Positions 1 through 64,000 of a DNA stretch of 64,000 nt are shown here, in pieces. Each line of letters begins with the position of its first letter. Positions within the stretch are counted from its first letter, which is position 1. The notes below the pieces were generated by a model that searched no databases, was not told the DNA's origin, and saw only the letters and a list, made by a program, of their open reading frames with translations. The position numbers were made by a program, and so were the translations under genes. Source of the DNA: Candidatus Omnitrophota bacterium (GTDB taxonomy: Bacteria > Omnitrophota > Gorgyraeia > JAHIPI01); NCBI GenBank assembly GCA_016783745.1, contig JADHVZ010000004.1, forward strand, positions 3,544 through 67,543. The letters are read 5' to 3'.

Positions 1-3000
1 ATAGCGGCCTCACGGATACTATACCGGTTGATACGGTAGAGTATGATGGTACTTTACCGTCAACGGGCCTTAAAGATTCGGAAGGCATAACGATCACTGT
101 GTTGAGCGCCAATGATCCACCCGTCTTAAACCCCATAGGCGATAAGACGGTCAATGAAGATGTATTGCTCGAATTTACTATTACGGCTACGGATGGGGAC
201 GGCGATACACTAACGTACTCGGCATCTAATTTGCCTTCTGGCGCCGCATTCGACGCTCCGACACACACTTTCAGCTGGACGCCTTCCTATAGTAAGGCAG
301 GGGCATATCCGGATGTCCGCTTCAGCGTGGCCGACGGGATAACTACGGATACAGAAAATATAACCATTACCATAAACAACGTAAATCGCGCGCCCGTTTT
401 AAGCGCTATAGGGACAAAGAGTGTTGATGAGGGTGTACTCCTGACGTTTACGATCGCCGCTTCCGACGAAGACGGTGATTCCCTTACATACTCGGCGTCT
501 AGTCTGCCCGCTGGCGCGACATTCAGCGCAGCGGAAAAACGATTTAGCTGGACGCCGACGTTTATTCAAGCAGGCACATATTTAAATGTGCACTTTGAAA
601 TAACAGACGGCAGCATCGCGGATTCGGAAAATATAACTATAACAGTCAATGATGTTAATGCCCCGCCTTCTATGGATCCTATCGGTGATAAGAGCATTGA
701 CGAAGGATCGCTCCTTGAGTTTACGGTTACGGCATCTGATGTCGACGGAGATGCCCTGACGTATTACGCGTTGAATCTGCACTCCGGATCCGCTTTTGAT
801 GTTGATACGCAGGCCTTCAGCTGGACGCCCGGCTATACTGACGCGGGAGTCTACGACGACGTTATATTCATGGCAACCGACGGAGAAGAAGCCGAGGGCG
901 AGACAATAAGTATCACGGTCAGTGACATTAATGTGAAGCCCGTAATAGACTCACTTGACATGACCCCAGCCGCGACTATAAACGAAGGCGAAAGCATCAC
1001 CATTGTTATAAACTCGTCAGATCTTGACGGCGATGAGCTTACCTATTATGTACAAAATGAACCCGACGGTTCCGGTTTTATAGGCAGCGATTTCTACTGG
1101 AGGCCCGGATATGATCAAGCCGGTGAATACGCGGATGTGGAATTTACGGCATATGACGGCGTAGAATATTCAGATCCGTACACAGTGACTATAACCGTTA
1201 ACAATATGAACGATGCTCCGGTATTTATCACAGGCCCCACACTGATGTTATCTTATCAAGCCGGCGGTCAGGCATATGATGCGGCGATAAAAGACGGTTA
1301 TCTGTACACGGCGCACGGCGCGAATGGCTTAAAGGTGCTCGATATAAATAATCTGGACAATATCTATGTGGCGGATGCGATCAACGACTATCTTGCTTTA
1401 GAGGAAGTAGATATAGACGGCGACCTAGCTTATCTTATCGACAGCGGCAGTCTGGTCGAGATATTAGATGTAAGTGTTCCTTCTATGCCGTACAGAGAGG
1501 GAGATATCGTGGAAACGCTTGCCTCGGATGCGGCTACCAAAGATAATACCGCGTATCTGGCTTGCGGCAGCCAGCTTAAACTTTATGATATTACTGACAG
1601 GGATTTTCCGGAAGAAATAGAAGGCGTGGATCTGGGCGAAGCAAATAAAATAGCGGTAAGCGGAGATTACGCATACGCTATAAGCGCGGATGAGGACTTG
1701 AAAATAATAGACACGTTGACAAACCAGACCGTTGCTGCAAAGATATTCCAGGGGGCCGAAGCGCACGACGCTAAAGATATAGCGATTACGGGCAATAGCG
1801 CGTTTATAGCGAAAGATGCCTACGGCATTATCTGCTTTAACACCGAAGACAAAGTAAATCCCTCGGAGACCGGAGAGTTTTACATAGCAAATACTCTGGT
1901 TAAAGAGATATCTTCCTTTGGCGGGAACCGCTTATTCGCTCTCGGGTATCTGCCTGCCAGCAATAAATATAAACTTTTCTACATAGATACAACAGACCGC
2001 GCATCAATGGCTGAGGTCTGGTCGTATTCTTTTGCCGATGGCCTCGCCGTTAATGGTATGCACACGGACGGAAATACTGTATTTATCGCAGACTCAAGTG
2101 GTATGGACATGATCGTTTCTCCTCTTGAAGGCGAATATACCGTTGAAGCAGGGTCTACATTAAAAATAATGATATACGCTCTAGATCCTGACGCCGACAG
2201 CGTAACCTATTCTATGATCAACAAGCCTGAAGTAGACGAGACGGTATTTACCGATAACGAAGACGGGACAGCAACATTTTCGTGGACACCCACGGAGGCT
2301 CAGATAGGCTCTTACGGTGAGATATTCTTTATCGCGGATGATTCCTATCAGGCGGCCTGGTCGAATAGTCTTACTATCACAGTCGCGCAGAATGAAACGG
2401 CTATAATGCCGCCCTCCATTGACGAACACGCGAAGCTGCTCCTGCACTCCAACGGGACGGATGGTTCCACTACATTTACAGATTTAAGCAACTCAAATCA
2501 TACTCTAACAACTAACGGCTCTGCGCAAGTTGATACGGCCGAAAAAAAGTTCGGCACAGCTTCTTTATTACTTAACGGTGCCACCGATTATCTGACTGCT
2601 CCGGATTCGCCCGATTGGGACATATTTACTGCGAATTCTGACGATTGGACAATAGATCTGTGGATTAATCTGGCTAATGTAGGGCGCGACCATACACTTG
2701 TAAGCCAACGTTCCGGATATTACGATTATTGGATATTGGTACTTGGCTACAATCAGAAACTTAAATTTATGGCTCAAGATTCTTCTTTAGAGGTGTTTTC
2801 GCAGAGTAATGCGTTGTCCATCTTTGATAGTTGGCATCATGTTGTTCTTTGCAAGGTTGGGACTAAAGTCGCTTGTTACCTTGACGGCCAACAAGTTAGC
2901 TATAAAGAATTTGATCATAGTTTTAATTTTGTCGCTCCATTAGCAGTGGGGGCAAATTACCATCCTGGTAAAGGATGGCAAGATTTTGCTTCAGGCCATA

Positions 3001-3104
3001 TGGATGAGATAAGAATATCGCACAGCAATTATTTCAATGCCTCGCCTGATAGCGGCCTTTCGGATACTATACCGGTTGAGAGACAAGAGTACGCTGTAGA
3101 GTAA
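1..3104 (+). CDS. giant cell-surface repeat protein, 5'-partial (frame open to nt 1; codons phase from nt 3): four tandem He_PIG/cadherin-like Ig repeats, LVIVD beta-propeller-type repeats, a fifth Ig repeat and a C-terminal LamG/concanavalin A-like lectin domain
   Basis: ORF track starts at GTG 99, but the same frame has no stop back to nt 1, so the gene continues upstream. About 95-aa repeats 'P(V/S)(L/M)xPIGDK(T/S)(V/I)xE(D/G)xLLxFT(I/V)xAxDxDGD(T/S)LTY...FSWTP...AG(A/T)Y' recur four times. The middle has 'LxILDVS / LKLYDITD / LKIIDT' LVIVD-like repeats. The C-terminus has 'LLLHSNGTDGSTTFTDLSNSNHTLT...SLLLNGATDYLT...WTIDLWINL', a LamG_3-like jelly roll. Nt 1-33 nearly duplicate nt 3046-3078 (see findings). 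Confidence 0.7.
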   Translation, partial: SGLTDTIPVDTVEYDGTLPSTGLKDSEGITITVLSANDPPVLNPIGDKTVNEDVLLEFTITATDGDGDTLTYSASNLPSGAAFDAPTHTFSWTPSYSKAGAYPDVRFSVADGITTDTENITITINNVNRAPVLSAIGTKSVDEGVLLTFTIAASDEDGDSLTYSASSLPAGATFSAAEKRFSWTPTFIQAGTYLNVHFEITDGSIADSENITITVNDVNAPPSMDPIGDKSIDEGSLLEFTVTASDVDGDALTYYALNLHSGSAFDVDTQAFSWTPGYTDAGVYDDVIFMATDGEEAEGETISITVSDINVKPVIDSLDMTPAATINEGESITIVINSSDLDGDELTYYVQNEPDGSGFIGSDFYWRPGYDQAGEYADVEFTAYDGVEYSDPYTVTITVNNMNDAPVFITGPTLMLSYQAGGQAYDAAIKDGYLYTAHGANGLKVLDINNLDNIYVADAINDYLALEEVDIDGDLAYLIDSGSLVEILDVSVPSMPYREGDIVETLASDAATKDNTAYLACGSQLKLYDITDRDFPEEIEGVDLGEANKIAVSGDYAYAISADEDLKIIDTLTNQTVAAKIFQGAEAHDAKDIAITGNSAFIAKDAYGIICFNTEDKVNPSETGEFYIANTLVKEISSFGGNRLFALGYLPASNKYKLFYIDTTDRASMAEVWSYSFADGLAVNGMHTDGNTVFIADSSGMDMIVSPLEGEYTVEAGSTLKIMIYALDPDADSVTYSMINKPEVDETVFTDNEDGTATFSWTPTEAQIGSYGEIFFIADDSYQAAWSNSLTITVAQNETAIMPPSIDEHAKLLLHSNGTDGSTTFTDLSNSNHTLTTNGSAQVDTAEKKFGTASLLLNGATDYLTAPDSPDWDIFTANSDDWTIDLWINLANVGRDHTLVSQRSGYYDYWILVLGYNQKLKFMAQDSSLEVFSQSNALSIFDSWHHVVLCKVGTKVACYLDGQQVSYKEFDHSFNFVAPLAVGANYHPGKGWQDFASGHMDEIRISHSNYFNASPDSGLSDTIPVERQEYAVE

Positions 3105-3163
3105 CCCGCCGTTTGTCAAGTATTTTTTCTCCCATTTAAAATTACCAAGTCCAAATTATACTA

Positions 3164-3239
3164 TTGAAGTGGATTTGTATTATGATATAATAATATACTA
3201 GATAATATGGTAATATAGTTAAGGGAATAAATAAGGAGG
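3164..3239 (+). promoter_or_regulatory. putative sigma70-type promoter (-35 TTGAAG 3164-3169, 16-nt spacer, -10 TATAAT 3186-3191) plus Shine-Dalgarno AAGGAGG 3233-3239 for the Wzz-like gene
   Basis: The 142-bp gap 3105-3246 is AT-rich, the only such gap in the first 24 kb. Hexamers are read directly from the sequence with canonical spacing. The SD lies 7 nt upstream of ATG 3247. Confidence 0.4.
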
Positions 3240-3246
3240 AACTGGT

Positions 3247-4257
3247 ATGGAGCAAATAGAACAGGAAATAAATATACGCGAACTCATTTATACAATAGTG
3301 GAGAAAAAATGGCTGGTAATAGCCGTTTTTTTAATATCGGTTATACCGGCAATCTTGATAAGTTTGGCCATGCCACATATATATGAACTCTCCATGTTTT
3401 TAGAGCCCACTTTCATTGACATGACCGACCAGGGGCAATATCTGAAAATAGACGCGCCCCAAAATATTCGAGCCAAGATCCAGGAAAATACTTACAATTT
3501 AAAGGTGATTCATGCGTTAAATCTCGATCCGGATCAGGCCAAGCTGCGATTCGATGTCTCACAACCTGCTGGATCAAATTTGGTAAAGATCAGCATGAGG
3601 GAGAAGGCGGATAACGTAGAAATGGGGATCAAGATCCTTCATGCGCTATATGCGGAGCTGCTAAATGACTATAAGGGGATAATCGACTATAAAAAAGGCA
3701 TCTTTGAAAAGCAGATAATCGCTACCTCGGCATTTATAGCTGCTAAAAAAAAGAGCATAACGATGTTTGAACAGGAATTAATAAGTCTGAAAAACAGAGA
3801 AAATGCATTAGACATAGATTTAAAAGACGCAAAAGCCGGCTTTAGAAAAATTTTAGAAAATTCGGATAGGTTGATTTCAGAAAAGGATAACTTATCAACA
3901 TCTAATGTTGGCGACAACTTTTTTGAGCTGTATTCCAATGTCCTTGTCAGCAATATTCAGTGCATAGACAGCTTAAATTCTCATCTTGCGGAAACAGGTA
4001 AGGAAAAAATAAAGACTTTGGCCGCAATGGTAGATTTGGACGAGGAGATCAACGATCTACAGCTTCAGATGGAAGAGGCTCGCTTTAAAAAGGAGAGTAT
4101 CCAAAACATCAAATTACTCCAGGAGCCTGAAGTCTCATTGTTGCCTGTCGGCCCAAATAAGACTAAGAATGTAGCGATTGCCGGTGGGGCAGGCCTGATT
4201 TTCGGTATATTCCTGGTATTTTTTATGAAGTTCTGGGAAGGCTACAAGCGGAAGTAA
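3247..4257 (+). CDS. polysaccharide co-polymerase / chain-length determinant (Wzz, PCP-1-like)
   Basis: 336 aa with an N-terminal TM 'WLVIAVFLISVIPAILISLAM' and a long coiled-coil periplasmic region. The C-terminal proline/glycine motif 'LLPVGPNKTKNVAIAGGAGLIFGIFLVFF' (PxxP...GxGxxxG) precedes the second TM, which is the typical Wzz topology. Confidence 0.65.
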   Translation: MEQIEQEINIRELIYTIVEKKWLVIAVFLISVIPAILISLAMPHIYELSMFLEPTFIDMTDQGQYLKIDAPQNIRAKIQENTYNLKVIHALNLDPDQAKLRFDVSQPAGSNLVKISMREKADNVEMGIKILHALYAELLNDYKGIIDYKKGIFEKQIIATSAFIAAKKKSITMFEQELISLKNRENALDIDLKDAKAGFRKILENSDRLISEKDNLSTSNVGDNFFELYSNVLVSNIQCIDSLNSHLAETGKEKIKTLAAMVDLDEEINDLQLQMEEARFKKESIQNIKLLQEPEVSLLPVGPNKTKNVAIAGGAGLIFGIFLVFFMKFWEGYKRK

Positions 4258-4271
4258 TCGCGGGTATTGGA

Positions 4272-5465
4272 ATGAGTCGCAAAAAGGTTTCGGTTTTAAC
4301 ATTTTGTTTATTTGTCATATTATTTTTTATACTTACAGGCGCGTATATAAATAGCACCGATTTCTTCCGGAGGATAGCAGCGGATCATTGTAAGGCGAGC
4401 GGCCGGTATCCCCAAGCTATAGCCTTTTATAAAAAGATCATCAGGAAAGACAGTGTAAAAAAACATCTTATAGGCAGCGATTTTGCGAGTGTTAATTTCA
4501 ATTTAGGCTATTTGTATGCGCAAATAGGTCTCACAAATTCAGCGATCGAATCTTATGCCAGCGGAAGCGCAAGATCCATCGATATTAAAACCGAGGACTA
4601 TTATAGCGGTGACCTGGAAAAGGATAGATTGATAGCGGTTGGATTGCTGGAGGCCGGCAACTGGGATGCCGCTATAGATGAGTTCCAAAAGATGAAGCGG
4701 CGCTATCCCCGATCAGCCGATATCGATTCGTATCTTCGTACTGCAGATTCCTTAAAGCAGGAGGGTATTGCCTCCGGCAGAAGGGATATCTTTTTCGATA
4801 TAGGAGACGCTTATATCAGGAACCGATTATTTGATGAGGCCAGGCCCTTTTTTACCAGGAGAATATTGGATTATGGTGTCCACCCCCTGGAGGTATTGAG
4901 GCATCTCCGTAGAGCATATTACGCGGATCCGGATATCAAGCAGAAGGTCTGGGGGGATGAGATCTATGTCACACTGGAGGACTTTGAAAGGATCAAACCG
5001 CATTTAAAGAGATGGATCACCCAGGCAAGGCCGAGAACTAATGATCACCATATATCTGATGAAGTCGCTTTCAAAGGGGCTCGCTCGGAATTTTTGGACA
5101 TCCTTTATTCCAAAAAAGATTACGATTACTGGATAGTAGATGTGGATATTCCATTAGATGGCGATCTGCCGTTAGGACTGCGGGTGTTCGTAAAGAGTAA
5201 AGAGCGTTTCATAGGCCATCTTAAAGAGAACATCATCTATTCAGGAGGGAAAGGAAGCAGTGTCATAGAGCGGCCTGACGTCAAAATAAATGCCGGTGAC
5301 GGCTGGGAGATGCAAAGGACAGTAGGCCTCTATGAAAAGGCACAAGCCATAGGAGAGGAAATCGGCTGCGGCGGTTGTACGATCAAGATGGATAAGGTCA
5401 TTATAGATACTGCGGGAGGTTCCAATCAATTTTATGTCGATGATATTGAGTTATTCATTGAATAA
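4272..5465 (+). CDS. hypothetical membrane-anchored protein with TPR-like helical N-terminal region
   Basis: N-terminal hydrophobic anchor 'VSVLTFCLFVILFFILTGAY'. Helical repeat-like stretches follow ('AIAFYKKIIRKD...LGYLYAQIGLTNSAIESY'). No catalytic motif was recognised. Confidence 0.3.
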   Translation: MSRKKVSVLTFCLFVILFFILTGAYINSTDFFRRIAADHCKASGRYPQAIAFYKKIIRKDSVKKHLIGSDFASVNFNLGYLYAQIGLTNSAIESYASGSARSIDIKTEDYYSGDLEKDRLIAVGLLEAGNWDAAIDEFQKMKRRYPRSADIDSYLRTADSLKQEGIASGRRDIFFDIGDAYIRNRLFDEARPFFTRRILDYGVHPLEVLRHLRRAYYADPDIKQKVWGDEIYVTLEDFERIKPHLKRWITQARPRTNDHHISDEVAFKGARSEFLDILYSKKDYDYWIVDVDIPLDGDLPLGLRVFVKSKERFIGHLKENIIYSGGKGSSVIERPDVKINAGDGWEMQRTVGLYEKAQAIGEEIGCGGCTIKMDKVIIDTAGGSNQFYVDDIELFIE

Positions 5466-5473
5466 CATAGGGT

Positions 5474-6493
5474 ATGGGTTTTGAGATGCGGAGAAAAGTT
5501 TTCATAATAGCGGAAATAGGAAATCTTCATGACGGCTCATTAGACATGGCGAAGTCTTTCATCAGAGAAGTCGCCGGTTGCGGCGCGGATGCGATAAAGT
5601 TTCAAACACATATATTTAAAGCCGAAAGCCTGCCGGATGCCCCTAATCCTCCTTACTTCAAAAATGAAAGCAGAAAAGAGTATTTTGAAAGGACGGCTTT
5701 TAATCTGAAGCAGTGGGAAATGATCAAAAAGTTTACCGAGAATGAGTGCGGGCTGGAATTCATATCTTCTCCCTTTTCCCCGGAGGCCGTTGATTTGCTT
5801 GAGAAGCTGAGGGTCAGGACGTATAAAATCCCTTCGGGGGAGGTCACGAATGCGCCCCTGCTTTTAAAGATAGCCAAAACCGGTAAAAGGGTACTGCTTT
5901 CCAGCGGAATGAGTTCATGGGATGAGCTTGACCATGCTGTGAAAACATTGAAAAGAAACGGCTGCCCTAAGCCCGTAATATTACAGTGTACTTCCGAATA
6001 CCCCTGTCCGCCGCACAAGGTCGGGCTTAACGTCCTTCTGGAAATGAAGGAGAGGTATAAGCTGCCCGTAGGCTTGTCTGACCACACATTAGGCATAGCT
6101 TGTTCCATAGCTGCGGTCGCCCTTGGCGCGGAAGTAATAGAGAGGCACTTTACGCTCTCGAAGTCCATGTACGGAACGGATGCCGGGCATTCTTTGGAGC
6201 CCGGTGATCTCAAACTTCTTGTGAAAAACATAAGGGAGCTTGAAGCCGCCCTGTCCGCTAAAATAAATAAGGATATAACGGCTAAAGAAACGGCCGGTAT
6301 GAAGACGGTATTTGAAAAATCAATAGTCGCCGCTGCCCGCATAGAGAAAGGGACTGTCCTTAAAGAAGGGCATTTAGCTTATAAGAAGCCGGGCGACGGG
6401 ATACGGGCCGATAGATACAGGGAGATCATAGGAAAAACGGCGAAGACGGATATCGCCAGCGATACTAAAATAGACAGGAAGATGCTCAAGTGA
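5474..6493 (+). CDS. NeuB-family (non)ulosonic acid synthase, paralog 1 (N-acylneuraminate/legionaminate/pseudaminate synthase type), with C-terminal SAF domain
   Basis: 'KVFIIAEIGNLHDGSLDMAKSFIREVAGCGADAIKFQTH...LSSGMSSWDELDHAV...CTSEYPCPPHKVGLNVL...SDHTLG' match the NeuB TIM-barrel signature. The C-terminal 'SIVAAARIEKGTVLKEGHLAYKKPGDGI' is an SAF/antifreeze-like domain. Confidence 0.85.
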   Translation: MGFEMRRKVFIIAEIGNLHDGSLDMAKSFIREVAGCGADAIKFQTHIFKAESLPDAPNPPYFKNESRKEYFERTAFNLKQWEMIKKFTENECGLEFISSPFSPEAVDLLEKLRVRTYKIPSGEVTNAPLLLKIAKTGKRVLLSSGMSSWDELDHAVKTLKRNGCPKPVILQCTSEYPCPPHKVGLNVLLEMKERYKLPVGLSDHTLGIACSIAAVALGAEVIERHFTLSKSMYGTDAGHSLEPGDLKLLVKNIRELEAALSAKINKDITAKETAGMKTVFEKSIVAAARIEKGTVLKEGHLAYKKPGDGIRADRYREIIGKTAKTDIASDTKIDRKMLK

Positions 6494-7680
6494 AAAAGAA
6501 AAAAATAGGGCTTATTATAGGCAGCAGGGCGAATTACGCGAGTATAAAATCAGTTATAAGCCATATCTCAAAGCGCCGGGATTCGATGGAATTATTGATT
6601 TTTGTGGGTGCCTCCGCACTGCTGGAGAGGTACGGCCGGGTGGCGGATCTGGTAGAAGAGGATGGTTTTTCCATTACGGAGAAATTCTATATCCTGGTCG
6701 AAGGGGAAAATCCTCAGACCATGGCCATGTCAGTAGGATTGGGCATGATCGAGCTGGCCGGGCTGTTCATGAACCATAAACCGGATGTCGTGATAACAGT
6801 GGGCGACAGGTTTGAGACTATAGCTACGGCAGTCACAGCTTCTTATATGAACATCCACCTGGCTCATACGATGGGAGGCGAAATTTCCGGCACGATAGAT
6901 GAAAGCATAAGGCACGCTGTTACCAAGTTTTCCCATATTCATTTTCCGGCCAACAAAGAGGCAGCCGGAAGGATCATAAGAATGGGGGAGGACCCCGGCC
7001 ACGTTTTTGTTACGGGTTGTCCGAGGATAGACCTTGTAAAAGAGCTGATAGAGGAAAACAGGAACGGCGGCGGAATAGATAAAAATGAATTTTGGAAAAA
7101 ATACAAAGGCGTTGGAGAAGAATTCGACTTGGAGAAAGAGAGATTTTTACTGGTCTCCCAGCACCCCGTGACCACGGAATATGGTATGAACAGGGCCCGG
7201 ATGAGAGAGACGCTGATGGCCCTTTACAGTAAAAGGATGCCCACGATCTTACTCTGGCCGAATGCCGATGCCGGCTCGGATGAGATCTCCAAAGAGATAA
7301 GGACCTTCAGGGAGAAATATAAACCCGATGGTTGGCTGCACCTTTTTAAAAACCTTCCGATAGAAATATATACGAAATTGATGGATATGTGCGCCTGTAT
7401 GGTGGGGAATTCCAGCAGCGCCCTGAGAGAAGGCGCTATTGTCGGCGTGCCCGCAGTGAATATCGGGACGCGGCAGCAGGGAAGAAGCAGGGGAAAAAAT
7501 ATCGTGGACGCGGACTATGATAGAGAAAAAATCTTAGACGCGATGAATGGGCAGCTGAAAAATAGTAAGTTTGAACCCGATTATCTATATGGCGACGGCA
7601 AGGCCGGGGAGAAAATCGCGAAGATCCTGGCGGAAATAGATTTGAATAAAATCTATCTCCAAAAGAAGTTTATTGTTTAA
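6490..7680 (+). CDS. neuC: UDP-N-acetylglucosamine 2-epimerase (hydrolysing), NeuC/LegG-like
   Basis: 'IGLIIGSRANYASIKSV...DVVITVGDRFETIATAVTASYMNIHLAHTMGGEISGTIDESIRHAVTKFSHIHF...VTGCPRIDL' are typical of the NeuC/UDP-GlcNAc 2-epimerase family. Confidence 0.8.
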   Translation: MKKKKIGLIIGSRANYASIKSVISHISKRRDSMELLIFVGASALLERYGRVADLVEEDGFSITEKFYILVEGENPQTMAMSVGLGMIELAGLFMNHKPDVVITVGDRFETIATAVTASYMNIHLAHTMGGEISGTIDESIRHAVTKFSHIHFPANKEAAGRIIRMGEDPGHVFVTGCPRIDLVKELIEENRNGGGIDKNEFWKKYKGVGEEFDLEKERFLLVSQHPVTTEYGMNRARMRETLMALYSKRMPTILLWPNADAGSDEISKEIRTFREKYKPDGWLHLFKNLPIEIYTKLMDMCACMVGNSSSALREGAIVGVPAVNIGTRQQGRSRGKNIVDADYDREKILDAMNGQLKNSKFEPDYLYGDGKAGEKIAKILAEIDLNKIYLQKKFIV

Positions 7681-8725
7681 CGTACGGCTGTATAAAGGCG
7701 GCAGAATGTTTGTTTCTTATAAGCATATTTGTGATTATCAATCCGTTGATATAGGCAGGCTCAGGGGCAAGGGGAGTTATAAAACCTTGATGGAAAAAAG
7801 GGCCTACTTTTTAAAGATAGTCGGAGACAGGGATCAAAAAGTGAGAGGCGAATTTTTACAGGAGAGGCTTTGCCCTTTATGCGACGCGGACGATCATCGA
7901 TGTATTTTGGAAAAGGACGGCTTAAAAATAGTCAAATGCAGTAAGTGTGAAATGATCTATGTGAACCCGGTTTTAAGCACTGCCGCCCTGGAAAAGATAT
8001 ATAAACATGAAGATTATTCCGAAATAATGGAAAAGCTTCAGGGGGAATCCCATCAGTATAGAAAATCACGTTTCGGAAAAGAGCGGGTGGAAACGGTAAA
8101 AAGACTGCGGGATGATAGGCTGGATTTTAAAAAATGGCTGGATATAGGATGCAGTACCGGCTTTGTCTTAGAGGCCGCCAAGGAAGAGGGGTGGGATGCG
8201 GTAGGCGTAGAATTAAACCCCTATGCCGTACGGTTTGCCCGGGGGAGAGGCATAAAGGTCATCGACAGGGATTATCTGGGGATACGATTCGGCGAGTCCG
8301 AATTTTCGGAAATAACGATATTTGATGTTTTGGAGCATCTGCCGAATCCGAGTGATGTCCTGAGGAAGGCTTTTAAAGAATTAACCCAATACGGAGGCGT
8401 GTATATTTACGTACCGAACTGGGAATCCGCGAGTAGGATTTTAATGGGGGACGACGCCCATTTCATATGGCCTTCTCACCATTTGGCTTATTTTACCCCA
8501 TTTACCGTGACTAAGATGCTGGAAAGCATAGGCTTTGAAGTGATCCGCGTGGAGACTGAGGGCCTTGATATTTTTGATTATATCTGGTTTTTGAAAGATA
8601 GAGATAATGAAAAACCGGTTTCTTATTTGGAGGAAATAGCCGACAAGCTTCAATTTTTTATCAACGCGGGGCTTTACGGCAAGAATCTGAGGGTATACGC
8701 TAAAAAGACCGGTGGAAAAGGCTGA
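7673..8725 (+). CDS. class I SAM-dependent methyltransferase with N-terminal CxxC...CxxC zinc-ribbon (start ambiguous: TTG 7673, ATG 7706 or ATG 7790)
   Basis: 'CPLCDAD...CSKCEM' zinc ribbon. 'LDIGCSTGFVLEAAKEEGWDAVGVELNP' is motif I, and 'IFDVLEHLPNP' is motif II/post-I. Confidence 0.75.
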   Translation: MFNVRLYKGGRMFVSYKHICDYQSVDIGRLRGKGSYKTLMEKRAYFLKIVGDRDQKVRGEFLQERLCPLCDADDHRCILEKDGLKIVKCSKCEMIYVNPVLSTAALEKIYKHEDYSEIMEKLQGESHQYRKSRFGKERVETVKRLRDDRLDFKKWLDIGCSTGFVLEAAKEEGWDAVGVELNPYAVRFARGRGIKVIDRDYLGIRFGESEFSEITIFDVLEHLPNPSDVLRKAFKELTQYGGVYIYVPNWESASRILMGDDAHFIWPSHHLAYFTPFTVTKMLESIGFEVIRVETEGLDIFDYIWFLKDRDNEKPVSYLEEIADKLQFFINAGLYGKNLRVYAKKTGGKG

Positions 8726-9452
8726 TATGGAAAAGAACGCCAAGCGGGAAGTCTTAGCTGTTATTCCGGCGCGCGGCGGATCAAAGGGGATCCCGGGAAA
8801 GAATCTTACGCCTTTATGCGGAAGGCCGTTGATCCAATACACTATCGATGCCGCAAGAAGCAGCGCGTTTATCAGCCGCATTATCGTATCGAGTGATGAC
8901 GATGAGATAATCAGCCATTGCCAAAGGCAGAATATAGAGGCCCCCTTCAAGAGGCCCGCGGAATACGGCCGGGATGACGCGCCGATGATAGACGTGATCA
9001 GGCACGCGCTGTCATATTTAAAAAAAAATCAGGATTATAGCCCCGATTTCATAGTATTGCTCCAGCCGACTTCTCCTTTAAGGCAATCGAGGCATATTGA
9101 TGAGGCGCTGGAGGCTCTTATGCGCTCCGATGCCGATTCCGTGGTAAGCATCACGGAAGTGCCTCATAATTTCAATCCATACTCATTGATGAAGCTTGAA
9201 AACGGGCTTTTGAAACCGTTTCTTGATTATGACGAAAAAAACAACCAGAGGCAGAAAAAACCAAAATTTTACGCGCGAAACGGCGCCGCGATATACGCCT
9301 TTACCTATAGGTGCATAGCCGAAAAAGAGAGCATCTACGGGGATAAGATCCTGCCGTATTTTATGGGCAGGGACGAGTCTGTGGACATAGATTCGATCTT
9401 TGACCTGAAGTCGGCGGAAATATTATTGAATAAGAGAGAACGGATGCCATGA
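8712..9452 (+). CDS. acylneuraminate cytidylyltransferase-family CMP-sugar synthetase (NeuA-like), paralog 1
   Basis: 'VLAVIPARGGSKGIPGKNLTPLCGRPLIQYTID...LLQPTSPLR' is the CTP_transf_3 signature. Confidence 0.85.
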   Translation: MEKADMEKNAKREVLAVIPARGGSKGIPGKNLTPLCGRPLIQYTIDAARSSAFISRIIVSSDDDEIISHCQRQNIEAPFKRPAEYGRDDAPMIDVIRHALSYLKKNQDYSPDFIVLLQPTSPLRQSRHIDEALEALMRSDADSVVSITEVPHNFNPYSLMKLENGLLKPFLDYDEKNNQRQKKPKFYARNGAAIYAFTYRCIAEKESIYGDKILPYFMGRDESVDIDSIFDLKSAEILLNKRERMP

Positions 9453-10165
9453 TCTCTTTTTTAAAACCGTGGGTAAGGAATAAGGCGCAAAAAAAACTGG
9501 CCTCCCTTCCGGACGACAGAGGGATAAAGATGCTATTGCGCCTTGAGGCGCGGCTGTCTTCTTTGACGCTTGGGACGATAAAATTGGCGGAACGCTCAAG
9601 AGGGGGGATCCATCCCAAGCATTGGATCACGGATTTTGTGGGCTTCTTCCTGGACAACATCAATGCCTCCGATACGGTTCTTGAGATAGGATGCGCATAC
9701 GGGCACGTTGCCTCAAGGATAGCGGAGAAAGCCAAACATGTTACTGCCATTGACATCCGCCGGGACGCTATTGAAAAGGCCGGGCAGCAGTTCAACCGCA
9801 GCAATATCTCGTTTATCAGCGCTGACTTTTTTGATTTTACGGATGGAAGTAAATTTGATGTAGTGGTCATGTCCAATGTCCTGGAGCACATAGCGGACCG
9901 CGGGAGATTTTTGGAGAAAGCGGCCGTCTTAGGCGGGAAATTGCTTATACGCGTGCCGGCCTTTGACAGGGACTGGACGGTGCCTTATAAAAAGAAACTG
10001 GGCTTGGAATGGCGTTTAAACGATGGCCATGAAGTGGAGTATACGGAAGGCATGCTGAGAGATGAGCTTGGCCGCGCGGGCCTGTCCGTGAAATATCTAT
10101 GCTGTAAATGGGGTAACTATTGCTGCATAGCCGAGAAAAAAAGAGGCGATAACGGGCGATCATGA
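9449..10165 (+). CDS. class I SAM-dependent methyltransferase
   Basis: 'VLEIGCAYGHVASRIAEKAKHVTAIDIRRDAIEKA...FDVVVMSNVLEHIAD'. Confidence 0.75.
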   Translation: MISFLKPWVRNKAQKKLASLPDDRGIKMLLRLEARLSSLTLGTIKLAERSRGGIHPKHWITDFVGFFLDNINASDTVLEIGCAYGHVASRIAEKAKHVTAIDIRRDAIEKAGQQFNRSNISFISADFFDFTDGSKFDVVVMSNVLEHIADRGRFLEKAAVLGGKLLIRVPAFDRDWTVPYKKKLGLEWRLNDGHEVEYTEGMLRDELGRAGLSVKYLCCKWGNYCCIAEKKRGDNGRS

Positions 10166-11733
10166 ATATTATTTTTACAAGTTCGGGGATAGGCCTGAAG
10201 GTTTTTTATTCTATACTAAGAAGGATCAAAGATCCTCTGAAGGTCGAGAAGGCAGGGTTTTATGTAGCCCATTCGATGTACTATAGCCGTTTTGTCAAAG
10301 AACATCCCGATGTCGAATCTGACTATCAGGTAGTCAAAGAGTGGGAGATCCTGGAAAGGTCAAGAAAACTAAAGCCTGATCCTGAAAAAATCAGCGCCTA
10401 TGAAAAGGCCATCGGAAACCCTACCCTTTGGGAGCCTCTTGTATGCGATCGCAGGGTCTATCTGGGGAGGCGTTGTAAAGAGAAACAGGACTATCGCCCG
10501 TCGTTTACGCATGAGGGGATGCTGGGCATCCTTCAGGCGGCGCTGGAGGAGATCGAGGGCTTATTGGATAGAGTAAAGCCCGATCTTGTTTTTTCCCTGG
10601 ACCCTACTACGTTCGGGGATTATATCATGTATCTCTTTTGCAGGGCAAGGAACATACCTATGTTTTTTTTAAGGACAACAAAGATCAAGAACTACGTTGA
10701 ATTCAACGACGGCATGTTCGGCTGTTCCTCGCATATCTATAGGATGTTTCAGGAATATGAAAGAAATAACGCCTATGACAGGTGGGTAAAGGAAGCCGAA
10801 GCGTATCTGGAGGAAACTAGAAATAAGGATTCAAGGTATGAGGGGATGGTGCTTGTTTCACCCGAGAGAAAAAAAGAAGACCCGCCGGCCGGTATCGCGA
10901 GATCTCTCATAAGGGGATTGATGAGTGAGGCGGATTATCTCCTGAAATACAAGAGAGACAGCCACATCCCGGGTATCTTTATACCGTTCGCGTATCAAAA
11001 GTTTATTCTGCCTTTTAAGGCAAGGCTTCAACACCTGCGGTATTCGAGGTATTACGTGACAGAGAACAGGCTTGATTCCTTGAATTTCGCCTTTTATCCT
11101 CTCCAGTCTGAGCCGGAGATCTCGTCCTTGATCTGGGGTAAATCCTATATGAACCAGATAGAGACGATCAGAAATATTGCCCGAAGCCTTCCGGTTGGGA
11201 TGAAGCTTTTAGTAAAGGAACACCCCCGCGCCGTGGGGTATCGATCCTTCGGATATTACAAAAAGATTTTGCAAATACCTAATACCATGCTTATTTCTCC
11301 GTATGTAAAGGCGAGGCCTGTGATCAAGAGGGCTAAAGCCATTATTTCCATAGCTACTTTTGTGGCATTTGAGGCTGTAATACACAGGGTACCTTCGATA
11401 ATGCTGGGTGGGCCGCGGCCGTTTTCTATTTTACCGGATTCGATGATGCGTTACGTCCATAGCATGAATGACCTTGCCGCGGAGATCAACGGACTTTTAA
11501 GAGATTATGAATATAAAGAAAGGCCCCTCATTCATTATATCGCGGCTACCATGCGCGGGTCAGTGCCCGTTAATTACTTTACGACCATGTTAAAGAAGAA
11601 AAGCCGCTACGTTGGTTCAGCCAGCTGTGAATTTGAGGAGGAGATCGAGAAGTTGTCCCATTACACGATTCAAAGGGTCAAAGAAGTCATGGAAGCCAGA
11701 GAAGTTAAAGAAGCCAGAGAAGTGCTGTCATGA
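10162..11733 (+). CDS. KpsC/KpsS/LpsZ-like capsule-polysaccharide biosynthesis protein (GT-B-like, candidate ulosonic-acid transferase), paralog 1
   Basis: 523 aa. 'FAFYPLQSEPEISS...LLVKEHPRAVGY...AKAIISIATFVAFEAVIHRVPSIMLGG' gives an HP motif plus a GT-B C-terminal-type 'ST..EA....P' loop, as in beta-Kdo transferases and sialyltransferase-like GT-B enzymes. Motif-level only. Confidence 0.4.
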   Translation: MNIIFTSSGIGLKVFYSILRRIKDPLKVEKAGFYVAHSMYYSRFVKEHPDVESDYQVVKEWEILERSRKLKPDPEKISAYEKAIGNPTLWEPLVCDRRVYLGRRCKEKQDYRPSFTHEGMLGILQAALEEIEGLLDRVKPDLVFSLDPTTFGDYIMYLFCRARNIPMFFLRTTKIKNYVEFNDGMFGCSSHIYRMFQEYERNNAYDRWVKEAEAYLEETRNKDSRYEGMVLVSPERKKEDPPAGIARSLIRGLMSEADYLLKYKRDSHIPGIFIPFAYQKFILPFKARLQHLRYSRYYVTENRLDSLNFAFYPLQSEPEISSLIWGKSYMNQIETIRNIARSLPVGMKLLVKEHPRAVGYRSFGYYKKILQIPNTMLISPYVKARPVIKRAKAIISIATFVAFEAVIHRVPSIMLGGPRPFSILPDSMMRYVHSMNDLAAEINGLLRDYEYKERPLIHYIAATMRGSVPVNYFTTMLKKKSRYVGSASCEFEEEIEKLSHYTIQRVKEVMEAREVKEAREVLS

Positions 11734-12707
11734 AGAAGATCCTTATAACAGGCGGATGCGGGTTTATCGGAACGAATCTCATTGCCCGGCTGCTGAAGGA
11801 AAAAGACAGGCTGTTTATACGCGTTCTGGATAATCTGTCTGTTGGGACAGAAAAGGCGTTTGAGGACGTTTGCTCAGCTGATCCCGCTCCGGATGCGGAG
11901 CTTATCATAGGAGATATCCGCGATATTAAGGCCTGCATAAGGTGCTGTGAGGGGATTGATACTCTCGTGCATCTGGCCGCGGATACAGGAGTTGCCCCTT
12001 CCGTCGAAAATCCCCGCGTGGATATGGAAGTCAATGTCATCGGCACAGTCAATCTTCTAGAGGCGATGCGTGAGCGCGGAGTCGAAAGATTTATTTTCGC
12101 TTCAAGCGGAGCTCCGCTGGGTGAGGCCAAACTGCCGATCTGTGAGGAAAGCGCGCCAAAGCCGGTATCCCCGTATGGCGCAAGCAAACTGGCAGGGGAA
12201 GGATATTGTTCCGCGTATTATAGGACGTACGGCATAAAAACATTTACTTTGCGGTTCAGCAATGTGTACGGGCCGCGGTCTTTTCATAAGCAAAGTGTTG
12301 TCGCCAGGTTTATCAGGAGCGCGCTGGAAGGCAAGGCCATTGAGGTTTACGGCGATGGCAATCAGACGAGGGATTTCATACATGTTGATGACCTTGTTCA
12401 AGCAATAGTCCTGGCCGCCGGCGCAGAGGCCGGAGGAGAGGTTTTTCAGATAGCGACAAGCCGGGAAACAACTATAAGCGAGATAGCGTCACGTATTGAA
12501 AAGATAATCGAAGCGAAGGTAGGCATGACCACGGATATCGCTTATACCGGTTCCAGGCGCGGCGACGTAAGAAGAAATTTCTCAGATATTTCTAAGGCGA
12601 AGAAAATATTGGGGTTTGCCCCGTGTGTGGATTTGGCAGAGGGGCTGGAACGCACAGTCAACTGGTTTATCAGTGAGGGTGCCCCTATAGGAGAAAAAAG
12701 TGAGTAG
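11730..12707 (+). CDS. NAD-dependent sugar epimerase/dehydratase (extended SDR, GalE-like)
   Basis: 'KILITGGCGFIGTNL' Rossmann motif and 'YGASKLAGE' YxxxK catalytic dyad. Confidence 0.8.
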   Translation: MKKILITGGCGFIGTNLIARLLKEKDRLFIRVLDNLSVGTEKAFEDVCSADPAPDAELIIGDIRDIKACIRCCEGIDTLVHLAADTGVAPSVENPRVDMEVNVIGTVNLLEAMRERGVERFIFASSGAPLGEAKLPICEESAPKPVSPYGASKLAGEGYCSAYYRTYGIKTFTLRFSNVYGPRSFHKQSVVARFIRSALEGKAIEVYGDGNQTRDFIHVDDLVQAIVLAAGAEAGGEVFQIATSRETTISEIASRIEKIIEAKVGMTTDIAYTGSRRGDVRRNFSDISKAKKILGFAPCVDLAEGLERTVNWFISEGAPIGEKSE

Positions 12708-14094
12708 TAAAGCCGGTATAAAAGTAAGTGTTATAATAACCGCGCGTAATTACGGGCAATATCTCAGCCAGTGCATAGACAGCGTCCTTAGTCAGAAATA
12801 CACATTTTATGAGATCATAGCGGTAAACGACGGAAGTACGGACAATACCGCGGAGATACTCGAAGGTTATCGCGCAAAACACCCCGATAGAATAAAAGTA
12901 ATCACCCTGGCAGGCGCAGGGCTGGCGAAGGCATGCAACGCCGGTATACGGAATTCAAGCGGGGAATACATAATCCGGCTGGACGCCGACGATTATTTTG
13001 ACGAGAACATCCTGCTCGTAGAAGCGAATATCCTTGATAATAATCCGGATGTCCACCTTGTTTACACGGACTATTACCGGATCGACAAACACGGAGGGAT
13101 CATAGATTCATACCGCCTTCCCAAAGTGAATGACGAAGTAGAGCTTCTGGACAGAAGCCCTCTGGCTGGCGGCGCCATGTTCCGGCGGGAATGCTACGAG
13201 GCGATCGGCGGATATAGCGAGGAGCTGCGCTATCAGGAAGATTATGATTTTTGGATACGTTTCATAGATAGGTTTAAGGTATATAACGTAAACCTGCCCC
13301 TCATGTATTATCGCAGGCACAGCGCGAGCATGTCGAACAATTTCGATGAGCGGATGAAGGCGCGCCAGTATGTAAAGAAAAAGTTTGTGGATGAGAAAGG
13401 GTACCGAAAGAATAAAAAGATTTTTGCCGTTATTCCCGCTATGGGGCATTTCAGGGGCCACGAGAAACTGGCGCTTAGAAAGCTAAACGGCAGGCCTCTG
13501 ATCGCATATACGATCGAGCAGGCATTGAAAACAAAATTGATAGCCAGGGTAATCGTCTCGACAGAGGACGAAGAGGTAGCAAATACAGCGACGGAATTGG
13601 GAGCGGACGTTCCTTTTCTGCGGCCTCAGGAATTGGCCAGGACGAGCGTAGGTGTGGATGAGGTGCTGCGGCACATGGTCGGAGTGTGGCGGGAGAGTGG
13701 CGAAGCCGTACCCGATCTGATCGTAGTCCTGCCGTATATAGCTGTGTTTCAGAAAGAACGGCACATAACCGAAGCAATAGACACTGTTTTGCTTCATGAT
13801 ACTGACTCGGTCATAGGCGTAACGACCGACCTTACCTTTCATTGGAAGCCCGGTAAATACGGGTTGGAACCGGTCGGCTACCATAAGCGCCTGTTGAGAG
13901 AAGACAGGGAGACCGTTTATAAAGAAACCGCGTCGATCTATGTTCTAAAGACGGCAATAGTGGAGGCAGGCGGCTATCTGGGGGAACAAATAGGGCATAT
14001 TGAGATGTCCCTCCGAGACGCGTGGCGCATCCAGAGCGACTTTGATTTTTTGGTAGCTGAGAAGATATTGGAAGAGGCGGTATACAAAGAATGA
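12700..14094 (+). CDS. fusion protein: N-terminal GT2 glycosyltransferase plus C-terminal NeuA-like cytidylyltransferase module with a degenerate CTP-binding loop
   Basis: N-terminus 'VSVIITARNYGQYLSQCIDSVLSQ...AVNDGSTDNT...RLDADDYF' is a GT2 (DxD). The C-terminal half 'IFAVIPAMGHFRGHEKLALRKLNGRPLIAYTIEQAL...VIVSTEDEEV' aligns to 'IPARGGSKGIPGKN' of NeuA, but with R->M and G/S/K substitutions. Confidence 0.7.
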   Translation: MSSKAGIKVSVIITARNYGQYLSQCIDSVLSQKYTFYEIIAVNDGSTDNTAEILEGYRAKHPDRIKVITLAGAGLAKACNAGIRNSSGEYIIRLDADDYFDENILLVEANILDNNPDVHLVYTDYYRIDKHGGIIDSYRLPKVNDEVELLDRSPLAGGAMFRRECYEAIGGYSEELRYQEDYDFWIRFIDRFKVYNVNLPLMYYRRHSASMSNNFDERMKARQYVKKKFVDEKGYRKNKKIFAVIPAMGHFRGHEKLALRKLNGRPLIAYTIEQALKTKLIARVIVSTEDEEVANTATELGADVPFLRPQELARTSVGVDEVLRHMVGVWRESGEAVPDLIVVLPYIAVFQKERHITEAIDTVLLHDTDSVIGVTTDLTFHWKPGKYGLEPVGYHKRLLREDRETVYKETASIYVLKTAIVEAGGYLGEQIGHIEMSLRDAWRIQSDFDFLVAEKILEEAVYKE

Positions 14095-15086
14095 TGAAGA
14101 TGACCAGTCTTACGGATAAGACCGGGCTTAATGCCAGGCTCAGGAATGTCAGAAAGCGCGGTTTTAAACCGCGCTACTGGTGGTACCGTTTCAAGTGGAA
14201 TTATTATCCGCGATTGAGGCTGGCAAATCCAGTACCGCTCCACGTCGATATTGAATCCACGGATGCCTGTAATCTTAGATGCGCGATGTGTATACACGGC
14301 CAGGGCGGGGTAAAGGAGACCGGCTTCATCAAGCCCGAGCTTACTTATAAAGCGATCGACCAGTGCGCGGAGCTGGGTGTCTACTCGATAAAGTTCAACT
14401 ATCGCGGTGAACCTTTACTGCATAAAAACCTGGCGGATTTCGTGAAGTACGCTAAACAGAGGGGCATAATGGAGGTCCAGTTCAATACAAACGGCCTTCC
14501 CGTAAGCGAAGTTGAGATTGAAGCGTTGATAAAGGCAGGGCTCGACCGTATTATATTCTCGGTTGACGGCGCTAAGAAGGAAACGTATGAGAGGGTCCGA
14601 ATCGGCGGGAGTTATGAAAGATTACTTAAGAATATAGATACGTTTCTTGAAATCAAAAGAAGGGACGGTTTGAAGAAGCCTTTCATCCGGGTTCAGATGG
14701 TAAAAGATCCCGGAGGGGAAAAAGAGGCCAGGCAGTTTATAGAGTTCTGGACGCGGAAAGGCGTGGATAATATTGCGGTCATCAACAAGCAGGACAGGGA
14801 CAACAGGGGTGGCGCCCCGCTTAAAGACGGTAAAAGGCCCCTGGGCAGGACCTTCTGCGACCAGCCCTGGCAGAGGTTGGTTGTGACCAGGGACGGCAAG
14901 GTATTGATGTGCTGCGGAGATTGGTACAGAAAAACGGTAATAGGGGATTTAAATAAGGAAAGCTTGAAACAGATATGGCACAGTGAATTATTGAGAGGAC
15001 ATCGCTCTATGATCGCCAGAGGCCTTCTTGCGGATATCGCGGCCTGCAAGACCTGTTTCAGGCCGACAACATATAAGTGGGATTGA
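14091..15086 (+). CDS. radical SAM enzyme with C-terminal SPASM/twitch-type Cys-rich domain, paralog 1
   Basis: 'DACNLRCAMC' is CxxxCxxC, followed by a 'GEPLL' glycine-rich SAM motif. The C-terminal cysteines are 'CDQPWQRLVVTRDGKVLMCCGDW...CKTCF'. Confidence 0.85.
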   Translation: MMKMTSLTDKTGLNARLRNVRKRGFKPRYWWYRFKWNYYPRLRLANPVPLHVDIESTDACNLRCAMCIHGQGGVKETGFIKPELTYKAIDQCAELGVYSIKFNYRGEPLLHKNLADFVKYAKQRGIMEVQFNTNGLPVSEVEIEALIKAGLDRIIFSVDGAKKETYERVRIGGSYERLLKNIDTFLEIKRRDGLKKPFIRVQMVKDPGGEKEARQFIEFWTRKGVDNIAVINKQDRDNRGGAPLKDGKRPLGRTFCDQPWQRLVVTRDGKVLMCCGDWYRKTVIGDLNKESLKQIWHSELLRGHRSMIARGLLADIAACKTCFRPTTYKWD

Positions 15087-15087
15087 A

Positions 15088-16101
15088 GTGAATATAAAGG
15101 GACGTGAAATAAAGCCATATACGTCTATATTTGTGATCGCGGAAACGGCCTCAAGCCACGAAGGAAGGGTTGATATCGCCAAAAAGATGGCCGATGCCGC
15201 AGCCGCAGCGGGAGCCGATGCCATTAAGTTTCAGATGCTGGATGCCGACAGCCTGCTTGTGCCGGGGCATCATAAATATAAAAGCTTCAAAGAGATCCAA
15301 TTTTCGGAGCGGGAGTGGAGGGACATCATTGCTTATGCCAGGTCCACAGGATTATGCATTATTGCCGAGATATTTGACGATAAGAGCTTTGTGCTGGCCG
15401 AGCAGTTGAATATTGATATCTACAAGGTTCCTACTTCGGACCTGACAAATCCGTTCCTACTGTCCGGCATGGCGGCCAGTGGAAAGTTTGTCATTCTATC
15501 AGTCGGCTCTGCCACAGAAGCCGAAATCGAGTTCGCGGTTAAGGCGTTCGAGTCTAAAGGTAATAAAAATTTAGCCTTGATGCACGGTTTTCAAAACTTT
15601 CCGACAAAAATCGAGGATACGAAATTCAGACTTCTGGACTTTTTGAAGAGAAGGTACCCCTACTATATAGGGTTCGCGGATCATGTAGACGCGGAAAGCG
15701 AACTCGCGCTGGTTTTGCCGGCGGCCGCAATCGGATACGGGGCGAGTATTATCGAAAAACATATCACCTTGGACCGCTCCTTAAAAAAGAGGGATTATTA
15801 TTCGGCGCTTGATCCCCGGGAATTTTCCCGCATGGTGGGCCTGATAAGGGGCGTTGAGAAGGCATACGGTTCTCCGGGGTCAGGGCATTCTCCCGCGGAG
15901 GCCGCATACAGGAAATTAATGAAGAAAAAGATAGTCGCGGGCCGCAATATCGCAAAAGGGCAGATGATCCGCATGGAAGATATTATGTTTAGAAGGACGG
16001 ACGAAGACGGTTTGATCCCTGGCGAATATCAAAAGATCTTGCGGCAGGCAAAAAAAATTATGCCCGAGTATTCCGTGATAAGGGAAGAAGATGTCGATTA
16101 A
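15088..16101 (+). CDS. NeuB-family (non)ulosonic acid synthase, paralog 2 (start reassigned to GTG 15088, immediately after the upstream stop)
   Basis: 'IFVIAETASSHEGRVDIAKKMADAAAAAGADAIKFQM...LSVGSATEAEIEFAV...' plus a C-terminal SAF-like 'KKIVAGRNIAKGQMIRMEDIMFRR'. The ORF-track start 15028 overlaps the upstream gene, and GTG 15088 gives an N-terminus matching the paralogs. Confidence 0.8.
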   Translation: MNIKGREIKPYTSIFVIAETASSHEGRVDIAKKMADAAAAAGADAIKFQMLDADSLLVPGHHKYKSFKEIQFSEREWRDIIAYARSTGLCIIAEIFDDKSFVLAEQLNIDIYKVPTSDLTNPFLLSGMAASGKFVILSVGSATEAEIEFAVKAFESKGNKNLALMHGFQNFPTKIEDTKFRLLDFLKRRYPYYIGFADHVDAESELALVLPAAAIGYGASIIEKHITLDRSLKKRDYYSALDPREFSRMVGLIRGVEKAYGSPGSGHSPAEAAYRKLMKKKIVAGRNIAKGQMIRMEDIMFRRTDEDGLIPGEYQKILRQAKKIMPEYSVIREEDVD

Positions 16102-16855
16102 TCCAAAAATAGTCAGTTTGGTCGCCGTGAGGATGAAGTCCGTCAGGCTTCCGGGCAAGGCGCTGCTGCCTCTGTGCGGCAGGCCTGTTCTATGGCATTT
16201 GATGGGCCGCATTCTAAGGGCAAGGCTTCCCGGTAAGGCAGTCATCTGCACTTCGACACTTGAAGAAGACGATCCTATCGAGACATTCGCCGAACAGAAT
16301 GATTTCGACCTTTTTAGGGGGCATCCGGATAACGTCCTGCTGCGTTTTGCGGAGGCCGGCGAAAAATACAGAGCCGGACATATCGTAAGAATAACAGGAG
16401 ACAACCCCCTTACGGATCCGTACCTTATCGATGAGATGGCACGGCTTCACATCGCGGAACAGGCAGATTATACCTTTACGGAGGATCCGCCGCGGGGCAC
16501 AAGGCCCGAGATCATCTCGATGGCGGCAATAAAAAGGTGCCTGGAGCTGGCGGAAGAACCCGACAACAGCGAGTACATGACGCTATATTTCAAAGATTAC
16601 CCCGGGGTATTCAGGAATATAAAATATTCATGCCCTCAGAGCTATTGCCGCCCGGATTACCTGGTAACAATTGATACGCCGGAAGATCTTGAGGTTGTAA
16701 AAAGAATCTATTCCTCTCTCTACAACAAAAATAATGAATTCACATTAAGAGAGGTTATAGATTTTTTAGATTCAAGACCTGAGATCGATCACGCCGGCAG
16801 AATAAATGACCCGGCAGAATCGTTTAAAGTGAATACAGGACTTAAGGCGCTATGA
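16091..16855 (+). CDS. CTP_transf_3 cytidylyltransferase of the SpsF/PseF-like subtype (CMP-ulosonic acid synthetase)
   Basis: 'IVSLVAVRMKSVRLPGKALLPLCGRPVLWHLM...ITGDNPLTDPYLIDEMARLH' has the P-loop R...K(S)xRLPGK typical of PseF/SpsF-like cytidylyltransferases. Confidence 0.7.
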   Translation: MSINPKIVSLVAVRMKSVRLPGKALLPLCGRPVLWHLMGRILRARLPGKAVICTSTLEEDDPIETFAEQNDFDLFRGHPDNVLLRFAEAGEKYRAGHIVRITGDNPLTDPYLIDEMARLHIAEQADYTFTEDPPRGTRPEIISMAAIKRCLELAEEPDNSEYMTLYFKDYPGVFRNIKYSCPQSYCRPDYLVTIDTPEDLEVVKRIYSSLYNKNNEFTLREVIDFLDSRPEIDHAGRINDPAESFKVNTGLKAL

Positions 16856-17595
16856 AGGCATTATGCGTGATCCCGGCCAGAGGCGGCTCTAAAGGCATAC
16901 CGGGTAAGAATATCAGGCTGGTGGACGGCAAGCCGCTGATCGGGTTTGTCATCGAAGCTGTCGTGCGATCGGGTGTTTTTGATAAGGCTATTGTATCAAC
17001 GGACTCGGCAGAGATAGCGGATATCGTCAATAGATATTATCCCGAAATCGATGTACCTTTTATCAGGCCCGCAGAACTTGCCGGGGATGATGTGCCTGTT
17101 ACGGCAGTGATAAAACACGCTGTTGATTTTTATGAAAAAGAAGATTTTGGACTCGTATTTTCAGTACAGTCGACAAACCCATTTACGAGGCCTGAGACAT
17201 TGACCGGCATGCTGGATATCATGAATGGGGATAAGTGTGATTCTATAGTGACCATTGCAAAAATACTTCATTTGCATCCGTTTCGTTCTTACCGGTACGA
17301 CTCAGAGACGATGCGGATCTCCCCGCTTACGCAGTACACAAAGGAGTTATTTCTGCAGAAGCAGGACAGGCCGGACGCTTACGGCTTGACCGGCGGAGTA
17401 CTTGGCCGCAGATCTCGATTGATCAAAGAGTGGGCCGGCAAAGGACTTGCCCTCGGAGAAGATCAACGGGGATATGTGGTCCAAGAGGAAGAGGCATTTG
17501 ACCTGGATACGCCTTTTGAGATGAACCTCTTTGAGAGCTTGATTTCCGCCAGAAGCGCAAAGGCAGCCATGGCAATGGAGGAAGGCCGACGATGA
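16852..17595 (+). CDS. NeuA-like cytidylyltransferase, paralog 2
   Basis: 'ALCVIPARGGSKGIPGKNIRLVDGKPLIGFVIEAV'. Confidence 0.85.
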   Translation: MKALCVIPARGGSKGIPGKNIRLVDGKPLIGFVIEAVVRSGVFDKAIVSTDSAEIADIVNRYYPEIDVPFIRPAELAGDDVPVTAVIKHAVDFYEKEDFGLVFSVQSTNPFTRPETLTGMLDIMNGDKCDSIVTIAKILHLHPFRSYRYDSETMRISPLTQYTKELFLQKQDRPDAYGLTGGVLGRRSRLIKEWAGKGLALGEDQRGYVVQEEEAFDLDTPFEMNLFESLISARSAKAAMAMEEGRR

Positions 17596-18626
17596 AAGGC
17601 CTGAAGTTATATTCGACTACCGGAAGAAAGCATCTATATCTGCTGAATGAAGAAACAGACCGTATAATGGTGGATGCTGTCGGCAGAGAATACCTGAAAT
17701 ACAGAGAGATATGGGAGAAGGTCACAAAGGCAGAGCTGGAGCCCGATTTTCCGCCGCAGATCGATTTTGAGCTTAGTACCACTTGCAACTATTTTTGCCC
17801 CATGTGCCCGGCGGAACTGCGGGCGCCCGGCTCAAAAATGAAATGCATGGATTATTCATTATATACAAAGGTATTGAGCGACGGTTTTAAAAATGGGCTG
17901 AAATCCGTGGAATTAAATTATGTAAATGAGCCCCTTATGCTGAGGGACATAGCAAGATTCATCTCATACGCAAGGGAGGCCGGCGCTTTGGATGTACTTC
18001 TCAATTCAAACGGGAGCCTCTTGACAGAGGAGATGTCCGAAAAAATCATCTCAGCCGGCCTGACCAAGCTCTCGATATCCCTTGAGGCGGTAACCGAAGC
18101 TACATACGGCAAAATAAGGTACGGAGGAAATTTCGGCAAAGTCGTCAATAACGTCTTAAAATTTATTGAAATCAGAAAGGCTATGGGGAAGAGATTACCG
18201 TTACTCAAGCTGACGTATCTCATGACTAAGGTGAATGTCCATGAGTTCGACGAATATATCGAATACTGGAAGGACAAGGCCGATCTGATCTCTATTCAAA
18301 ACCTCACTAACCCGCTTGAGGGAGAACGCCGGCAAAAACTAGAAGACCTTTTCGCCATAGACGGTATCAAATTAGATTCCGACGAAGCCTTCAAGTGTGT
18401 CTTGCCGCTGCAAAGAATGGTGGTGAGGCATGACGGTACTGTTTTGGCCTGCTGCCATTTCAGGGGGATCGGACTTGTTCTCGGAAACGTAAAAGAACAG
18501 AACATAGTTGATATTTATCACAGCGGTTTTGCCGCAAGGATAAGACGGCTATTAATGGCCGGGGAATATGCAAAGATACCTGTCTGTAAGAGGTGCGTTG
18601 AGAATTCCCGGCTGGCAAATTACTGA
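17592..18626 (+). CDS. radical SAM enzyme with SPASM/twitch-type domain, paralog 2
   Basis: 'TTCNYFCPMC' is CxxxCxxC, followed by 'NEPLM'. The C-terminal cysteines are 'CVLPLQRMVVRHDGTVLACCHFRG...CKRC'. Same architecture as 14091-15086. Confidence 0.85.
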   Translation: MKGLKLYSTTGRKHLYLLNEETDRIMVDAVGREYLKYREIWEKVTKAELEPDFPPQIDFELSTTCNYFCPMCPAELRAPGSKMKCMDYSLYTKVLSDGFKNGLKSVELNYVNEPLMLRDIARFISYAREAGALDVLLNSNGSLLTEEMSEKIISAGLTKLSISLEAVTEATYGKIRYGGNFGKVVNNVLKFIEIRKAMGKRLPLLKLTYLMTKVNVHEFDEYIEYWKDKADLISIQNLTNPLEGERRQKLEDLFAIDGIKLDSDEAFKCVLPLQRMVVRHDGTVLACCHFRGIGLVLGNVKEQNIVDIYHSGFAARIRRLLMAGEYAKIPVCKRCVENSRLANY

Positions 18627-18653
18627 CCGATCGAATTATTTTTTATGTGAGGT

Positions 18654-19664
18654 ATGATGAATACCGCCCGAAATCACAAGATCTACGTTATCGCGGAAAT
18701 CGGCAGCAACCATAACGGCGATTTCGCCAAGGCCAGGGAGATGGTGTCTGCCGCGAAAGAAGCAGGCGCCGATGCCGTAAAATTCCAGACTTATATACCC
18801 GAAAAACTGTGCCACTCCTCTCAAGCACCGCTCCCCATCTTAAAAGATAGATATAAGAATCAGCAGGAACGGTTCCGAGAACTCACATTCACGGAACCGC
18901 AATACCGCGAACTGAAGGCCCTTGCCGATAAGCTGGGAATAGATTTTGCCTCCTCGCCTTTTGATATTGAGAGCGCGCTTATGCTGGAGCCCCTTGTGTC
19001 TTTTTACAAAATCGCCTCGGGAGATATAAACAATGTACAGCTTATAGATAGGGTCGCAAGGACGGGTAAGTCAGTTCTCATATCTACCGGCATGTCGACG
19101 CTTGAAGAGGTTGACAGGATCTATCAAAGTGTTGACCATAATAAACTGGCAATACTTCACTGTGTCTCGTTATATCCGGCGGACGGGGATAAGCTTAATT
19201 TGATGACCATACCCTTCCTAAAAGAGAGATATCCTGATATTGCGATCGGATATTCAGACCACCATCCGGGTATCGATGCCTGTTTATATGCGGCGGTTCT
19301 GGGGGCACAGATTATCGAGAAGCATTTTACGTTTGATAAGTCTATTTGCTACGGAGACCATGCGCTATCGGCAGATTACCGGGATATGCGCCGAATGGCG
19401 AGGGAGATAAAAGCGATTTCCGGGATGCTCGGCCAAAAAGATTTTCGTCACGGCGAAGAGGAATTACAAAACCGGCGTTTCTTCAGACGCGGATTGTACA
19501 CTGCCCGCGAATTGAATGCGGGCGAGAAGATTCGGCCAAGCGATATCGTGCCGCTCCGGCCGCCTGCTTCAATCAATATTTACGAGATTGAAAAAGTGAT
19601 AGGCATGACCGTGAAGCGCCCTTTAGAAAAAGAGACACCCATCTCATGGGAAGACCTGGAATAG
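18654..19664 (+). CDS. NeuB-family (non)ulosonic acid synthase, paralog 3, with SAF domain
   Basis: 'KIYVIAEIGSNHNGDFAKAREMVSAAKEAGADAVKFQTY...ISTGMSTLEEVDRIY...SDHHPG' plus a C-terminal SAF-like 'RGLYTARELNAGEKIRPSDIVPLRP'. Confidence 0.85.
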   Translation: MMNTARNHKIYVIAEIGSNHNGDFAKAREMVSAAKEAGADAVKFQTYIPEKLCHSSQAPLPILKDRYKNQQERFRELTFTEPQYRELKALADKLGIDFASSPFDIESALMLEPLVSFYKIASGDINNVQLIDRVARTGKSVLISTGMSTLEEVDRIYQSVDHNKLAILHCVSLYPADGDKLNLMTIPFLKERYPDIAIGYSDHHPGIDACLYAAVLGAQIIEKHFTFDKSICYGDHALSADYRDMRRMAREIKAISGMLGQKDFRHGEEELQNRRFFRRGLYTARELNAGEKIRPSDIVPLRPPASINIYEIEKVIGMTVKRPLEKETPISWEDLE

Positions 19665-19678
19665 ATTGTAAGTGATAT

Positions 19679-20953
19679 ATGATAATTTTTATCCTAAGAC
19701 GCTATAACGATATAGACCATATGGTGCCGGTTATCTATAAAACAGCAATGAATAAAGATGTGCCTATCGCGGCTTTGTGCATTGAGCCGACCTACGATAT
19801 CGCTTCCGACAGCCGTTTGAAATTCCTCAGAGAAAAGTGCGGGGTAAGGGTCGACTATATCTACAGGTTTTATCAGCCATCTTTGCTTCATAAGCTGGTT
19901 TCGCGGATGATCTGCGTAAGTGGCAAAAATTTATTTACTAAAATTTATCTCAGATTCTTCCAGAAATGGGTTTATGATGGGATCGCCAAGCCGTTTTTCT
20001 TTAACCGGAGATGGACAGAAGCGTTTTACAGGAATAAGGGGGTCACTATCGCCGTCTTCGATTACGCGAAGCTCCATCAATCTATTATCGGGGTTCTCAT
20101 GAAAGCCGCCCGGGCTTGTAACGTGCGGACTATTGCGATACCCCACGGCTTGAAAATATGGTCTAGTGAATCGATCAACGGTGATAGTGACAACACCATA
20201 AAGGGTTTTCACGAGCTGCTGCCATTCGATCATTTTATTTTAAGCAATAATCTATCAAAAGACATATATTATTACGAGGGCAAAGGAATGCCGGCTGAGA
20301 AAATGCGCGTTATAGGAAGCGCCAGATATTGCCCGGAGTGGAATAGGATGTGCCGGGAGATATACCCGGAATACAGGCAGCAACGGACTAAAAACGGAAA
20401 AAAACTCAAGGTTGTATATTTCGAGGGCGGAGATAGGTTTGTCCGCAGTAACGATATGATCATAAGAACTTTGAAGTCGATCAACAATTTGGAATTCGTG
20501 GATATGGTCGTGCAGCCGAGGACAAGGAGCGGCAGCCTGTCTTTTAATGAAATGAGAGGCTCTATGAACATTAATTCTGCCGTTCCGGCATACAGCCTTT
20601 GCAGATGGGCCGACGTTGTTATAGTGGGCATAACAAGCGTGTTCATGGAGGCCTTTTGCCAGGGCAAGACGGTGATTTTTCCGAAATATCTGCATACCAG
20701 GCCTACTATATTCGAAGAGAGGAAGGTAGGCTGGGTCATTGATAGCTATGATGAGCTTGAAAACGCCTTGAGGATTCTAAGGGGTAACCCGAGGTACAGG
20801 CCCTATTCCGAAGAAGATATGGAAAGTTTCTTTACTGAAATAGTCGAAGGCGGAGTAAGAAAACGCGATGTATTAAGCGGTTACAAGGATTTTATTTTAT
20901 CCTTAAACCGCCGGTATCCGGAGGAGAAAAAGATAGAATATGCCAGCGTCTAA
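19679..20953 (+). CDS. GT-B-fold protein of unknown specificity (TagF/PseG/KpsS-like C-terminal Rossmann motif), paralog 2 of candidate ulosonic-acid transferases or UDP-sugar hydrolases
   Basis: 424 aa. 'LKVVYFEGGDRFV...WADVVIVGITSVFMEAFCQGKTVIFPKY' resembles the GT-B C-terminal donor-binding loop. No stronger signature was seen. Confidence 0.35.
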   Translation: MIIFILRRYNDIDHMVPVIYKTAMNKDVPIAALCIEPTYDIASDSRLKFLREKCGVRVDYIYRFYQPSLLHKLVSRMICVSGKNLFTKIYLRFFQKWVYDGIAKPFFFNRRWTEAFYRNKGVTIAVFDYAKLHQSIIGVLMKAARACNVRTIAIPHGLKIWSSESINGDSDNTIKGFHELLPFDHFILSNNLSKDIYYYEGKGMPAEKMRVIGSARYCPEWNRMCREIYPEYRQQRTKNGKKLKVVYFEGGDRFVRSNDMIIRTLKSINNLEFVDMVVQPRTRSGSLSFNEMRGSMNINSAVPAYSLCRWADVVIVGITSVFMEAFCQGKTVIFPKYLHTRPTIFEERKVGWVIDSYDELENALRILRGNPRYRPYSEEDMESFFTEIVEGGVRKRDVLSGYKDFILSLNRRYPEEKKIEYASV

Positions 20954-22089
20954 AAAGAACAATAAATTGGTGAATGATCTGGAATTGCTCAAGATCATGT
21001 TGGGAGATATGCAGAATGCCCCGGGACTTTTCCAGCCCACAAGCTTCTGGAGATACCATGAAAGATATCATGTTCCGTGGCTTAAGAGTTCCGATTTGAA
21101 TAATTTCAGGAGCATAGCCGGCGGCGGAAACAGTAGTTTCGGAGCCAATTTTTACGGGCACTATCCCTTTGATCCTGTGACGATCGAAAAAATGCCTCAC
21201 TCCGTACGGGCGATGGGGAATATCATTAATAGGTTTTCGCGGCATATAAAGCCCCTCATGTTTTTTAACCCGGAGATCGTCTCTCTACTGTACCGCCGGC
21301 TGCGAAAGACACAGAAGATGCTTGAAAATCTTGCGTATTATTCTGCCGGATTGATCGACGGAGACGGGACCTTGGGCAGGATCGAAGATTCGGGATTGGG
21401 AAATCCGACCGATCTGATAATTATCGACGGGAAAAAATATACCAATGTGTTTTTAAAGTATTTTTCGCAATACGTTTACGCGAAGAAGTTTATCGATTTT
21501 AACGGCATAAAAAGCATTTTTGGAGATCGGCTCCGGATACGGCGGACAGGCAGAGATGTTATTAAAGGCACACCCGCATCTTAATATTTGCGTTATTGAT
21601 ATTCCTCCGCAGTTGTATGTTACCGAGCAATACCTAAGCGCCTGTTTCAAAGGACAAGTGTGCGGCTATAGAGCCTTGAGGGGGATGAATAAGATAGGGC
21701 GTGATATTTTTGATAAATACAGCATTGTAGCCCTGGCGCCGTGGCAGTTAGACTATATTGACGGTGTATCCTTCGATTTATTCTGGAATTCCGCGTCTTT
21801 TCAGGAGATGGAGCCCCCGGTAGTGGAAAATTACGCAAAATATATACAAAAGATGGTTTCAAAATGGCTTTATCTGCGAAACCAGCCGGATGGAAGTTCT
21901 ATAGTGGAGGGCCGGAAGAAAAACGTGGAGGCGCAAACCCGCATGGAGCACTATGTGAAGTTTTTCTCTGATTTTGAGCTTGTTGACCGAAGTCCTTCAA
22001 AAGTGATTCCTAATATTGCCTCAGGCGAAAGATATGACAACATGATTTTCAGGCGGAAGGCGCCTAAGGGCGGGGAGCGCGAAACATGA
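20940..22089 (+). CDS. putative sugar O-methyltransferase (class I SAM MTase) interrupted by an apparent +1 frameshift near 21511-21522
   Basis: ORF-track pieces 20940-21584 and 21520-22089 lie in adjacent frames. The second opens right after an in-frame TAA at 21508 and begins with MTase motif I 'FLEIGSGYGGQAEMLLKAHP'. The first encodes an N-terminal domain ('FQPTSFWRYHERYHVPW...NFYGHYPF') of the kind seen in sialic-acid-cluster O-methyltransferases. The junction sits in A5/T5 homopolymers (ggcataaaaagcatttttgg). Confidence 0.55.
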
Positions 22090-22583
22090 TCGATAAGGAT
22101 CAGTTAGTTTTAAGGTTGAAAAAAATCAAGCTTGTAGCCCTGGATGTGGATGGCGTGCTTACGGACGGGCGGGTTTATTTAGATGCCGACGGCCGGGAAA
22201 CACGGGCCTTTAATTTCAAGGATATCATGGGCATATCCCGCCTAAAAAAAAGAGGCGTCAAGGTAGCGTTAATATCGGGAGAAAAAAACGCTGTTATTGA
22301 CCGGTTCTGCCGGAAGCTCGGCATAGAAAAAAACTATCAGAACTGCAGGGAAAAGGATAAGGCTATTGATGAGCTCACGGATTATTACAAGCTGAAGCCA
22401 GAGGATATATGTTTCATAGGTGATGATATTAATGATATCCCCGTTTTTAAGAAGGTAGGCCTGGCCGTAGGCGTGTCCAACGGCTGGGAAGGTATAATGG
22501 GCAGCGCGCATATAGTTACGAAAAATAAAGGGGGAAACGGCGCTGTCAGGGAGATTTGCGAGTTAATCATAGCTAACATATGA
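22086..22583 (+). CDS. HAD-superfamily KdsC/YrbI-type phosphatase (3-deoxy-ulosonate 8/9-phosphate phosphatase)
   Basis: 'LVALDVDGVLTDGRVYLDADGRE...FIGDDINDIPVFKKVGLAVGVSNG' carries HAD motif I DxDGVLTDG and motif IV GDDxND at KdsC-like size (165 aa). Confidence 0.8.
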   Translation: MIDKDQLVLRLKKIKLVALDVDGVLTDGRVYLDADGRETRAFNFKDIMGISRLKKRGVKVALISGEKNAVIDRFCRKLGIEKNYQNCREKDKAIDELTDYYKLKPEDICFIGDDINDIPVFKKVGLAVGVSNGWEGIMGSAHIVTKNKGGNGAVREICELIIANI

Positions 22584-22593
22584 GGATCGCGTT

Positions 22594-23382
22594 ATGAAAG
22601 TTTTGTGTGTGATTCCTGCCCGCGGCGGCTCGAAGACTGTGCCAAAAAAGAACCTGGTGGAAATAGGCGGAAAATCGCTGCTTTATTACGCGGCGGAATG
22701 CGTGAAAAACTCGAAGGTTATTGAGCGGACAGTGCTTTCAACTGATTCCGGCGAGATAGCCGCGCAGGCCCGGTCTTTGGGGCTGGAAGTCCCGTTTATG
22801 CGGTCGGCGGAATTGGCCACGGACGAGACTACGGATTGGCCCGTTTTCAACCATTGCATGGAATGGCTGAAAGATAATGATAGATATGTTCCTGATATTG
22901 TTGTCCATTTGCGGGTGACTTCACCTTTTGCTTTTAAAATGCACGGTGGACCGACAGGCGATTTTTCACGTAATTGGATATGCGTCAAAAGAGAAGAGAT
23001 CATAGATGGGGTTGTAAATATGCTGGCTGAGAGGCCGGAACTAGATTCTGTGAGGACTGTAGAACTTGTCCGGAGTACGCCTTATAAAATGTGGCGTATG
23101 GAGGGAGGAGTAATAAAGCCTGTTATCCGGACAAGCGAAAAAGAGATCTATAATCAGCCCAGGCAAAAGATACCGCCGGCCTACCTCCAGAACGGGTATG
23201 TGGACGCGGCGCGTTATTCAACTATTATGCGAAAGAAATCAATGAACGGCGAAACAATAGGCGGCTACGTGCTCGATTGCGATTATTTTGTGGACATTGA
23301 CGGATATGCCGATATTGAACTGGGAGATCTGATCTACCGCCAGCTTATGGAGGAGGAGAGCGTAGATGAGTATAAAAGATAA
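22594..23382 (+). CDS. NeuA-like cytidylyltransferase, paralog 3
   Basis: 'VLCVIPARGGSKTVPKKNLVEIGGKSLLYYAAE'. Confidence 0.8.
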   Translation: MKVLCVIPARGGSKTVPKKNLVEIGGKSLLYYAAECVKNSKVIERTVLSTDSGEIAAQARSLGLEVPFMRSAELATDETTDWPVFNHCMEWLKDNDRYVPDIVVHLRVTSPFAFKMHGGPTGDFSRNWICVKREEIIDGVVNMLAERPELDSVRTVELVRSTPYKMWRMEGGVIKPVIRTSEKEIYNQPRQKIPPAYLQNGYVDAARYSTIMRKKSMNGETIGGYVLDCDYFVDIDGYADIELGDLIYRQLMEEESVDEYKR

Positions 23383-24193
23383 GTTTGATATAAAAGGCAG
23401 GGTCGCGGTTATAACGGGCGGCGCGGGGCTATTGGGCAAAGAATTCGCCAGGACATTGCTTGAGTACGGAGGAAAGGTCGTTATGGCGGATATCGCGCGC
23501 GATAGAGGCGCGGCCGCGCTTAAAGAGATCGGGCAAGGATCTAAAGGCGACATTGTCTATGAGTATGTCGATGTCAGCTCCAAAGATTCGGTTGAGAAGA
23601 TGGCGCAGTCCGTTAAAAAGCGTTTCGGAAAGGTGGACATATTGATCAATTGCGCGGCGCTCGATCCTAAATTCGAAGCCGGCGATATGGAAAAACACGG
23701 CTATGCATTCGAAGATTATCCGTTGGAGTCATGGGAAAGAGCGGTATCCGTCAATCTAACGGGCGCCTTTTTATGCTGTCAGGTGATCGGCCGGATCATG
23801 ATATCTCAGGAGAAAGGCGTTATTGTGAACGTCGCCTCTGAGATCGGTATGATCGCTCCTGACAATAGGATCTATATTAAAAAGGCGGAACCGGAAAAGA
23901 AAAGATTTAAACCGATCGACTATCCTGTCACAAAAGCGGCGCTTATACATCTTTCGAGGTATCTCGCGTCTTATTGGGGAGATAAGAATATTCGAGTCAA
24001 TACGCTGACACCGGCAACTGTTTATACAGATCAGGATGATGAGTTGGTGAAAAACATCTCTTACAGGGCGATCCTCGGCAGGATGTCCGATAAAAACGAA
24101 TTCTGCGGGGCGCTGATATTCTTGGTCTCTGACGCCTCAAGTTATATGACGGGCGCGAACCTCGTAGTGGACGGCGGCAGGACGGCTTGGTAG
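23366..24193 (+). CDS. short-chain dehydrogenase/reductase (classical SDR)
   Basis: 'VAVITGGAGLLGKEFARTLLEYGGKVVMAD' is TGxxxGxG; 'NCAALDP' and 'YPVTKAAL' give the YxxxK dyad. Confidence 0.8.
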   Translation: MSIKDKFDIKGRVAVITGGAGLLGKEFARTLLEYGGKVVMADIARDRGAAALKEIGQGSKGDIVYEYVDVSSKDSVEKMAQSVKKRFGKVDILINCAALDPKFEAGDMEKHGYAFEDYPLESWERAVSVNLTGAFLCCQVIGRIMISQEKGVIVNVASEIGMIAPDNRIYIKKAEPEKKRFKPIDYPVTKAALIHLSRYLASYWGDKNIRVNTLTPATVYTDQDDELVKNISYRAILGRMSDKNEFCGALIFLVSDASSYMTGANLVVDGGRTAW

Positions 24194-24219
24194 GGATTAC
24201 GTAGGGAAATGCCGGGTTA

Positions 24220-24350
24220 GGTTTACGGTTTTCGGTTCACGGTTTACGGAAAATCCAATGGGATTTAAAAAACCGTACACCGTAAACCGTACACCGTAAA
24301 CCGTACACCGTAAACCGTACACCGTAAACCGTACACCGTAAACCGTAAGT
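24220..24350. repeat. heptad-periodic repeat block: 30-bp element GGTTTACGGTTTTCGGTTCACGGTTTACGG (24220-24249), small hairpin AAATCCaatgGGATTT (24252-24267), then 14-bp tandem repeat CCGTACACCGTAAA x about 5.5 (24272-24350)
   Basis: Read directly from the sequence. The 30-mer is the reverse complement of the tandem-repeat consensus (CCGTAAACC...), so the two can pair. It ends 12 nt before ATG 24363. Confidence 0.85.
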
Positions 24351-24362
24351 GAGATATTCAAA

Positions 24363-25286
24363 ATGAACAACATAACAATCGGCATCATGCAGGGTCGGCT
24401 GATGCCTCCGGTCAACGGTCAGCTGCAGGCATTTCCGGGAAAGGGGTGGGAGAAGGAATTTTCCCGGGCCGGCCTGTGCGGGTTGGACACGATCGAATTC
24501 ATTTTTGACACGGATGAAGAATATAATCCGCTTCACGATGACGAAAAAATCGAACGGATCCGGGAATTATCGAGGGATCATAGGATCAAGGTATCCTCCG
24601 TATGCGCCGATTACTTTATGAGGAGAGGCTTCCTGCGGGTGGCTGACGAGGAGCGTAAGAAAAATGTGGAAATGCTCCGGAAGCTGACTTTAAGATGCGA
24701 TAAAATCGGTATCCGGTATATCGTAATACCGTTTGTGGATGAATCCGAAATAAAAACGGCTGAAGAGCTGTATATAGTACGGGACGCATTGATCGAAGCG
24801 CTTGACGGCACAAAAGGGTGCGATGTCTATTATGCGCTTGAGATGTCGCTTCCGGCCGAGAGAATCGTCCCGTTTCTGAAGGAGGCCGGCCACCCTCGGT
24901 TGAAGATCAATTATGATACGGGAAACTCAACGGCCCTCGGTTATGATCTAGCCTCCGAAATAGAGCAGCTGGCTCCGTGGATCGTGGATGTGCATATTAA
25001 GGACAGGAAGGTGGGCGGAGGAAGTTGTATCCTCGGAGAAGGCGATACTGACTTTGACGGTGCGTTTAGGGCGTTGGCCGGGATCGGCTTCCGCGGCCCG
25101 TATATCATCCAGGCGCAGCGCACCGGAAACGAGGCCAAACTCGCAAAGCGCTATCTGGGGTTCGTGAAAAATATGATCTCTCGCTCGCGCAGAGCATACA
25201 GCTCTCATTCTGTCTCCAAGGGGAGTTTCCCCTTAACCGTAAACCGTGAACCGAAAACCGATAACCGAAAACCGAGAACCGAATAA
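24363..25286 (+). CDS. sugar phosphate isomerase/epimerase (xylose-isomerase-like TIM barrel)
   Basis: 'GLDTIEFIFDTDEE...YIVIPFVDESE...DVHIKDRK' with metal-binding E/D/H spacing is typical of the AP-endonuclease-2/xylose-isomerase-like TIM-barrel family. The C-terminal 20 aa are encoded by the downstream heptad repeat. Confidence 0.6.
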   Translation: MNNITIGIMQGRLMPPVNGQLQAFPGKGWEKEFSRAGLCGLDTIEFIFDTDEEYNPLHDDEKIERIRELSRDHRIKVSSVCADYFMRRGFLRVADEERKKNVEMLRKLTLRCDKIGIRYIVIPFVDESEIKTAEELYIVRDALIEALDGTKGCDVYYALEMSLPAERIVPFLKEAGHPRLKINYDTGNSTALGYDLASEIEQLAPWIVDVHIKDRKVGGGSCILGEGDTDFDGAFRALAGIGFRGPYIIQAQRTGNEAKLAKRYLGFVKNMISRSRRAYSSHSVSKGSFPLTVNREPKTDNRKPRTE

Positions 25287-25288
25287 GG
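25220..25288. repeat. hairpin GGGGAgttTCCCC (25220-25232) followed by heptad repeat CCGTAAACCGTGAACCGAAAACCGATAACCGAAAACCGAGAACCGAA, an inverted copy of the 24220-24249 element
   Basis: 25238-25261 equals the reverse complement of 24226-24249 over 24/24 nt (28/30 over the full element). Confidence 0.8.
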
Positions 25289-25293
25289 ATAAT

Positions 25294-26331
25294 ATGAAGA
25301 TACTAATGGCAGGGCTGGGGTCTATCGGCCAGCGGCACCTGCGGAATATACTGTCTATTTTAGGGGAAGATGCTGAGATAAGCGCATACAGGGTCCGTAA
25401 GGGGCAGGAGGTGTTTACCGATAAGCTGTCAGTTTTAAAAGGCGCCCGGCTGGAGGAAGAATATAAATTCAGGTCTTTTGATTCTCTGGACGAGGCGCTT
25501 GCCGGTTCTCCTGAAGCGGTGTTTATTTGCAATCCGACCAGTATGCATATACCGGTCGCGCTGGCCGCCGCGAAAAAGGGCTGCCACCTCTTTATCGAAA
25601 AACCGCTTTCGCATGATCTCGAGGGAATTGAAGAGCTTGAGTCTATTGTCAGGGAGAAGGGCCTGACGGCGCTGGTGGGTTTCCAGCTGCGTTTCCACCC
25701 GTGCTATTTGAAATTAAAAGAGCTGATAGCGGAGGAAAGGGCCGGCAATATTTTATCGGCCTTCATAGAGGTAGGCGAATTTCTCCCCGCATGGCATAAA
25801 TGGGAGGACTACCGAAGGATGTATGCCTCACGAAAAGACCTGGGCGGAGGCGTTGTACTGACTCAGATACACGAAATCGACTACGCGATGGACATTTTCG
25901 GAGCGCCGCAGCGCATATGCGCTGCCGGCGGACATTTGAGCTCCCTCGATATCGACGTCGAAGATACCGTTGACGCGCTCATGGAATTTTCGCACAAAGG
26001 GAGGAGGCTGCCGGTCAGTTTTCATATGGATTATCTGCAGAGGCCCCCAAGGCGGGGATGCAGGATAATCGGGGAAGACGCGATTATCGCAATGGATTTG
26101 GTTGCGCAGAATGTAGTTATAATCAATAGTGACGGCAAAGAGGAGAGGTTCGAATACGGTGACTTTTCGAGAAATCAGCTATTTATAGATGAAATAAAAC
26201 ATTTCTTCGCATGTATCCGGGCCGAGGAGAAGCCGCTGGTCGACATATCAACGGCGCTTCAAGGGATGAAGACAGCCATGGCCGTCAAGGAATCGATGAA
26301 TAAGAGAAAAAAGGTATTATTGAAATTTTAA
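25294..26331 (+). CDS. Gfo/Idh/MocA-family NAD(P)-dependent sugar oxidoreductase (start reassigned to ATG 25294; the ORF-track N-terminus is translation of the heptad repeat)
   Basis: 'MKILMAGLGSIGQRHLRN' N-terminal Rossmann, then '...CHLFIEKPLSHDLEGIEEL', the EKP motif of the Gfo/Idh/MocA family. Confidence 0.75.
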   Translation: MKILMAGLGSIGQRHLRNILSILGEDAEISAYRVRKGQEVFTDKLSVLKGARLEEEYKFRSFDSLDEALAGSPEAVFICNPTSMHIPVALAAAKKGCHLFIEKPLSHDLEGIEELESIVREKGLTALVGFQLRFHPCYLKLKELIAEERAGNILSAFIEVGEFLPAWHKWEDYRRMYASRKDLGGGVVLTQIHEIDYAMDIFGAPQRICAAGGHLSSLDIDVEDTVDALMEFSHKGRRLPVSFHMDYLQRPPRRGCRIIGEDAIIAMDLVAQNVVIINSDGKEERFEYGDFSRNQLFIDEIKHFFACIRAEEKPLVDISTALQGMKTAMAVKESMNKRKKVLLKF

Positions 26332-26344
26332 AAAAGGAGGCATT

Positions 26345-27214
26345 ATGAAGAGGGAAGTGAAGCTCGGCGATACATGGGTGGGGAGCGGACATCCATGTTT
26401 CTTTACCGCAGAGATAGGGATCAATCACAACGGCGATATAGCGATAGCAAAGAAACTTATTGATGTGGCAATACTTACGGGATGCAATGCCGTAAAGTTT
26501 CAGAAAAGGACGATCGAGGTCGTGTATTCGCCGGAAGATCTTGACCGTCCGAGGGAAAATCCGTTCGGGCCGACCAACAGGGATTTAAAGAGAAACCTCG
26601 AATTCGGAAAGAAAGAATATGAACAGATCGATAGGTATTGCAAAGAAAAAGGTATTATGTGGTATGCCTCCTGCTGGGATGAGCAATCGATCGACTTCAT
26701 GGAGGAGTTTGATCCGCCTTGTTATAAAATAGCTTCAGCTTCGCTTACCGATGATGACCTTCTTCGTCATACCCGCAAAACCGGCAAGCCGATAATACTA
26801 TCTACGGGCATGTCGTCTATGGGTCAGATCTACCACGCCGTAGAAGTGCTTGGAGAAGAAGGCCTAGTCATCATGCATTGCACTAGCACGTATCCGTCAA
26901 AACCCGATGAGTTAAACCTGAGGATGATAGAGACGCTTCATAGAGAGTTTAAGTGTCCTATCGGTTACTCCGGACACGAAGTCGGCCTGATGACTACTTT
27001 GGCCGCAAAGGTATTAGGGGCATCTATGCTTGAGCGCCATATAACGTTGGACCGCGCGATGTGGGGAAGCGACCAGGCGGCCTCGGTAGAATCTCACGGA
27101 ATGATGAGGTTGATCAAAGACATCCGTTCCGTGGAATCGGCGCACGGTGACGGCGAGAAGATCATTTATGAGAGCGAGATGCCTATTATGAAGAAGCTGC
27201 GAAGAAAAGGATGA
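26345..27214 (+). CDS. NeuB-family synthase paralog 4, short form lacking the C-terminal SAF domain
   Basis: 'CFFTAEIGINHNGDIAIAKKLIDVAILTGCNAVKFQKRT...ILSTGMSSMGQIYHAV...CTSTYPSKPDELNL...SGHEVG'. Only 289 aa, ending about 50 aa before where the SAF domain would start. RBS AAAAGGAGG precedes it. Confidence 0.75.
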   Translation: MKREVKLGDTWVGSGHPCFFTAEIGINHNGDIAIAKKLIDVAILTGCNAVKFQKRTIEVVYSPEDLDRPRENPFGPTNRDLKRNLEFGKKEYEQIDRYCKEKGIMWYASCWDEQSIDFMEEFDPPCYKIASASLTDDDLLRHTRKTGKPIILSTGMSSMGQIYHAVEVLGEEGLVIMHCTSTYPSKPDELNLRMIETLHREFKCPIGYSGHEVGLMTTLAAKVLGASMLERHITLDRAMWGSDQAASVESHGMMRLIKDIRSVESAHGDGEKIIYESEMPIMKKLRRKG

Positions 27215-28764
27215 GTTTTGTGAAAGATAAGACGATTTTAATCGCGCTGAATCACGGCATATCGGTCAGGAACATCCTGCAGACGGATATATTCCGCATT
27301 TTACAGAAAAGCGGCATAAAGATCGTCATCCTGACGCCGAATGCTGAAAATGAATCCTTCCGGCGGATGTATAAATCGGATAACGTCTATTTTGAAAAAT
27401 TGAACTGGGATAAGTATGATGCCTATTTTCGGCGTTCTAGATTGCAGCCGAGGCTGAAGTGTGTCCGGTGGTTTACCCTAAACGGGCGCTACGATCTTAC
27501 AACCATTTCCGACTGGTATGAAAAGGTGCATAAAAAACAAAGGAACTCCTCGACGGCTCGCCATAAAATCGTGAATTTAGTTGAGGATAGTTTGATCCGT
27601 TTGCTTAGATCAAGCAGTATCTTAAGAAAGATATTTATTCGCCTCGAATCATTATTTTTCTCACCCCCATACCATAGAGATATTTTTTTAAGGCATAAAC
27701 CAGATTGGGTCCTTGTAACGAGCTTAGGCTTCTTTGACTATGATCAGTATATTATGAGGGAAGCTAAAAAGCACGGAGCCAAGCTTATATCTTATATTTT
27801 AAGCTGGGACAATACGTCAACACGCGGCATCGGCGCAGAATTTCCGGACGAGGTAATCGCCTGGACGGACATTATGAAGAAAGAGCTTATACAACTTCAC
27901 GATATTAAACCGGAAAAGATTTTTGTGGGAGGGGTAGCCCATTACGACCATTATTACCACAGGGAATCGATTTATGAGCGAAGGGATTTTTTGTCGAGAT
28001 TCAATCTATCCGAAGGGAGAAAACTCATATTTTTCGCCACAAAATCTCCGACAGGCTTTCCCTGGAACCCGGACATCGTAGAGATAATCGCCGAAGCTAT
28101 ACAAAACGATGTATTTGCATATCCCTGCCAATTACTGATCCGGCTCCACCCTATTCATTTTCGCCGCGCCGGAGGGGAACTGAGATTTAAAGATTTTTTC
28201 GACCGCTATGATAAGATCTCGCGTAGATATAAGCATGTGTCCTTCAATATACCGCATATAAGATCAAAGGAAATAGCCTTTGATCTGCCGAAGAGCGAAT
28301 TATATGATGTGGCGTCGCTGCTTCATTACTCTGATGTGATGCTGAACGTATTTTCTACGATGAATCTTGAAGCGAGCATATTCGATACGCCTATTATCAA
28401 TGTGTGCTTTGAAGGTGAAAGGGCCGGGCAATATGGCAATACACCCAGGGTCAATATCAACATCGACGAAATGCAGACTCATAACCAGCGGATTGTGAAG
28501 ACCGGCGGCATAAGGCTTGCGCGCAGTAAAAGAGAATTAGTAGATCTGATCAATATGTATCTTAAGAATCCTGAAATGGACATGGAGGGCAGGGCGAAAA
28601 TCGTCAGGGATGAATGCGGTCCTAATCAGGGCCGCGCAGGATTTATCATAGGAAAGCATATATCAAAACTGCTGGGCAGCGAAACAGGAGTGGGCGAAAT
28701 AAATGCAGACGGATTACCCGTAAGGAAAGAAGAGAGATGTGCCGATGCTTTTAACAAAAGATAA
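27211..28764 (+). CDS. GT-B-like protein with HP motif (KpsC/KpsS/TagF-like), paralog 3 of candidate ulosonic-acid transferases
   Basis: 517 aa. 'LLIRLHPIHFR' is an HP motif, and 'HYSDVMLNVFSTMNLEASIFDTPIINV' is a GT-B C-terminal loop, as in 10162-11733. Confidence 0.35.
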   Translation: MSFVKDKTILIALNHGISVRNILQTDIFRILQKSGIKIVILTPNAENESFRRMYKSDNVYFEKLNWDKYDAYFRRSRLQPRLKCVRWFTLNGRYDLTTISDWYEKVHKKQRNSSTARHKIVNLVEDSLIRLLRSSSILRKIFIRLESLFFSPPYHRDIFLRHKPDWVLVTSLGFFDYDQYIMREAKKHGAKLISYILSWDNTSTRGIGAEFPDEVIAWTDIMKKELIQLHDIKPEKIFVGGVAHYDHYYHRESIYERRDFLSRFNLSEGRKLIFFATKSPTGFPWNPDIVEIIAEAIQNDVFAYPCQLLIRLHPIHFRRAGGELRFKDFFDRYDKISRRYKHVSFNIPHIRSKEIAFDLPKSELYDVASLLHYSDVMLNVFSTMNLEASIFDTPIINVCFEGERAGQYGNTPRVNINIDEMQTHNQRIVKTGGIRLARSKRELVDLINMYLKNPEMDMEGRAKIVRDECGPNQGRAGFIIGKHISKLLGSETGVGEINADGLPVRKEERCADAFNKR

Positions 28765-29827
28765 CGCGGTCAACTTGGTTTGCCCCCGCTGCAAAAACCC
28801 GCTTGCGGAAACAGGCGATGTATTACAGTGCGGGTCGTGCGGAGTTGATTGGAAAGTCGAAAACGGTGTACCCATCCTGACGGAATCGTCAAAATGGTAT
28901 CCCAAGGAACATATGACAAAAGAGCAATTTGAGGAATTGCTTGGGGATATAGATTCGAAAGGATGGGAAGAGGCTATCAAGGTTGCAACGGGCTCTATGC
29001 GAGACTCGAAGGGTTTTAATATCCTGGCTTTTAACGAATCAAGGAGAGACCTTTCGTCTATACTCCCGCTTAATAAAGAATCCGTCGTGCTTGATTACGG
29101 ATGCGGGATGGGGGGTATTAGCTTCAATCTCGCCAAGTCGTGCGGTCATATCATCGCCGCCGACCAAAGCGCGTTTCGGGCACAATTCATACGTGCCCGC
29201 TGTAAAAATTCAGGGGTGCCCAACGTTACGCCGGTGTGCGCCGGAAATTCACGCTATCTGCCTTTTTCCGATAATAGTTTTGACGCGGTAATCATGAACG
29301 GTGTTTTGGAATGGATGCCGCTTTCCATGGAGGGAGACCCCCGCGACATTCAAATGTCGGCTCTTAAAGAGGCCGGCAGGGTCCTTAAAAAAGGGGGCAT
29401 CATCTACCTGGCGATAGAAAACAGGTTCGGCTACAGATATCTGTTTTTCGGAAAGGGCGATAGCCATAATCAAAAAAAGAAAAAGATACGCTATATTACA
29501 CTTTTACCGCGGGTTATCGCGAATCTTTATTCGAAGTTAAGGATCAAGGCGCCTTACAGATGCTATCTCTATTCGTACGGAGGCTACAGAAAAATGCTAA
29601 TAGATTCGGGTTTTAGAAAATGCGTTTTCTATTTCCCGTATCCGGACCATAATCATCTTAAGTATATCATTCCGGTCGATAACCGGAAGGCAAGTTCTTC
29701 TTTCCTGAATTATATTTTAAATGGGGCGTCTTTATCCGCAAAGGAAAGATCCGCTATTTCATTTTTGAGTTTTACGGGGCTCCTGAAGCATTTCGCGCAG
29801 GACTATTTAATTATCGCCACGAGGTGA
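28739..29827 (+). CDS. class I SAM methyltransferase with N-terminal Trm112-like CxxC...CxxC zinc ribbon
   Basis: 'CPRCKNPL...CGSCG'; 'VLDYGCGMGGISFNLAKSCGHIIAADQS' is motif I; 'FDAVIMNGVLEWMP'. Confidence 0.75.
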   Translation: MPMLLTKDNAVNLVCPRCKNPLAETGDVLQCGSCGVDWKVENGVPILTESSKWYPKEHMTKEQFEELLGDIDSKGWEEAIKVATGSMRDSKGFNILAFNESRRDLSSILPLNKESVVLDYGCGMGGISFNLAKSCGHIIAADQSAFRAQFIRARCKNSGVPNVTPVCAGNSRYLPFSDNSFDAVIMNGVLEWMPLSMEGDPRDIQMSALKEAGRVLKKGGIIYLAIENRFGYRYLFFGKGDSHNQKKKKIRYITLLPRVIANLYSKLRIKAPYRCYLYSYGGYRKMLIDSGFRKCVFYFPYPDHNHLKYIIPVDNRKASSSFLNYILNGASLSAKERSAISFLSFTGLLKHFAQDYLIIATR

Positions 29828-30804
29828 TCATGCTCGAAACAGTGAAAGTTGATAATAGCCCGGTTGCGCCGTTATTGCGGAAATGCGGCATCGGCAGCGA
29901 GGATGGTTCGCCCTTTATGATCAATAACAGGGATAAGATAACCCTGTATTTTGTTATGGAGAGGGGCTTATCCCGTTACTGCGTAAAATTGGCGAGGTAT
30001 CCGAAACATAACCGTTTTATTGAGCATGAGTATGATAACCTGTCAAAACTTCATACATTAATAAGCGGGAACAGAATTCTTGAAAATAGTATTCCTAAGC
30101 CCATATCTCTGGGGTATGACAACGACAGGGCTTATGCAGTCACCGATTTTTTCAACGGCCGCAAATTGTTTTCGGCCGCGTTTAGGCCGAAACAGTACGA
30201 ACAGATAGTTTCATGGTTGATCGAGCTGCACTGGCTGACCAGGAAAGAGGCAGGATTCGATAGGGATATCTTGATGCGGTATATAAATCATCGCCTTGAG
30301 CCGGTAGCGACACTTGATGATATGCCCGAAGATTTACGCCTTTTGTTTGATAATATCATGGACGGCTGGAACCGGATGGGCAGGAAGTCGATTCCGGCGG
30401 TTTTCACCCATAATGATTTTACAATCGCAAATATTTTATTCAATAACGACGATCTTTATGTAGTCGACTGGAGCTGGGCTACTGAGGCCGGATTTCTTTT
30501 TGTAGACCTATTGGATGCTCTTCTATACTCAGTATACAAAGGGAACGATGATTATATTTCCGCTTTAAAAATACTTTTTTCAGGAAGCACCGTAAAACGC
30601 GGGAAGATGATCGCCGGATCGATCAAAAGATACAAAGATAGATTTGACCTGTCCGATGAGCTGGCCCGCTGGTTGACGGAAGTATTCCTTTTCGGCAAGG
30701 CGGCTCAATTTCACCAAGCGGGGCGCATGGATAGATTTAATCCGCTGGCTGATTGCTGTAGTTATGTTCATGGACTGAGGGCATCGGAGTTATTTTCTCA
30801 ATAG
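29824..30804 (+). CDS. protein-kinase-like fold small-molecule kinase (APH/choline kinase/Kdo-kinase superfamily)
   Basis: 'FTHNDFTIANILFNNDDLYVVDWSWA' carries the HxDxxxxN catalytic loop and a DW(E) metal-binding motif. Confidence 0.55.
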   Translation: MIMLETVKVDNSPVAPLLRKCGIGSEDGSPFMINNRDKITLYFVMERGLSRYCVKLARYPKHNRFIEHEYDNLSKLHTLISGNRILENSIPKPISLGYDNDRAYAVTDFFNGRKLFSAAFRPKQYEQIVSWLIELHWLTRKEAGFDRDILMRYINHRLEPVATLDDMPEDLRLLFDNIMDGWNRMGRKSIPAVFTHNDFTIANILFNNDDLYVVDWSWATEAGFLFVDLLDALLYSVYKGNDDYISALKILFSGSTVKRGKMIAGSIKRYKDRFDLSDELARWLTEVFLFGKAAQFHQAGRMDRFNPLADCCSYVHGLRASELFSQ

Positions 30805-30813
30805 GAAGAGGCA

Positions 30814-31845
30814 ATGATGGCATATTTCAAAGGGCAAAAGCGCAGGTTATCGTTTATGGAAAAGTATATGACAGGCTTGAGGCCTGTCGATTGCCCCGTA
30901 TGCGGGAGCGGTAAGTCTACGGTGCTGGGGGCCAGAAGCAGGGGCGGGCTCAGTATAAATTCGGTGCTATGCGCCAACTGTTCGCTGGTGTACCTTAATC
31001 CCAAGCCCTTGCCGGAAAAATACCACGAGTTTTACGCCTCCGGAGACTACAGGCGTTTTTTGAATATTGTCAAGGGAGCAAAAACCGGCGATGATATCAA
31101 CAATTTCTTTACCGAAAAAAAGTTTATTGATAGAAAAGAATATGGCGCGCAAATAGCCAGAAAGTATTTCAGCAATATTTTGGTAAAGGACGACTTATAT
31201 TTCGATTTCGGATGCGATTCCGGCGGCATTATGGCGGGCGTGCGCGATGAAACAGGCTGCAGGATCATGGGTAATGAGCCCTCCAGGCTATGCGCGGATT
31301 TTATCCGCGAAAGACTTGGGGTCCGGATACTTTGCTGTGGCATGGAAGGCATGTGTGATTCCGATAAGGAAATATATAAAGGCAAGGCGAAAGCCGCATC
31401 ACTCATCGGCGTACTGGAACATGTCAATGACCCGATCGCATGTTTGAATATCGCCTATGGGGTACTCTCGGACGGGGGATTCCTCTACGTTGAGAGCCTC
31501 GATATCCTTAAACGCATGGAAAGGAATAAGGAGTCGGTTGAAGATGCGGCAACAATAGATCACCAATATTATTTCCATGAAGACGTGTATAAATATATGC
31601 TGCGATCCTGCAATTTTGAAGTTAAGAGATTCGATTATGACGAAAAAGGCAAGATCATGAGGGTGTTGGCTCAAAAGGTCGGGCCTGAATCGCCTAAAAA
31701 TAGATTTGAAGCAGCAGAAATAGTAGATAGGATCTCGCGGCTGAATAGCGAGGCAGCGCGCTATCAAGCGGGTATTTTCAGAAGGGCCGGAAAGAAGGCG
31801 GCACAAGCGGCAAGAAAGGTGCTAAAGTGGAAGTCACCCTCATAA
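30814..31845 (+). CDS. class I SAM methyltransferase with N-terminal zinc ribbon
   Basis: 'CPVCGSG...CANCS'; 'YFDFGCDSGGIMAGV' is motif I; 'ASLIGVLEHVNDP'. Confidence 0.7.
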   Translation: MMAYFKGQKRRLSFMEKYMTGLRPVDCPVCGSGKSTVLGARSRGGLSINSVLCANCSLVYLNPKPLPEKYHEFYASGDYRRFLNIVKGAKTGDDINNFFTEKKFIDRKEYGAQIARKYFSNILVKDDLYFDFGCDSGGIMAGVRDETGCRIMGNEPSRLCADFIRERLGVRILCCGMEGMCDSDKEIYKGKAKAASLIGVLEHVNDPIACLNIAYGVLSDGGFLYVESLDILKRMERNKESVEDAATIDHQYYFHEDVYKYMLRSCNFEVKRFDYDEKGKIMRVLAQKVGPESPKNRFEAAEIVDRISRLNSEAARYQAGIFRRAGKKAAQAARKVLKWKSPS

Positions 31846-33296
31846 ACGTAGGGGACATTATCGCGTACGGGCTCAGGTGCGTCTCCTCAAACCTGAAAAA
31901 GCACGGAATCGGTACGAGGATGATATTTATTCCCCCAAGATTTGCCGATATTTCGCACAAGAATCTCTTTGCCGGTATTGCGGAAGTAGCCGGAGATTCC
32001 GCCTTTATAGGCATATCGCTTATGGCGGGACAGTATAAGAGCGCCGTTTATTTGACCGAAAATTTAAAAAAAATAACGGATGCCCCGGTTTACTGGGGAG
32101 GGATACATCCGACCGTTTGCCCGGATGAAAGCATAAAGCACGCTGACGCTATCTGCATAGGGGAAGGCGAGGAAACCGCGGTTGCCCTGGCAAAGAGAAT
32201 GGGATCCGGAGGGGGTTTGGAAGGTCTGGACGGCATATGGTTCAAAAAGGACGGAGGGGTCGTAAAGAACCGCCAGAGACGCATCCCGGAGGATCTTGAT
32301 TCATTACCGCCTCCGGACTATAGTTTCGATACTCACTATGTGTTCGATTTTGATAAGGGGATCATGGCGCGTATGGACGATCATTATTTCTTTAAACACA
32401 GAGGGGACAGGTACACCACCCTTCCTACGCGCGGGTGCGCGATGAATTGCTCCTATTGCGTCAATGCGTATTTGCATGATATGTATCCGGGATCGAATAG
32501 ATTGAGAAGCAAAAGCGTCGATACGCTTATCTTGGAGTTAAAATGGGTAAAGGACAATCTGAAATTTATCCGGCAAATAAACTTCTATGACGATGATTTT
32601 CTTCGGTTACCTGTGGAATATATCCGTGATTTTGTCGATCGTTACAAGCGGGAGATCGATATGCCTCTGGTCTTGACGGGTATAAGCCCCGCCAATTTCA
32701 ACATGGAAAAACTGGAATTGATCAGCCGGAAGATCAGATTGGATAAATTACGGATGGGGGTTCAATCCGGCTCAGAGAGGACCAGGAAGGAAATATTCAA
32801 TCGGCCGCATTCCGATAAACAATTGCTTAGTGTGATCCAACAGTTATCCCGGGTAAGAAGAAAGGGCCGTATTCTCTACGACGTCATTTTAGATGTTCCT
32901 TGGGAGAATGAAAAAGATAAAATCGATACCTTCCGCTTTTTGATGAAGATCCCGAGGCCCTTTTGGCTCATTGTCTATTACCTGACATTCTATCCCGGTA
33001 CAGCGCTTTATGAAAGGGCACAGAAGGAAGGCGTATTGAATGATATCAATAACGGTTATTCCCAAAGGTATCAACGCCCGCGCACAAAGGACAAGTTAAA
33101 TAAGATCATTACCTTGACAGATAAGATGCCGCGGTGGTTTCTATGGCTTTTATTCTATACGAGAAAGGCCGCTTTAATTTCAGATGTTTTGATTTTTTCC
33201 GGGGATATGGTCATCGTTATCCATAATGCTTTACGGCGGATACTTACGGGAATAGCCCTAACCAAGAGAAGATTGAGTTTTAGACGGGCACAATGA
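31827..33296 (+). CDS. B12-binding (class B) radical SAM enzyme, paralog 1
   Basis: N-terminal cobalamin-binding-like Rossmann region 'VTLINVGDIIAYGLRCVSSNLKKHG', then 'TRGCAMNCSYCVNA' CxxxCxxC. Confidence 0.8.
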   Translation: MEVTLINVGDIIAYGLRCVSSNLKKHGIGTRMIFIPPRFADISHKNLFAGIAEVAGDSAFIGISLMAGQYKSAVYLTENLKKITDAPVYWGGIHPTVCPDESIKHADAICIGEGEETAVALAKRMGSGGGLEGLDGIWFKKDGGVVKNRQRRIPEDLDSLPPPDYSFDTHYVFDFDKGIMARMDDHYFFKHRGDRYTTLPTRGCAMNCSYCVNAYLHDMYPGSNRLRSKSVDTLILELKWVKDNLKFIRQINFYDDDFLRLPVEYIRDFVDRYKREIDMPLVLTGISPANFNMEKLELISRKIRLDKLRMGVQSGSERTRKEIFNRPHSDKQLLSVIQQLSRVRRKGRILYDVILDVPWENEKDKIDTFRFLMKIPRPFWLIVYYLTFYPGTALYERAQKEGVLNDINNGYSQRYQRPRTKDKLNKIITLTDKMPRWFLWLLFYTRKAALISDVLIFSGDMVIVIHNALRRILTGIALTKRRLSFRRAQ

Positions 33297-34744
33297 AGAA
33301 GGTAGTATTGACCAATATAGGCTGTTCTTCTGCCGGCGCAAAGCCGATCGCGACATCAATACTATCGGCCGTGCTGAAAAAAAGAGGCCATAGCGTCTCT
33401 CTATTTGATACCACATTTATGGATTTGGGGTTTATGCTCGACGGCGAGATATCCGACAGGCTGAAGATGTTTAAGCCCGTTGACTGGAAGGGGCGCGGTC
33501 TGGTAAGAGACAAAAATGTCGATGCCAAAGAGGAATTTATAAGATTCCTGGATAGGGAAAAGCCGGATGTCATCGCTGCAAGCGCTTTTAGCGATATGTA
33601 CAGGCATACAATGGAATTTTTGAGGATTGCCAAGGAAAGATACGGTATCCCCGTTATTATCGGTGGCATTCATGCCACACTGCTGCCCGATGAAGTCATA
33701 GCTGAAGATTGCGTAGACGCCCTTTGTGTCGGAGAGGGAGAAGATGCCCTGGTCGAGTATGTAGACTCACTTGACGGTAAAAAAGCGACAAGGACCGATA
33801 TAAAAAATCTATGGATCAAGCGCGATGGGTCCGTATATAAAAATTCCCTCCGCGAGCTTAAAGAACTTGATTCCCTCCCATTTATGGATTACTCCATTTA
33901 CGACGAAAGACAATTCCTGCGCCCGTTCGAAGGAAGGATATTACGAAGCGGCGACTACCAGGATAAACGCGGCTGCCCGCGCAGGTGCACCTATTGCGCA
34001 TATGCGGTGATAAATAAGGATATATACCCCGGGGGGAGGATCAAGTTTTATTCAGCGGAGAGATTTGCGGAAGAGGCAAAATACCTGAAGCAGGCTTTTG
34101 ACCTGGAATTCTTCAAAATATTCTCGGAGGATATATTCTTGAGGCCGGAGGATGATCTGGCGAGAATGTCGGAATTGTATTCAAAAAAAGTGGGGCTGCC
34201 TTTTACGACCAGCGCGCACCCGCTTTCCGTTACGGAAAAGAAGGCAGGGTTGTTAAAAAAGATGAATTGTGTCAGCGTTTCCGTGGCGCTGGAATGCGGC
34301 AACGCCCAATACCGCGAAAACATGCTGGGGCGTAAATATACAAACGGGCAGTTTGCCAGGAGCATTAAAATTTTACAGGAAGCCGGCATACGGGCGGTCT
34401 CTTTAAATATGATAGGCCTGCCGGGAGAGACGAGAAAGATGATATTCGAGACCATCGAGGTCAATAGAAAGGTAAAGCCGGATTTCGCGGACTTCGGATG
34501 TTTTTTTCCGTTTCGGGGAACGCCCCTGGGGGACACAGCGGTCAGGGACGGGTTAGCGTATCCCGGCGAAATAAAAAGATCCAGGAGCGACCACGGAAAA
34601 TCAATACTCCACATGCCTCACCTAGGGGCAGAGGAGATCAACGGCATAATGAAGATGCATCATTTTTATCTGCGTTATCCTAAGGCCCTGTGGCCGTTTT
34701 TCAGATTGCGCGAAAGGGATAATTTTTTTAAGGTAAAGGCGTAA
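33293..34744 (+). CDS. B12-binding (class B) radical SAM enzyme, paralog 2
   Basis: 'VVLTNIGCSSAGAKPIATSILSAVLKKRGH...IIGGIHATL', then 'RGCPRRCTYCAYA'. Confidence 0.8.
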   Translation: MKKVVLTNIGCSSAGAKPIATSILSAVLKKRGHSVSLFDTTFMDLGFMLDGEISDRLKMFKPVDWKGRGLVRDKNVDAKEEFIRFLDREKPDVIAASAFSDMYRHTMEFLRIAKERYGIPVIIGGIHATLLPDEVIAEDCVDALCVGEGEDALVEYVDSLDGKKATRTDIKNLWIKRDGSVYKNSLRELKELDSLPFMDYSIYDERQFLRPFEGRILRSGDYQDKRGCPRRCTYCAYAVINKDIYPGGRIKFYSAERFAEEAKYLKQAFDLEFFKIFSEDIFLRPEDDLARMSELYSKKVGLPFTTSAHPLSVTEKKAGLLKKMNCVSVSVALECGNAQYRENMLGRKYTNGQFARSIKILQEAGIRAVSLNMIGLPGETRKMIFETIEVNRKVKPDFADFGCFFPFRGTPLGDTAVRDGLAYPGEIKRSRSDHGKSILHMPHLGAEEINGIMKMHHFYLRYPKALWPFFRLRERDNFFKVKA

Positions 34745-34748
34745 ATAA

Positions 34749-36521
34749 ATGGCGATAGGCGAAAAAATAAGATTCTTGTGGAAGGCTATAAGGGTATATA
34801 AATATTTCGCCCTTTTTCTCTTTTTCATCATCCTGGCAGCCGCGCTGACGGAAACTATCGGCATCGGTATGGTCATGCCGTTCCTGGAAGTTGTTTTCGA
34901 TCCGGGCAGTTCGTCGGGTTCTGTCAGGTTCATGGAGCCTATTTTGAGTCGTTTTCCGGATGCGCACAGGCTTATGGTCATAGGCATATTACTTATGGGG
35001 TTGATCCTGATAAAAAATCTACTTATCATATTCAGGATCGGCCTTTCCACACATTTTGTTTTTCGCTTCAGAAGATTATGGCAGTGCGCGGTTATGGAGA
35101 AATACATGTATGCGGAATACTCTTTTCTCCTATCTCATAAACAAGGGTATCTGTTAAACAATCTTTTAATAGAACCTGGCAGAGCGGCAAAATCACTGCA
35201 GCAACTAATAGAGTTTTCCTCAAAGGCGATTTTAGCTTTTTCTCTTTATTGCCTGTTGATCATAGTAAGCTGGAAAGCTACTTTAAGCATTACTTTTGTG
35301 GGTCTTCTCATAGTCCTCCTGCTGAGTAAACCTACTTATAATTACGCTATCGGAGTCGGACGAAAAAAAGTATCACTTTCGCAGGATATAACTGCCATGG
35401 GCGCGGAGAATATCAGCGCGATCCGTCAGATAAAGATATTTTCTCTTGAAAACGATACTTGCCGCAGATTCAGGGAAAAGCTGGAGGACATCATTCGCGT
35501 AATGACGAAGTTCAACGTGATCCGCAGATTACCCAATCCAATCGCGGAGACACTCTTTATAGCAGGAGTAGTGTTGACACTCTTATACCTTAATTATTTT
35601 ACCTTAGTTCCACTGATGACCATAGCTCCGGTTATAGGGCTTTTTGTTGTCACTTCCCAGAGGTTTTTTCCGGTCGTTTCGCAATTGTTTGCCGAGCGGA
35701 TGAACATCCTTACGTTTATTCCTTCCCTGAAGGTGGCGTATGGTTTATATGATTCGAAAATACGAAACGAAGAATTGAAGACAGGGGAGGCTATTGACTC
35801 TATCAAGAGAGGCATTGAATTTAAAAACGTTTTTTTTACGTATAAAGGCTCACGGCCGCTTTTTGAGGATTTAAGCCTAATCATTCCGAAGGGAAAGACA
35901 ACAGCGATCGTAGGCCCGTCCGGTTCGGGCAAATCGACCATGGTCGACCTGTTGACCGGTTTTTTTAAGAAGCAGAACGGGGAGATATTAATAAACGGCA
36001 TAGACATCGATAGGATAAACCTGCGGTCATGCCGCAGGCTCATAGGATATGTCAGCCAGGATACGTTTCTCTTTAACGCTACGGTGAGAGAAAATATTAT
36101 TGCCGGAAGACCGGACGCGCCGGAGCGGGAGATGGTAATGGCCGCGAAGCAGGCTCACGCGGATGAGTTTATACGCCGGCTGCCGCAGGGATATGATACG
36201 GTGCTGGGTGACAGGGGGTTGAAGGTCTCCGGGGGGCAGCGCCAGAGGATCGCCATAGCAAGAGTTCTTATACGCAACCCGGAGGTGTTGATATTTGATG
36301 AAGCCACCAGCTCGCTTGACTCCGAATCCGAAAGGTTGATCCAGGAATCGATTGATTCGTTCGCGGGCAAAAAAACCATTATCGTCATATCTCACCGTTT
36401 CTCGACAGTGAAGAATGCCGACGTGATCTATGTTTTTGATAAAGGCCATATAGTGGAATCCGGGACATTTGAGGAGCTCGAGAAGAGTAAGGGCCGATTT
36501 TATCAGATGAATATCGTGTAA
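34749..36521 (+). CDS. ABC exporter, fused TMD-NBD half transporter (MsbA/PglK-like; candidate lipid-linked glycan flippase)
   Basis: Six predicted N-terminal TM helices. Walker A 'GPSGSGKST', signature 'LSGGQRQRIAIAR', Walker B 'LIFDEATSSLD'. Confidence 0.9.
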   Translation: MAIGEKIRFLWKAIRVYKYFALFLFFIILAAALTETIGIGMVMPFLEVVFDPGSSSGSVRFMEPILSRFPDAHRLMVIGILLMGLILIKNLLIIFRIGLSTHFVFRFRRLWQCAVMEKYMYAEYSFLLSHKQGYLLNNLLIEPGRAAKSLQQLIEFSSKAILAFSLYCLLIIVSWKATLSITFVGLLIVLLLSKPTYNYAIGVGRKKVSLSQDITAMGAENISAIRQIKIFSLENDTCRRFREKLEDIIRVMTKFNVIRRLPNPIAETLFIAGVVLTLLYLNYFTLVPLMTIAPVIGLFVVTSQRFFPVVSQLFAERMNILTFIPSLKVAYGLYDSKIRNEELKTGEAIDSIKRGIEFKNVFFTYKGSRPLFEDLSLIIPKGKTTAIVGPSGSGKSTMVDLLTGFFKKQNGEILINGIDIDRINLRSCRRLIGYVSQDTFLFNATVRENIIAGRPDAPEREMVMAAKQAHADEFIRRLPQGYDTVLGDRGLKVSGGQRQRIAIARVLIRNPEVLIFDEATSSLDSESERLIQESIDSFAGKKTIIVISHRFSTVKNADVIYVFDKGHIVESGTFEELEKSKGRFYQMNIV

Positions 36522-36582
36522 AGAGTTTTATGTGCCGTTCAGGTGGTTTGGAAGTACTTTTTTACAAAAGGAGGGTAAGTAG

Positions 36583-38061
36583 ATGAAAGAAAAAATTTTT
36601 AACGCGAAATGTACGTGCCGGAATTGTCCGGCAGCCGATTTTGGCGGGAAATCTGAAAAAGATCAAGGCGGATCAGAGGCCCGCGTCATGGTTGAGTGCA
36701 GGCGCAGGCCGGAGCTCGGTTTCTTTGATCCCACAAACGTTACCTTTGAAAAATGTTCGGAATGGATCAGCACGCCGTACGGCTATTTTTTAAAGGATAT
36801 GCGCGTGATGATCTTAGGCATTGACGGGTATCTGGGCTGGACTCTTGCATTATGGCTCGGCAAACTTGGATGCAAGGTGAGCGGGGTGGATAACTATAAC
36901 AGGCGCAACTGGGTGAAGGAAAGAGGGGCGCATACGGTTGTTCCAATATCGAGGATGACCGAAAGGCTTCACGCAGCGAAAGAGGTGCTGGGCATACATA
37001 TTAATTTCCGCGAGATAGATATCCTTAATAAGTCTTCCTTGAAGGAGTTTATCGATGAGATAAAACCGGAGGCCATAGTCCATTATGCCGAATGCCCAAG
37101 CGCGCCTTACAGCATGATAGACTTTGAGCATGCAAGCCTGGTTCAAACAAACAATGTGATAGGGACGTTGGGTGTTCTTTTCAGTATGCATGAAGTGGTG
37201 CCGGAAACATCGCTCATTAAATTGGGAACGATGGGGGAGTACGGGACGCCGTTATCGGGCAGGCCGCTTTTTGAGGGATTTTTTCCCGAGGACGCGGTCC
37301 TTCACTGGAAGAACCGCAAATGGAGCATGGGCGGGGAATTGACGCCGCGTTATCCCGCGTCTTTCTACCATATTACCAAAGTCCAGGATACCATAAACGT
37401 GCATCAATCCTGCAGGTATTGGCAGCTCCGTTCATATGACGTGATGCAGGGGGTCATATACGGAGTGCACACCGAGCAGGTTGCCGCCGACCCGCGGCTG
37501 CGGACGCGCCTGGATATCGACGAATGGTTCGGGACGGTAGTCAACCGGTATGTCGCTCAGGCGATCATCGGTTTCCCGCTTACGATTTTCGGGGGAGGAG
37601 GCCAGACGCGCGGTTTCATCTCTCTGGAAGACGCTATGCAGTGCATAACCCGGCTCATCGCGAAACCGCCCGCGCCAGGTGAGTACGGCGTGATAAATCA
37701 GATGTCCGGATATTACAACGTGAAGCAGCTTGCCGAAACGGTAGCGAAAATCGGCTCAGAAGAATTCGATTTTGACGTAAAGATCCAGAGGGTGGAGAAC
37801 CCGCGGATAGAGGCAAACAGGCACACCTTTGAGCCGATATTTGACAAATTGCCGGATGAGTTCGGGTTTATTCAAAGCAACACTTTAGAAAATGAAATAA
37901 GGAGGATGTTTAAACTTTTGTCTCAGCCCCATATAAAGAGCAGGATCGAGGAAAAAAGGCATCTTATCATGCCCAGGACGTGGTGGTCGGGCGTAAAGAA
38001 GGAGGTCAAGAGGATCGAGATGCTGAATAACTCAATCCGGGAAACGGTAGCTAAGCAATGA
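36583..38061 (+). CDS. UDP-sulfoquinovose synthase family enzyme (SQD1/SqdB/Agl3-like extended SDR) with about 60-aa Cys-containing N-terminal extension
   Basis: Long collinear similarity to SQD1 as I recall it. 'RVMILGIDGYLGWTLALWL' matches RVMVIGGDGYCGWATALHL; 'CPSAPYSMID' matches QRSAPYSMID; 'NNVIGTLGVLFSMHE', 'LIKLGTMGEYGTP', 'SFYHITKVQD' (YxxxK), 'QGVIYGV', 'GGQTRGFISLEDAMQCI' and 'VENPRIEA' also match. The N-terminus 'KCTCRNCPAADFGG' is extra. Confidence 0.75.
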   Translation: MKEKIFNAKCTCRNCPAADFGGKSEKDQGGSEARVMVECRRRPELGFFDPTNVTFEKCSEWISTPYGYFLKDMRVMILGIDGYLGWTLALWLGKLGCKVSGVDNYNRRNWVKERGAHTVVPISRMTERLHAAKEVLGIHINFREIDILNKSSLKEFIDEIKPEAIVHYAECPSAPYSMIDFEHASLVQTNNVIGTLGVLFSMHEVVPETSLIKLGTMGEYGTPLSGRPLFEGFFPEDAVLHWKNRKWSMGGELTPRYPASFYHITKVQDTINVHQSCRYWQLRSYDVMQGVIYGVHTEQVAADPRLRTRLDIDEWFGTVVNRYVAQAIIGFPLTIFGGGGQTRGFISLEDAMQCITRLIAKPPAPGEYGVINQMSGYYNVKQLAETVAKIGSEEFDFDVKIQRVENPRIEANRHTFEPIFDKLPDEFGFIQSNTLENEIRRMFKLLSQPHIKSRIEEKRHLIMPRTWWSGVKKEVKRIEMLNNSIRETVAKQ

Positions 38062-39185
38062 AAGTCGAATTCTATAAACACAATATCGGTGAAGAAGAGA
38101 AGAGGAAGGCCTTGGAAGTCCTCGATGGCATATTCCTAACTACAGGAAAATACGTAGAGGAGTTCGAAAAGACATTTTCGGATTATCTCGGTGTAGAATT
38201 TGCCGTAGGCGTTTCATCCTGCACGGCTGCGCTTCATCTTGCTCTCATGCATTACGGCATCGGCGCGGGAGACGAAGTCATTACAACACCGCTTACATTT
38301 ATAGCTACGGCAAATGCAATTCTTTATAGCGGAGCAAAACTTGTATTTGTTGATGTTGAAAAAGAGACAGGGTTGATAGATCCCGAAAAGGTGGAAGCTG
38401 CCGTAACGAAGCGCACAAAAGCTATTATACCCGTGCACCTCTACGGGGTGATGGCGGACATGAAAAGGTTGCGTAAAGTCGCCGATAAATACGGATTAAA
38501 AATCATAGAGGATTCAGCGCACTGCATCGAAGGCGAGAGAGACGGCATAAGGCCGGGCGAGTCAGGCGATGCGGCCTGTTTCAGTTTTTACGCGACAAAG
38601 AATATAACAAGCGGAGAAGGCGGCGCGATAACTGTTCACACAAAAGAGGAGAAAGACAGGCTTTACAAATTACGTTCCCACGGCATGTCCAGGGAAGCAT
38701 ACGGCAGATATGAAAGTCTTTACAGGCACTGGGACATGGAGACACTGGGCTGGAAATACAACATGAACAACATACAGGCCGCCCTATTATTAAATCAGAT
38801 CAAGAATGTAGAAAAATATTGGAAAAGAAGAGAAGAGATCTGCCGGCGGTACGAGTCGGCCTTTAAGGATGAGAAAAAGATACGGCTTCTAACCATACCT
38901 CCGCATACAAAGAGCGCGCGGCATCTGATCACGATTTTGGTAGATCCCCAGACAAGGGATGAGATCCTCGCAAAACTCCAAAAAAGGGATATAGGCGTTG
39001 CGGTAAATTTCAGGCCTATACACCTTTTGACATACTATCGGCAGACATACGGCTATAAAATAGGCGCGTTTCCCGCAAGCGAGGAGATAGGGGGCGGGAC
39101 TATCAGCCTACCGCTCTATCCCCAACTCACAGATGAGGAGATCGAATACGTTATCAAATCGGTAAAAGAGGCGATCAGAAAATAG
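38058..39185 (+). CDS. DegT/DnrJ/EryC1/StrS-family PLP-dependent sugar aminotransferase
   Basis: 'GVSSCTAALHLAL...GDEVITTPLTFIATANAI...AIIPVHLYG...EDSAHC...FSFYATKNITSGEGG', with the catalytic Lys in 'ATKN'. Confidence 0.85.
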   Translation: MKVEFYKHNIGEEEKRKALEVLDGIFLTTGKYVEEFEKTFSDYLGVEFAVGVSSCTAALHLALMHYGIGAGDEVITTPLTFIATANAILYSGAKLVFVDVEKETGLIDPEKVEAAVTKRTKAIIPVHLYGVMADMKRLRKVADKYGLKIIEDSAHCIEGERDGIRPGESGDAACFSFYATKNITSGEGGAITVHTKEEKDRLYKLRSHGMSREAYGRYESLYRHWDMETLGWKYNMNNIQAALLLNQIKNVEKYWKRREEICRRYESAFKDEKKIRLLTIPPHTKSARHLITILVDPQTRDEILAKLQKRDIGVAVNFRPIHLLTYYRQTYGYKIGAFPASEEIGGGTISLPLYPQLTDEEIEYVIKSVKEAIRK

Positions 39186-40115
39186 ATGAGTTATTTAAGC
39201 GATATAAAAAAGGTGATACGCACCAACGAAGCTATTGAGTTCCCGAAAGTCATCCTCATAGACAACTTCAACGGATGCAATCTGCGCTGTTCAATATGCG
39301 ACCACAAAAATATGGAAAAATACAGGCGCATTCAAAAAATGGATCTCGAGTTGTATGAAAAGGTCATAGATGAGATAGCCGTGATGGATCCTGATGCCAG
39401 GGTATGGGAGATATTTTTTGGTGACCCGTTTTTATGTAAAGATATGCCTATGAGGATAAAATATGCGAAAGATAAAGGCCTTAAAGACGTAGTTCTCAAT
39501 ACAAACGGCGCATTGATGACTCCTGAGAGAGCTAAACCCGTTATCGAAGCCGGTCTGGATGCCATGTATGTGGGCATTGACGCTACGAAGGCCGGGACCT
39601 ATGATAAGATAAGAGTAGGGGGAGATTTTAATAAAACCGTGGAAAATACGCTGAGCTACAGAGATCTATTGAAAAAATACGGCACGGAAAACCAAAAGCT
39701 ATATGTTCAATTTGTGGTCTGCGGCATAAACAGCGATGAAGCGGAAGGTTTCAAAGATTTTTGGACGAAGGAAAAAATTAATGTTAAGATCCGGCCAAAA
39801 GTGAGCTGGGCGGGCCTGGTAGAGGCCATGAATCTACGTGACAACAAGGGCCTGACCCGCAAACCTTGTTACTGGCTCATGCGGACGATCAATATATGCG
39901 CCGACGGTGAGGTTACGCTTTGCTCGGTAGATGTCCATTGCCATGTAAAGTGCGGCAATGCGGCGGATAAGACTATAAAAGAGATATGGGACGGCAAACT
40001 CAAAGAATACCGCGCCATGCATAATGCGGGCAGGTATGATGCGCTGCCGCCCATGTGCAGAGATTGCGGAGACTGGCAATCTACCTATGCGGAGTTTTTT
40101 AAGCCCGCGCTTTAA
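39186..40115 (+). CDS. radical SAM enzyme with SPASM/twitch-type domain, paralog 3
   Basis: 'FNGCNLRCSICDH' is CxxxCxxC, followed by 'GDPFL'. The C-terminal cysteines are 'CYWLMRTINICADGEVTLCSVDVHCHVKCGN...CRDCGDW'. Confidence 0.85.
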   Translation: MSYLSDIKKVIRTNEAIEFPKVILIDNFNGCNLRCSICDHKNMEKYRRIQKMDLELYEKVIDEIAVMDPDARVWEIFFGDPFLCKDMPMRIKYAKDKGLKDVVLNTNGALMTPERAKPVIEAGLDAMYVGIDATKAGTYDKIRVGGDFNKTVENTLSYRDLLKKYGTENQKLYVQFVVCGINSDEAEGFKDFWTKEKINVKIRPKVSWAGLVEAMNLRDNKGLTRKPCYWLMRTINICADGEVTLCSVDVHCHVKCGNAADKTIKEIWDGKLKEYRAMHNAGRYDALPPMCRDCGDWQSTYAEFFKPAL

Positions 40116-40133
40116 ACGGTCAAGGATAGAAGA

Positions 40134-41111
40134 ATGCCTGAAAAAGAGATAAGCCACACTAAAGAGAGATACGCTATCAAGGGGGGCGCCGAAGAATTTC
40201 CCTTGATGCTCATATTGTCACTTGTTTATGTCTGTAACAGCAAGTGCCCCAATTGTCCGTATAGCAACTGCGATATTCAGAAAACTTATGACGATGCGCC
40301 GGTAATGCCGGAAGATATCTTCAGAAGGATCGTTGAAGAATCCGGACGATACAATGCCTATCTCAGAATAACAGCCGGCGGTGAGCCTATGCTCCACCCA
40401 AAGGCCGTCGACTTGATGGCCTACGCTAAAAGGCAAGGCACGAGGATAGGGTTGATCACGAATGGCTCACTATTCGACAGGAAGAAACTAACTTCTCTTA
40501 TAGAAGCCGGCGTAGATAATATCGAATTCAGCATCGATGCCGGCGACGAGGAGACATATAAGAGGGTGAGGCCCGGCCTGGATTGGAAAAGAGTGAATGA
40601 AAATGTCCGAATGGCGGCTGATATCAGAGATCATCTGAAGGCGCCTACCCGGATTATTGTCAGCGTCATAAACCAAAAGGACGTTGACATAAAAGCGGCC
40701 GATGGTTATTGGGGGAAAATCGCGGATAAGGTTCAGATAAGGAAATACTTGACCTGGGGCTACAACAAAGATCATTCGGCGGATCCCACACCTTATCTTC
40801 CTCTCGAAGAAGCGGTTCCGTGCCCATGGCTTTTTGAAAGGTTTAACATAGATACGAGGGGTGATGTTACCGTATGCGGCGAAGATATTGCTTTCGGCGA
40901 AAAATTCGGCAATGTTATGGAACACTCAATAAAAGAACTGTGGCGGCACCCCAAAATGGAATATTTCAGAAAGACGCATTTAGGCAAAAAAGGCGCCGAG
41001 ATCCCCATATGCGGCAAGTGTGATGATTGGCAGTACCGTTCATGGAATTATAATTACTGGAAAGTCGTCGATGATGCCGAGAAGACTAAAGGACTGAGAT
41101 CGAAGAGATGA
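40134..41111 (+). CDS. radical SAM enzyme with SPASM/twitch-type domain, paralog 4
   Basis: 'CNSKCPNCPY' is CxxxCxxC, followed by 'GEPML'. The C-terminal cysteines are 'CPWLFERFNIDTRGDVTVCGED...CGKCDDW'. Confidence 0.85.
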   Translation: MPEKEISHTKERYAIKGGAEEFPLMLILSLVYVCNSKCPNCPYSNCDIQKTYDDAPVMPEDIFRRIVEESGRYNAYLRITAGGEPMLHPKAVDLMAYAKRQGTRIGLITNGSLFDRKKLTSLIEAGVDNIEFSIDAGDEETYKRVRPGLDWKRVNENVRMAADIRDHLKAPTRIIVSVINQKDVDIKAADGYWGKIADKVQIRKYLTWGYNKDHSADPTPYLPLEEAVPCPWLFERFNIDTRGDVTVCGEDIAFGEKFGNVMEHSIKELWRHPKMEYFRKTHLGKKGAEIPICGKCDDWQYRSWNYNYWKVVDDAEKTKGLRSKR

Positions 41112-42028
41112 AGACTCATAAAAAAGTATTCTTAATAACGGGCGGATTCGGGTTTTTAGGCCCGCATCTCGTTCAACTTTTACTTAAGAAGGTCAGTCAT
41201 TGCGCGATGTATGTAGTAGGCAGGAAGAAGGCCAAGCTTATTTGGAAAGGAGACTCAAGGGTCAAATTCATTTACGGTGATTTGCGGGATGCCGGACTTT
41301 GGGCCGGATTGCCTAAGGACATCACGCATGTCTTTCATTTGGCCGCCGTTATTCCCTGGGGAAAGATGGATCAAAATAGGACGGACGTATTTATGGATAA
41401 CGTCCTGCCTATTTCGCATCTAATCGGATCCAGCCGGGCCTGGCCCGGGTTGAGGCAGGTTATATATTCTTCATCTATCTCGGTCTATGCGAGGACAAAT
41501 CGATTTATAAGAGAAGGTTCGCTTAAGGATCCGCCGAATGTTTACGGCGCTGCCAAGCTGGAAGGAGAGATCCTGTTGCAGAATTTAATAGCAAGGGGGA
41601 TCAAGGTCACTTACTTAAGGTATAGCTCTATTTACGGACATGGGCATCACCCAGGGACTGTCCTGCCGGTCATGCTCGATCGGGCTTTAAAAAGAAAAGA
41701 GGTCCTTGTCTATGGAACGGGCAATCGAACACAGGATTTTCTTTATTGCGAAGATGCGGCAAACGCAAATCTTCTGGCTTATGAGAAGAGCGCGAACGGA
41801 GTATTTAACATAGGATGCGGGGTGCCGGTTTCTATGAGGGAACTGGCTCATGCTATCAGCGATGTTTTTACGAATGGCAAAGCGAAGCTTATGCGGCAGC
41901 CCGCGAAAAAAAACCGCGAGCCGGGTTATAAAATCGACATTTCCAGAGCAAAGAGGGCATTGGGTTACCGGCCGACGCGAATAAAAGAAGGTTTGCGAAG
42001 ACTAAAGAAGGATATGGAGAGGTATTAG
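41108..42028 (+). CDS. NAD-dependent sugar epimerase/dehydratase (extended SDR)
   Basis: 'VFLITGGFGFLGPHL' Rossmann motif and 'YGAAKLEGE' YxxxK dyad. Confidence 0.8.
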   Translation: MKTHKKVFLITGGFGFLGPHLVQLLLKKVSHCAMYVVGRKKAKLIWKGDSRVKFIYGDLRDAGLWAGLPKDITHVFHLAAVIPWGKMDQNRTDVFMDNVLPISHLIGSSRAWPGLRQVIYSSSISVYARTNRFIREGSLKDPPNVYGAAKLEGEILLQNLIARGIKVTYLRYSSIYGHGHHPGTVLPVMLDRALKRKEVLVYGTGNRTQDFLYCEDAANANLLAYEKSANGVFNIGCGVPVSMRELAHAISDVFTNGKAKLMRQPAKKNREPGYKIDISRAKRALGYRPTRIKEGLRRLKKDMERY

Positions 42029-43819
42029 GTGGATTTTCATCGCGTGTTAGTAACTGCAGTAGGCGGAAACATCGGCCAGGGGGTCATCAAGGCCCTCAGG
42101 GCTGGAAAAAGGCACTACCACATCGTCGGGGTGGATATGGAACCTCTCTCGGCGGGTTTTTCGCTTGTCGACAGCTATTATCGGATGCCGAGGACGGGAG
42201 ACCCGAGTTTCAATGATAAATTAATCGAAATCGCGCGACGGGAAAAAATAGAAGGGATTTATGTCTGCTCTCCGACTGAGCTTGAACCCTTTAGCATCTA
42301 TAAGGAAGAGCTGGAAAGAGAGTTGGGCCTCACGGTATTCGTGAACCCTATAGATGTGATCCGCATCGGCTCTGATAAGCTTGAGACGGCCGATTTCCTG
42401 CAAGGGGAGGGACTGCCTTATCTTGAAGCCGTGTCCGCTCAGGATGAAAAGGGCTTGAGCCGGCTGATACATAAATATAATTGGCCTTTACTGATGAAGC
42501 CGCGCAAAGGCTTTAGCTCAAGGGATCTGTTTGTCGTGGATTCCATGGAAAAGATAAAGGCTGTGCGGATGCTGGTTTCCGATTCGATAGTCCAAAGATA
42601 TCTACCGGACGATAACACCGAATATACCGCGGGCACGGTCTCCGGTCCGGACAAGAAAGTCCGAGCGTCCATAACCCTGCACAGGGACCTCATCCAGGGC
42701 ACTTCATATAGAACGGAGTTGGTGCAGGATAGAGATATTACCGATCAGGTCGTAAGCATAGTCGAGGCTTTAGGCGCCGTAGGCGTCTGTAATATCCAAT
42801 TCCGTTTACATGACGGAAAGGCCTATGTATTCGAGATCAATCCGCGCTTTTCCGGCACAAGCGGCATACGCTATCTTTATGGTTTTAACGATCCCGAGAT
42901 GGCCTTCGAACTCTTTCGGCTGGGTGTCGATATCGGTCAACCGGAGCTGCGTCCGGCAGCGGTCCTCAGGTATTGGAACGAGATCTTTATATCAGGAGCT
43001 ACGTTTGACAAACTTCATGACGGGACGCAAGGACACCGGGGCATCCAGAAGGTGATCAAAAGGCCTATTATTGAGAGATCCGCGCGCGATCTTGACCTTT
43101 CCCATGAGCAGGAGAAGAGCTCTTTAGACAGCATGGCCGATAGGTATTTCACCCAAAAGGCCCTCGGGCCGGATGACAAACAGATGGGATTTATTATAGA
43201 CGAGATCTTAACTGTCTGCCGCGGGCCAAAGGTCTTAAAATTGGGCTATGGTAACGGCCATTCAGTCCTGAAACTTGTAGATATGGGATTTGACGTGACC
43301 GTAGTGGAGGGTGCTTCTCAACTGGCAAATGAGTGCCGTGACGGCTTCGGCGGAAGGGTAAAAATAGCCCATTCTCTTTTTGAAGAATTTAAACCGGAAG
43401 AATATTATGATACTATCATCGCGTCATGCGTGCTTGAGCATGTGAAAGATCCGAAGGAGCTTTTACACTTACTTACAGCCTGGCTTGCGCCTGAAGGAAG
43501 TCTACATATTGCGGTTCCAAATGCTCTGTCTTTGCATAGAAGGGTCGGGCTTAAAATGGGTTTGCTGCGGGAACCTATGGAACTCAGTCCCCAGGAACTT
43601 GAAGTAGGGCATCGCCGTTCATACACGGTAGATACTTTGAAGGCGGAGCTTGATAGTGCCGGGCTGAATGTGAATTTTATCAAAGGTATATTTTTGAAGC
43701 CTCTCTCAAGCGGGCAGATGATGGACTGGCCCCATGATCTTCTAGAGGGCTATAATAAACTAAGTGATGAATTGCCGGAATATACCGCGTTTATTTACGG
43801 AAGTTGTTCGAAAAAATAA
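42029..43819 (+). CDS. fusion: N-terminal ATP-grasp ligase domain plus C-terminal class I SAM methyltransferase domain (GTG start)
   Basis: ATP-grasp: 'WPLLMKPRKGFSSRDLFVV...GVCNIQFRLHDGKAYVFEINPRFSGTSG'. MTase: 'VLKLGYGNGHSVLKLVDMGFDVTVVEGAS...TIIASCVLEHVKDP'. Confidence 0.75.
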   Translation: MDFHRVLVTAVGGNIGQGVIKALRAGKRHYHIVGVDMEPLSAGFSLVDSYYRMPRTGDPSFNDKLIEIARREKIEGIYVCSPTELEPFSIYKEELERELGLTVFVNPIDVIRIGSDKLETADFLQGEGLPYLEAVSAQDEKGLSRLIHKYNWPLLMKPRKGFSSRDLFVVDSMEKIKAVRMLVSDSIVQRYLPDDNTEYTAGTVSGPDKKVRASITLHRDLIQGTSYRTELVQDRDITDQVVSIVEALGAVGVCNIQFRLHDGKAYVFEINPRFSGTSGIRYLYGFNDPEMAFELFRLGVDIGQPELRPAAVLRYWNEIFISGATFDKLHDGTQGHRGIQKVIKRPIIERSARDLDLSHEQEKSSLDSMADRYFTQKALGPDDKQMGFIIDEILTVCRGPKVLKLGYGNGHSVLKLVDMGFDVTVVEGASQLANECRDGFGGRVKIAHSLFEEFKPEEYYDTIIASCVLEHVKDPKELLHLLTAWLAPEGSLHIAVPNALSLHRRVGLKMGLLREPMELSPQELEVGHRRSYTVDTLKAELDSAGLNVNFIKGIFLKPLSSGQMMDWPHDLLEGYNKLSDELPEYTAFIYGSCSKK

Positions 43820-43830
43820 AGAGGCCTGAA

Positions 43831-44415
43831 ATGTCAATAAGTCTTAAGGGGTTGATCAGAAGTGATCTGGAAAGATATTCTCAGACATATAAATTGAGAG
43901 GCCAGGCTTACTCAAAGTGGCGGGTGGCGTTTGAGAGTTTTGTCTTTAAGGCCGGGTTTCAGGCTGTCCTCCTTTATCGCGTAAGCCATTGGTTTTATCG
44001 TATAAGATTCACCGGCTTAGCGTGGTTGTTGGCCCGTTTGAATGTCACCCTGACAGGCGCGGAGATCGAATTCAATGCCGAAATAGGCCCTGGTATGTTT
44101 ATATCACATCCTGTGGGAATAGTGATAGGCAGGGGTACGAGGATCGGTTCCGGTGCCACCCTATTTCAGGGTGTTTCTTTCGGCGTTAAGAGCTGGCATC
44201 CGGATGACATAAAGAAGTTTCCAAAGGTAGGGAACAACTGTTTCTTTTTTGCGCATGCGGTGATCCTTGGGGACGTGACTATCGGGGATAATTGTGTTGT
44301 GGCTGCCCAGGCAGTAGTCACCAAAGATATGCCGGACGGCTACCTTGCCAAAGGCGTGCCCGCGGAGATCTATTCGGAAAAAGGGCAAGAAGTCATCTCT
44401 TCCTGGAGCTATTAA
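43831..44415 (+). CDS. left-handed beta-helix (hexapeptide-repeat) acyl/acetyltransferase, serine-acetyltransferase-like (start placed at ATG 43831 behind RBS AAGAGG)
   Basis: 'GAEIEFNAEIGPGMFISHPVGIVIGRGTRIGSGATLFQGVSFG...GNNCFFFAHAVILGDVTIGDNCVVAAQAVV' hexapeptide repeats. Confidence 0.75.
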   Translation: MSISLKGLIRSDLERYSQTYKLRGQAYSKWRVAFESFVFKAGFQAVLLYRVSHWFYRIRFTGLAWLLARLNVTLTGAEIEFNAEIGPGMFISHPVGIVIGRGTRIGSGATLFQGVSFGVKSWHPDDIKKFPKVGNNCFFFAHAVILGDVTIGDNCVVAAQAVVTKDMPDGYLAKGVPAEIYSEKGQEVISSWSY

Positions 44416-44424
44416 GGCAAAATT

Positions 44425-46278
44425 ATGTGCGGGATATGCGGTTATAGCGGCGAAAAAAACGATAAGTTGATGGCGAAGATGCTGGAGCGCATGCGCCATA
44501 GGGGCCCTAATGACAGCGGCTGTTACATGGATAGGAACAGAAAGATCAATATTGGCATGGTCCGTCTTTCTATCATCGACCTGCACGGCGGGCATCAGCC
44601 GATATCAAATGAGGACGGGGCCATAAGAGTGGTCTTTAACGGTGAAATATATAATTATATCGAACTGCGGGATGAGCTTGAAAGAAAGGGGCATCGGTTT
44701 AAGACATTGAGCGATACGGAGACTATAGTACACGCCTATGAAGAATACGGGCTCTCTTTCCCCGATAAGTTAAACGGGATGTTTGCTATAGGCATCTGGG
44801 ATCTTCGCGAAAATAAACTTATCTTAATAAGGGACCGGTTCGGTATCAAGCCGCTGTTTTACGCTCATAGGCCCGGCATGCTGGTTTTCGGTTCTGAGAT
44901 CAAAGTCCTCTTATCACATCCGGATGTCAGCAGAGATATCGATTACGAAGCTCTTTCCCACTATTTTTCTTTAAGGAATATCCCGGCGCCTTTCACTGTG
45001 TATAAATCCATTAAGGCGCTGTTGCCGGGACAGATGCTGATCTGGGATGGAAAGCGATGCGAGATATCCGGGTGGTATAAATTGGATATGGAAACAAAAT
45101 GGGGCGATGATGATGAGGATGTATTGATCGACAGGATCAATGAGCTGCTGCGAGACAGCGTCAGACTGAGATTACGCTCAGACGTTGAATACGGAGCTTA
45201 TCTATCCGGGGGCATGGATTCTTCGACCGTGGTCGGTATCATGAGTGAATTTTCAAAAAAACCGGTAAAGACTTTCAGCCTCTCTTATGCCGATTCTCCT
45301 GGACATAAACAGGATGCCCATTTCGCGCGTAAGGTCGCCCGACGTTATTCGACTGAACACCATGAATACGTTATGGGCTGGAATGACTTGCAAAGGGAGA
45401 TGCCGGAGGTTATCCGCCATCTGGATCAACCTTTTGCCGGGGTTATCTCATCCTATTGGCTTTCACGCTTCATGAGCAAATATGTGACTGTCGCCCTATC
45501 AGGTGACGGCGCAGACGACACCTTTGCCTCTTACGGACACCATCGGCTCATCGCCCCTATTGCCGCGGCTCAAAGAGTAGGGCATGGGGGAGGATCGATT
45601 GATGAAGCGGATCTCGGCTTTTTTAAAGAAAAAGAGGGACTAGTACGCGAATTGGCGCAGCGTTCGCCCTGGGAGTGGAGGCTTTCTTACGCTTCTTTTA
45701 TGGAGCACGAGAAGGAGATGCTCTTTTCAGCAAAAGGTAAGGATGCGATGATGCCTTACTCGACATCAGAGTTTTTTAAAGATGTCTACCTGCGTTGCGT
45801 ATCCGGGACCGATGAGCTTAACAGGATGTTGTATCTGGATATAAACACGCTTCTTCCGAATGAGATCCTCTATTTTAACGACATGCTTTCAATGCGTAAT
45901 TCAATGGAGGTGCGGACGCCATTTCTTGACTTCCGGCTCGTCGAATTGGCCTGTTCCATACCCGGGACGCTTAAGATCAAGGGCATGTCCCTTAAATATA
46001 TTTTAAGGAAAGTAGCCTCACGCTATCTTCCCGATGAAATATTAAAGAGGCCAAAGGAGGGATTCGTTCTTCCTAAGAATACGTGGCTTAGGCAAGGTAT
46101 GGCACCGATGCTCAGGGATGTTTTGTCGAAAGACCGCATAGCCATTCACGGATATTTAAATCACGAATACGTCGATTCTTTAATAAAGGACTTTTTTGCT
46201 GGAAACGATACGTTAACGTTTAAGGTCTGGAGTCTTATGGTCTTCCAGGTCTGGTATGAGAATCATTTAAAGATATGA
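44425..46278 (+). CDS. asparagine synthetase B-type glutamine amidotransferase (PseA/WbpS-like sugar amidotransferase candidate)
   Basis: N-terminal 'MCGICGY' Ntn Cys2, and the adenylation-domain PP-loop 'SGGMDSS'. Confidence 0.85.
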   Translation: MCGICGYSGEKNDKLMAKMLERMRHRGPNDSGCYMDRNRKINIGMVRLSIIDLHGGHQPISNEDGAIRVVFNGEIYNYIELRDELERKGHRFKTLSDTETIVHAYEEYGLSFPDKLNGMFAIGIWDLRENKLILIRDRFGIKPLFYAHRPGMLVFGSEIKVLLSHPDVSRDIDYEALSHYFSLRNIPAPFTVYKSIKALLPGQMLIWDGKRCEISGWYKLDMETKWGDDDEDVLIDRINELLRDSVRLRLRSDVEYGAYLSGGMDSSTVVGIMSEFSKKPVKTFSLSYADSPGHKQDAHFARKVARRYSTEHHEYVMGWNDLQREMPEVIRHLDQPFAGVISSYWLSRFMSKYVTVALSGDGADDTFASYGHHRLIAPIAAAQRVGHGGGSIDEADLGFFKEKEGLVRELAQRSPWEWRLSYASFMEHEKEMLFSAKGKDAMMPYSTSEFFKDVYLRCVSGTDELNRMLYLDINTLLPNEILYFNDMLSMRNSMEVRTPFLDFRLVELACSIPGTLKIKGMSLKYILRKVASRYLPDEILKRPKEGFVLPKNTWLRQGMAPMLRDVLSKDRIAIHGYLNHEYVDSLIKDFFAGNDTLTFKVWSLMVFQVWYENHLKI

Positions 46279-47078
46279 ATGAAATAAATAAACAGCATTT
46301 AAACAGATATTTTCATTTCGACAGATTGATGAAGGACTGTTCGATAGAATGCGTCCTCGAGCGATATAAGTCGGATCACGACGGCATTGACCAGTCTGTC
46401 CTGATCATGAGGCCCGCAGGCAGGAGATCCAAAAGGATTTTCTTCTTTTTCCACGGCATGAGCGGGGATCGCGGCGACGGTATCGTAGCCCAGGACCTGG
46501 TAAAAAAACTGGACGCCACTATTGTCTCGATGGGCGGCCGCGGCCCTTGCTGGATCTCAGACGGGTTTATACAGGATGCCGAAAAAGTCATAGAGCAGTA
46601 TTCTAAGGGGTACAAGGGGTATTATTTAATGGGTATCTCTATGGGCGGGACTCAGGCGTTTTCCCTGGCGGGTTTACTTTCCAATGAATTGCAGCGGGCG
46701 ATATCAGGCGTGATCGCCCTTATGCCGGGTTCAGACCTGCCGGCTATCGCTGATAGATCCAGCCATAAAAGCGTCAGGGATACATTGATATCTTCCGTAG
46801 GCGGAGATATTACCAGGTTAGAGCAGAGGAGCCCGGATAGGCTTATCGGTAAATATAGAAAGGGTCTTCCGTTCAGCATATTTTATAACGAGCATGATAC
46901 GGTCCTTTTAAGCGAAAAACTGGAAGGGTTTATTCAAGATCTGCAAAAAAGACACCCCGTAAGCGTTTTTACGGCGCCCGGAGAACATGATTTCACTTAT
47001 GAAGATTTTGACTACAAAAAGATATTTGATGCTTTAGGCAGAGATCCAGCGGCAAAAGAGGTGTTAAATTTTTCTTAA
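46275..47078 (+). CDS. alpha/beta-hydrolase-fold esterase-like protein
   Basis: 'YLMGISMGGTQAF' is a GxSxG nucleophile elbow. The upstream 'FFFFHGMSG' fits the oxyanion-region HG motif. Confidence 0.45.
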   Translation: MNEINKQHLNRYFHFDRLMKDCSIECVLERYKSDHDGIDQSVLIMRPAGRRSKRIFFFFHGMSGDRGDGIVAQDLVKKLDATIVSMGGRGPCWISDGFIQDAEKVIEQYSKGYKGYYLMGISMGGTQAFSLAGLLSNELQRAISGVIALMPGSDLPAIADRSSHKSVRDTLISSVGGDITRLEQRSPDRLIGKYRKGLPFSIFYNEHDTVLLSEKLEGFIQDLQKRHPVSVFTAPGEHDFTYEDFDYKKIFDALGRDPAAKEVLNFS

Positions 47079-47090
47079 AAGAAGGAGTAT

Positions 47091-48128
47091 ATGATGAAGA
47101 CGGTATTACTTACAGGCGGAGCGGGATTTATGGGCAGCAACGTAGTCAAACACATTTACAATAAATATCCTGATTATAAAATAATCATCCTGGACGCCTT
47201 GACCTATGCCAGTGATATCGAGAACCTTCCGGTGAACATCAATGAAAACAGCGACAACAGGATCGTCTTCTGGTACGGCAATGTGAGGAACGGCGAGCTT
47301 GTAGATAGCCTTGTCTCTCAATCCGATATTGTCCTGCACTTTGCCGCCGAGACCCATGTAACGCGCTCCATATACGACAATTTTTTGTTCTTTGAAACAG
47401 ACGTGTTAGGGACTCAAGCAGTGGCCAATGCGGTCGTAAAGTACAAGGATAGAGTAGAGAGATTTATTCACATCTCCACATCCGAGGTCTACGGAACCGC
47501 TATGAAGGAAGTGATGGACGAAGAGCATCCGTTGATGCCGATGACTCCTTATGCCTCGGCGAAGGCAGGCGCCGACAGGCTGGTCTACTCCTACTGGAAG
47601 ACCTATGATATACCGGCTACGATCATCCGCCCCTTCAACAATTACGGCCCCTTCCAACATCTTGAAAAGGCGGTCCCGAGGTTCATAACCAGTTGTATGT
47701 TGGACGAGCCCCTCAGGGTCCACGGAGACGGAAGCGCGTCAAGGGACTATGTATTTGTGGAGGATATGTGCAGGGCCGTTGATATTGTGATGCACGCCGA
47801 TATCGAAAAAGTCAAAGGCGAGACCTTTAATGTGGCGTCCGGAACGCACCGCTCTATTCTGTCTATCGCGTATGACGTCGTAAGGTCCATGGGAAAGGAC
47901 GGATCAGCGATCACTTTCGTCGGAGACCGTCCCGGCCAGGTCTTCAGGCATACGGGAAGCGTCATAAAGGCGAAGAATATATTAAACTGGAGCCCCACCG
48001 TGGCTTGGGAGGAAGGACTGGAAAGCACGATAAAGTGGTATATGGACAATAGGAGTTGGTGGGAGAAGCAGCTGTGGATGAGGACGGTCCCGGTCATAAC
48101 TAGTATGGGTAAAAAGGAAATACATTGA
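47091..48128 (+). CDS. dTDP/NDP-sugar 4,6-dehydratase family enzyme (RfbB-like)
   Basis: 'VLLTGGAGFMGSNVV...ILDALTYASDIENL...HFAAETHVTRSI...YASAKAGADRL...IIRPFNNYGPFQHLEKAVPRFI' closely follow the RfbB motif order. Confidence 0.8.
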   Translation: MMKTVLLTGGAGFMGSNVVKHIYNKYPDYKIIILDALTYASDIENLPVNINENSDNRIVFWYGNVRNGELVDSLVSQSDIVLHFAAETHVTRSIYDNFLFFETDVLGTQAVANAVVKYKDRVERFIHISTSEVYGTAMKEVMDEEHPLMPMTPYASAKAGADRLVYSYWKTYDIPATIIRPFNNYGPFQHLEKAVPRFITSCMLDEPLRVHGDGSASRDYVFVEDMCRAVDIVMHADIEKVKGETFNVASGTHRSILSIAYDVVRSMGKDGSAITFVGDRPGQVFRHTGSVIKAKNILNWSPTVAWEEGLESTIKWYMDNRSWWEKQLWMRTVPVITSMGKKEIH

Positions 48129-49057
48129 TGGAGACAGCGCCTGCGAATATAGGCCGACTCAAAAGTAAGTTCGACGGAAGCGTATCCCTTTTATGCTGGG
48201 CATATAACGAAGAGGCCTCTGTCGGCGATTTTCTCGAAAGGGCGTCGGCCTTGATGGAAGAGGCGGTGGAAGACTATGAGATCGTGATGATAGATGACGG
48301 GAGCACTGACAAGACTTATGAGATCGCCAGAAGTTTTCAGGAAAAAGACCCCCGCTTGAAAATATTCAGAAATGAGAAAAATTCCAATGTGGGTGTTTCG
48401 ATCCCAAAAGCTATAAAGAACGCGTCAAAAGAGTATCTATTCTGGCAGACCGTTGATTGGTGCTACGATATCTCAAATTTGAGGATCTTTCTCGAATATT
48501 TAAAGTCATATGATATTGTTCAGGGGGTAAGGAGAAGGCCGGTAAAAGTAAAGGGTAGATTGATAAAGCCCATAGCGGCGGTTATAAGACTCTTTGGCAT
48601 AAAACATCTGACCAGGCGCTCGGATACGCTGATGAAAGCGGTGATCTCAGTGATCAACTATAGCCTTATAAGAGGTCTTTTTGGGTTGCCCGTATCCGAT
48701 TTTCAAAACGTTACTTTTTACCAGACAAAAATGGTCCGATCTTTGAGATCGGAGGCGAAGAGCGCTTTCACCAATCCGGAGCTCTTGATAAAATCTTATT
48801 GGAAAGGGGCATCCATAAAAGAAGTCCCCATAAGTTTTATACCGAGGACAAAAGGGAAGCCTAAGGGCACGGCTTTGAGATCTGTGGCAAATGCCGTTAA
48901 CGACATACTTAAGCTGCACTTTAGATGGGTGATACTGGGCAGAAGGGATCTCATCCGGCCGGGTAAAGTGCACAGGCTCGATCCGTCTGAGTGGAAAGAA
49001 GGATATGAAGGTATTACTGATAATCCCGCCTACAGACTTGAAGAAGTCTTACGGTAA
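48125..49057 (+). CDS. GT2 polyprenyl-phosphate sugar synthase (DPM1/ArnC/GtrB-like)
   Basis: 'SLLCWAYNEEASVGDFLERA...YEIVMIDDGSTDKTYEIAR' gives the GT2 DxD context in a compact 310-aa DPM1-like architecture. Confidence 0.7.
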   Translation: MMETAPANIGRLKSKFDGSVSLLCWAYNEEASVGDFLERASALMEEAVEDYEIVMIDDGSTDKTYEIARSFQEKDPRLKIFRNEKNSNVGVSIPKAIKNASKEYLFWQTVDWCYDISNLRIFLEYLKSYDIVQGVRRRPVKVKGRLIKPIAAVIRLFGIKHLTRRSDTLMKAVISVINYSLIRGLFGLPVSDFQNVTFYQTKMVRSLRSEAKSAFTNPELLIKSYWKGASIKEVPISFIPRTKGKPKGTALRSVANAVNDILKLHFRWVILGRRDLIRPGKVHRLDPSEWKEGYEGITDNPAYRLEEVLR

Positions 49058-50435
49058 GCTGAGAAAATTTTTAAATCCGCAGCCGTCGATAGGTATCGCT
49101 TATATAGCGGCGGTTTTAAGAAAAAACGGCTATGATGTAAAAATAACCGATGCCTATGTCGATGAAAACGGCATAGAAGAGATCATGGATGCGGTAAAGG
49201 AGTATTCGCCCGGTGTCATCGGCATAAGCGTTTTGACTGCATCTGCGGATGTGGTTTACGAAATATCAAAAACCATACGCGCGAGATTTCCTTATATTAA
49301 AATCGTAATGGGGAATATTCATGCGTCTCTATTTTCAGACGAGATATTATCAAAGGGCTATGCCGATTTCATAGTGCATCGCGAGGGAGAGCTGACTATG
49401 CTTGAGATCCTTCGAATGCTGGAGACCGGCGGAGATGCCGAAGATATAAAAGGCGTGTCCTTTAAAAAAGAAGGCACCGCCGTACATAATCCTATGAGGC
49501 CGTTTATAGCCGAACTCGATGATCTTCCTTATCCGGCGTGGGACTTGTTTCCGCTGGATAAATATTCTACCGACCCAAGGTCCGAGCTGAAAAGGGGCGC
49601 GGTTCCGATGGAATTACTTGTGACCAGAGGTTGCCCGTTTCAGTGCACATTCTGCTCCTCAAGAGAAGATAGAAGCCTTGGCAGTAGATATAGGATGCGG
49701 GATCCTAAAACGGTAGTGAACGAAATGGTCTATATGTACGAGAGGTACGGCAAGGATACCTTCGCATTTATGGATTTGGCATTTCCTCTTGTAAAGGAGC
49801 ACGCATACGGGTTGTGCGATGAGATAATTAATAGGGGATATGGAGAGAGGTTTATTTGGCATACCGAATGCCGCGTTACACCTCTTGACCAGGAACTGCT
49901 TTTTCATATGAGGAAAGCGGGTTGTGTGAGGTTATACCTCGGTATCGAATCCGGCAATGACGAAACCCTTAAGGCACTTAAGAAAAACTGCACGACAGAA
50001 GATGCTAGAAATGCCGTGAAAATGGCCCATGGGGCCGGGATGGAAGTCGACGGGATGTTTATGATAGGCCTGCCGGGCGAGACCGAGGAAATGATAGAGA
50101 AGACCGTTGATTTTGCCATAGAGCTGGATGTAAGATATGCGATCTTTAATCTATTCGTCCCTTAGCCCGGGTGCGAGCTCTGGGATACGTTGCGGGGAGA
50201 AGGCAAAGTTAAATATACGAACTGGAGCGACTTTACCTCGTATCCGACGTATTCTGGCGGCGAGCCGATATATGTCCCTGACGGCATTACCAAAGACAGG
50301 CTTATGGAATTGCAGTCCCGTGCCATGAAAAGGTTTTATGTAAGGCCGAGGTTTATTTTTGATGAGTTCAAAAGGTTTAAAATAGATAAGACGGCGCATT
50401 ATTTGGAAGGGTTGAAAGGTATCCTTTTATGGTGA
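49005..50435 (+). CDS. B12-binding (class B) radical SAM enzyme, paralog 3, interrupted by an in-frame TAG at 50163-50165
   Basis: 'KVLLIIPPTD...IGIAYIAAVLRKNGYDVKI' is the B12 domain, and 'TRGCPFQCTFCSS' is CxxxCxxC. ORF-track pieces 49005-50165 and 50190-50435 are in the same frame, separated only by TAG. The downstream piece 'PGCELWDTL...' continues the conserved 'P-x-PG(T/C)ELW' C-terminal motif. Confidence 0.7.
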
Positions 50436-52561
50436 AAAATAAAGACAAAAAAATATTCTTAATTGTAATCCTAATTTGCCTGATTTTTCTGCCAACATCA
50501 AGGCTGCTTACCACCGGCACCTCAGCCAACTTTCTTATGCAGGCATTGCACCTGGTCAGAGGAGATAAGGATTGGGTCGGCTGTTACGGCACTTTCGGGT
50601 CCCATGCCCTGAAGCCGCCCGGGTATTCGATACTGATGGCCGGAGTTTTTAAGATCGCCGGCATTTCCTTAGAAAGTGTTTTTTACGCAACAAGATTTTT
50701 TTACGGACTGAATGTGCTGGTTGTTTTTCTGCTGGCGAGTGCCCTGTTCGGAACCGGCGCAGGTCTTATAAGCAGCATATTCATTGTCTCATCCTACGCG
50801 ATAAATGACGCGGGGACGTACTTAAATTATGACGTCATAAATCCCTCTCTTATATTATTGAGTATATGGATTTTTATTAAGCAGTTCCGAAGCAATAAAT
50901 TGACGTATTCTTTTTTATCGGGCGTTGTTTTAGGGTCAGCGTATTGGATAAGGGAGTTTACCCTGTTGTTTATACTGTTGCCATGGTGTATATTTTTATT
51001 CAAAAAAGAATTCGGCTTGAAATATGTCATTAAATCCATAGCGGCATTCTATGTCTCCTTTGCTATAGTGATAGCCCCGTGGATGATCTACGTTCTGAAT
51101 AAAGGATTGGGGCCGCTTATGATATTAGGCGGAGGTTCGCCGGAATCGCTCGGCAAGGTTTACGGCAACTCGAACATGATATCTCTTGTCATAAATAAAG
51201 AGATGTTCAAAGGCCTGGCCGAATATTACAGGGATTATTTGAAGCCCAATTTTATTATCGCGCCTCTTATGGTGATCGCCTGGCTATATACAATGGCTTT
51301 AAGTATCATTAAAAGAAACAGAAATGTGATTTTTTTAGGAATATGCGGGGCATTATGCCTGCCTCTATTGATATTTCTCGGCAAGACGGGTGAAAGGCTG
51401 GGGCAGGCCGTGATATTCTTTGATCTGAGCTTTATTGCCGTCGCGTTTATGCTGGTAAACGCTGCCGGCTTGATTTCCTCAAAAGCGGTCATATTGCGGC
51501 GTAAGCGCGTACAGATCTTAGCCATAACGCTTTTAGCTGTTTTAGCTGCCGTTTCCTTGATCGTAAGCCCTAAGATAAGAAAGCGGACAAAGGCGCGCGT
51601 AACTGCCATAAAGAGTTTCTACGTTGACGGAAGATTTAAGATGGAGGGGCGGCTTAATCCTTATGTTAAAGATGCGTGCGAGTGGCTGGTCGCTAATCTG
51701 CCTAAGGGCGATATAGTGTACGTCGACGGCGGGATATGGGAGACTTTTGATTTTTTCACAAGGCTCAATTTTGATAAGAGGTCCATGGAAATAAACGGCG
51801 GTTGGTATAATTTAGCGACAGATACCGTCAAAGCCTCCGCCCTCAAAGGGGGCGATATAATAGGGTTTTGGCCCTCCATGAGCATTAACATGAATACTAA
51901 AAGTAAATACGACAGATATAGAAAAGTGGAATTTATCACTAAAGAACCTATGTACGATTTGCTTCAAAAAGCAATAGACGCTCACGTAGTCGTCTCAAAC
52001 AGGAATAATTTCATAGGCTATTATTTAGAGAGAATGGGCGCGGTCTTAAAATATAAGAATCGCGAGGTGAGGATCTATAGCGGCCTGAAGGATCCCTTAG
52101 GCCTCCGCAATGAGGTATCGTTGATCACGGGTGACTCATTTGTCAGTATTATACCATGGCTCAAGGAGACATATCCGGACGAGTACGGTGATTTTGAGGA
52201 TTTTCTCGGCAGGCAAAACTTGACGTATGACGACTTGCTTGAAAATACCTATAAGAAACATCAGAAGGATTGGATCACTCAAAATATACCCATGGGATCC
52301 AAGATCGCCCTTTCCTGCTGCTGCGAGGTAAAAGATTTTTTTATAACGGACTTTCAGTCCAAACTCTGCAATCAGGATAAACCTCTATCATGGTTTAAAG
52401 AAAGATATGATTTTTTAATCATACATTGGTGCATGCGATATTATAATTCGCTTCCGGGCTTATTCGAAGATATAGAAGGGGAAGATGCCGTGATTTGGTT
52501 TCCGAATAGCCCATACTTAGGAGAAGGGTCAGGGGAGGTGTATAAACTAAAAAGTGAATAA
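50429..52561 (+). CDS. GT-C-fold polytopic membrane glycosyltransferase (ArnT/PMT GT39/GT83-like) with large C-terminal soluble domain
   Basis: 710 aa with about 11-13 hydrophobic helices in the first about 380 aa ('YPGYSILMAGVFKIAG...' loop after TM1). It lies directly downstream of a DPM1-like GT2, the classic ArnC-ArnT / GtrB-GtrC / Dpm1-Pmt pairing. Confidence 0.45.
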   Translation: MVKNKDKKIFLIVILICLIFLPTSRLLTTGTSANFLMQALHLVRGDKDWVGCYGTFGSHALKPPGYSILMAGVFKIAGISLESVFYATRFFYGLNVLVVFLLASALFGTGAGLISSIFIVSSYAINDAGTYLNYDVINPSLILLSIWIFIKQFRSNKLTYSFLSGVVLGSAYWIREFTLLFILLPWCIFLFKKEFGLKYVIKSIAAFYVSFAIVIAPWMIYVLNKGLGPLMILGGGSPESLGKVYGNSNMISLVINKEMFKGLAEYYRDYLKPNFIIAPLMVIAWLYTMALSIIKRNRNVIFLGICGALCLPLLIFLGKTGERLGQAVIFFDLSFIAVAFMLVNAAGLISSKAVILRRKRVQILAITLLAVLAAVSLIVSPKIRKRTKARVTAIKSFYVDGRFKMEGRLNPYVKDACEWLVANLPKGDIVYVDGGIWETFDFFTRLNFDKRSMEINGGWYNLATDTVKASALKGGDIIGFWPSMSINMNTKSKYDRYRKVEFITKEPMYDLLQKAIDAHVVVSNRNNFIGYYLERMGAVLKYKNREVRIYSGLKDPLGLRNEVSLITGDSFVSIIPWLKETYPDEYGDFEDFLGRQNLTYDDLLENTYKKHQKDWITQNIPMGSKIALSCCCEVKDFFITDFQSKLCNQDKPLSWFKERYDFLIIHWCMRYYNSLPGLFEDIEGEDAVIWFPNSPYLGEGSGEVYKLKSE

Positions 52562-53780
52562 AGCGCAGAATGTATTGAAGAAAATGCCGGGTGTTTCCGC
52601 CGCCGGAGATATATTCCGGAAAAAAGTCTTACACTGGCTTCTTTCCATGCAGACGGGAGCCACTCAATTCCGGATGAACAACATGGCCGATAGTACAATA
52701 TTCACCTCCTGCTTCGCTTTGTTTATTTTTGACATTCTGGGTGAGACGAAAAAGTGGCTGCGGGAAGAAAAAGACTTATGGGTCAGATATATAACTTCCT
52801 ACCAGGATAAAGAGACGGGTTATTTCATACCGGATAATTATAAGGGCGACCTGGATACAAAAACCGTACAGCAGCTCACATGTTTCTGCCTCAGCGCGCT
52901 TGAGATCCTGAAAGCGTCCCCTAATTACAAACTCTCTTTTCTTAAAAAGTGGCCGCAGCCAAGCAATATTTACGACTATTTGAACAGAATCGGGTGCTTT
53001 CAAGGAAAGCCTATGACAGGTAATATGGCCATGTTTCTGGCTATTTTCCTGACATATCAGTATGAGAAATGCGGGGACGAATTAGCGCTCAATTTTATCG
53101 ATACATGGTTTCACTGGCACGAAAGGACGCAGAACAAAAGGACCGGTTTCTGGGGAAAAGGGGTAAGCAATAAATATTATTTCGGATTTCAAAACGCTTT
53201 TCACCAGCTTCTTATTTATGACTACTGGAACAGGCCTATCCCTAATCACGAACGCATCATAGACTCTGTGCTTTTACTGCAGGATGAGGAAGGCTATTTC
53301 GCGCCGACTCCCGGTGGCTGGGCCTGTTATGATTATGACGCTATCCACATTCTGTCTCACGCGTACCGTACCATCGATCATAGAAAAAATAATATAGAGA
53401 ACAGCCTTAAAAAGGTATTTCACGCGATAATAGCCAAGCAAAACAGTGACGGCGGCTTTTGCCAGTCAAGCGAGAAGCCTTCAAGTATGACAGATATATT
53501 CAATAATAGAGATTTCTTTATCCGTAACGACGCGCCCTATCTCGCCTATTACAGGATGAGAAACGCCTTAAGCATATTGCTTAAAGGCAATAAGACCATT
53601 ATGACGAAATGGACAGTGAAGGGTAGGTTGTGGAACGAAAGCAATCTCTGGGATACATGGTTGTACTGTCTTTGCCTTGCAGAGATCGCGAATTCCATCG
53701 AGATCGAGAAGCATCTCGATCTGAAGAATACAAATTTTCATAAAATGGCAGGCATAGGATATTTTAACCCGAGGAAATAG
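52554..53780 (+). CDS. alpha/alpha-toroid repeat protein (prenyltransferase/terpene-cyclase-like fold), function unknown
   Basis: Repeated 'aromatic-x-aromatic...(Q/K)xxDGGF/W' units, e.g. 'KQNSDGGFCQS', 'YQDKETGYF', 'LLQDEEGYFAP', resemble QW/prenyltransferase repeats. Confidence 0.3.
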   Translation: MNKAQNVLKKMPGVSAAGDIFRKKVLHWLLSMQTGATQFRMNNMADSTIFTSCFALFIFDILGETKKWLREEKDLWVRYITSYQDKETGYFIPDNYKGDLDTKTVQQLTCFCLSALEILKASPNYKLSFLKKWPQPSNIYDYLNRIGCFQGKPMTGNMAMFLAIFLTYQYEKCGDELALNFIDTWFHWHERTQNKRTGFWGKGVSNKYYFGFQNAFHQLLIYDYWNRPIPNHERIIDSVLLLQDEEGYFAPTPGGWACYDYDAIHILSHAYRTIDHRKNNIENSLKKVFHAIIAKQNSDGGFCQSSEKPSSMTDIFNNRDFFIRNDAPYLAYYRMRNALSILLKGNKTIMTKWTVKGRLWNESNLWDTWLYCLCLAEIANSIEIEKHLDLKNTNFHKMAGIGYFNPRK

Positions 53781-53782
53781 AT

Positions 53783-54916
53783 ATGATTAAACCGCATGGC
53801 GGCAGATTGATAAACCGATACGTTAAAACGGGATCCGTGGCGCCCTTGCGCGGCTTACCGCGTGTACGTTTATCAGAGGTGGCTCTTTCCGACCTTTATA
53901 ATATCGCTGACGGCACATTCAGCCCGTTGACCGGTTTTATGAGGGGCCCCGAGCTCGGCGATGTTATTAACAGGAATAAAGTGAACGGGGTGCCGTGGAC
54001 TATTCCGGTCGTGCTGGACGCGGATAAGGCGGCCGTAAATGGCCTTAAGAAGGGAAAGTCTATCGCGCTTGAAGGCGATGACGGCAAAGTCGTGGCCAGG
54101 ATGGAATTAGAGGACATATATACCCATAAAAAAGACGAATACGCCCTGAAGGTGTTTGGCACCAGGGACCGCAGACATCCCGGAGTGAATCTGGCGTATG
54201 AGATGAAGGAGTATCTTTTGGGCGGAAAGGTGCATGTTTTCAGGAAGCAGGATAACGTAAAGAATTATCTTTCACCGCTTGAGGTCCGTAAGATAATCAC
54301 GGATAAAGGTTACAAGTCTGTTGCGGGCTTCCAGACAAGAAATGTGCTTCACCGCGCCCATGAATACCTGCAGCGCTGCGCGCTGGAACATGTGGACGGA
54401 CTTTTTCTGCAGCCGATCATAGGCTGGAAAAAGAAAGGTGATTTTACCGCGGATGCCATAATCAAGGCATACCGTGAATTTATATCTGACTATTATCCGG
54501 GAAACAGGGTGGTATTCGGGACTTTAAAAACAGCGATGCGTTACGCGGGCCCAAAGGAAGCCGTTTTTCATGCTATAATCAGAAAGAATTTCGGATGCAC
54601 TCATTTTATCGTGGGAAGGGACCATGCCGGTGTGGGCGGCTATTACGGAAAATATGAAGCGCACGATATATTTGATAAGATCGGGGATGTCGGTATCAAT
54701 ATTTTAAAGTTCAAGGAACCGCTTTATTGCAAAAAATGTGATCTGGTCGTAACAGAGAAGACTTGCGGCCACGGCCCCGAATATCACCAGGAGATAAGCG
54801 GTACTTTAGTCAGGAAGATAATCAAGAACGGGCATCAGCCGAAGCATAAGATCTTCAGGCCGGAAGTCTATAAGATATTACTTAAAGAGTTTAAGAGGAA
54901 ACATTTGTTTTATTAA
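53783..54916 (+). CDS. sat: sulfate adenylyltransferase (ATP sulfurylase)
   Basis: 'GFQTRNVLHRAHEYL' is the QTRN/HRAH motif, and 'HFIVGRDHAGVGGYYG' is the GRDHAG motif. Confidence 0.9.
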   Translation: MIKPHGGRLINRYVKTGSVAPLRGLPRVRLSEVALSDLYNIADGTFSPLTGFMRGPELGDVINRNKVNGVPWTIPVVLDADKAAVNGLKKGKSIALEGDDGKVVARMELEDIYTHKKDEYALKVFGTRDRRHPGVNLAYEMKEYLLGGKVHVFRKQDNVKNYLSPLEVRKIITDKGYKSVAGFQTRNVLHRAHEYLQRCALEHVDGLFLQPIIGWKKKGDFTADAIIKAYREFISDYYPGNRVVFGTLKTAMRYAGPKEAVFHAIIRKNFGCTHFIVGRDHAGVGGYYGKYEAHDIFDKIGDVGINILKFKEPLYCKKCDLVVTEKTCGHGPEYHQEISGTLVRKIIKNGHQPKHKIFRPEVYKILLKEFKRKHLFY

Positions 54917-55115
54917 TCATGATAATTAAATCACAAATAACAAGCATCAAATCACAAACAAATAACAATCACCAAATTCCAAATCTCAAACAAGCTGTTT
55001 TGAATTTTGAATTTGATATTTTGAATTTGTTTGTTATTTGTAATTTGTGATTTGTAATTTATTCGTTATTTGTTTGTAATTTGTAATTTCATGCTAATTT
55101 GAAATATACATCGAT
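54917..55115. repeat. about 200-bp intergenic inverted array of degenerate heptamer repeats: left arm A/C-rich (AAATCAC/AAATAAC units), right arm complementary T/G-rich (TTTGTGA/TTTGTAA units), centred near 54995-55000
   Basis: Read directly. Left: aaatcacaaataacaagcatcaaatcacaaacaaataacaatcaccaaattccaaatctcaaacaagc. Right: gttttgaattttgaatttgatattttgaatttgtttgttatttgtaatttgtgatttgtaatttattcgttatttgtttgtaatttgtaatttc. Confidence 0.8.
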
Positions 55116-55133
55116 TTGTTCAAGGGAGAATTT

Positions 55134-56561
55134 ATGAATAAAACTAAAATAGTATGCACAATAGGCCCAAGTTCATGCGAGGTGCCTGTACTTAAGAAAC
55201 TGATCAACGCGGGGATGAACGTTGTCCGGTTGAACGGGTCGCATAACAGCCTGGACTGGCATGAAGCCGTGATCAAGCGCATAAGATCACTGGATAAGAA
55301 CATCTCAATACTTCTTGACCTGCCCGGCAGGAAGATACGGACAAAGGCCTGGGGAAGGTCATTTCACTTCGCTAAGGGGCAGAGGCTTGTATTCACATCG
55401 AGTCAGGACTACAGAGGTGAGGGTAAAATACCCGTAAATCACAGTGAGATCCACCGCGCGCTAAAAAAATCGGATATGATCCTGGCGGAAGACGGAACGC
55501 TGAAATTCAAAGTCGAATCAATCGATGGCCGGGATATACTGTGCAGGGCGCTTTCCACCTGCACGCTGGAAAGCGGGAAGGGCCTGAATATCCCCTCAGT
55601 AAAGCTCGGCGCGGCGGTAGCCACGGAAACAGATAAAAAGCTGATAAGATTTGCCATAAATAAGGGCGTGGATTGGGTCGGTTTATCCTATGTCGAAAAC
55701 GGCGAACAGGTGAGAAAGGTCAAAAGACTACTGGCGGGCAGCGGCATAGGCGTTGTATCGAAAATAGAGAACCAGGCAGCTCTTGAGAATCTCGAGAGCA
55801 TTATAGAGGAATCAGCCGCCCTGATGGTGGACAGAGGAGACCTGGGGGCTGAGATCGGGATCGAGCGCATAAGTTTAGCGCAAAAAGGTGTTATATCCAG
55901 AGGCAATGAATACGGTAAACCTGTAATAGTAGCCACGGAGATGCTTCATTCAATGGTCCATAATCCTCATCCCACAAAGGCTGAGGTCATGGATATAAGC
56001 AATTCCATTCTCGACGGCGCTTCGGCGATCATGCTGTCGGCCGAGACGGCTGTAGGCAAGAACCCCGTAGCCGCCGTGAAGATCATGAGGAGTGTCGCCA
56101 ATGAAGTCGAGAAAGGCCGTTCTATTTACGATAAGGCCATGGTTTCTTTAAAGCGCACTTCAATACCCAACGCCATCGGAAGATCTATCTATGAGATATG
56201 TAAAGAGATGCCCATAGATAAAGTAGTATGCATCACATTTTCGGGTTATGCGGCAAGCATGGTCAGCCGCTACCGCATAGAACCTCCTATTATAGCCGTA
56301 AGCGATAAGCTGGAGAAAACCAGGGCGTTTAATCTGTTGTGGGGGGTGGAAGGGGTACCGCTTAAGATACGATTTTACCGGGACAGGTATGACCATATAC
56401 TGGAGAGCGCGGAAAAACTCTGGAGGGCCGGAAGACTTTCCGGTTCCGACCAGGTCATATTCACCGCAGTATTATTCCCGAAAAAAGGCAATAAGATGAA
56501 TTTTCTCGCGATACATAAAATCAGCGATTTGGAGAGGGTGTTCAAGTGGAAGAAAAAATAG
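55134..56561 (+). CDS. pyruvate kinase family protein (paralog embedded in the glycan locus; start placed at ATG 55134 behind GGGAG)
   Basis: 'KIVCTIGPSS...GMNVVRLNGSHNS...LLDLPGRKIRT...MVDRGDLGAEIGIE...KPVIVATEMLHSMVHNPHPTKAEVMDISNSILDGASAIMLSAETAVGKNPVAAVKIM' are collinear with the canonical PK motifs. Confidence 0.85.
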   Translation: MNKTKIVCTIGPSSCEVPVLKKLINAGMNVVRLNGSHNSLDWHEAVIKRIRSLDKNISILLDLPGRKIRTKAWGRSFHFAKGQRLVFTSSQDYRGEGKIPVNHSEIHRALKKSDMILAEDGTLKFKVESIDGRDILCRALSTCTLESGKGLNIPSVKLGAAVATETDKKLIRFAINKGVDWVGLSYVENGEQVRKVKRLLAGSGIGVVSKIENQAALENLESIIEESAALMVDRGDLGAEIGIERISLAQKGVISRGNEYGKPVIVATEMLHSMVHNPHPTKAEVMDISNSILDGASAIMLSAETAVGKNPVAAVKIMRSVANEVEKGRSIYDKAMVSLKRTSIPNAIGRSIYEICKEMPIDKVVCITFSGYAASMVSRYRIEPPIIAVSDKLEKTRAFNLLWGVEGVPLKIRFYRDRYDHILESAEKLWRAGRLSGSDQVIFTAVLFPKKGNKMNFLAIHKISDLERVFKWKKK

Positions 56562-57715
56562 TCCTTATTTCAAAAGATATTTTAAGAGCAGACTACCTGC
56601 CCGCATACGGTAACAAATACTGGAAGACCCCCAACATCGACGAATTAGCCTGCAAAGGTACCATATTCAGAAGGCATTATGTCTCTTCGCCTTCTACGGG
56701 TATGGGATTCACGTGCATGTTTTCCGGGCTGAATGCCTATGAACTCGAAAGAAAGAGCTTTACCGTGGTCGACGAATTCAAACAGGCCGCCACGCTTTTT
56801 GACTTATTAGTAGAAAAAGGGTATGCCTGCCATGTCTTATGGGATGAATTTTGGTGGGAAAAAATAGGATACCCCTATTCCAAATGTTATGGCCCGAGCA
56901 CCGTCTTTCATAATATAAAGATCGGGCAGATGGTGGGGCCTCATAAGATCGATAAGAGTGAGGTTGCCGAGGGCCAGGGAGAAAAAACAATAGAAAAAAT
57001 CACCGCGGAAGTAGATTCGATAAAGGACGACAAGCTTTTTCTTTGGATCCATTTGCCGCATGTGGTATACGGCCGGACCGCATACGGTTCGGATATAGAC
57101 TTGTTTGACAGATTAGTCGGAGATATCAGGAACAGGTTTTCGGACGGATCTATCTATATTACGGCCGATCACGGCCATATGAATTGCGAGAAGGGGCTGC
57201 CCATATACGGATTCCACGTATATGAGGGAGCGGTCCGGATCCCTTTGATCACGCCGCGAATAGACAATATGGGGGAAGTAAGATTTCCCACGAGTAATAT
57301 ACAATTGAAGGATATAATCTTGAATAAAAAGCTGGCCAGGCCGGATTATGTTTTCTGCGATACGCAGTATTACGCTCAGCCGCACAGAAAATTAGCGGTT
57401 ATAAAAGATAACTATAAGTACATTTACAACAAGTGGGACGGGACAGAAGAGCTGTATGATTGCGAATGGGACAAAAATGAAGATGTAAACCTGCTGAAAA
57501 AGAAGTGGTTTGACCGTGACAGGTTCAGATGGTATCACACAGCGGAGATTTATTTTTACCCCTATTATGAAAAGGCTTACGAATATTACCGCCTTCTCAA
57601 GGCAAAGAAAGATGAGATCTGGAGAAAGAGCGCTTTTTTGGAAGAGGCTATAAATCTTCTCAAGTATCAGGCGAAAGCGTTCTTAAAAAAAATAGAAAAT
57701 ATAAAGAAACGATAA
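56546..57715 (+). CDS. alkaline-phosphatase-superfamily phosphodiesterase/nucleotide pyrophosphatase-like enzyme (NPP type, Thr nucleophile); not a sulfatase
   Basis: 'ISKDILRADYLPAYGN...TPNIDELACKGTIF...SSPSTGMGF' parallels the NPP 'DGFRADYL...TPNLDRL...FPTKTFPNH' pattern, and 'ITADHGHMN' is the distal metal-binding DHG. It lacks the sulfatase C/S-x-P-x-R motif. Confidence 0.55.
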   Translation: MEEKIVLISKDILRADYLPAYGNKYWKTPNIDELACKGTIFRRHYVSSPSTGMGFTCMFSGLNAYELERKSFTVVDEFKQAATLFDLLVEKGYACHVLWDEFWWEKIGYPYSKCYGPSTVFHNIKIGQMVGPHKIDKSEVAEGQGEKTIEKITAEVDSIKDDKLFLWIHLPHVVYGRTAYGSDIDLFDRLVGDIRNRFSDGSIYITADHGHMNCEKGLPIYGFHVYEGAVRIPLITPRIDNMGEVRFPTSNIQLKDIILNKKLARPDYVFCDTQYYAQPHRKLAVIKDNYKYIYNKWDGTEELYDCEWDKNEDVNLLKKKWFDRDRFRWYHTAEIYFYPYYEKAYEYYRLLKAKKDEIWRKSAFLEEAINLLKYQAKAFLKKIENIKKR

Positions 57716-57725
57716 GAGCTAAGAT

Positions 57726-58592
57726 ATGAAAGTAGTCATCCTTACGCACTCTAGTGACAGGCATTATTATTTTTGCAACCGGCTCATAGAAAATGTGAAT
57801 GTCGTAGGAGTTATTTCCGGGGCCAAGACTGTTTATAGTGGATTCGGAGAAAAACTGAGGAAGGCGGTCAGCAAGAATGGATTTAAGTATAAAGCTGGCA
57901 GCATATCATTGAACATATTTTTCAGAAAATACGGAAATCTTTTCAGACAGGAAAAGGAAGCCGCGGAAGAGATGTTTTTCAGTGGAGAGAAAGACGCCTT
58001 TCAGAAAAATTATTCCGGCCTGTTACTTGCTCATGTCGGCTCCCCGCGCCGCTCTATAAACGATAAATATTATATTGATCTCATCCGTCAAAAAAATCCT
58101 GACGTTATCGCGGTGATGGGAACCTGCCTGCTCGGCAAAGAAATTATCTCTTCCGCTCCGCATGCCCTCAATTTGCACACGGGATTAGCCCCATATTACA
58201 GAGGGGACAGCACCAATTTGTGGCCTATCATCGAGGAGGATTTTGGCGTCTTCGGAGCCACTGTTCACAGGATGTCTTTAGGTATCGATTCGGGCGACAT
58301 CATTTTTACGAAGCAGCCCGCGGTTTATCGGGATGATACCTTTGGAAAAATTAACAGCAGATGTATTGAGATCGGGACTGAACGTATGATCAGGGCGATC
58401 AAGGGCCTTGAAAGCGGAAAAGCGACTTTCGTAAAACAGTGGACAAGAGGAAAATTATTCAATAGTCGGGATGTAAACAGCTATACCGCATACAGATACT
58501 TTAAAACAAAAGAAAAATATCTTTCAAGGTATTGCGAGCTTAAGGCAAGCGATCGATTACCCCGGATAAGGACTATCGGCGATGTTTTTTAA
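57726..58592 (+). CDS. formyltransferase-domain protein (sugar N-formyltransferase candidate; Fmt/ArnA N-domain fold)
   Basis: 'ALNLHTGLAPYYRGDSTNLWPIIE...GATVHRMSLGIDSGDII' matches the N10-formyl-THF transferase motif (catalytic N/H...D). Confidence 0.6.
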   Translation: MKVVILTHSSDRHYYFCNRLIENVNVVGVISGAKTVYSGFGEKLRKAVSKNGFKYKAGSISLNIFFRKYGNLFRQEKEAAEEMFFSGEKDAFQKNYSGLLLAHVGSPRRSINDKYYIDLIRQKNPDVIAVMGTCLLGKEIISSAPHALNLHTGLAPYYRGDSTNLWPIIEEDFGVFGATVHRMSLGIDSGDIIFTKQPAVYRDDTFGKINSRCIEIGTERMIRAIKGLESGKATFVKQWTRGKLFNSRDVNSYTAYRYFKTKEKYLSRYCELKASDRLPRIRTIGDVF

Positions 58593-59553
58593 AGTACCAT
58601 CCATGATAAATAGATTACAACGGAGATGGACTTCACATATTTTGCTTTACCATGCGACATTCAGCGAGGTCTCAGAGAATATAGGATCAGAGCTGCATAA
58701 CGTAAGCCCGGATGTCCTTTATAAAGAATTAAAATGGCTTGCCGCTTATTTCGACGCAGTGGATATCGATGATTATTTCCAGGCAGCCGATAAGACCGGA
58801 AAATTCGTCGTTACTTTCGATGACGGCTATAACTCGTTTTTTCAAGAGGGCTTCCCTGTCATCAAGGCTCTGAAGATTCCGTGCGCTGTTTTTTTGTGCG
58901 GCAGCACGATCGACGGTAAAATTTTCTGGCGGGATAAGATCAGATTTTTAATAAGCAACAGCTTAGTCGGTGAATTTTTGGAGTTCTACCGTAGATTTTC
59001 GGATCCGGACCCTCTTTTAAACGAAGCCACTTTTTACAGACGGACAAAAACACCGTCTGTCAATAGCCTCGAGCTGAATACGCTATTAGACAGGTTTTTT
59101 GAAAAGAAACGCATTGATACAAAAAATTTCGAGTATTGTCTCAAAGATAAGAATGATCTGATCAAAGACCCGTTTATAACATACGGGAATCATACGTATG
59201 ATCATTATATTCTATCTTCGCTATCAGAAGAGCAGCAAGAGGACCAGATACGGAAGAACGATGAATTGCTTCGGTCGCTTGGGGTAAGGATGTCCAGGAT
59301 ATTCTCTGTGCCATTCGGAGGCCAAAGAGACTTCAATCAGGCCTCTTGCCGGCTGATGAAGAAATACGGGTATACGGGATTTATGTATTCAAGAGACCGC
59401 ATAAATGTATCAAGAATGACGGGTGTGAGGACGAATTGTTCCCTACCCTCCTTTGAACGCTACATGCCCGCGGGGAACTTTGCGTCTTTCCAAAAACAGC
59501 TGACAAAGATGGCTTTCAAGGGTTTGTGCAGAAAAGTTTTTAAAGAGGGATAA
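58582..59553 (+). CDS. polysaccharide deacetylase (CE4, NodB-homology domain)
   Basis: 'FVVTFDDGYNSFFQEGFPVIKALKIPCAVF' is NodB motif 1 (TFDDG); 'HTYDH' is the His-His metal motif. Confidence 0.7.
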   Translation: MFFKVPSMINRLQRRWTSHILLYHATFSEVSENIGSELHNVSPDVLYKELKWLAAYFDAVDIDDYFQAADKTGKFVVTFDDGYNSFFQEGFPVIKALKIPCAVFLCGSTIDGKIFWRDKIRFLISNSLVGEFLEFYRRFSDPDPLLNEATFYRRTKTPSVNSLELNTLLDRFFEKKRIDTKNFEYCLKDKNDLIKDPFITYGNHTYDHYILSSLSEEQQEDQIRKNDELLRSLGVRMSRIFSVPFGGQRDFNQASCRLMKKYGYTGFMYSRDRINVSRMTGVRTNCSLPSFERYMPAGNFASFQKQLTKMAFKGLCRKVFKEG

Positions 59554-59570
59554 CAGGGCAGTATAATACA

Positions 59571-60710
59571 ATGAACGCGCTTTATATACATTTGAGCTCA
59601 TTAGCCGAAAAACGCGCTAATGTTATACAGGTAATGCAGATGTGTAACGCCTTGGAGGAGGCTGGTATCGCTGTTACGCTTGCGATACCTAAGAATAGTC
59701 ACAGATCAGGAAATATGGAGACGATAAGAGACGAGCTGGGAAGACCTGCCGGATTTAAAGTCCAGGAGTATTCAAAATATACTATTAGAGGCAGGCCTAT
59801 GTCGCTCGGAGCTTATTGGGGAGTAAGATCTATTCTGGATAAAGACAGGCATTATGATTTTTGTTATACCAGGAATTTTTTTCTGGCAAATTTGGCGATA
59901 AATAAGGGGTTGAAAACAATATATGAGGAACATTACGACAGATTGCATCCTTCGAGCTTATTGAATAGATGGTATATCAAGGAATTTCTAAAAAATGTCC
60001 ATTCGGTGAATCTCATTAAGATCGTTACTATCAGCCAGGCGCTTGCCGATATCTGGAGAAAGCGCGGTGTCCCCTCAGAAAAGATGTCGGTCCTGCATGA
60101 CGGTGTCGCCCTTGAGGATTACGCGGCGGTAAAAGGCCGGGATCAGGCGCGTTTGGAATTGGGGATCAAGACAAAAAAGAAAATAGTTGTGTATGCTGGA
60201 AGCCTGTACGGAGACAGAGGTATTGAAAATATATTGAAAGCCGCTGATTCATTTCCTGAAGCTTACTTCATTGTCGTGGGCGGGCCCGAGAAACATAAGC
60301 GCATGTATGAGTCAAGTGCCGCTAAGCGCGGACTCACAAACATCATTTTTAAAGGGAGGGTCCCTCATCATAAAGTCAGAGATTACCTTTTTGCGGCAGA
60401 CGTATTGATCGCGCTTTTTAGCCGGCGGGTGCCGACTATAAATGTATGTTCGCCGCTAAAGGTGTTTGAATACATGGCAGCGGAACGCATTATCCTCACT
60501 CAAGACTTCCCTGTAATAAGGGAAGTGCTTAAAGACGGTGATAACGCTTTGTTGGCAGACCCCGATTCCTACGAAGATCTTGAATCTAAAATGCGGCATG
60601 CCCTCTCAATCGAATATCCAAATGCGCTTGCCATTAAGGCGAGAATCGACGCGTTTAATAAATATAGTTGGAAAAAAAGGGCCGAGGCGATTTTAAATAT
60701 ACTGAAATGA
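59571..60710 (+). CDS. GT4-family (GT-B) glycosyltransferase
   Basis: C-terminal 'SPLKVFEYMAAERIILTQDFPVIREVLKDGDNALLADP' carries the EX7E motif. Confidence 0.7.
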   Translation: MNALYIHLSSLAEKRANVIQVMQMCNALEEAGIAVTLAIPKNSHRSGNMETIRDELGRPAGFKVQEYSKYTIRGRPMSLGAYWGVRSILDKDRHYDFCYTRNFFLANLAINKGLKTIYEEHYDRLHPSSLLNRWYIKEFLKNVHSVNLIKIVTISQALADIWRKRGVPSEKMSVLHDGVALEDYAAVKGRDQARLELGIKTKKKIVVYAGSLYGDRGIENILKAADSFPEAYFIVVGGPEKHKRMYESSAAKRGLTNIIFKGRVPHHKVRDYLFAADVLIALFSRRVPTINVCSPLKVFEYMAAERIILTQDFPVIREVLKDGDNALLADPDSYEDLESKMRHALSIEYPNALAIKARIDAFNKYSWKKRAEAILNILK

Positions 60711-60763
60711 CAGTTTGTAGAGATAGACGGCGTTGTTGTGGCTAAAAAATAACGGCAGGGACT

Positions 60764-62224
60764 ATGGAAGCGATGTTAACCTTTAGGCAAAATTGGAGAT
60801 TGATCATTTCACTTACATTTCTTTCGGCTCTCTTCATATGGAAATTCGGCGTCGGGACACTGTTTACTTTAGCATTTCTATGCATGGCGTTCCTCTTTCT
60901 TATGTCGATTATTTTTAGGTCAAATAAGACCGCGCTGGTCATCATCCTTACGCTGGCGTTCACCCGGGGAATAATATTATTGGCCGGCATTCCCACGATT
61001 GTGCCAAGGTCGATCATGGAGATCTCAATACTTTTACTATTGGTAAAGTCGCTTTATCTGCAATCTATTGTGGTGAAAAGATCTGTAAAGGTAATAGGAT
61101 TTTCGCCGCTCCTCGCCCTTTTCATAGTCTCTTTATTTTCATTGTATGTTAATAAAAAACCGTTTTTTCCTTATCTATTCTTTTTAAGAGATATCTTTAT
61201 TTATTATTTATTTTTTGTCGCCTTACTCAATTTGGATTTAGCCGAGAGAACGCTAAAATTCATAAATAAATATATCGTATTCCTTTTTTTACTTCAAATA
61301 CCTGCCGCGATAACAAAATTTATTATCATAGGAATGGAGGAGGGAAGGGGCATCGGAACAGTGTCGGTTTATGCCGGCCCCCTCTCCGTGACTCTACCTT
61401 TGTTCGCAATAGCCTTTCTGCTTTCGTTATATTTTTTTAGAAAACGTAACATATACCTGCTTGCGATACTTGCTTTTATTGCCTTTAGCCTTATGGGACA
61501 AAAGAGAGCCCTCGCTTTCTATCTACCGCTTTTGTCCCTGTTTCTTTATCATGCTTACAGAAAAATGGTATATCATAAAAGCGTCTTAATATTGAACCTG
61601 AGACAGATCAAAATCGTCGTTTTAATAGGATTAATTTTTTTACTGGCGCTCTATTCCACCGCGAAGACGCAGAACTTCCTGAATCCCGAAGAAAGAATAG
61701 GCGGCAGTTTTAATATACGCTTCATGTCAAAGAAGGTCTCTCAGTATATGACAGAGAAGACAAATGAAGGGCGCACCCTCGGCCGCCTGGCCACTACGGT
61801 ACATTCATATAACATTTTAAGGAAAGAAGGGCCTGTGACTTCGATGCTAGGGCTCGGAGCGGGTATACTGACGGCATCTTCCTTAATGGATACAGACCTC
61901 AGCGCAACGTACCTGCGGCTCGGGATCATGGGCGGGAAAACGGGTCTGGTATGGCTGCTTCTTCAGGTCGGTATATTAGGCGTATTTTTTCTACTGCTGT
62001 TCTATTTTCAATTATATAGACGGGCATATATAGTTTATAAACATGTTTCGGATCCTTATTGGAAACCGATAATCCTGGGTTTCCTGGGAGTTACTTTTGT
62101 ATTTGTTTTAGATTTTTTGACTTATTCGGTCAGCAGCATGTTTTTGGGGATCTTGACGCCGGTATATTTCTACCTGGCGGCAGCCTGCTTTAAGTCGATA
62201 CATTTCGAGAAAACCGTATTATAG
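60764..62224 (+). CDS. polytopic membrane protein, Wzy-like O-antigen/glycan polymerase or ligase candidate
   Basis: 486 aa with about 12 hydrophobic helices and a large loop 'NPEERIGGSFNIRFMSKK...RTLGRLATT' between late TMs, flanked by two GT4 genes. Confidence 0.4.
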   Translation: MEAMLTFRQNWRLIISLTFLSALFIWKFGVGTLFTLAFLCMAFLFLMSIIFRSNKTALVIILTLAFTRGIILLAGIPTIVPRSIMEISILLLLVKSLYLQSIVVKRSVKVIGFSPLLALFIVSLFSLYVNKKPFFPYLFFLRDIFIYYLFFVALLNLDLAERTLKFINKYIVFLFLLQIPAAITKFIIIGMEEGRGIGTVSVYAGPLSVTLPLFAIAFLLSLYFFRKRNIYLLAILAFIAFSLMGQKRALAFYLPLLSLFLYHAYRKMVYHKSVLILNLRQIKIVVLIGLIFLLALYSTAKTQNFLNPEERIGGSFNIRFMSKKVSQYMTEKTNEGRTLGRLATTVHSYNILRKEGPVTSMLGLGAGILTASSLMDTDLSATYLRLGIMGGKTGLVWLLLQVGILGVFFLLLFYFQLYRRAYIVYKHVSDPYWKPIILGFLGVTFVFVLDFLTYSVSSMFLGILTPVYFYLAAACFKSIHFEKTVL

Positions 62225-62232
62225 AGGGCGGT

Positions 62233-63390
62233 ATGCAGAAGAGGATTAAAATACTATATCTATTTCCGTCATTAAGAAGGGCGGGCCCGACATCGGGCAT
62301 GCTCGCTTTAATAAAGTATATGGACCGCAAAAGGTACGATATAACGGTAGGCTCCCTCGATAGATTACCTGAGAAGTCCAGGTCTATTGGTCCCGCCCTG
62401 GAAAAAATGAATATTAGAATTAAAACCTTTAATATGCACGGCTGGTGGGGTTTACTAAAAGCAGGGCGCGTGAAAAAATTTATTGCCCAGGAGAGTTTTG
62501 ATATAGTCCATAGCTGCGGAATAAGGCCCGATATCGTAAACTCCAGAATAAAAAAGAATATATCGGTGTCATCGGTAAGGGAGATAATCGGCGGAAATTA
62601 CCGCCTTTTGTGCGGGCCCGTTTTTTCTAAGGCCTTCTCTTTTGTTCATAAGAAGGCTCTGAGAAAAATGGATTATATAATAACGGTCTCGAATGCGGTG
62701 GAGGATTACCTGGTGAGAAAAGGCCTCGATAAGAAAAGCATTTCCTGCGTCCATAATTTCATAGATCCTGAATGGCGCAAAGTATCGGCTTCCGTCCGCC
62801 GCAGGGATCCGGGCAACGGGGCCACGAACATCGGTTATATAGGTAATCTGATACCTTTGAAAAGAGTCGATTGGATCATAAAGGCCGTAGGTGATATAAA
62901 AAAGAAGTATCCCGGGAAGAGGCTTCGCCTGCATATCGCGGGGGAGGGTTTTATGAATAGCCGCTTAAGGTCTTTAACGAGGAAACTGGGCCTGGGTGAT
63001 TCCATTAAATTCTATGGGCACTTGAATGACGCGGCGATACTGATGGACAGGCTGGATGTCTTTATCATGGCTTCTGAATTCGAGGGCTTGCCGAGGGTGT
63101 TGATGGAGGCGATGTCCGTCGGTATAACGTGTGTAGCCCCTGACACGGGCGGGATCCCGGAACTTATAGAGAATGACTCGACCGGATATCTTTTTGACTC
63201 CTCAAGCTACGGCGATATGGCGGCAAAATTAGAGGATGTGGTCATAGGCGGGAGATTTTTGGACGCCGAAAAAATAAGGAAACGTATCGAAGATGACTTT
63301 AACGCGGAAAAAGGGTCCGGAAAGACTCAGGAGCTGTACGAGGATATGATATCCGGCGAACGGTTGAGGAAGAAGGCATATGGCGGATAG
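62233..63390 (+). CDS. GT4-family (GT-B) glycosyltransferase
   Basis: 'VFIMASEFEGLPRVLMEAMSVGITCVAPDTGGIPELIENDSTGYLFD' is the EX7E region. Confidence 0.75.
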   Translation: MQKRIKILYLFPSLRRAGPTSGMLALIKYMDRKRYDITVGSLDRLPEKSRSIGPALEKMNIRIKTFNMHGWWGLLKAGRVKKFIAQESFDIVHSCGIRPDIVNSRIKKNISVSSVREIIGGNYRLLCGPVFSKAFSFVHKKALRKMDYIITVSNAVEDYLVRKGLDKKSISCVHNFIDPEWRKVSASVRRRDPGNGATNIGYIGNLIPLKRVDWIIKAVGDIKKKYPGKRLRLHIAGEGFMNSRLRSLTRKLGLGDSIKFYGHLNDAAILMDRLDVFIMASEFEGLPRVLMEAMSVGITCVAPDTGGIPELIENDSTGYLFDSSSYGDMAAKLEDVVIGGRFLDAEKIRKRIEDDFNAEKGSGKTQELYEDMISGERLRKKAYGG

Positions 63391-64000
63391 GACTATCTTA
63401 AATATACTCGCTCATTTAAAGCGGTTTAACTGGCTGAAGGCCCAGTATCTAAAGGCCAAGATATCCTGGGATTTCCCCATAGACCTCCATATAGAGCCCA
63501 CTAATCTCTGTAATCTGGACTGCTCCTTTTGCGCAAGCCCTCAGAATAAAGAGGCAAAAAAGGGCTACATGGATATGGCACTTTACAAAAAGATAATCGA
63601 TGAATGCGCCGCGTCCGGAAAGGTCATGTTGTTATTGCTGCATAAGGACGGGGAGTCGCTTTTACATTCCGGCCTGCCGGAGATGATCCGGTACGCAAAA
63701 GAGAAAAAGGCCGCTAAGATCATCCATCTATCGACGAACGGGCTTGAGCTGGATAAAAATAAAAGCAGGCTTTTGATAGAGTCCGGACTGGACGATATAT
63801 TAATAGCTCTGGATGCCGCCAGGAGATCGACATATCTCCGGATAAAGGGCGTGGACAGGCTGGAGGAAGTCGAGGATAATATTATGCATTTTGTCGAGGC
63901 CAGGAAGGCAATTAACGGAAAGAGGCCGTTTATCCGCGTCAAGATGATCAGGACGGAAAAAAATAGCGCTGAAGTGCCGCTTTTTAAAAGAAAATGGGAA
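63380..64000 (+). CDS. radical SAM enzyme (fifth short SPASM-type paralog by N-terminal similarity), 3'-partial at the window edge; not in the ORF track because no stop occurs before nt 64000
   Basis: My own translation from ATG 63380, which overlaps the upstream stop: 'MADRTILNILAHL...DLHIEPTNLCNLDCSFCASP...LLLLHKDGESLLHSGLPEMIRYAKEK...STNGLEL' gives CxxxCxxC plus 'GESLL'. The minus-strand ORF 63583-63942 is its antisense shadow. Confidence 0.75.
   Translation, partial: MADRTILNILAHLKRFNWLKAQYLKAKISWDFPIDLHIEPTNLCNLDCSFCASPQNKEAKKGYMDMALYKKIIDECAASGKVMLLLLHKDGESLLHSGLPEMIRYAKEKKAAKIIHLSTNGLELDKNKSRLLIESGLDDILIALDAARRSTYLRIKGVDRLEEVEDNIMHFVEARKAINGKRPFIRVKMIRTEKNSAEVPLFKRKWE

Follow-up and report, generated by a model that had tools for sequence, protein, structure and literature searches.

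Heptanucleotide repeat arrays around an isomerase cistron in a glycan operon of an Omnitrophota lineage

The operon and its three heptad arrays

The window, i.e. the whole 64-kb stretch of Omnitrophota DNA that was analysed, includes a surface-glycan locus in which three genes follow one another on the forward strand: an SDR gene (23366-24193, ending in a TAG stop codon at 24191-24193; Pfam adh_short_C2, E = 4.5e-46), a gene for a TIM-barrel sugar-phosphate isomerase/epimerase of 307 aa (24363-25286; Pfam AP_endonuc_2, E = 2.3e-25) and a gene assigned by Pfam to the GFO/IDH/MocA oxidoreductases (25294-26331). The median gap between genes in the window is -4 nt, and the SDR and isomerase genes are separated by an intercistronic spacer of 169 nt (24194-24362), delimited by comparison of this junction with those of three related loci (L002, L003 and L004). 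Only one other operon-internal non-coding spacer exceeds 100 nt, and it holds a second heptad hairpin (54917-55133); a gap of 263 nt at 50166-50428 was rejected as a spacer, as a coding frame seems to run on through it.

Three arrays built of 7-nt units lie around the isomerase cistron. The first, referred to here as the left arm (24220-24249), is inverted relative to the operon, on the minus strand, and comprises 4.3 heptads, detected by TRF at period 7 and as a partner in inverted-repeat pairs I1-I11; it reads GGTTTAC, GGTTTTC, GGTTCAC, GGTTTAC and a final GG, which are CCGNNAA units in reverse complement. It is followed by the loop of a predicted local hairpin (24251-24266), containing a 6-bp mini-stem, AAATCC/GGATTT, seen in both the sequence and the MFE structure. 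Array 2 (24270-24348, forward strand) is, as the initial annotation had noted, a 14-bp tandem with 7-bp periodicity upstream of the isomerase ATG; TRF finds 5.6 copies of the unit AAACCGTACACCGT with 100% matches, equivalent to 11.3 heptads, and the mRNA strand of the array is C-rich and G-poor. Between its end and the ATG lie the 14 nt of a short leader (24349-24362), in which a weak Shine-Dalgarno-like GTGAG, 9 nt 5' of the ATG, is a candidate for the isomerase ribosome-binding site. Array 3 (25235-25283, forward strand) consists of seven degenerate heptads (AACCGTA, AACCGTG, AACCGAA, AACCGAT, AACCGAA, AACCGAG and AACCGAA; TRF period 7, 7.0 copies, 83% matches) and stops 10 nt short of the GFO start. 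Directly 5' of it is a mini-palindrome, GGGGA-GTT-TCCCC (25220-25232), which on junction comparison falls within an inserted segment of ~75 nt. The left arm and array 2 sit in the non-coding spacer, and array 3 in inserted DNA that is now coding.

A pattern of three consecutive heptads matches the window 17 times against an expectation of 0.04, and all 17 matches fall within the three arrays, which bears out the description of CCGNNAA heptads as the building units; a period of 7 or 14 is the sole short periodicity to pass the scan across the 64 kb. The 30-mer inverted repeat reported to flank the isomerase gene with 28 of 30 positions identical is likewise present. It matches the window only at 24220-24249 (minus strand, no mismatches) and 25237-25266 (two mismatches), with 0.00 occurrences expected in shuffled sequences, and the full arms (24217-24249 and 25237-25269) are 33 nt long, 91% complementary and spaced by 987 nt. 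The first 24 nt of array 3 are a perfect complement of the left arm. Array 2 had also been said to be able to pair with the left 30-mer, and it can do so in eight registers with 85-89% complementarity (I3-I11), and arrays 2 and 3 are also direct repeats of each other (family D1). The pairing that brackets the isomerase gene is therefore one of several inside a single heptad family.

Array 3 also contributes to coding sequence at the second junction. The final 17 codons of the isomerase ORF fall within it, and the C-terminus is ~23-26 residues longer than in homologues, nearly all of which, among the 120 matches listed, are 267-296 aa long with a query coverage of 81-93%. The GTG at 25246, from which an extended GFO reading frame could begin, is on alignment a spurious start and a repeat artefact; the real start is ATG 25294, with an AAGGA Shine-Dalgarno sequence, because the N-terminus that follows it, MKILM, is as in the homologues and is common to all four loci aligned. 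The initial annotation was correct that the repeats encode the end of one protein and a false beginning of the next, and both are by-products of the insertion.

Relatives without the repeats and variation among assemblies

The isomerases of L002, L003 and L004 are 67%, 64% and 60% identical to that of the window, and these loci share its gene order (HAD, CTP-transferase, SDR, isomerase, GFO, NeuB). Their genes meet in overlaps or spacers of 8-10 nt, the SDR-isomerase junction being an 8-nt spacer or an overlap, and no period-7 array was found in any of the three; they retain the isomerase in identical context without the repeats, which is the arrangement that the initial annotation had set against its own proposals. 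Because the relatives keep this gene order without the repeats, the isomerase gene is judged to be ancestral in the operon, and on the same comparison the repeats are lineage-specific insertions of ~160 and ~75 nt at two neighbouring junctions. The window SDR is 94% identical to its L002 orthologue; the alignment then shows a gap at the spacer, with identity falling from 90% to 70% exactly at the spacer start, and the block divergent from L002 extends from 24194 to ~26300, including the GFO gene. A search for relatives of the isomerase in species genomes found none. The locus provides a clean natural comparison of one operon with and without arrays: the relatives compared are ~90% identical in nucleotides over most of the locus, and the arrays occupy former sites of translational coupling.

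A second assembly, L125, from a near-identical strain, is 99.85% identical to the window over 11.8 kb, differing by four SNPs and one 14-bp deletion, and this sole indel is exactly one 14-bp unit fewer inside array 2. Slipped-strand variation in copy number, one of the roles suggested in the initial annotation, gains some support from this difference, although the two assemblies compared are built from short reads and collapse of the repeat could have produced it. Among the other assemblies only L125 spans array 2, all Logan unitigs breaking inside the array. Wherever an assembly or unitig extends into the arrays (the window, L125, L001/L254, L126 and L255), the sequences are collinear and in the same orientation, a comparison that covers the assembled sequence of four independent assemblies or unitig sets.

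These comparisons bear directly on the proposal that the inverted repeats delimit an invertible or excisable cassette, with a site-specific recombinase flipping or removing the 1-kb isomerase segment to give phase variation of the glycan. Inverted repeats with 28/30 identity, ~1 kb apart in a surface-glycan locus, are what such a switch would use, but the reading is now close to refuted. The repeats are themselves arrays of simple sequence, with array 2 as a further, direct repeat; the segment between them is a complete, internal, promoterless cistron, and they flank neither a promoter nor the 5' end of a gene. The 50 window ORFs of at least 150 aa that were scanned include no recombinase or transposase domain, a single orientation is seen in all assembled sequence, and the repeats are absent from the relatives. 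Furthermore, no recombination boundary lies at array 3, because the block divergent from L002 runs on to ~26300, past the GFO gene; a swap of an isomerase-only cassette was rejected on the same grounds. Integron attC sites, which have a GTTRRRY core, were also considered and rejected, given the conserved gene order and heptads that do not fit this core. In a glycan locus, a gene between inverted repeats should not be taken for an invertible switch if the repeats are simple-sequence arrays.

Mobility of the repeats themselves is a separate matter. That a MITE-like insertion delivered the gene, as had been suggested, is contradicted by relatives that retain the isomerase and lack only the repeats, and by the absence of a target-site duplication. 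An alternative, unlikely in our assessment, is that a dispersed REP- or MITE-like heptad hairpin is present as two (or one and a half) mobile or copy-propagated palindromes at both junctions, array 2 being the expanded right arm of the first copy and array 3 the surviving right arm of the second. This would account for the exact 24-nt match of the left arm to array 3, which includes the order of the variant heptads (TAAA, TGAA, AAAA). In other genomes, contigs L014 and L072 carry heptad hairpins with conserved loops at several sites, and in a soil-metagenome family a hairpin of the form aaagCCGTAAACCGTGAACCGTAAACCGtgacaag...cttgtcaCGGTTTACGG... recurs directly 3' of stop codons on many contigs, the variable heptad position being mostly complementary between its arms (A-T 24, G-C 12, G-T 9, A-C 4, other 2). 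Against it, neither the 30-mer beyond its two arms nor any further CCGNNAA array occurs in the 64-kb window or in ~13 kb of flank from the same genome, there is no target-site duplication, and the borders, outer or inner, have no homology beyond the heptads; the exact 24-mer is found in no viral contig, nor among the metagenome matches listed.

This genome has at least three heptad spacers, the others lying in the same operon at 54929-55101 and ~3 kb outside the window (L259, 14403-14509), where the hairpin is not significant (z = -1.1). The three are made of three unrelated units. A regulator-binding array, another role suggested in the initial annotation, with direct and inverted heptads as operators of a kind for a protein that binds DNA or RNA, is considered very improbable. 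Three different proteins would be needed; the long ORFs of the window include no candidate binding protein, and the same operon runs in relatives without the sites. The idea has its attractions, in that the heptads keep a regular 7-bp phase, the CCG core being invariant and positions 4-5 variable, and in the omega repressor inc18 plasmids have a protein that binds successive 7-bp WATCACW units. The heptad core also recurs in many unrelated genomes, and heptad arrays adjoin genes for four-helix-bundle (Avd-like) proteins in eight of the nine cases found.

Predicted RNA structure and the favoured reading

The role of a 5'-UTR RNA structure, also raised in the initial annotation, gains some support from the predicted fold of the spacer, a local hairpin of -56.3 kcal/mol (z = -2.95, none of 200 shuffles as good) with a predicted stem of ~30 bp. 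A long-range stem around the isomerase cistron is predicted to be even more stable. As an RNA duplex, the left arm and array 3 reach -54.7 kcal/mol with 24 contiguous pairs, against -45.7 kcal/mol for the left arm with array 2, and of the pairs expected for the left arm in the partition function of 24194-25300, 28.6 are with array 3 and 0.5 with array 2. No window sequence matches Rfam 15 at gathering thresholds, the E-value mode returning only sub-threshold generic miRNA-hairpin matches, and no homologous copies of the hairpin element, as needed for covariation, were found. The spacer (24194-24362) contains no promoter-like site, scan counts being at chance level. An intrinsic terminator was rejected: the spacer has no terminator-like site, and the count for the region equals the shuffle expectation.

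The explanation favoured here, held with rather more confidence than doubt, is that the arrays belong to a known class of slippage-prone long simple-sequence repeats (SSRs) with 7-nt units, which probably tune or cut the operon mRNA. As in other members of that class, the 7-nt units are arranged head to tail beyond chance, lie mainly in non-coding DNA, and occur at several loci while being absent from relatives. On the best reading they arose or inserted in one Omnitrophota lineage, within an old and tightly packed nonulosonic-acid/glycan operon. One point against this reading is that independent slippage does not account for the left arm and array 3 having their heptad variants in the same order over 24 nt, an identity that speaks for copying or for a dispersed element.

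On the favoured reading, the perfect array 2 would gain and lose units through slipped-strand mispairing. The G-rich left arm would pair first with the adjacent array 2, giving a stem of ~30 bp in any of the eight registers, or alternatively with array 3, giving 24 perfect base pairs that enclose the whole isomerase cistron. Such long double-stranded stems could serve as substrates for RNase III or as barriers to exonucleases; where SDR, isomerase and GFO were ancestrally coupled in translation, they would leave a structured cistron with its own initiation. The level of expression would then be set by how many C-rich heptads stay unpaired between the stem and the ribosome-binding site, as with the heptamer-repeat leader of hmw1A. 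Ribosomes translating array 3, which is coding, would melt the long-range stem, and cleavage in array 3 would yield an isomerase mRNA lacking a stop codon. The regulatory function is inferred, and the effect on expression may be small or neutral.

The composition of the same RNA suggests a different mechanism, a Rho-dependent attenuator, in which the ~50 nt of array 2 left unpaired and array 3 are C-rich, G-poor loading sites and the number of repeats sets the polarity on the isomerase and downstream genes. Rho requires RNA that is C-rich, unstructured and untranslated. The unit AAACCGTACACCGT has five C and two G, and the 169-nt spacer is untranslated amid operon genes that otherwise overlap; array 3, however, is translated, which would mask its loading site, and this attenuator is considered improbable.

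Comparison with known repeat systems

Bacterial heptanucleotide repeats first became known with the STRRs of cyanobacteria. The arrays resemble these LSSR/STRR sequences in being tandem 7-nt units in spacers, with different units at several loci per genome and a sporadic distribution across phyla. Lengths that differ between close relatives would be a further likeness if the one-unit difference from L125 is genuine. They differ from these sequences in that two arrays of the same family lie at adjacent operon junctions, one of them inverted so that long stems are possible, and in that one array has been absorbed into a coding 3' end. The REP and BIME elements of enterobacteria are imperfect palindromes in intercistronic or 3' regions of operons, where they can protect upstream mRNA and modulate the relative expression of cistrons. 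REPs occur in hundreds of copies and are mobilised by RAYT transposase. The likeness to the present arrays lies in the imperfect palindromes and their intercistronic position; unlike them, REPs are not built of tandem heptads.

Similar arrangements are found far beyond this lineage. A five-heptad ACCG pattern occurs at at least 120 loci in many phyla, and nine among the 120 loci listed have the same layout of an inverted array followed by a direct one. The pattern CCGTAAACCGTNAACCGNAAACCG was found on at least 120 metagenome contigs; many metagenome matches are kilobase runs of CCCTAAA-type units, read as eukaryotic telomere-like DNA and set aside. Searching the literature for the heptad sequence brought up nothing but primers and unrelated text. 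There is a slim chance that the arrays represent a widespread, undescribed class of heptad stems, serving as brackets for RNA excision or processing, with a switch in which repeat number acts through competing stems. In such a switch array 2 may decide how the left arm pairs, the cistron being expressed when pairing is local and cut out or silenced when it is long-range.

Heptad-array stems in many phyla repeatedly enclose single genes, usually of TIGR02436, the 23S rRNA intervening-sequence protein family. Genes for these four-helix-bundle proteins are bracketed by inverted heptad arrays at L074, L097, L103, L077 and L232, a single gene lying between ACCG-core arrays 0.4-0.6 kb apart, and the long stem there is like that of 23S intervening sequences, which RNase III processes. 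By contrast, the enclosed gene in this operon is metabolic and ancestral, and no TIGR02436 gene was found in the window.

In most genomes heptanucleotide repeats are the most abundant class of long SSR, an abundance attributed to polymerase slippage, according to the summaries of Mrazek et al. 2007 on prokaryotic long SSRs given in PMC4679880 and PMC4692102. Functions are established at a few pathogen genes. The TAACTGA repeats of marine Beggiatoaceae, cyanobacteria and Bacteroidetes are likewise direct heptamer repeats, mostly a few nucleotides before start codons, and as described in PMC4679880 they share no common downstream gene function and have been proposed to act post-transcriptionally. 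They have another unit, in short sets of 2-6 copies, only one of ~170 being an indirect repeat (PMC4679880), whereas hairpins are prominent here. The GGGAATC repeats of Xanthomonas are intergenic heptamers whose length varies between close relatives and some pairs of which are inverted and able to form stem-loops (PMC4692102). Their units, however, are G-rich and form quadruplexes (PMC4692102), which CCGNNAA units cannot.

A functional parallel is with hmw1A and hmw2A of Haemophilus influenzae, which also have a heptamer SSR just 5' of the start codon (PMC12721329). That layout, with the SSR before the ATG and a long hairpin predicted, is found here, transcription being judged from the operon context. 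In the account given by PMC12721329, the (ATCTTTC)n leader of hmw1A forms a long hairpin that is cut by RNase III, and expression is inverse to copy number. About 10 of the transcribed repeats make up one arm of the hairpin, and slippage alters the copy number on which expression depends (PMC12721329). The other arm in hmw is a G-rich tract that is not a repeat, and the element follows a promoter (PMC12721329), whereas the predicted stem at this locus pairs with an inverted heptad array and the element is intercistronic. Should an RNA-stem rheostat operate at this locus, the mechanism of hmw1A, a pathogen adhesin gene, would be seen to apply also to control within an operon, and in an uncultured phylum.

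Heptad arrays around the isomerase gene

A single heptad family, CCGNNAA on the forward strand, makes up three arrays around the TIM-barrel sugar isomerase gene (24363-25286). The left arm (24220-24249) is in reverse-complement orientation and contains four units: GGTTTAC, GGTTTTC, GGTTCAC and GGTTTAC. Array 2 (24270-24348, forward strand) is the 14-bp tandem noted upstream of the gene in the initial annotation, and comprises 5.6 copies of AAACCGTACACCGT that are 100% identical; array 3 (25235-25283, forward strand) consists of seven degenerate units. A three-heptad pattern has 17 matches against 0.04 expected, every one within these arrays, and only period 7/14 passes a short-periodicity scan of the 64 kb. 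The 30-mer inverted repeat described around the gene is present at 28/30 identity, with no other occurrence in the window; the left arm and array 3 together form a 33-nt inverted repeat with 91% complementarity and 987 nt between the arms. Array 3 repeats array 2 in direct orientation as well, so this 'bracket' is one among several pairings inside one repeat family. The observation that repeats encode one protein's C-terminus and a spurious N-terminus of the next likewise holds for array 3, which supplies the last 17 isomerase residues and gives a false GTG extension to the following GFO/IDH/MocA oxidoreductase (GFO) gene, whose true ATG is at 25294. The feature is filed here with the known heptanucleotide simple-sequence repeats (SSRs). 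This leaves unexplained the order of heptad variants, in which the left arm and array 3 are identical over 24 nt. That identity argues for the main rival explanation, by which these two arrays arose through copying or derive from a dispersed hairpin element.

All long ORFs of the window are on the same strand, in a ~60-kb glycan cluster encoding four NeuB paralogues, cytidylyltransferases, radical-SAM and B12 enzymes and glycosyltransferases. The pyruvate kinase encoded in the window is identical to an NCBI protein of Candidatus Omnitrophota. The genes mostly overlap (median gap -4 nt), and the operon contains only two true spacers of more than 100 nt, the isomerase spacer (24194-24362) and 54917-55133. 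Scans of the isomerase spacer detected neither a promoter-like site nor an intrinsic terminator. An apparent 263-nt gap at 50166-50428, following a B12/radical-SAM ORF (49005-50165), can still be read as coding sequence in a different frame and so points to a frameshift or sequencing error within the gene, not to a spacer.

Isomerase junctions in relatives and a near-identical strain

The closest isomerase homologues, in three syntenic loci of relatives (L002, L003 and L004), are 67%, 64% and 60% identical, respectively. All three loci have the gene order of the window (HAD, CTP-transferase, SDR, isomerase, GFO, NeuB), with an overlap or an 8-10-nt spacer at the SDR/isomerase and isomerase/GFO junctions, and period-7 arrays are found in none of them. 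This shared order without repeats implies that the isomerase is ancestral. The insertions in the window lineage amount to about 160 nt at the SDR/isomerase junction and about 75 nt at the isomerase/GFO junction. Because of the latter insertion the isomerase stop codon has moved downstream, the tail past the conserved 'FV' being 39 aa in the window versus 13-16 aa in the relatives.

Aligning 22100-26300 with L002 reveals a recombination mosaic of the glycan locus with breakpoints at gene boundaries. Nucleotide identity is about 70% in the HAD and CTP-transferase genes, and in the isomerase and GFO genes (24363 to ~26300), while it is about 90% in SDR (23366-24193) and 90-95% from NeuB onward. 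Since identity falls after SDR, the first heptad element stands exactly at a recombination breakpoint; array 3 is inside the divergent block, and the inverted repeats do not delimit the exchanged unit.

Readings of the isomerase segment as an invertible or excisable cassette, or as a gene delivered by a MITE, are contradicted by several independent tests. The relatives retain the isomerase in identical context and order without the repeats, a finding that the initial annotation itself listed as counting against these readings. All sequences that extend to the arrays are collinear with the window, none showing an inverted form, and no recombinase or transposase domain was found among the window ORFs scanned.

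An ENA assembly of a near-identical strain from another sample is 99.85% identical to the window across 11.8 kb; it differs by four SNPs, and through a deletion its array 2 is shorter by exactly one 14-bp unit. Such a loss is what slipped-strand mispairing would predict, but short-read collapse is another possible cause; the de Bruijn unitigs of two runs end within array 2. The copy-number variation put forward initially has this one candidate instance, of which slippage may be the source.

Predicted stems and other heptad spacers

Folded alone, the isomerase spacer is predicted to form a hairpin in which the left arm pairs with array 2 (-56.3 kcal/mol, z -2.95, 0/200 shuffles as good), with eight possible pairing registers. 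When 24194-25300 is folded as a single RNA, the left arm instead takes array 3 as its partner, in 24 contiguous perfect base pairs; the expected number of pairs is 28.6 for array 3 but 0.5 for array 2, and the duplex energies are -54.7 and -45.7 kcal/mol, respectively. The local stem would be the first to form during transcription, and the long-range stem the more stable. No Rfam family matches the spacer. The strong predicted stems lend some support to the proposed 5'-UTR RNA structure. The arrays may affect the operon mRNA: translational coupling could be lost, RNase III processing or exonuclease blocking could occur at the stems, or possibly Rho might load on C-rich unpaired repeats. It is also possible that the arrays are a neutral by-product of slippage.

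The spacer at 54917-55133, between an ATP-sulfurylase and a pyruvate-kinase gene, holds a second hairpin (arrays 54929-54977 and 54998-55101) of a different heptad family, with AAATCAC/AAATAAC opposite TTTGAAT/TTTGTAA units, a predicted -46.8 kcal/mol (z -2.9) and no differences among three assemblies. It also holds three AATCAC[AC] units matching WATCACW, the heptad target of the inc18 omega repressor; as these are non-contiguous, the fit is probably coincidental. A third heptad spacer lies in the same genome about 3 kb past the window end (L259 14403-14509; also in L260 and L261), between genes for a methyltransferase and a 716-aa dehydrogenase fusion. Its TAGGTGA, TAGGTAG, TAGGTAA and TAGGTGG units precede a GGGGAAAACCC mini-hairpin, and folding gives no significant hairpin (z -1.1).

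Heptad repeats in other genomes

A pattern of five ACCG-core heptads matches at least 120 loci in species-representative genomes, those listed including Saprospiraceae, Gemmatimonadota, Verrucomicrobiota, Chloroflexota, Acidobacteriota, Actinomycetota, cyanobacteria and another Omnitrophota MAG. Among the matches listed, most are solitary direct arrays; the inverted-then-direct hairpin layout of the window occurs at 9/120, and arms 0.2-0.6 kb apart at 3/120. The narrower pattern CCGTAAACCGTNAACCGNAAACCG matches at least 120 metagenome contigs, falling into near-identical soil hairpins after stops, assorted bacterial arrays, and eukaryote-like telomeric runs, which were left aside. The exact 24-mer by which the left arm and array 3 are complementary is absent among these metagenome matches listed.

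The soil hairpin, aaagCCGTAAACCGTGAACCGTAAACCGtgacaag - loop - cttgtcaCGGTTTACGGTTCACGGTTTACGGcttt, is conserved, REP-like and immediately 3' of stop codons in many high-GC soil metagenome contigs (L137, L138, L143, L162, L165, L166, L175, L177, L183, L194, L216, L217, L228, L234, L241, L243, L244, L246, L247). Its arms are mostly complementary at the variable heptad position (A-T 24, G-C 12, G-T 9, A-C 4, other 2), and it has only sub-threshold, miRNA-like matches in Rfam. CCCTAAA-like heptads with CCGTAAA variants fill kilobases, nearly the whole, of other metagenome contigs of GC 0.41-0.50 (L146, L150, L169, L174, L205, L212, L233, L240, L249 and similar); these are most likely eukaryotic telomeric or subtelomeric DNA of plant or algal type, not bacterial, and give false positives in heptad pattern scans.

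Heptad arrays, often inverted and on both sides, directly flank TIGR02436 four-helix-bundle genes (23S rRNA intervening-sequence protein family, Avd-like): L074 1502-2207, L097 1127-1772, L103 1287-1822, L077 5133-5674, L232 8835-9355, L063 1-521, L236 8-222 and L184 6582-7122. In 1.7 Mb of fetched loci, themselves selected for heptads, 8/9 such genes have an array within 160 bp; no description of this arrangement was found in the literature searched. Nested hairpins at L076 1265-1611 and L081 408-599 each combine two heptad families, with GACGGTG-type outer arms and TTTGAAT- or GAATGCA-type inner arms, showing that heptad stems can be composite.

Among long SSRs, the heptanucleotide class is the most abundant in most prokaryotic genomes, with polymerase slippage put forward as its origin (PMC4679880; PMC4692102). 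The TAACTGA repeats of Beggiatoaceae lie just 5' of start codons (PMC4679880), the GGGAATC repeats of Xanthomonas differ between close relatives and at times form inverted pairs (PMC4692102), and Geobacter metallireducens has families of tandem heptamers in four to five copies (PMC2700814). Mechanistically, the best parallel to the window arrays is the hmw1A leader of H. influenzae, where one arm of a long hairpin consists of an (ATCTTTC)n array; RNase III cuts this hairpin, and more repeats give lower expression (PMC12721329).

Follow-up and report, generated by a model that had tools for sequence, protein, structure and literature searches.

Genes of the locus

The stretch of DNA analysed (64,000 nucleotides from a Candidatus Omnitrophota MAG) is referred to as the window. 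Two neighbouring ORFs with a B12-binding and a radical SAM domain, here termed rSAM1 and rSAM2, lie on its forward strand at exactly the coordinates given in the first-pass annotation. With their immediate neighbours they form the following series:

28739-29827, + strand: Zn-ribbon SAM methyltransferase (CPRC...CGSC, N-terminal of Methyltransf_11, 59 bits)
29824-30804, + strand: small-molecule kinase of the APH family, protein-kinase-like (Pfam APH, 43 bits)
30814-31845, + strand: Zn-ribbon SAM methyltransferase (CPVC...CANC, N-terminal of Methyltransf_23, 40 bits)
31827-33296, + strand: rSAM1, radical SAM enzyme of class B architecture, 489 aa, CAMNCSYC (Pfam, AF2, Foldseek)
33293-34744, + strand: rSAM2, radical SAM enzyme of class B architecture, 483 aa, CPRRCTYC (Pfam, AF2, Foldseek)
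34749-36521, + strand: ABC exporter, candidate flippase for a lipid-linked glycan (Pfam ABC_membrane and ABC_tran)

The start of rSAM1 overlaps the stop of the methyltransferase 30814-31845 by 19 nt, rSAM1 and rSAM2 are joined by an ATGA start/stop overlap with both proteins intact, and the exporter starts 4 nt past the rSAM2 stop. Both radical SAM genes are part of a tight operon. The kinase had been described as flanked by two Zn-ribbon methyltransferases, and both the ribbon motifs and the domains named above were recovered.

A third B12-domain radical SAM gene and several sets of sugar biosynthesis genes are found in the same window:

5474-19664, + strand: three more nonulosonic acid modules (Pfam, NCBIfam)
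5474, 15028 and 18654, + strand: NeuB paralogues (Pfam)
6490, + strand: NeuC (NCBIfam)
8712, 16091 and 16852, + strand: CMP-transferases (Pfam)
12700, + strand: GT2 fused to a CMP-transferase domain (Pfam)
14091 and 17592, + strand: radical SAM/SPASM genes (Pfam)
22086-28764, + strand: ulosonic-acid module upstream of the cassette (Pfam, NCBIfam), syntenic in locus L089 at 58-76% identity
22086, + strand: KdsC/YrbI-type phosphatase, first gene of the ulosonic-acid module
22594, + strand: CMP-transferase (Pfam)
23366, + strand: SDR (Pfam)
24363, + strand: xylose-isomerase-like TIM barrel (Pfam)
25246, + strand: GFO/IDH/MocA oxidoreductase (Pfam)
26345, + strand: short NeuB without SAF domain (Pfam)
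27211, + strand: BFO_1060-like putative transferase (NCBIfam, BFO_1060 domain at 49.9 bits, below the cutoff)
49005-50435, + strand (ORF to 50165, 386 aa): rSAM3, B12-domain radical SAM gene, CPFQCTFC (Pfam)

These genes belong to a locus of 60 kb that encodes several pathways to nonulosonic acids and comprises four NeuB, five CMP-transferases, NeuC, a KdsC-type phosphatase and seven radical SAM genes. The NeuB-type synthase, CMP-sugar synthetase and precursor-forming enzymes by which a nonulosonic acid locus is recognised occur together. The four NeuB paralogues match PF03102 with 179-260 bits and stay under the NeuB_NnaB equivalog cutoff (216-358 bits, cutoff 399.65), five genes carry CTP_transf_3 (Pfam), and NeuC (362.6 bits, cutoff 235.9) and the phosphatase (KdsC subfamily, 148.6 bits, cutoff 106.95) exceed their NCBIfam cutoffs. 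The earlier description of a methyl-rich glycan holds insofar as the locus serves a surface glycan and has many SAM methyltransferases; more specifically, it is a multi-pathway nonulosonic acid locus. Of the six SAM methyltransferases counted at that time, five are intact (7673, 9449, 28739, 30814 and 42029, the last fused to an ATP-grasp domain), and the sixth is split by a frameshift (20940-21584 / 21520-22089).

The domains of the gene at 49005 agree with the original assignment, but the gene is nonsense-interrupted. An in-frame TAG (amber) at 50163-50165 replaces a conserved Tyr; with read-through the protein would end at 50435 and comprise 476 aa, and its orthologues have 479 aa. In 10 other genes of the window, TAG serves as the regular stop codon. 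The gene adjoins a GT2 gene (48125-49057), as it does in the 479-aa orthologues.

Domains and predicted fold

All three radical SAM proteins passed the Pfam cutoffs for both domains (32.1 bits for B12-binding PF02310, 29.5 bits for Radical_SAM PF04055), with scores well above chance level. The B12-binding domain was matched in rSAM1 at residues 9-121 (47.0 bits), in rSAM2 at residues 73-156 (61.7 bits) and in rSAM3 with 83.1 bits; the corresponding values for Radical_SAM are residues 200-372 (51.5 bits), residues 226-389 (86.9 bits) and 100 bits. Each protein has the CxxxCxxC motif of the [4Fe-4S] cluster, and the family alignments of rSAM1 and rSAM2 show invariant Cys residues as well as conserved GGxH and GEGE motifs in the Rossmann domain. 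Hundreds of full-length homologues exist for the rSAM1 and rSAM2 genes. With 27% identity to each other, the two are distinct and distantly related.

The AF2 models (pLDDT 94 for rSAM2 and 85 for rSAM1) have the proposed class B architecture, i.e., a Rossmann domain of the B12 type, a radical SAM barrel and a C-terminal domain. In Foldseek, TsrM, MgmA, CysS, TokK and OxsB, all of class B, were matched by both models with E-values of 1e-15 to 1e-20, and the models can be superposed on the cobalamin domains of TsrM, TokK, CysS and OxsB. The top matches of rSAM1 are OxsB (3.5e-19), MgmA, TsrM, CysS and TokK, in which OxsB ranks first; those of rSAM2 are TsrM, AprD4, MgmA, CysS, OxsB and TokK.

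Family placement

The proteins were compared with the curated class B families of NCBIfam (BchE, HpnJ, HpnR, PhpK, Sden_1168, TsrM-type, KedN5, RiPP C-methyltransferases, MgmA, ladderane and BzaD), and the AprD4 model was scored as well. Neither rSAM1 nor rSAM2 reached the cutoff of any of these families, with best scores of 83-89 bits against cutoffs of 251-650. The best match of rSAM1 was TIGR04013 (83.3 bits, cutoff 251), whereas BchE (cutoff 481) came first for rSAM2 (89.3 bits) and rSAM3 (207.6 bits). Placement in a BchE, HpnP/HpnR or coproporphyrinogen-oxidase clade, which would have spoken against sugar chemistry, was not found for rSAM1 and rSAM2, each of which belongs to an uncharacterised orthogroup. 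The earlier assignment to the GenK/Fom3 type is likewise not supported by these scores, as they fall short of every curated methylase family.

These matches bear on the explanation that the enzymes are unrelated to the glycan, either as lipid or tetrapyrrole enzymes of the BchE/HpnJ type or as RiPP methylases that merely happen to be sited in the locus. BchE is the top-ranking family for two of the three proteins and several homologues carry the automatic JGI name 'anaerobic magnesium-protoporphyrin IX monomethyl ester cyclase', but the BchE scores are far below the cutoff, the radical SAM genes overlap glycan genes in one operon, their association with NeuB and CMP-transferase is conserved, and no precursor peptide, hopanoid or chlorophyll genes were found in the 64 kb. 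We consider this explanation highly improbable.

Conservation of the gene context

NeuB was present in the flanks of 9 of the 11 fetched loci with an rSAM2 homologue of at least 39% identity, compared to 1 of the 80 with relatives of ≤ 34% (Fisher p = 7e-10). Two extra loci, L100 and L101, also have NeuB and a CMP-transferase, which gives 11/13 in total; these counts are from metagenomic contigs, and the functional evidence is guilt by association throughout. A cytidylyltransferase directly adjoins the rSAM2 orthologue in L090-92, L095, L098 and L099, and CTP_transf_3 genes stand directly beside rSAM2 orthologues in four independent loci. The family occurs in uncultivated lineages including Omnitrophota, Elusimicrobiota and marine metagenome taxa. 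By this comparison, the rSAM2 orthogroup goes with NeuB and cytidylyltransferase genes over several uncultivated lineages.

Synteny with L089 extends over the entire block 22086-34744, and L084 retains the order methyltransferase, kinase, methyltransferase, rSAM2. In both loci, orthologues of the methyltransferase 28739-29827 (59-63% identity) and the kinase 29824-30804 (36-37%) are present, and orthologues of the methyltransferase 30814-31845 (56-57%) lie directly upstream of rSAM2. ABC genes related to 34749-36521 are found in L089 and L099. The syntenic loci L084 and L089 lack rSAM1; its only near orthologues have 93% and 62% identity, and the next relatives form a large family at about 40%. 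Judged by gene content, rSAM2, not rSAM1, is the conserved NeuB-linked member of the pair, and rSAM1 extends the cassette in a lineage-specific way. The conserved minimal cassette consists of a 2-hydroxyacid dehydrogenase, a cytidylyltransferase, the radical SAM enzyme and NeuB.

Cobalamin binding and alternative chemistries

The genes with their domains and fold, the operon and the conserved context are shown by the analysis; substrate, cobalamin binding and reaction type of rSAM1 and rSAM2 are predictions. A Pfam match to the B12 domain does not prove cobalamin binding, since AprD4 and ArsL, which fall within the class B similarity network, carry related domains yet do not bind cobalamin (PMC12931638). 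Neither a cobalamin riboswitch nor a cobalamin gene was found in the 64-kb window. A hydrophobic residue below the lower face of cobalamin (Trp76 in TokK) is said to typify radical methylases of the TokK, CysS and Mmp10 type (PMC12931638). In HMM alignments, TokK W76 and the corresponding CysS Trp fall on the invariant Asp101 of rSAM2 and on Gly68 of rSAM1 (Asn across the family), although the loop could be aligned in another register, given that the neighbouring F99, M102 and M66 are hydrophobic and Asn186 of OxsB aligns two positions earlier.

AprD4 is known from apramycin biosynthesis as a radical SAM 1,2-diol dehydratase. Its substrate is a sugar, and its N-terminal domain is Rossmann-like but holds no cobalamin (PMC12931638). 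Among solved structures, AprD4 (PDB 6fd2) is the best match of rSAM2 by sequence (4e-9), by family profile (E 1.3e-26, compared to 4e-16 or weaker for methylases) and by TM-score of the AF2 model (0.70/0.74). Accordingly, rSAM2, and possibly rSAM1, might be a cobalamin-independent radical dehydratase of the AprD4 kind, in which case a hydroxyl of a vicinal diol would be lost and the resulting ketone reduced by a nearby NAD(P)H oxidoreductase (SDR 23366 or the recurrent GFO/IDH/MocA) to a deoxy-ulosonic acid. The invariant, non-hydrophobic Asp of rSAM2 would, as aligned, be in line with this, as are the GFO/IDH/MocA, 2-hydroxyacid dehydrogenase or SDR genes near its orthologues in L083, L085, L095, L099, L100 and L101. 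However, the match to AprD4 is confined to the radical SAM core and the C-terminal part (222-455), the AprD4 family model NF033070 gives 30.6 bits for the core only (cutoff 500), and AprD4 has a CX3CX3C motif (GCPYPCRFYC) where rSAM2 has the canonical CX3CX2C. Furthermore, the N-terminus of rSAM2 scores at almost twice the B12-binding cutoff, and in the family profile it can be aligned to the genuine cobalamin domains of TokK, CysS, MgmA and OxsB. Both the dehydration and the reduction by one of these oxidoreductases are regarded as unlikely.

Alternatively, cobalamin could serve as electron sink instead of methyl donor, and the sugar would undergo a radical rearrangement or ring contraction. 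Precedents would be OxsB, whose substrates are deoxyadenosine phosphates, and HpnJ, for which such a reaction of a glucosamine-derived hopanoid has been proposed. The first rank of OxsB for rSAM1 and the hydrophilic residues at the lower-axial-equivalent positions, as in OxsB and TsrM, would fit, and HpnJ is within the top three NCBIfam matches of all three proteins. The HpnJ scores of 73-161 bits are, however, remote from the cutoff of 577.6, the structural matches OxsB, TsrM, CysS and TokK are inseparable by rank, and such chemistries are rare in characterised members. Only a small chance is assigned to this reaction.

Proposed role

rSAM1 and rSAM2 are probably tailoring enzymes of a nonulosonic/ulosonic-acid glycan. 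rSAM2 probably performs new radical chemistry on a sialic-acid-like sugar, since its orthogroup is found almost only beside genes for nine-carbon sugars of the sialic acid kind. Characterised class B enzymes are mostly methylases, with GenK, GenD1, Fms7 and MoeK5 acting on sugars (PMC12931638), and C-methylation is tentatively suggested as the chemistry. The best explanation as a whole, radical tailoring of the ulosonic sugar of the adjacent module, most probably by C-methylation, is given a little less than an even chance.

The substrate would be a sialic-acid-like ulosonic sugar supplied by the adjacent NeuB-type synthase, KdsC-type phosphatase and CMP-transferase. rSAM2 would take the sugar acid as substrate either in free form or, more probably, activated with CMP, by analogy with Fom3. 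SAM would be reductively cleaved at the CxxxCxxC [4Fe-4S] cluster, and the 5'-deoxyadenosyl radical formed would take a hydrogen off an unactivated sugar carbon. The substrate radical would most probably be quenched by a methyl group from methylcobalamin in the N-terminal Rossmann domain, resulting in C-methylation. rSAM1, the lineage-specific extra, would probably introduce a second radical modification, whereas conventional methyl and phosphate groups would be added by the two zinc-ribbon methyltransferases and the kinase. The rSAM2 orthogroup might represent an unrecognised family for C-H functionalisation of CMP-nonulosonic/ulosonic acids by radical chemistry, be it C-methylation, deoxygenation or rearrangement, although we put this forward with reserve. 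The claim lends itself to a direct test, as a cassette reduced to its conserved genes has a size suited to expression.

Many microbial surfaces carry nonulosonic acids (sialic, legionaminic and pseudaminic acid) as their outermost sugars, which determine how hosts, phages and predators recognise the cell. To our knowledge, all known tailoring of these sugars is N-acylation, O-acylation or O/N-methylation. In the literature searched, neither a report of a C-methylated nonulosonic acid nor a paper on radical SAM enzymes acting on nonulosonic acids was found. If the proposal is true, there would be sialic-acid-like sugars with an undescribed carbon skeleton and, hence, a new layer of structural diversity, which could help to account for unassigned nonulosonic acid masses in environmental surveys and would offer catalysts for carbon-modified sialic acid analogues. 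Omnitrophota are ultra-small and probably host-dependent; the nine-carbon surface sugar would here depend on cobalamin and up to seven radical SAM enzymes, tying the surface glycan to the cobalamin supply.

Comparison with known systems

The three-part architecture, the fold (TM 0.6-0.68) and the CxxxCxxC cluster motif are common to rSAM1, rSAM2 and the class B enzymes TsrM, TokK, CysS, MgmA/QCMT and OxsB, but the identity is just 14-18%. The known substrates of this set are peptides, carbapenams, polyketide thioesters and nucleotides, none of them ulosonic acids.

Fom3 methylates a CMP-activated substrate. The likeness to rSAM2, compared by gene context alone, is that of a B12-domain radical SAM gene beside a cytidylyltransferase; the substrate of Fom3 is a phosphonate, whereas a sugar acid is proposed for rSAM2. 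Fom3 is listed as a Csp3-methylase (PMC12931638).

The only documented class B enzymes for C-methylation of sugars are GenK, GenD1/GntE, Fms7 and MoeK5 (PMC12931638). Their chemistry, compared by description and not by sequence, is the one proposed here. Their substrates are aminoglycoside or moenomycin intermediates, and their genes lie in antibiotic clusters of actinomycetes, whereas rSAM1 and rSAM2 come from an uncultivated phylum and are encoded in a nonulosonic acid locus of the cell surface.

Operon and domains of the tandem radical SAM genes

The two adjacent genes at 31827-34744, rSAM1 and rSAM2, both encode a B12-binding and a Radical_SAM domain above the Pfam cutoffs (32.1 bits for PF02310, 29.5 bits for PF04055), exactly as the first-pass annotation had claimed for this tandem. 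It had also correctly placed a kinase with a zinc-ribbon methyltransferase on each side.

Genes of the cassette
28739-29827, + strand, zinc-ribbon methyltransferase (CPRC...CGSC, then a Methyltransf_11 domain)
29824-30804, + strand, APH-family kinase
30814-31845, + strand, zinc-ribbon methyltransferase (CPVC...CANC, then a Methyltransf_23 domain)
31827-33296, + strand, rSAM1, 489 aa, motif CAMNCSYC; PF02310 at residues 9-121 (47.0 bits), PF04055 at residues 200-372 (51.5 bits)
33293-34744, + strand, rSAM2, 483 aa, motif CPRRCTYC; PF02310 at residues 73-156 (61.7 bits), PF04055 at residues 226-389 (86.9 bits)

The rSAM1/rSAM2 region is packed as a single operon. rSAM1 starts with GTG, preceded by AAGGTG, and shares 19 nt with the end of the upstream methyltransferase gene; rSAM1 ends and rSAM2 begins in a common ATGA, and 4 nt separate the rSAM2 stop from the start of an ABC exporter gene. 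The window holds about 55 genes in one run, every one on the + strand, and GC skew is uniformly positive along 1-64000. Neither tRNAs nor a cobalamin riboswitch or other Rfam RNA element were found within the 64-kb window. Identical proteins are present in records MBL7070840.1 (rSAM1) and MBL7070841.1 (rSAM2), on a ~83-kb contig of a Candidatus Omnitrophota MAG, and the locus also occurs in the Logan run assemblies SRR12042682 and ERR13325278. A C-terminal membrane anchor of rSAM1 was considered and found unconvincing (hydropathy peak of ~1.5 over 19 residues, charged residues inside the stretch).

Gene content of the locus

Judged by its gene content (NeuB, CMP-transferases, NeuC), this is a multi-pathway nonulosonic acid (sialic-acid-like) locus and not a generic locus for a methyl-rich glycan.

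Nonulosonic acid genes of the window
5474, 15028, 18654 and 26345, + strand, four NeuB-family (nonulosonic acid) synthases
8712, 16091, 16852, 22594 and 12700, + strand, five CTP_transf_3 cytidylyltransferases, the last fused to GT2
10162, + strand, candidate ulosonic-acid transferase, Capsule_synth-like
27211, + strand, candidate ulosonic-acid transferase, BFO_1060-like

NeuC scores 362.6 bits against a curated NCBIfam cutoff of 235.9, and the KdsC/YrbI-type phosphatase 148.6 bits against a subfamily cutoff of 106.95. Two intact radical SAM enzymes of class B architecture share the operon with an ulosonic-acid module. Also encoded are Wzz, the ABC exporter, a GT-C/PMT_2 enzyme, GT2 and GT4 glycosyltransferases, a UDP-sulfoquinovose-synthase-like gene, ATP sulfurylase, a DegT aminotransferase, AsnB, an acyltransferase, a formyltransferase and a deacetylase.

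Seven radical SAM genes lie in the locus: three encode a B12 domain, and the other four are SPASM-type (14091-15086, 17592-18626, 39186-40115 and 40134-41111). The SPASM genes adjoin CMP-transferase or NeuB genes, both in the window and in three of the fetched loci carrying relatives of window genes (L085, L097, L100). One of the four proteins scores 113.6 bits against the 'spiro-SPASM' family, under that family's cutoff; all four are possible epimerases or dehydrogenases of sugars, like NeoN or BtrN.

The first gene (99-3104, 1001 aa) encodes He_PIG, Big_9, cadherin-like, PKD, LVIVD and LamG-like domains and is followed by Wzz and TPR proteins; we take its product as a candidate surface protein that might accept the glycan. 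The gene at 12700-14094 is an unusual fusion of GT2 and cytidylyltransferase, and the same fusion adjoins NeuB in L083 and L085. A UDP-sulfoquinovose-synthase-like protein (36583-38061; 429.5 bits, cutoff 575), together with ATP sulfurylase and a sulfatase-fold protein (53783-54916 and 56546-57715), hints that this glycan also contains a sugar that is sulfonated or sulfated. The glycan operon closes with an odd pair at 50429-53780, a 710-aa GT-C/PMT_2 glycosyltransferase and then a prenyltransferase alpha-alpha toroid protein.

Of six methyltransferases counted in the first pass, five are intact (7673, 9449, 28739, 30814 and 42029), but the sixth appears to be split: the overlapping ORFs at 20940-22089 (214 aa and 189 aa) resemble one methyltransferase of ~400 aa with a frameshift near 21515, the SAM motif LEIGSGYGG standing at the start of the second piece. 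The gene at 42029-43819 is an unusual fusion of an ATP-grasp ligase and a SAM methyltransferase.

The third B12-domain gene, rSAM3 (49005-50435, + strand), likewise exists, but an in-frame TAG at 50163-50165 breaks its reading frame, which beyond that codon runs to a TGA at 50433-50435 (476 aa in total). Orthologues adjoining a GT2 gene in L083, L084 and L085 have 479 aa. The TAG replaces a conserved Tyr by a one-base change (FNLFVP*PGCELWD in the window, FNLFVPYPGCDLYD in the L083 orthologue). Recoding was ruled out, since 10 other window genes end in TAG, so that the codon is a nonsense mutation or a base error; the 90 codons after it are still well conserved, which suggests that a nonsense mutation arose very recently, that strains vary here or that the base is wrong.

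Neighbourhoods of rSAM2 and rSAM1 relatives

None of the 647 word-indexed rSAM2 homologues bears an informative name; those whose source is named come from MAGs of Elusimicrobia, Candidatus Portnoybacteria, Omnitrophica, Verrucomicrobiae and Rhodospirillales. Searched exhaustively with phmmer, 1.84 billion cluster representatives gave 30,027 matches at E ≤ 1e-3 and 1,785 at ≤ 1e-30, with only one full-length representative at least 50% identical to rSAM2. The rSAM2 orthogroup is therefore small within a huge superfamily.

Neighbourhoods were compared in 13 fetched loci with an rSAM2 homologue at 39-72% identity; a metagenome scan yielded only 8 loci. The control consisted of 80 reference-genome loci with relatives at ≤ 34% identity, among the listed matches of the alignment A2 scan (generic GEGE pattern). 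Of the 13 loci, 11 have NeuB in the flanks that were fetched (L083, L085, L089, L090-92, L095, L098, L099, L100 and L101); the other two are L084, whose sequence stops 3 kb upstream, and L097, which is without NeuB. Among the 80 distant relatives, NeuB occurs once, in a Chlorobium MAG (L003) that carries the closest relative of the 80. For the first 11 loci the comparison is 9/11 vs 1/80 (Fisher p = 7e-10), where L090-92 are near-identical and the number of independent loci is thus lower than 11. In four independent loci, a cytidylyltransferase immediately adjoins the rSAM2 orthologue. NeuB and CMP-transferase genes predominate around members of the rSAM2 orthogroup.

Across the whole window block 22086-34744, L089 shows synteny at 36-76% identity, with rSAM1 absent. 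L084 keeps the order methyltransferase-kinase-methyltransferase-rSAM2, followed by the window's downstream DegT, SPASM, AsnB, dehydratase, GT2 and B12 genes, and is without rSAM1, the ABC exporter and the SQD1-like gene. In L098, the order is rSAM2-like, CMP-transferase, NeuB, NeuC and a second B12 radical SAM. A smaller cassette, found in marine and other metagenomes and lineages (L090-92; L095, 7475-13477; L099, 4577-12597; L101, 8222-15526), comprises an enolase-superfamily protein, a 2-hydroxyacid dehydrogenase, a short cytidylyltransferase, the rSAM2 orthologue, a short NeuB and GT2, and may encode every step towards a CMP-activated sugar acid not described so far. Several of the related glycan loci fetched carry B12-radical SAM genes (L083-L085, L087, L097, L098).

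Close orthologues of rSAM1 were found at 93% and 62% identity only; next comes a large family at ~40%, common in Omnitrophota. Of three members of this family, one adjoins a SIS-domain gene (L086), one stands between GT9 heptosyltransferases (L088), and one shares its locus with methyltransferases, glycosyltransferases and B12-radical SAM paralogues, five of the latter in all (L087). Glycan loci are hence a recurrent setting of the rSAM1 family (two of the three neighbourhoods), which is unspecific for nonulosonic acids. The tandem rSAM1-rSAM2 arrangement is a peculiarity of this lineage. In L087, an ENA metagenome contig, the five paralogues fall within 14 kb (1286-14892), with methyltransferases between them and a SPASM enzyme, a nucleotidyltransferase, a GHMP kinase and glycosyltransferases interleaved.

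Family placement, structure models and key residues

Both rSAM1 and rSAM2 show the class B radical SAM architecture; as paralogues they are distant (27% identity, E 1e-28, hhalign probability 100). None of rSAM1, rSAM2 and rSAM3 reached the cutoff of a curated NCBIfam family. The best matches were TIGR04013 (83 bits, cutoff 251) and HpnJ (73, cutoff 578) for rSAM1, BchE (89, cutoff 481) and a ladderane enzyme (86, cutoff 360) for rSAM2, and BchE (208, cutoff 481) for rSAM3; rSAM2 further matched HpnJ (75 bits), PhpK (74) and AprD4 (31, cutoff 500). With every score below cutoff, the proteins fall neither into the BchE, HpnP or HemN clades, the placement that would have spoken against sugar chemistry, nor into a curated methylase family; the relation to GenK, Fom3 and HpnP was judged by these scores as a proxy for phylogeny. 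The name 'BchE / Mg-protoporphyrin cyclase' on homologues is rejected as over-annotation.

Confident AlphaFold models were obtained at pLDDT 94 and pTM 0.91 (rSAM2) and pLDDT 85 and pTM 0.84 (rSAM1). Foldseek retrieved the entire class B set from the PDB for both, in indistinguishable ranks: TsrM (8.6e-20), AprD4 (1.7e-19, top TM-score, 0.70/0.74), MgmA, CysS, OxsB and TokK for rSAM2, and OxsB (3.5e-19), then MgmA, TsrM, CysS, TokK and AprD4 for rSAM1. Family profiles against PDB sequences discriminate better. The rSAM2 profile matched AprD4 at E 1.3e-26, in the core and C-terminal part only, followed by TsrM (4e-16), MgmA (1e-14), CysS (1e-13), TokK (2e-13) and OxsB (4e-11); the MgmA, CysS, TokK and OxsB matches reach into the N-terminal Rossmann domain. 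AprD4, which dehydrates a sugar 1,2-diol, belongs to the class B similarity network and does not bind cobalamin (PMC12931638). It carries a CX3CX3C motif, whereas rSAM1 and rSAM2 have the canonical one. We regard an AprD4-like dehydration of the substrate radical, with the profile score in its favour and the motif against it, as unlikely.

In radical methylases, a hydrophobic residue lies beneath the corrin, e.g. Trp76 of TokK, while members without radical methylation have a hydrophilic site there, such as Arg69 in TsrM or Asn186 plus water in OxsB (PMC12931638). HMM alignments place the TokK/CysS Trp on the invariant Asp101 of rSAM2 and on Gly68 of rSAM1 (Asn in its family); both positions have hydrophobic neighbours, among them Phe99 and Met102 in rSAM2, and OxsB Asn186 falls two positions earlier, which makes the register of this loop uncertain. 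As aligned, the lower-axial site does not favour a TokK-like methylase. An OxsB- or HpnJ-like rearrangement of the substrate radical would agree with a hydrophilic residue at this site; HpnJ stays under its cutoff, and we regard this outcome as improbable.

Proposed pathway and comparison with known systems

A NeuB-type enzyme would join PEP and a sugar phosphate, the latter supplied through the SDR, the TIM-barrel protein and the GFO/IDH/MocA enzyme; a KdsC-type phosphatase would remove the phosphate and a CMP-transferase would activate the acid. The genes for these six proteins lie at 22086-27214. By analogy with Fom3, whose substrate is CMP-activated, rSAM2 would abstract H from an unactivated carbon of the sugar, whether free or bound to CMP. 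Methylation of the substrate radical from methylcobalamin is our preferred, if tentative, reading. rSAM1 would carry out another radical reaction, conventional methyl and phosphate groups would come from the zinc-ribbon methyltransferases and the kinase, the BFO_1060-like protein would transfer the sugar and the ABC exporter would flip the lipid-linked intermediate.

In a full-text literature search, no paper linked radical SAM enzymes with nonulosonic acids or joined cobalamin-dependent radical SAM with capsular polysaccharide; nonulosonic plus C-methyl matched solely an unrelated exopolysaccharide paper, and the Omnitrophota genome preprint holds no discussion of such loci.

The gene architecture of the enzymes is ordinary; the link to the synthesis of sialic-acid-like sugars, which is specific and has statistical support, appears unreported and is directly testable. 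The enzymes would form an uncharacterised class B clade outside the curated families, with a new substrate class. Sugar precedents for such chemistry are the ring contraction by OxsB and the contraction proposed for HpnJ. AprD4 adds dehydration, and C-methylation of sugars is carried out by the class-B-type enzymes GenK, GenD1, Fms7 and MoeK5 (PMC12931638).

Follow-up and report, generated by a model that had tools for sequence, protein, structure and literature searches.

UDP-sulfoquinovose synthases oxidize a UDP-hexose at C4, form a 5,6-ene by dehydration, add sulfite onto C6 and re-reduce C4. Sulfite itself is toxic. The enzymes of this type in Arabidopsis (SQD1) and in cyanobacteria and Rhodobacter (SqdB) share the extended SDR fold, and the plant synthase physically associates with a moonlighting FMN/Fe-S enzyme, a partner thought to aid delivery of the sulfur donor. 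Agl3 of Sulfolobus acidocaldarius is a prokaryotic synthase that provides a sulfo-sugar for N-glycans rather than for lipids (PMC4388408). Both recombinant SQD1 and Agl3 showed low activity in vitro, with Agl3 assayed at 1–100 mM sulfite, and the way in which sulfite is delivered to these synthases in vivo has been stated to be unknown (PMC4388408).

Here we describe a relative of these enzymes that is encoded within the 64,000-nt stretch of Omnitrophota DNA analysed in this study (hereafter, the window). The comparison with its relatives offers a testable answer to the question of sulfite supply, in the form of a five-gene cassette without a canonical reductase.

The window gene and its catalytic domain

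The gene is a complete ORF of 492 aa at 36583..38061 (+ strand), exactly as placed by an earlier, sequence-only reading of this DNA, and encodes an N-terminal Cys domain followed by an SQD1-type SDR catalytic domain (residues 73–492; 36799..38061, + strand). The whole catalytic domain is collinear with SQD1, residues 12–396 of the Arabidopsis enzyme corresponding to residues 73–472 of the window protein (phmmer, E=2.3e-81), and the NAD motif GIDGYLGW aligns with GGDGYCGW of SQD1. The protein matched PF01370 (E=6.6e-16), in keeping with an extended SDR fold, and the top PDB matches to its AF2 model were the SQD1 entries 1qrr and 1i24 (Foldseek; E ∼1e-34, TM 0.86 relative to the target, 38% identity). 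Among solved homologues SQD1 ranks best by a wide margin, and the SQD1/SqdB-type call made in the earlier reading held up against the GalE alternative that it had raised: the GalE and dTDP-glucose dehydratase models scored only 20.2 bits (cutoff 262) and 35.6 bits (cutoff 365), respectively, and GalE/RmlB-type sequences in the PDB matched with E of 1e-4 or worse.

The Thr/Tyr/Lys triad, which had been singled out for checking, is kept as Thr216 (37228–37230), Tyr262 (37366–37368) and Lys266 (37378–37380; all + strand), the counterparts of SQD1 T145, Y182 and K186, and is invariant in 23/23 members of the N-domain clade as well as in 58/58 canonical relatives. The SQD1-specific active-site residues M146, E148, Y149, H183 and Q209 are likewise kept (M217, E219, Y220, H263 and Q289), and catalytic residues were retained across all 23 clade members examined. 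As in Agl3, the catalytic Tyr and Lys are accompanied by equivalents of His95 and Met145; the former, H167 (in ‘VHYAEC’), is near-invariant.

The window protein nevertheless differs from SQD1/SqdB in being only 38% identical, in carrying an additional 72-aa domain with four Cys (which Agl3 lacks as well), in having insertions in the lid loops (residues 226–254), and in having Pro in place of Arg101. The lid loops are clade-specific. Its score against the NCBIfam UDP-sulfoquinovose synthase equivalog NF041015 was 429.5 bits, below the cutoff of 575; another clade member (L018) scored 417 bits and canonical relatives 550–580 bits. Arg101 is essential in Agl3, where the R101A mutant is inactive (PMC4388408), and the corresponding residue, Pro172 in the window protein, is invariably Pro in the N-domain clade. 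Replacement of Arg101 was rejected as an argument against synthase function: Pro also occupies this position in 55/58 canonical relatives from prokaryotes, including some with scores of 550–580 bits against NF041015, and therefore Arg101 is not family-defining in prokaryotes. Cys171 (‘ECPSAPY’) was considered as a clade-specific active-site thiol and discarded, being Ile in archaeal members and Cys in some canonical relatives.

Taken from sequence comparison, these features support assignment of the window gene to the SQD1/SqdB/Agl3-type SDRs as part of a distinct clade. The predicted conversion of UDP-glucose with sulfite into UDP-sulfoquinovose by the window enzyme finds indirect support in sulfate adenylyltransferase genes that are linked to the synthase gene, both in the window and in its relatives. 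The product would be a 6-sulfo-6-deoxy-hexose nucleotide, made from a presumed UDP-sugar substrate and presumably destined for the surrounding glycan-modification locus; the window gene does not lie in a sulfolipid operon, and no SqdX/SQD2-type partner of the window synthase was identified.

A conserved N-terminal cysteine domain

The N-terminal domain comprises residues 1–72 (36583..36798, + strand) and holds four Cys that are invariant or near-invariant: Cys12 (36616–36618), Cys15 (36625–36627), Cys39 (36697–36699) and Cys58 (36754–36756; all + strand). Two strings quoted in the sequence-only reading, KCTCRNCPAADFGG and VMVECRRRP, were found in the window protein. That reading had put the extension at ∼60 aa; it is indeed real coding sequence, but 72 aa long. 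A Shine-Dalgarno sequence, AGGAGG (36569..36574, + strand), could be read 8 nt 5′ of the ATG at 36583, in contrast to Met73, which is preceded only by a poorly spaced AAGGA. Residues 1–72 are conserved at the protein level in hundreds of homologues from many phyla that cover 97–100% of the query, and the region is also conserved at the DNA level in a syntenic locus (L086, described below). The domain is therefore confirmed as genuinely translated and conserved, and a start-codon artefact is excluded.

The domain was predicted confidently both in the full-length model and alone, with pLDDT ∼90 over residues 11–20 and 41–70. A profile search returned zero Pfam matches and Foldseek no PDB fold match (best E ∼5), and the arrangement of one CxxC plus two single Cys in place of two CxxC knuckles, together with these null results, does not correspond to a zinc ribbon or rubredoxin-like domain. 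Literature searches found no prior description of the domain or of the cassette discussed below. The suggestion that the extension targets the enzyme fared poorly, as the domain has neither signal nor transmembrane character and is conserved in bacteria and archaea alike. Metal binding, in turn, is plausible because the four Cys are invariant, and the four-Cys core in the window is probably a structural, possibly metal-binding, module.

Most clade members carry in addition a 12-residue loop within the N-domain that contains a fifth Cys (VDFRxCGQS). The domain has diverged faster in reduced forms than in full forms.

Gene neighbourhood in the window and its relatives

The synthase gene lies in a + strand array that includes four NeuB paralogues, several CMP-sugar cytidylyltransferases and a UDP-GlcNAc 2-epimerase, which bears out the earlier description of a nonulosonic-acid locus. 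Its presence beside Neu/Leg-type genes had been thought unexpected; the position is real but is common to Omnitrophota relatives (L086 and L087) rather than specific to the window. The closest relative of the window gene is that of L086 (78% identity), which resides in a syntenic locus anchored by an ABC exporter of 590 aa (34749..36521, + strand) and, further upstream, by APH, methyltransferase and B12-rSAM genes.

Gene order in L086 is cysD-cysN-PDE-gene-trx, where PDE denotes a protein of the alkaline-phosphatase (AP) superfamily, and all four partner genes are missing from the window. Where L086 has ∼3.4 kb with cysD, cysN and PDE, a spacer of 61 nt separates the ABC exporter from the synthase gene in the window (36522..36582, + strand); the spacer may be a deletion scar, since it is weakly similar to both L086 junctions. 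Within the gene, a 36-nt in-frame deletion relative to L086, with its junction at 36640..36655 (+ strand), has removed the codons K-V-D-F-R-A-C-G-Q-S-V-E, which is exactly the fifth-Cys loop. The copy in the window is derived: it has been stripped of the loop and of all partners.

Downstream, the slot held by thioredoxin (Trx) in relatives is filled by a DegT/PseC-like aminotransferase (38058..39185, + strand), the start of which overlaps the synthase stop (ATGA). We rejected this protein as a dedicated partner for a 4-amino-6-sulfo sugar: the adjacency is unconserved in relatives, and its PseC/LegC-like character suits the nonulosonic-acid branch, to which it probably belongs. A window ‘Sulfatase’ of the AP superfamily (56546..57715) was similarly set aside as a replacement for PDE, having no detectable PDE-family similarity and arylsulfatase-like matches. 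The sole sulfur-activation gene remaining in the window is a Sat-type ATP sulfurylase in the same array (53783..54916, + strand; NCBIfam 460 bits, cutoff 387). The PF01507 (PAPS_reduct) domain was found neither in the window protein nor anywhere else in the window, which has no APS reductase. Since GT2 genes are repeatedly found downstream of the synthase gene in relatives, a GT2 glycosyltransferase (48125..49057, + strand) may be the enzyme that uses the sulfo-sugar nucleotide. A GT-C (PMT_2, ArnT-like) protein (50429..52561, + strand) may transfer a lipid-linked sugar in the periplasm.

The N-domain marks a separate clade spread over many bacterial and archaeal phyla, and its gene neighbourhood is strongly patterned. 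In a metagenome census, PDE was found beside the gene of loop-bearing clade members in 60/64 loci and Trx in 42/44; in species genomes, PDE abuts upstream and Trx downstream in most N-domain loci. This arrangement occurred in 0 of ∼58 canonical loci, and no PDE, Trx or CysDN cassette has been described for Agl3. Sulfate adenylyltransferase was nearby in only 13/29 (∼45%) of the metagenome loci with enough flanking sequence (CysDN in 11/29, Sat in 2/29), a frequency that counts against the relay proposed below. The cassette CysD and CysN pass their NCBIfam cutoffs. PDE retains the metal ligands of the AP superfamily, has a Ser in the nucleophile position and has no conserved Cys. The CxxC motif of the cassette Trx is retained, two cassette thioredoxins being CxxS. 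Stand-alone N-domain proteins were also found, directly 3′ of PDE.

Loss of the loop and loss of the partners go together. Every loop-less lineage (the window, L003/L004 and L008, representing at least two independent origins) is without PDE and Trx, and a further locus that has lost the loop Cys (L097) has no intact PDE or Trx. Exceptions were seen among loop-bearing loci, with L107, L121 and L144 lacking PDE and L121 and L159 lacking Trx.

Sulfite supply to the synthase

The full cassette may be compared with CysH, the thioredoxin-dependent APS/PAPS reductase. A bona fide CysH adjoins the synthase in three canonical loci, one of them ordered CysH-Sat-SqdB; therefore, the reductase holds an equivalent slot there, beside sulfate adenylyltransferase and synthase. 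CysH is absent from the cassette, in which the only PF01507 protein among the relatives is CysD. The net chemistry (APS + reduced Trx → AMP + sulfite + oxidised Trx) would nonetheless be the same, and the Cys inventory would be similar, comprising further Cys besides one exposed segment that contains Cys-Gly. Any such likeness would be functional rather than one of membership: unlike CysH, the cassette has no PAPS_reduct fold and no C-terminal ECGLH Cys, its nucleotide-binding candidate is an AP-superfamily protein, and its Cys carrier forms one polypeptide with the enzyme that consumes the sulfite. Of this CysH-like set, only the four-Cys core is present in the window. Coupling of a synthase to proteins that might deliver its sulfur donor also recalls the plant system, although the fused domain and dedicated operon partners of the clade are wholly different proteins from the plant partner.

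In the common form of the clade, which is also the ancestral one, the fifth-Cys loop is exposed and the gene lies within cysD-cysN-PDE-gene-trx. We propose that this cassette serves as a private sulfite supply line. In this scheme APS would be made by CysDN; PDE, which is two-metal nucleotide phosphodiesterase-like, would bind APS and move its sulfo group onto the loop Cys, giving S-sulfocysteine; and Trx would then reduce the loop Cys and free sulfite beside the synthase active site. Unrelated parts would in this way perform the reaction of a CysH-type APS reductase. The window enzyme most likely uses free sulfite made elsewhere, with APS from the Sat at 53783, because its loop is deleted and cysD, cysN, PDE and trx are absent.

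Our preferred overall reading, that the gene is an SQD1-type synthase served by a cassette relay in its full forms and that the window copy is a stripped derivative, is one that we hold to be reasonably probable. The more specific proposal, in which PDE, the five-Cys N-domain and Trx constitute a new, non-CysH APS reductase feeding the fused synthase and the window is a natural loss-of-relay variant, is put forward tentatively, with somewhat less than even confidence. Phosphorus is the usual point of attack for phosphodiesterases of the AP superfamily; with APS, such an attack would yield sulfate and not sulfo transfer, and for this reason the PDE step is, to our knowledge, without precedent. 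Overall, the sequence-only interpretation of an SQD1-type enzyme with an unusual N-terminus is partly supported.

If true, the relay would represent a further way of reducing sulfate for assimilation and an instance of substrate channelling through domain fusion; around the synthase it combines sulfate activation, thioredoxin, a Cys carrier domain that is new and an unassigned enzyme of the alkaline-phosphatase family. It would give a toxic intermediate a channel of its own, and this channel would be widespread in anaerobic bacteria and archaea (among them Asgard, Thermoplasmatota and Bathyarchaeia). Sulfo-sugar glycans would be extended to Omnitrophota, Dehalococcoidia, Planctomycetes and Asgard as well as to further little-studied lineages. 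The stripped copy in the window and the independent ones in Chloroflexi serve as evolutionary controls, the window copy being a natural knock-out for the relay idea. Even a conservative reading leaves a defined new subfamily of sulfo-sugar synthases with an uncharacterised, fold-orphan Cys domain.

Such a conservative reading would treat the N-domain as a structural zinc or Fe-S stabiliser only and PDE and Trx as unrelated neighbours (for example, PDE might trim a lipid carrier or a by-product nucleotide, and Trx might maintain cysteines in the reduced state), with all forms using free sulfite. The survival of four invariant Cys even in reduced forms, the compact fold predicted for the domain, the resemblance of the Cys-less PDE to an ordinary hydrolase, and the presence of nearby sulfate activation genes in only ∼45% of loci all agree with it. 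We nevertheless consider it unlikely, as it leaves unexplained the joint loss of the loop Cys, PDE and Trx (in Omnitrophota also of CysDN) on at least two occasions, the stand-alone N-domains that still sit behind PDE, and the canonical synthases, which never occur with PDE or Trx and sometimes have CysH in the slot.

It is very unlikely, in our estimation, that the clade adds another sulfur nucleophile, such as a persulfide or thiol provided through the Cys domain and Trx, and so makes a 6-thio or other 6-substituted sugar. The recurrent linkage is to CysDN/Sat, that is, to activation of oxidised sulfur, rather than to cysteine desulfurases or rhodaneses, and all SQD1/Agl3 catalytic residues except Arg101 are kept. 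In favour of such a nucleophile are the score below the equivalog cutoff, the clade-specific lid loops and the missing Arg101 equivalent, although relatives scoring at the equivalog cutoff also have Pro at that position; sulfur-relay systems, moreover, typically pair Cys-rich domains with thioredoxin-like partners.

Loss of the loop and of four partner genes, along with the faster divergence of the N-domain, might also be expected of a decaying, non-functional relic left after the sulfite-supply partners had gone. This has a slim chance at best of being correct, given an intact frame of 492 codons, retention of all catalytic residues together with the four Cys of the core, the strong Shine-Dalgarno sequence, the ATGA overlap with the next gene, the ATP sulfurylase in the array, and the same architecture in an independent reduced lineage (L003, L008). 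Scarcely credible is a mis-called start, with the extension a longest-ORF artefact and translation beginning at Met73, where SQD1 homology also begins: it is ruled out by the Shine-Dalgarno placement, the conservation across phyla and the L086 DNA comparison, and would open a gap of 278 nt in an array whose genes are otherwise tightly packed.

A GalE-like SDR commonly follows the clade genes, and may be the UDP-sulfoquinovose 4-epimerase that is still missing for sulfofucose biosynthesis.

The synthase and its N-terminal domain

The gene at 36583..38061 on the forward strand encodes 492 residues, exactly the frame reported in the sequence-only reading, and residues 73–472 of its product align with residues 12–396 of Arabidopsis UDP-sulfoquinovose synthase (SQD1) without rearrangement (phmmer E=2.3e-81), as that reading had proposed. 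Pfam recognised generic SDR domains alone, from residue 75 on; the best NCBIfam model by far was the UDP-sulfoquinovose synthase equivalog, on which the protein scored 429.5 bits, under the cutoff of 575. For an AlphaFold2 model obtained from a 112-sequence alignment (mean pLDDT 80.8, pTM 0.85), the best PDB matches were the SQD1 entries 1qrr and 1i24 (E ∼1e-34, TM 0.86 relative to target, 38% identity), with epimerases and dehydratases 17 orders of magnitude behind.

Catalytic roles have been described for residues of SQD1 and of Agl3, its Sulfolobus acidocaldarius counterpart (PMC4388408). These residues are kept (T145, M146, E148, Y149, Y182, H183, K186 and Q209 in SQD1 numbering), both in the clade that shares the N-terminal domain and in canonical SqdB/Agl3-like relatives that lack it. 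Arg101 is essential in Agl3 (PMC4388408), and its position is occupied by Pro172 in the window synthase. This substitution was dropped as a warning sign: Pro is also present in 55 of 58 canonical relatives, sampled members of which score 550–580 bits on the same equivalog, and Pro172 is therefore not diagnostic. Clade-specific differences, including insertions, were concentrated in the lid loops (window residues 226–254), which are also low-confidence stretches of the model. We take it as established that the protein is an SQD1-type enzyme and that its active site is intact; it would most likely make UDP-sulfoquinovose or a closely related 6-sulfo-hexose. Three homologues of 845–855 aa (P0016, P0027 and P0127) carry a LAGLIDADG intein of ∼337 aa between KLG and TMGEYG, which puts the catalytic Thr (SQD1 T145) at the +1 extein position; the equivalent site in the window lies at residues 215/216 (nt 37227/37228).

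The N-terminal extension proved to be real. A Shine-Dalgarno sequence, AGGAGG, lies 8 nt 5′ of ATG 36583, while Met73 has a badly spaced AAGGA alone, and hundreds of ∼500-aa database proteins (66–78% identity) span 97–100% of the query, including the N-terminus; one identical entry is labelled as a Candidatus Omnitrophica MAG. In alignments of 25 and 112 sequences, C39 and C58 never vary and C12 and C15 do so rarely if at all; the motifs that hold these Cys within residues 1–72 are TCWNCPA, AEC(K/R)RRPELG and F(E)EC(P)EW. The domain folds confidently both in the full-length model and alone (pLDDT ∼90 for residues 11–20 and 41–70). No Pfam match was found in residues 1–72 and no Foldseek match in the PDB (best E ∼5), and a profile search of 1.84 billion proteins returned 43 representatives only, these being fragments of the same family and a few stand-alone 68–108-aa proteins with the same Cys pattern. 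The window synthase carries a conserved, fold-orphan four-Cys domain. The enzyme is of a known kind, here in a new form, and no prior description of the domain, or of the gene cassette in which relatives occur, was found in the literature.

Relatives with and without the fifth-cysteine loop

When prokaryotes were scanned at one genome per species, the loci fell into two clean groups. Approximately 25 loci match from residue 1–7, N-terminal domain included, at 55–76% identity, and come from Dehalococcoidia, Anaerolineae, Thermodesulfobacteriota, Omnitrophota, Fibrobacterota and Planctomycetes among Bacteria and from Asgard, Thermoplasmatota, Bathyarchaeia and Woesearchaeota among Archaea; a protein search gave a Nitrospinae member (P0071, locus L005). 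Approximately 55 loci match from about residue 73 only (41–48% identity) and hold canonical genes of 385–405 aa. The N-domain clade was monophyletic on a long stem in a neighbour-joining tree of the catalytic domain.

Gene neighbourhoods were compared by calling ORFs in all fetched loci, followed by phmmer searches. Most N-domain loci have a ∼430-aa PF01663 ‘Phosphodiest’ gene (PDE) of the alkaline-phosphatase (AP) superfamily abutting 5′ and a ∼105-aa thioredoxin (Trx) gene abutting 3′, an arrangement absent by these methods from all canonical loci examined. Among another 80 loci, sampled independently from metagenomes, PDE lay within 4.5 kb upstream in 60 of the 64 with room, and Trx lay downstream in 42 of 44; in three of the 60, cysD-cysN-PDE forms a divergently transcribed unit. 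Of the 29 loci whose upstream sequence extended for 4.5 kb or more, 13 had a sulfate adenylyltransferase (CysDN 11, Sat 2). The five-gene cassette cysD-cysN-PDE-synthase-trx is the same in L001, L086 and L087. CysD and CysN of L001 pass the NCBIfam cutoffs, and this CysN has no APS kinase domain, so its product is APS; the cassette contains no CysH. In three canonical loci the synthase gene adjoins that of a bona fide thioredoxin-dependent APS/PAPS reductase, in one case as CysH-Sat-SqdB.

NCBIfam assigned the PDE to no family, and among solved structures phosphonoacetate hydrolase comes closest, though it matches weakly (E=5e-5). The PDE keeps Ser at the nucleophile position (S49) and has no conserved Cys; the conserved D197/H201, D247/H248 and H386 look like two-metal ligands. 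Stand-alone N-domain proteins are encoded directly 3′ of PDE in L088, L089 and L090, and the PDE/N-domain pairing is therefore independent of fusion to the synthase. Cassette thioredoxins keep WCxxC, bar two from Dehalococcoidia (L006, L084) with CxxS; these are monothiol, which would alter resolution of a mixed disulfide.

Most clade members carry a ∼12-residue loop, (N/K)VDFRxCGQ(S/A), with a fifth conserved Cys, and the presence and loss of this loop go together with those of the PDE and Trx genes and, in the window lineage, of CysDN as well. It is missing in the window protein, L003/L004 (P0090) and L008, the very N-domain loci that have neither PDE nor Trx, which also have W13 replaced by R/Q; in L097 the loop Cys is mutated (VDLHPSGQS), and no intact PDE or Trx is present. 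The tree of catalytic domains places the window synthase as sister to P0002, which has the loop, and in it L003 and L008 are nested among loop-bearing Dehalococcoidia, so that the combined loss occurred at least twice.

L086, the locus of P0002 (78% identity), is syntenic with the window through APH, methyltransferase, B12-binding radical-SAM, radical-SAM and 590-aa ABC exporter genes, after which L086 has the cassette and the window a 61-nt spacer, the synthase and DegT. When the two were aligned as DNA, each junction had homology to its left and right, and the window showed a clean in-frame 36-nt deletion that removes K-V-D-F-R-A-C-G-Q-S-V-E. A relaxed search of the whole 64 kb found no Trx, PDE, CysDN or PAPS_reduct-fold protein (a fold that would cover CysH); a Sat-type ATP sulfurylase lies at 53783..54916 (+) in the same array as the synthase. 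Directly after Trx, 39 aa encoded by L086:11944-12060 match the C terminus of the window GT-C transferase (52450..52561); relative to L086, the window thus has ∼14 kb, from DegT through the GT-C body, separating the synthase from that point.

At matched catalytic-domain identity, N-domains without the loop are ∼10–15 points less similar to loop-bearing ones than the latter are to each other, a faster divergence that fits changed or relaxed constraint outside the four-Cys core. The metagenome fragments P0135, P0129 and P0124 have degenerate N-domains without the loop Cys, and P0135 again has W13 replaced by R, as in the window and L003; loop loss may be recurrent and tied to the W13 substitution.

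Possible routes of sulfite supply

The Agl3 paper stated that the mechanism of sulfite transfer in vivo is unknown (PMC4388408). For the loop-bearing forms we propose a relay that we regard as plausible, if short of probable: CysDN would supply APS, the PDE, as a nucleotide-binding two-metal protein, would help the sulfo group of APS pass to the loop Cys to give S-sulfocysteine, and Trx would free sulfite beside the synthase. This would be the chemistry of CysH carried out with unrelated parts, with the toxic intermediate channelled, and the cassette may represent a sulfite supply system of a new kind. The main weakness is the PDE step, since AP-superfamily phosphodiesterases usually act on phosphorus rather than sulfur. 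Consequently, under the relay, the window enzyme must draw on free sulfite from a reductase whose gene would lie outside the window; its N-domain would persist as a structural, possibly metal-binding, module.

In the main rival, the metal domain would have a structural role alone and its neighbours would be there by coincidence; this seems unlikely to us, as it leaves unexplained both the repeated co-loss and the stand-alone N-domains beside PDE. Use of another sulfur nucleophile, yielding a 6-thio sugar, is improbable given the linkage to sulfate activation. Slightly less credible still is that the window gene is a decaying relic, for its frame is intact, its residues are conserved, and it retains a Shine-Dalgarno sequence and translational coupling. 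A mis-called start, to which we give almost no credence, is refuted by the AGGAGG at ATG 36583 and by homologues conserved through the N-terminus.

The surrounding sugar locus

The sugar nucleotide would be destined for a glycan built by the very large surrounding locus, which contains four NeuB genes, many cytidylyltransferases, radical-SAM enzymes, GT2 and a GT-C transferase; the NeuB and cytidylyltransferase genes agree with the nonulosonic-acid setting recognised from sequence alone. The NeuB paralogues (5474..6493, 15028..16101, 18654..19664 and 26345..27214, all +) lie in one array with at least five CTP_transf_3 cytidylyltransferases and a UDP-GlcNAc 2-epimerase, which suggests several different nonulosonic acids from one locus. 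Inside the sugar-biosynthesis array are five radical-SAM/SPASM genes (14091..15086, 17592..18626, 39186..40115, 40134..41111 and 63380..64000) and three B12-binding radical-SAM genes (31827..33296, 33293..34744 and 49005..50165), a set suggesting that the sugars undergo unusual C-methylation or are tailored by radical chemistry in some other way. A single 596-aa ORF (42029..43819) fuses an ATP-grasp domain with a PylC-like N-terminus to a class I methyltransferase. Together with the hexapeptide acyltransferase and AsnB-type amidotransferase genes next in line, this ORF has the look of a module that decorates a sugar acid with an amide or amino acid. Just 3′ of the ATP sulfurylase lie pyruvate kinase (55116..56561) and an arylsulfatase-like AP-superfamily gene (56546..57715), the product of which is unrelated to the cassette PDE family.

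A GalE-like SDR is often found 3′ of SQD1-like genes, in the N-domain and canonical clades alike (L001:9853-10803, L003:9521-10426, L087:5627-6628 and many other loci), with weaker similarity to window 41108..42028 and 11730..12707. As a candidate UDP-sulfoquinovose 4-epimerase, this SDR would make UDP-6-sulfofucose. Sulfofucose, for which no biosynthetic pathway is known, is present in Thermoplasma N-glycans (PMC12421959), and the N-domain clade gene occurs in five Thermoplasmatota loci (L012, L015, L017, L018 and L021). Lastly, a ∼1000-aa ORF (99..3104) with He_PIG, Big_9, cadherin-like and PKD Ig-type repeats and a laminin-G domain encodes a probable surface adhesin, possibly a glycosylation target of the downstream locus.
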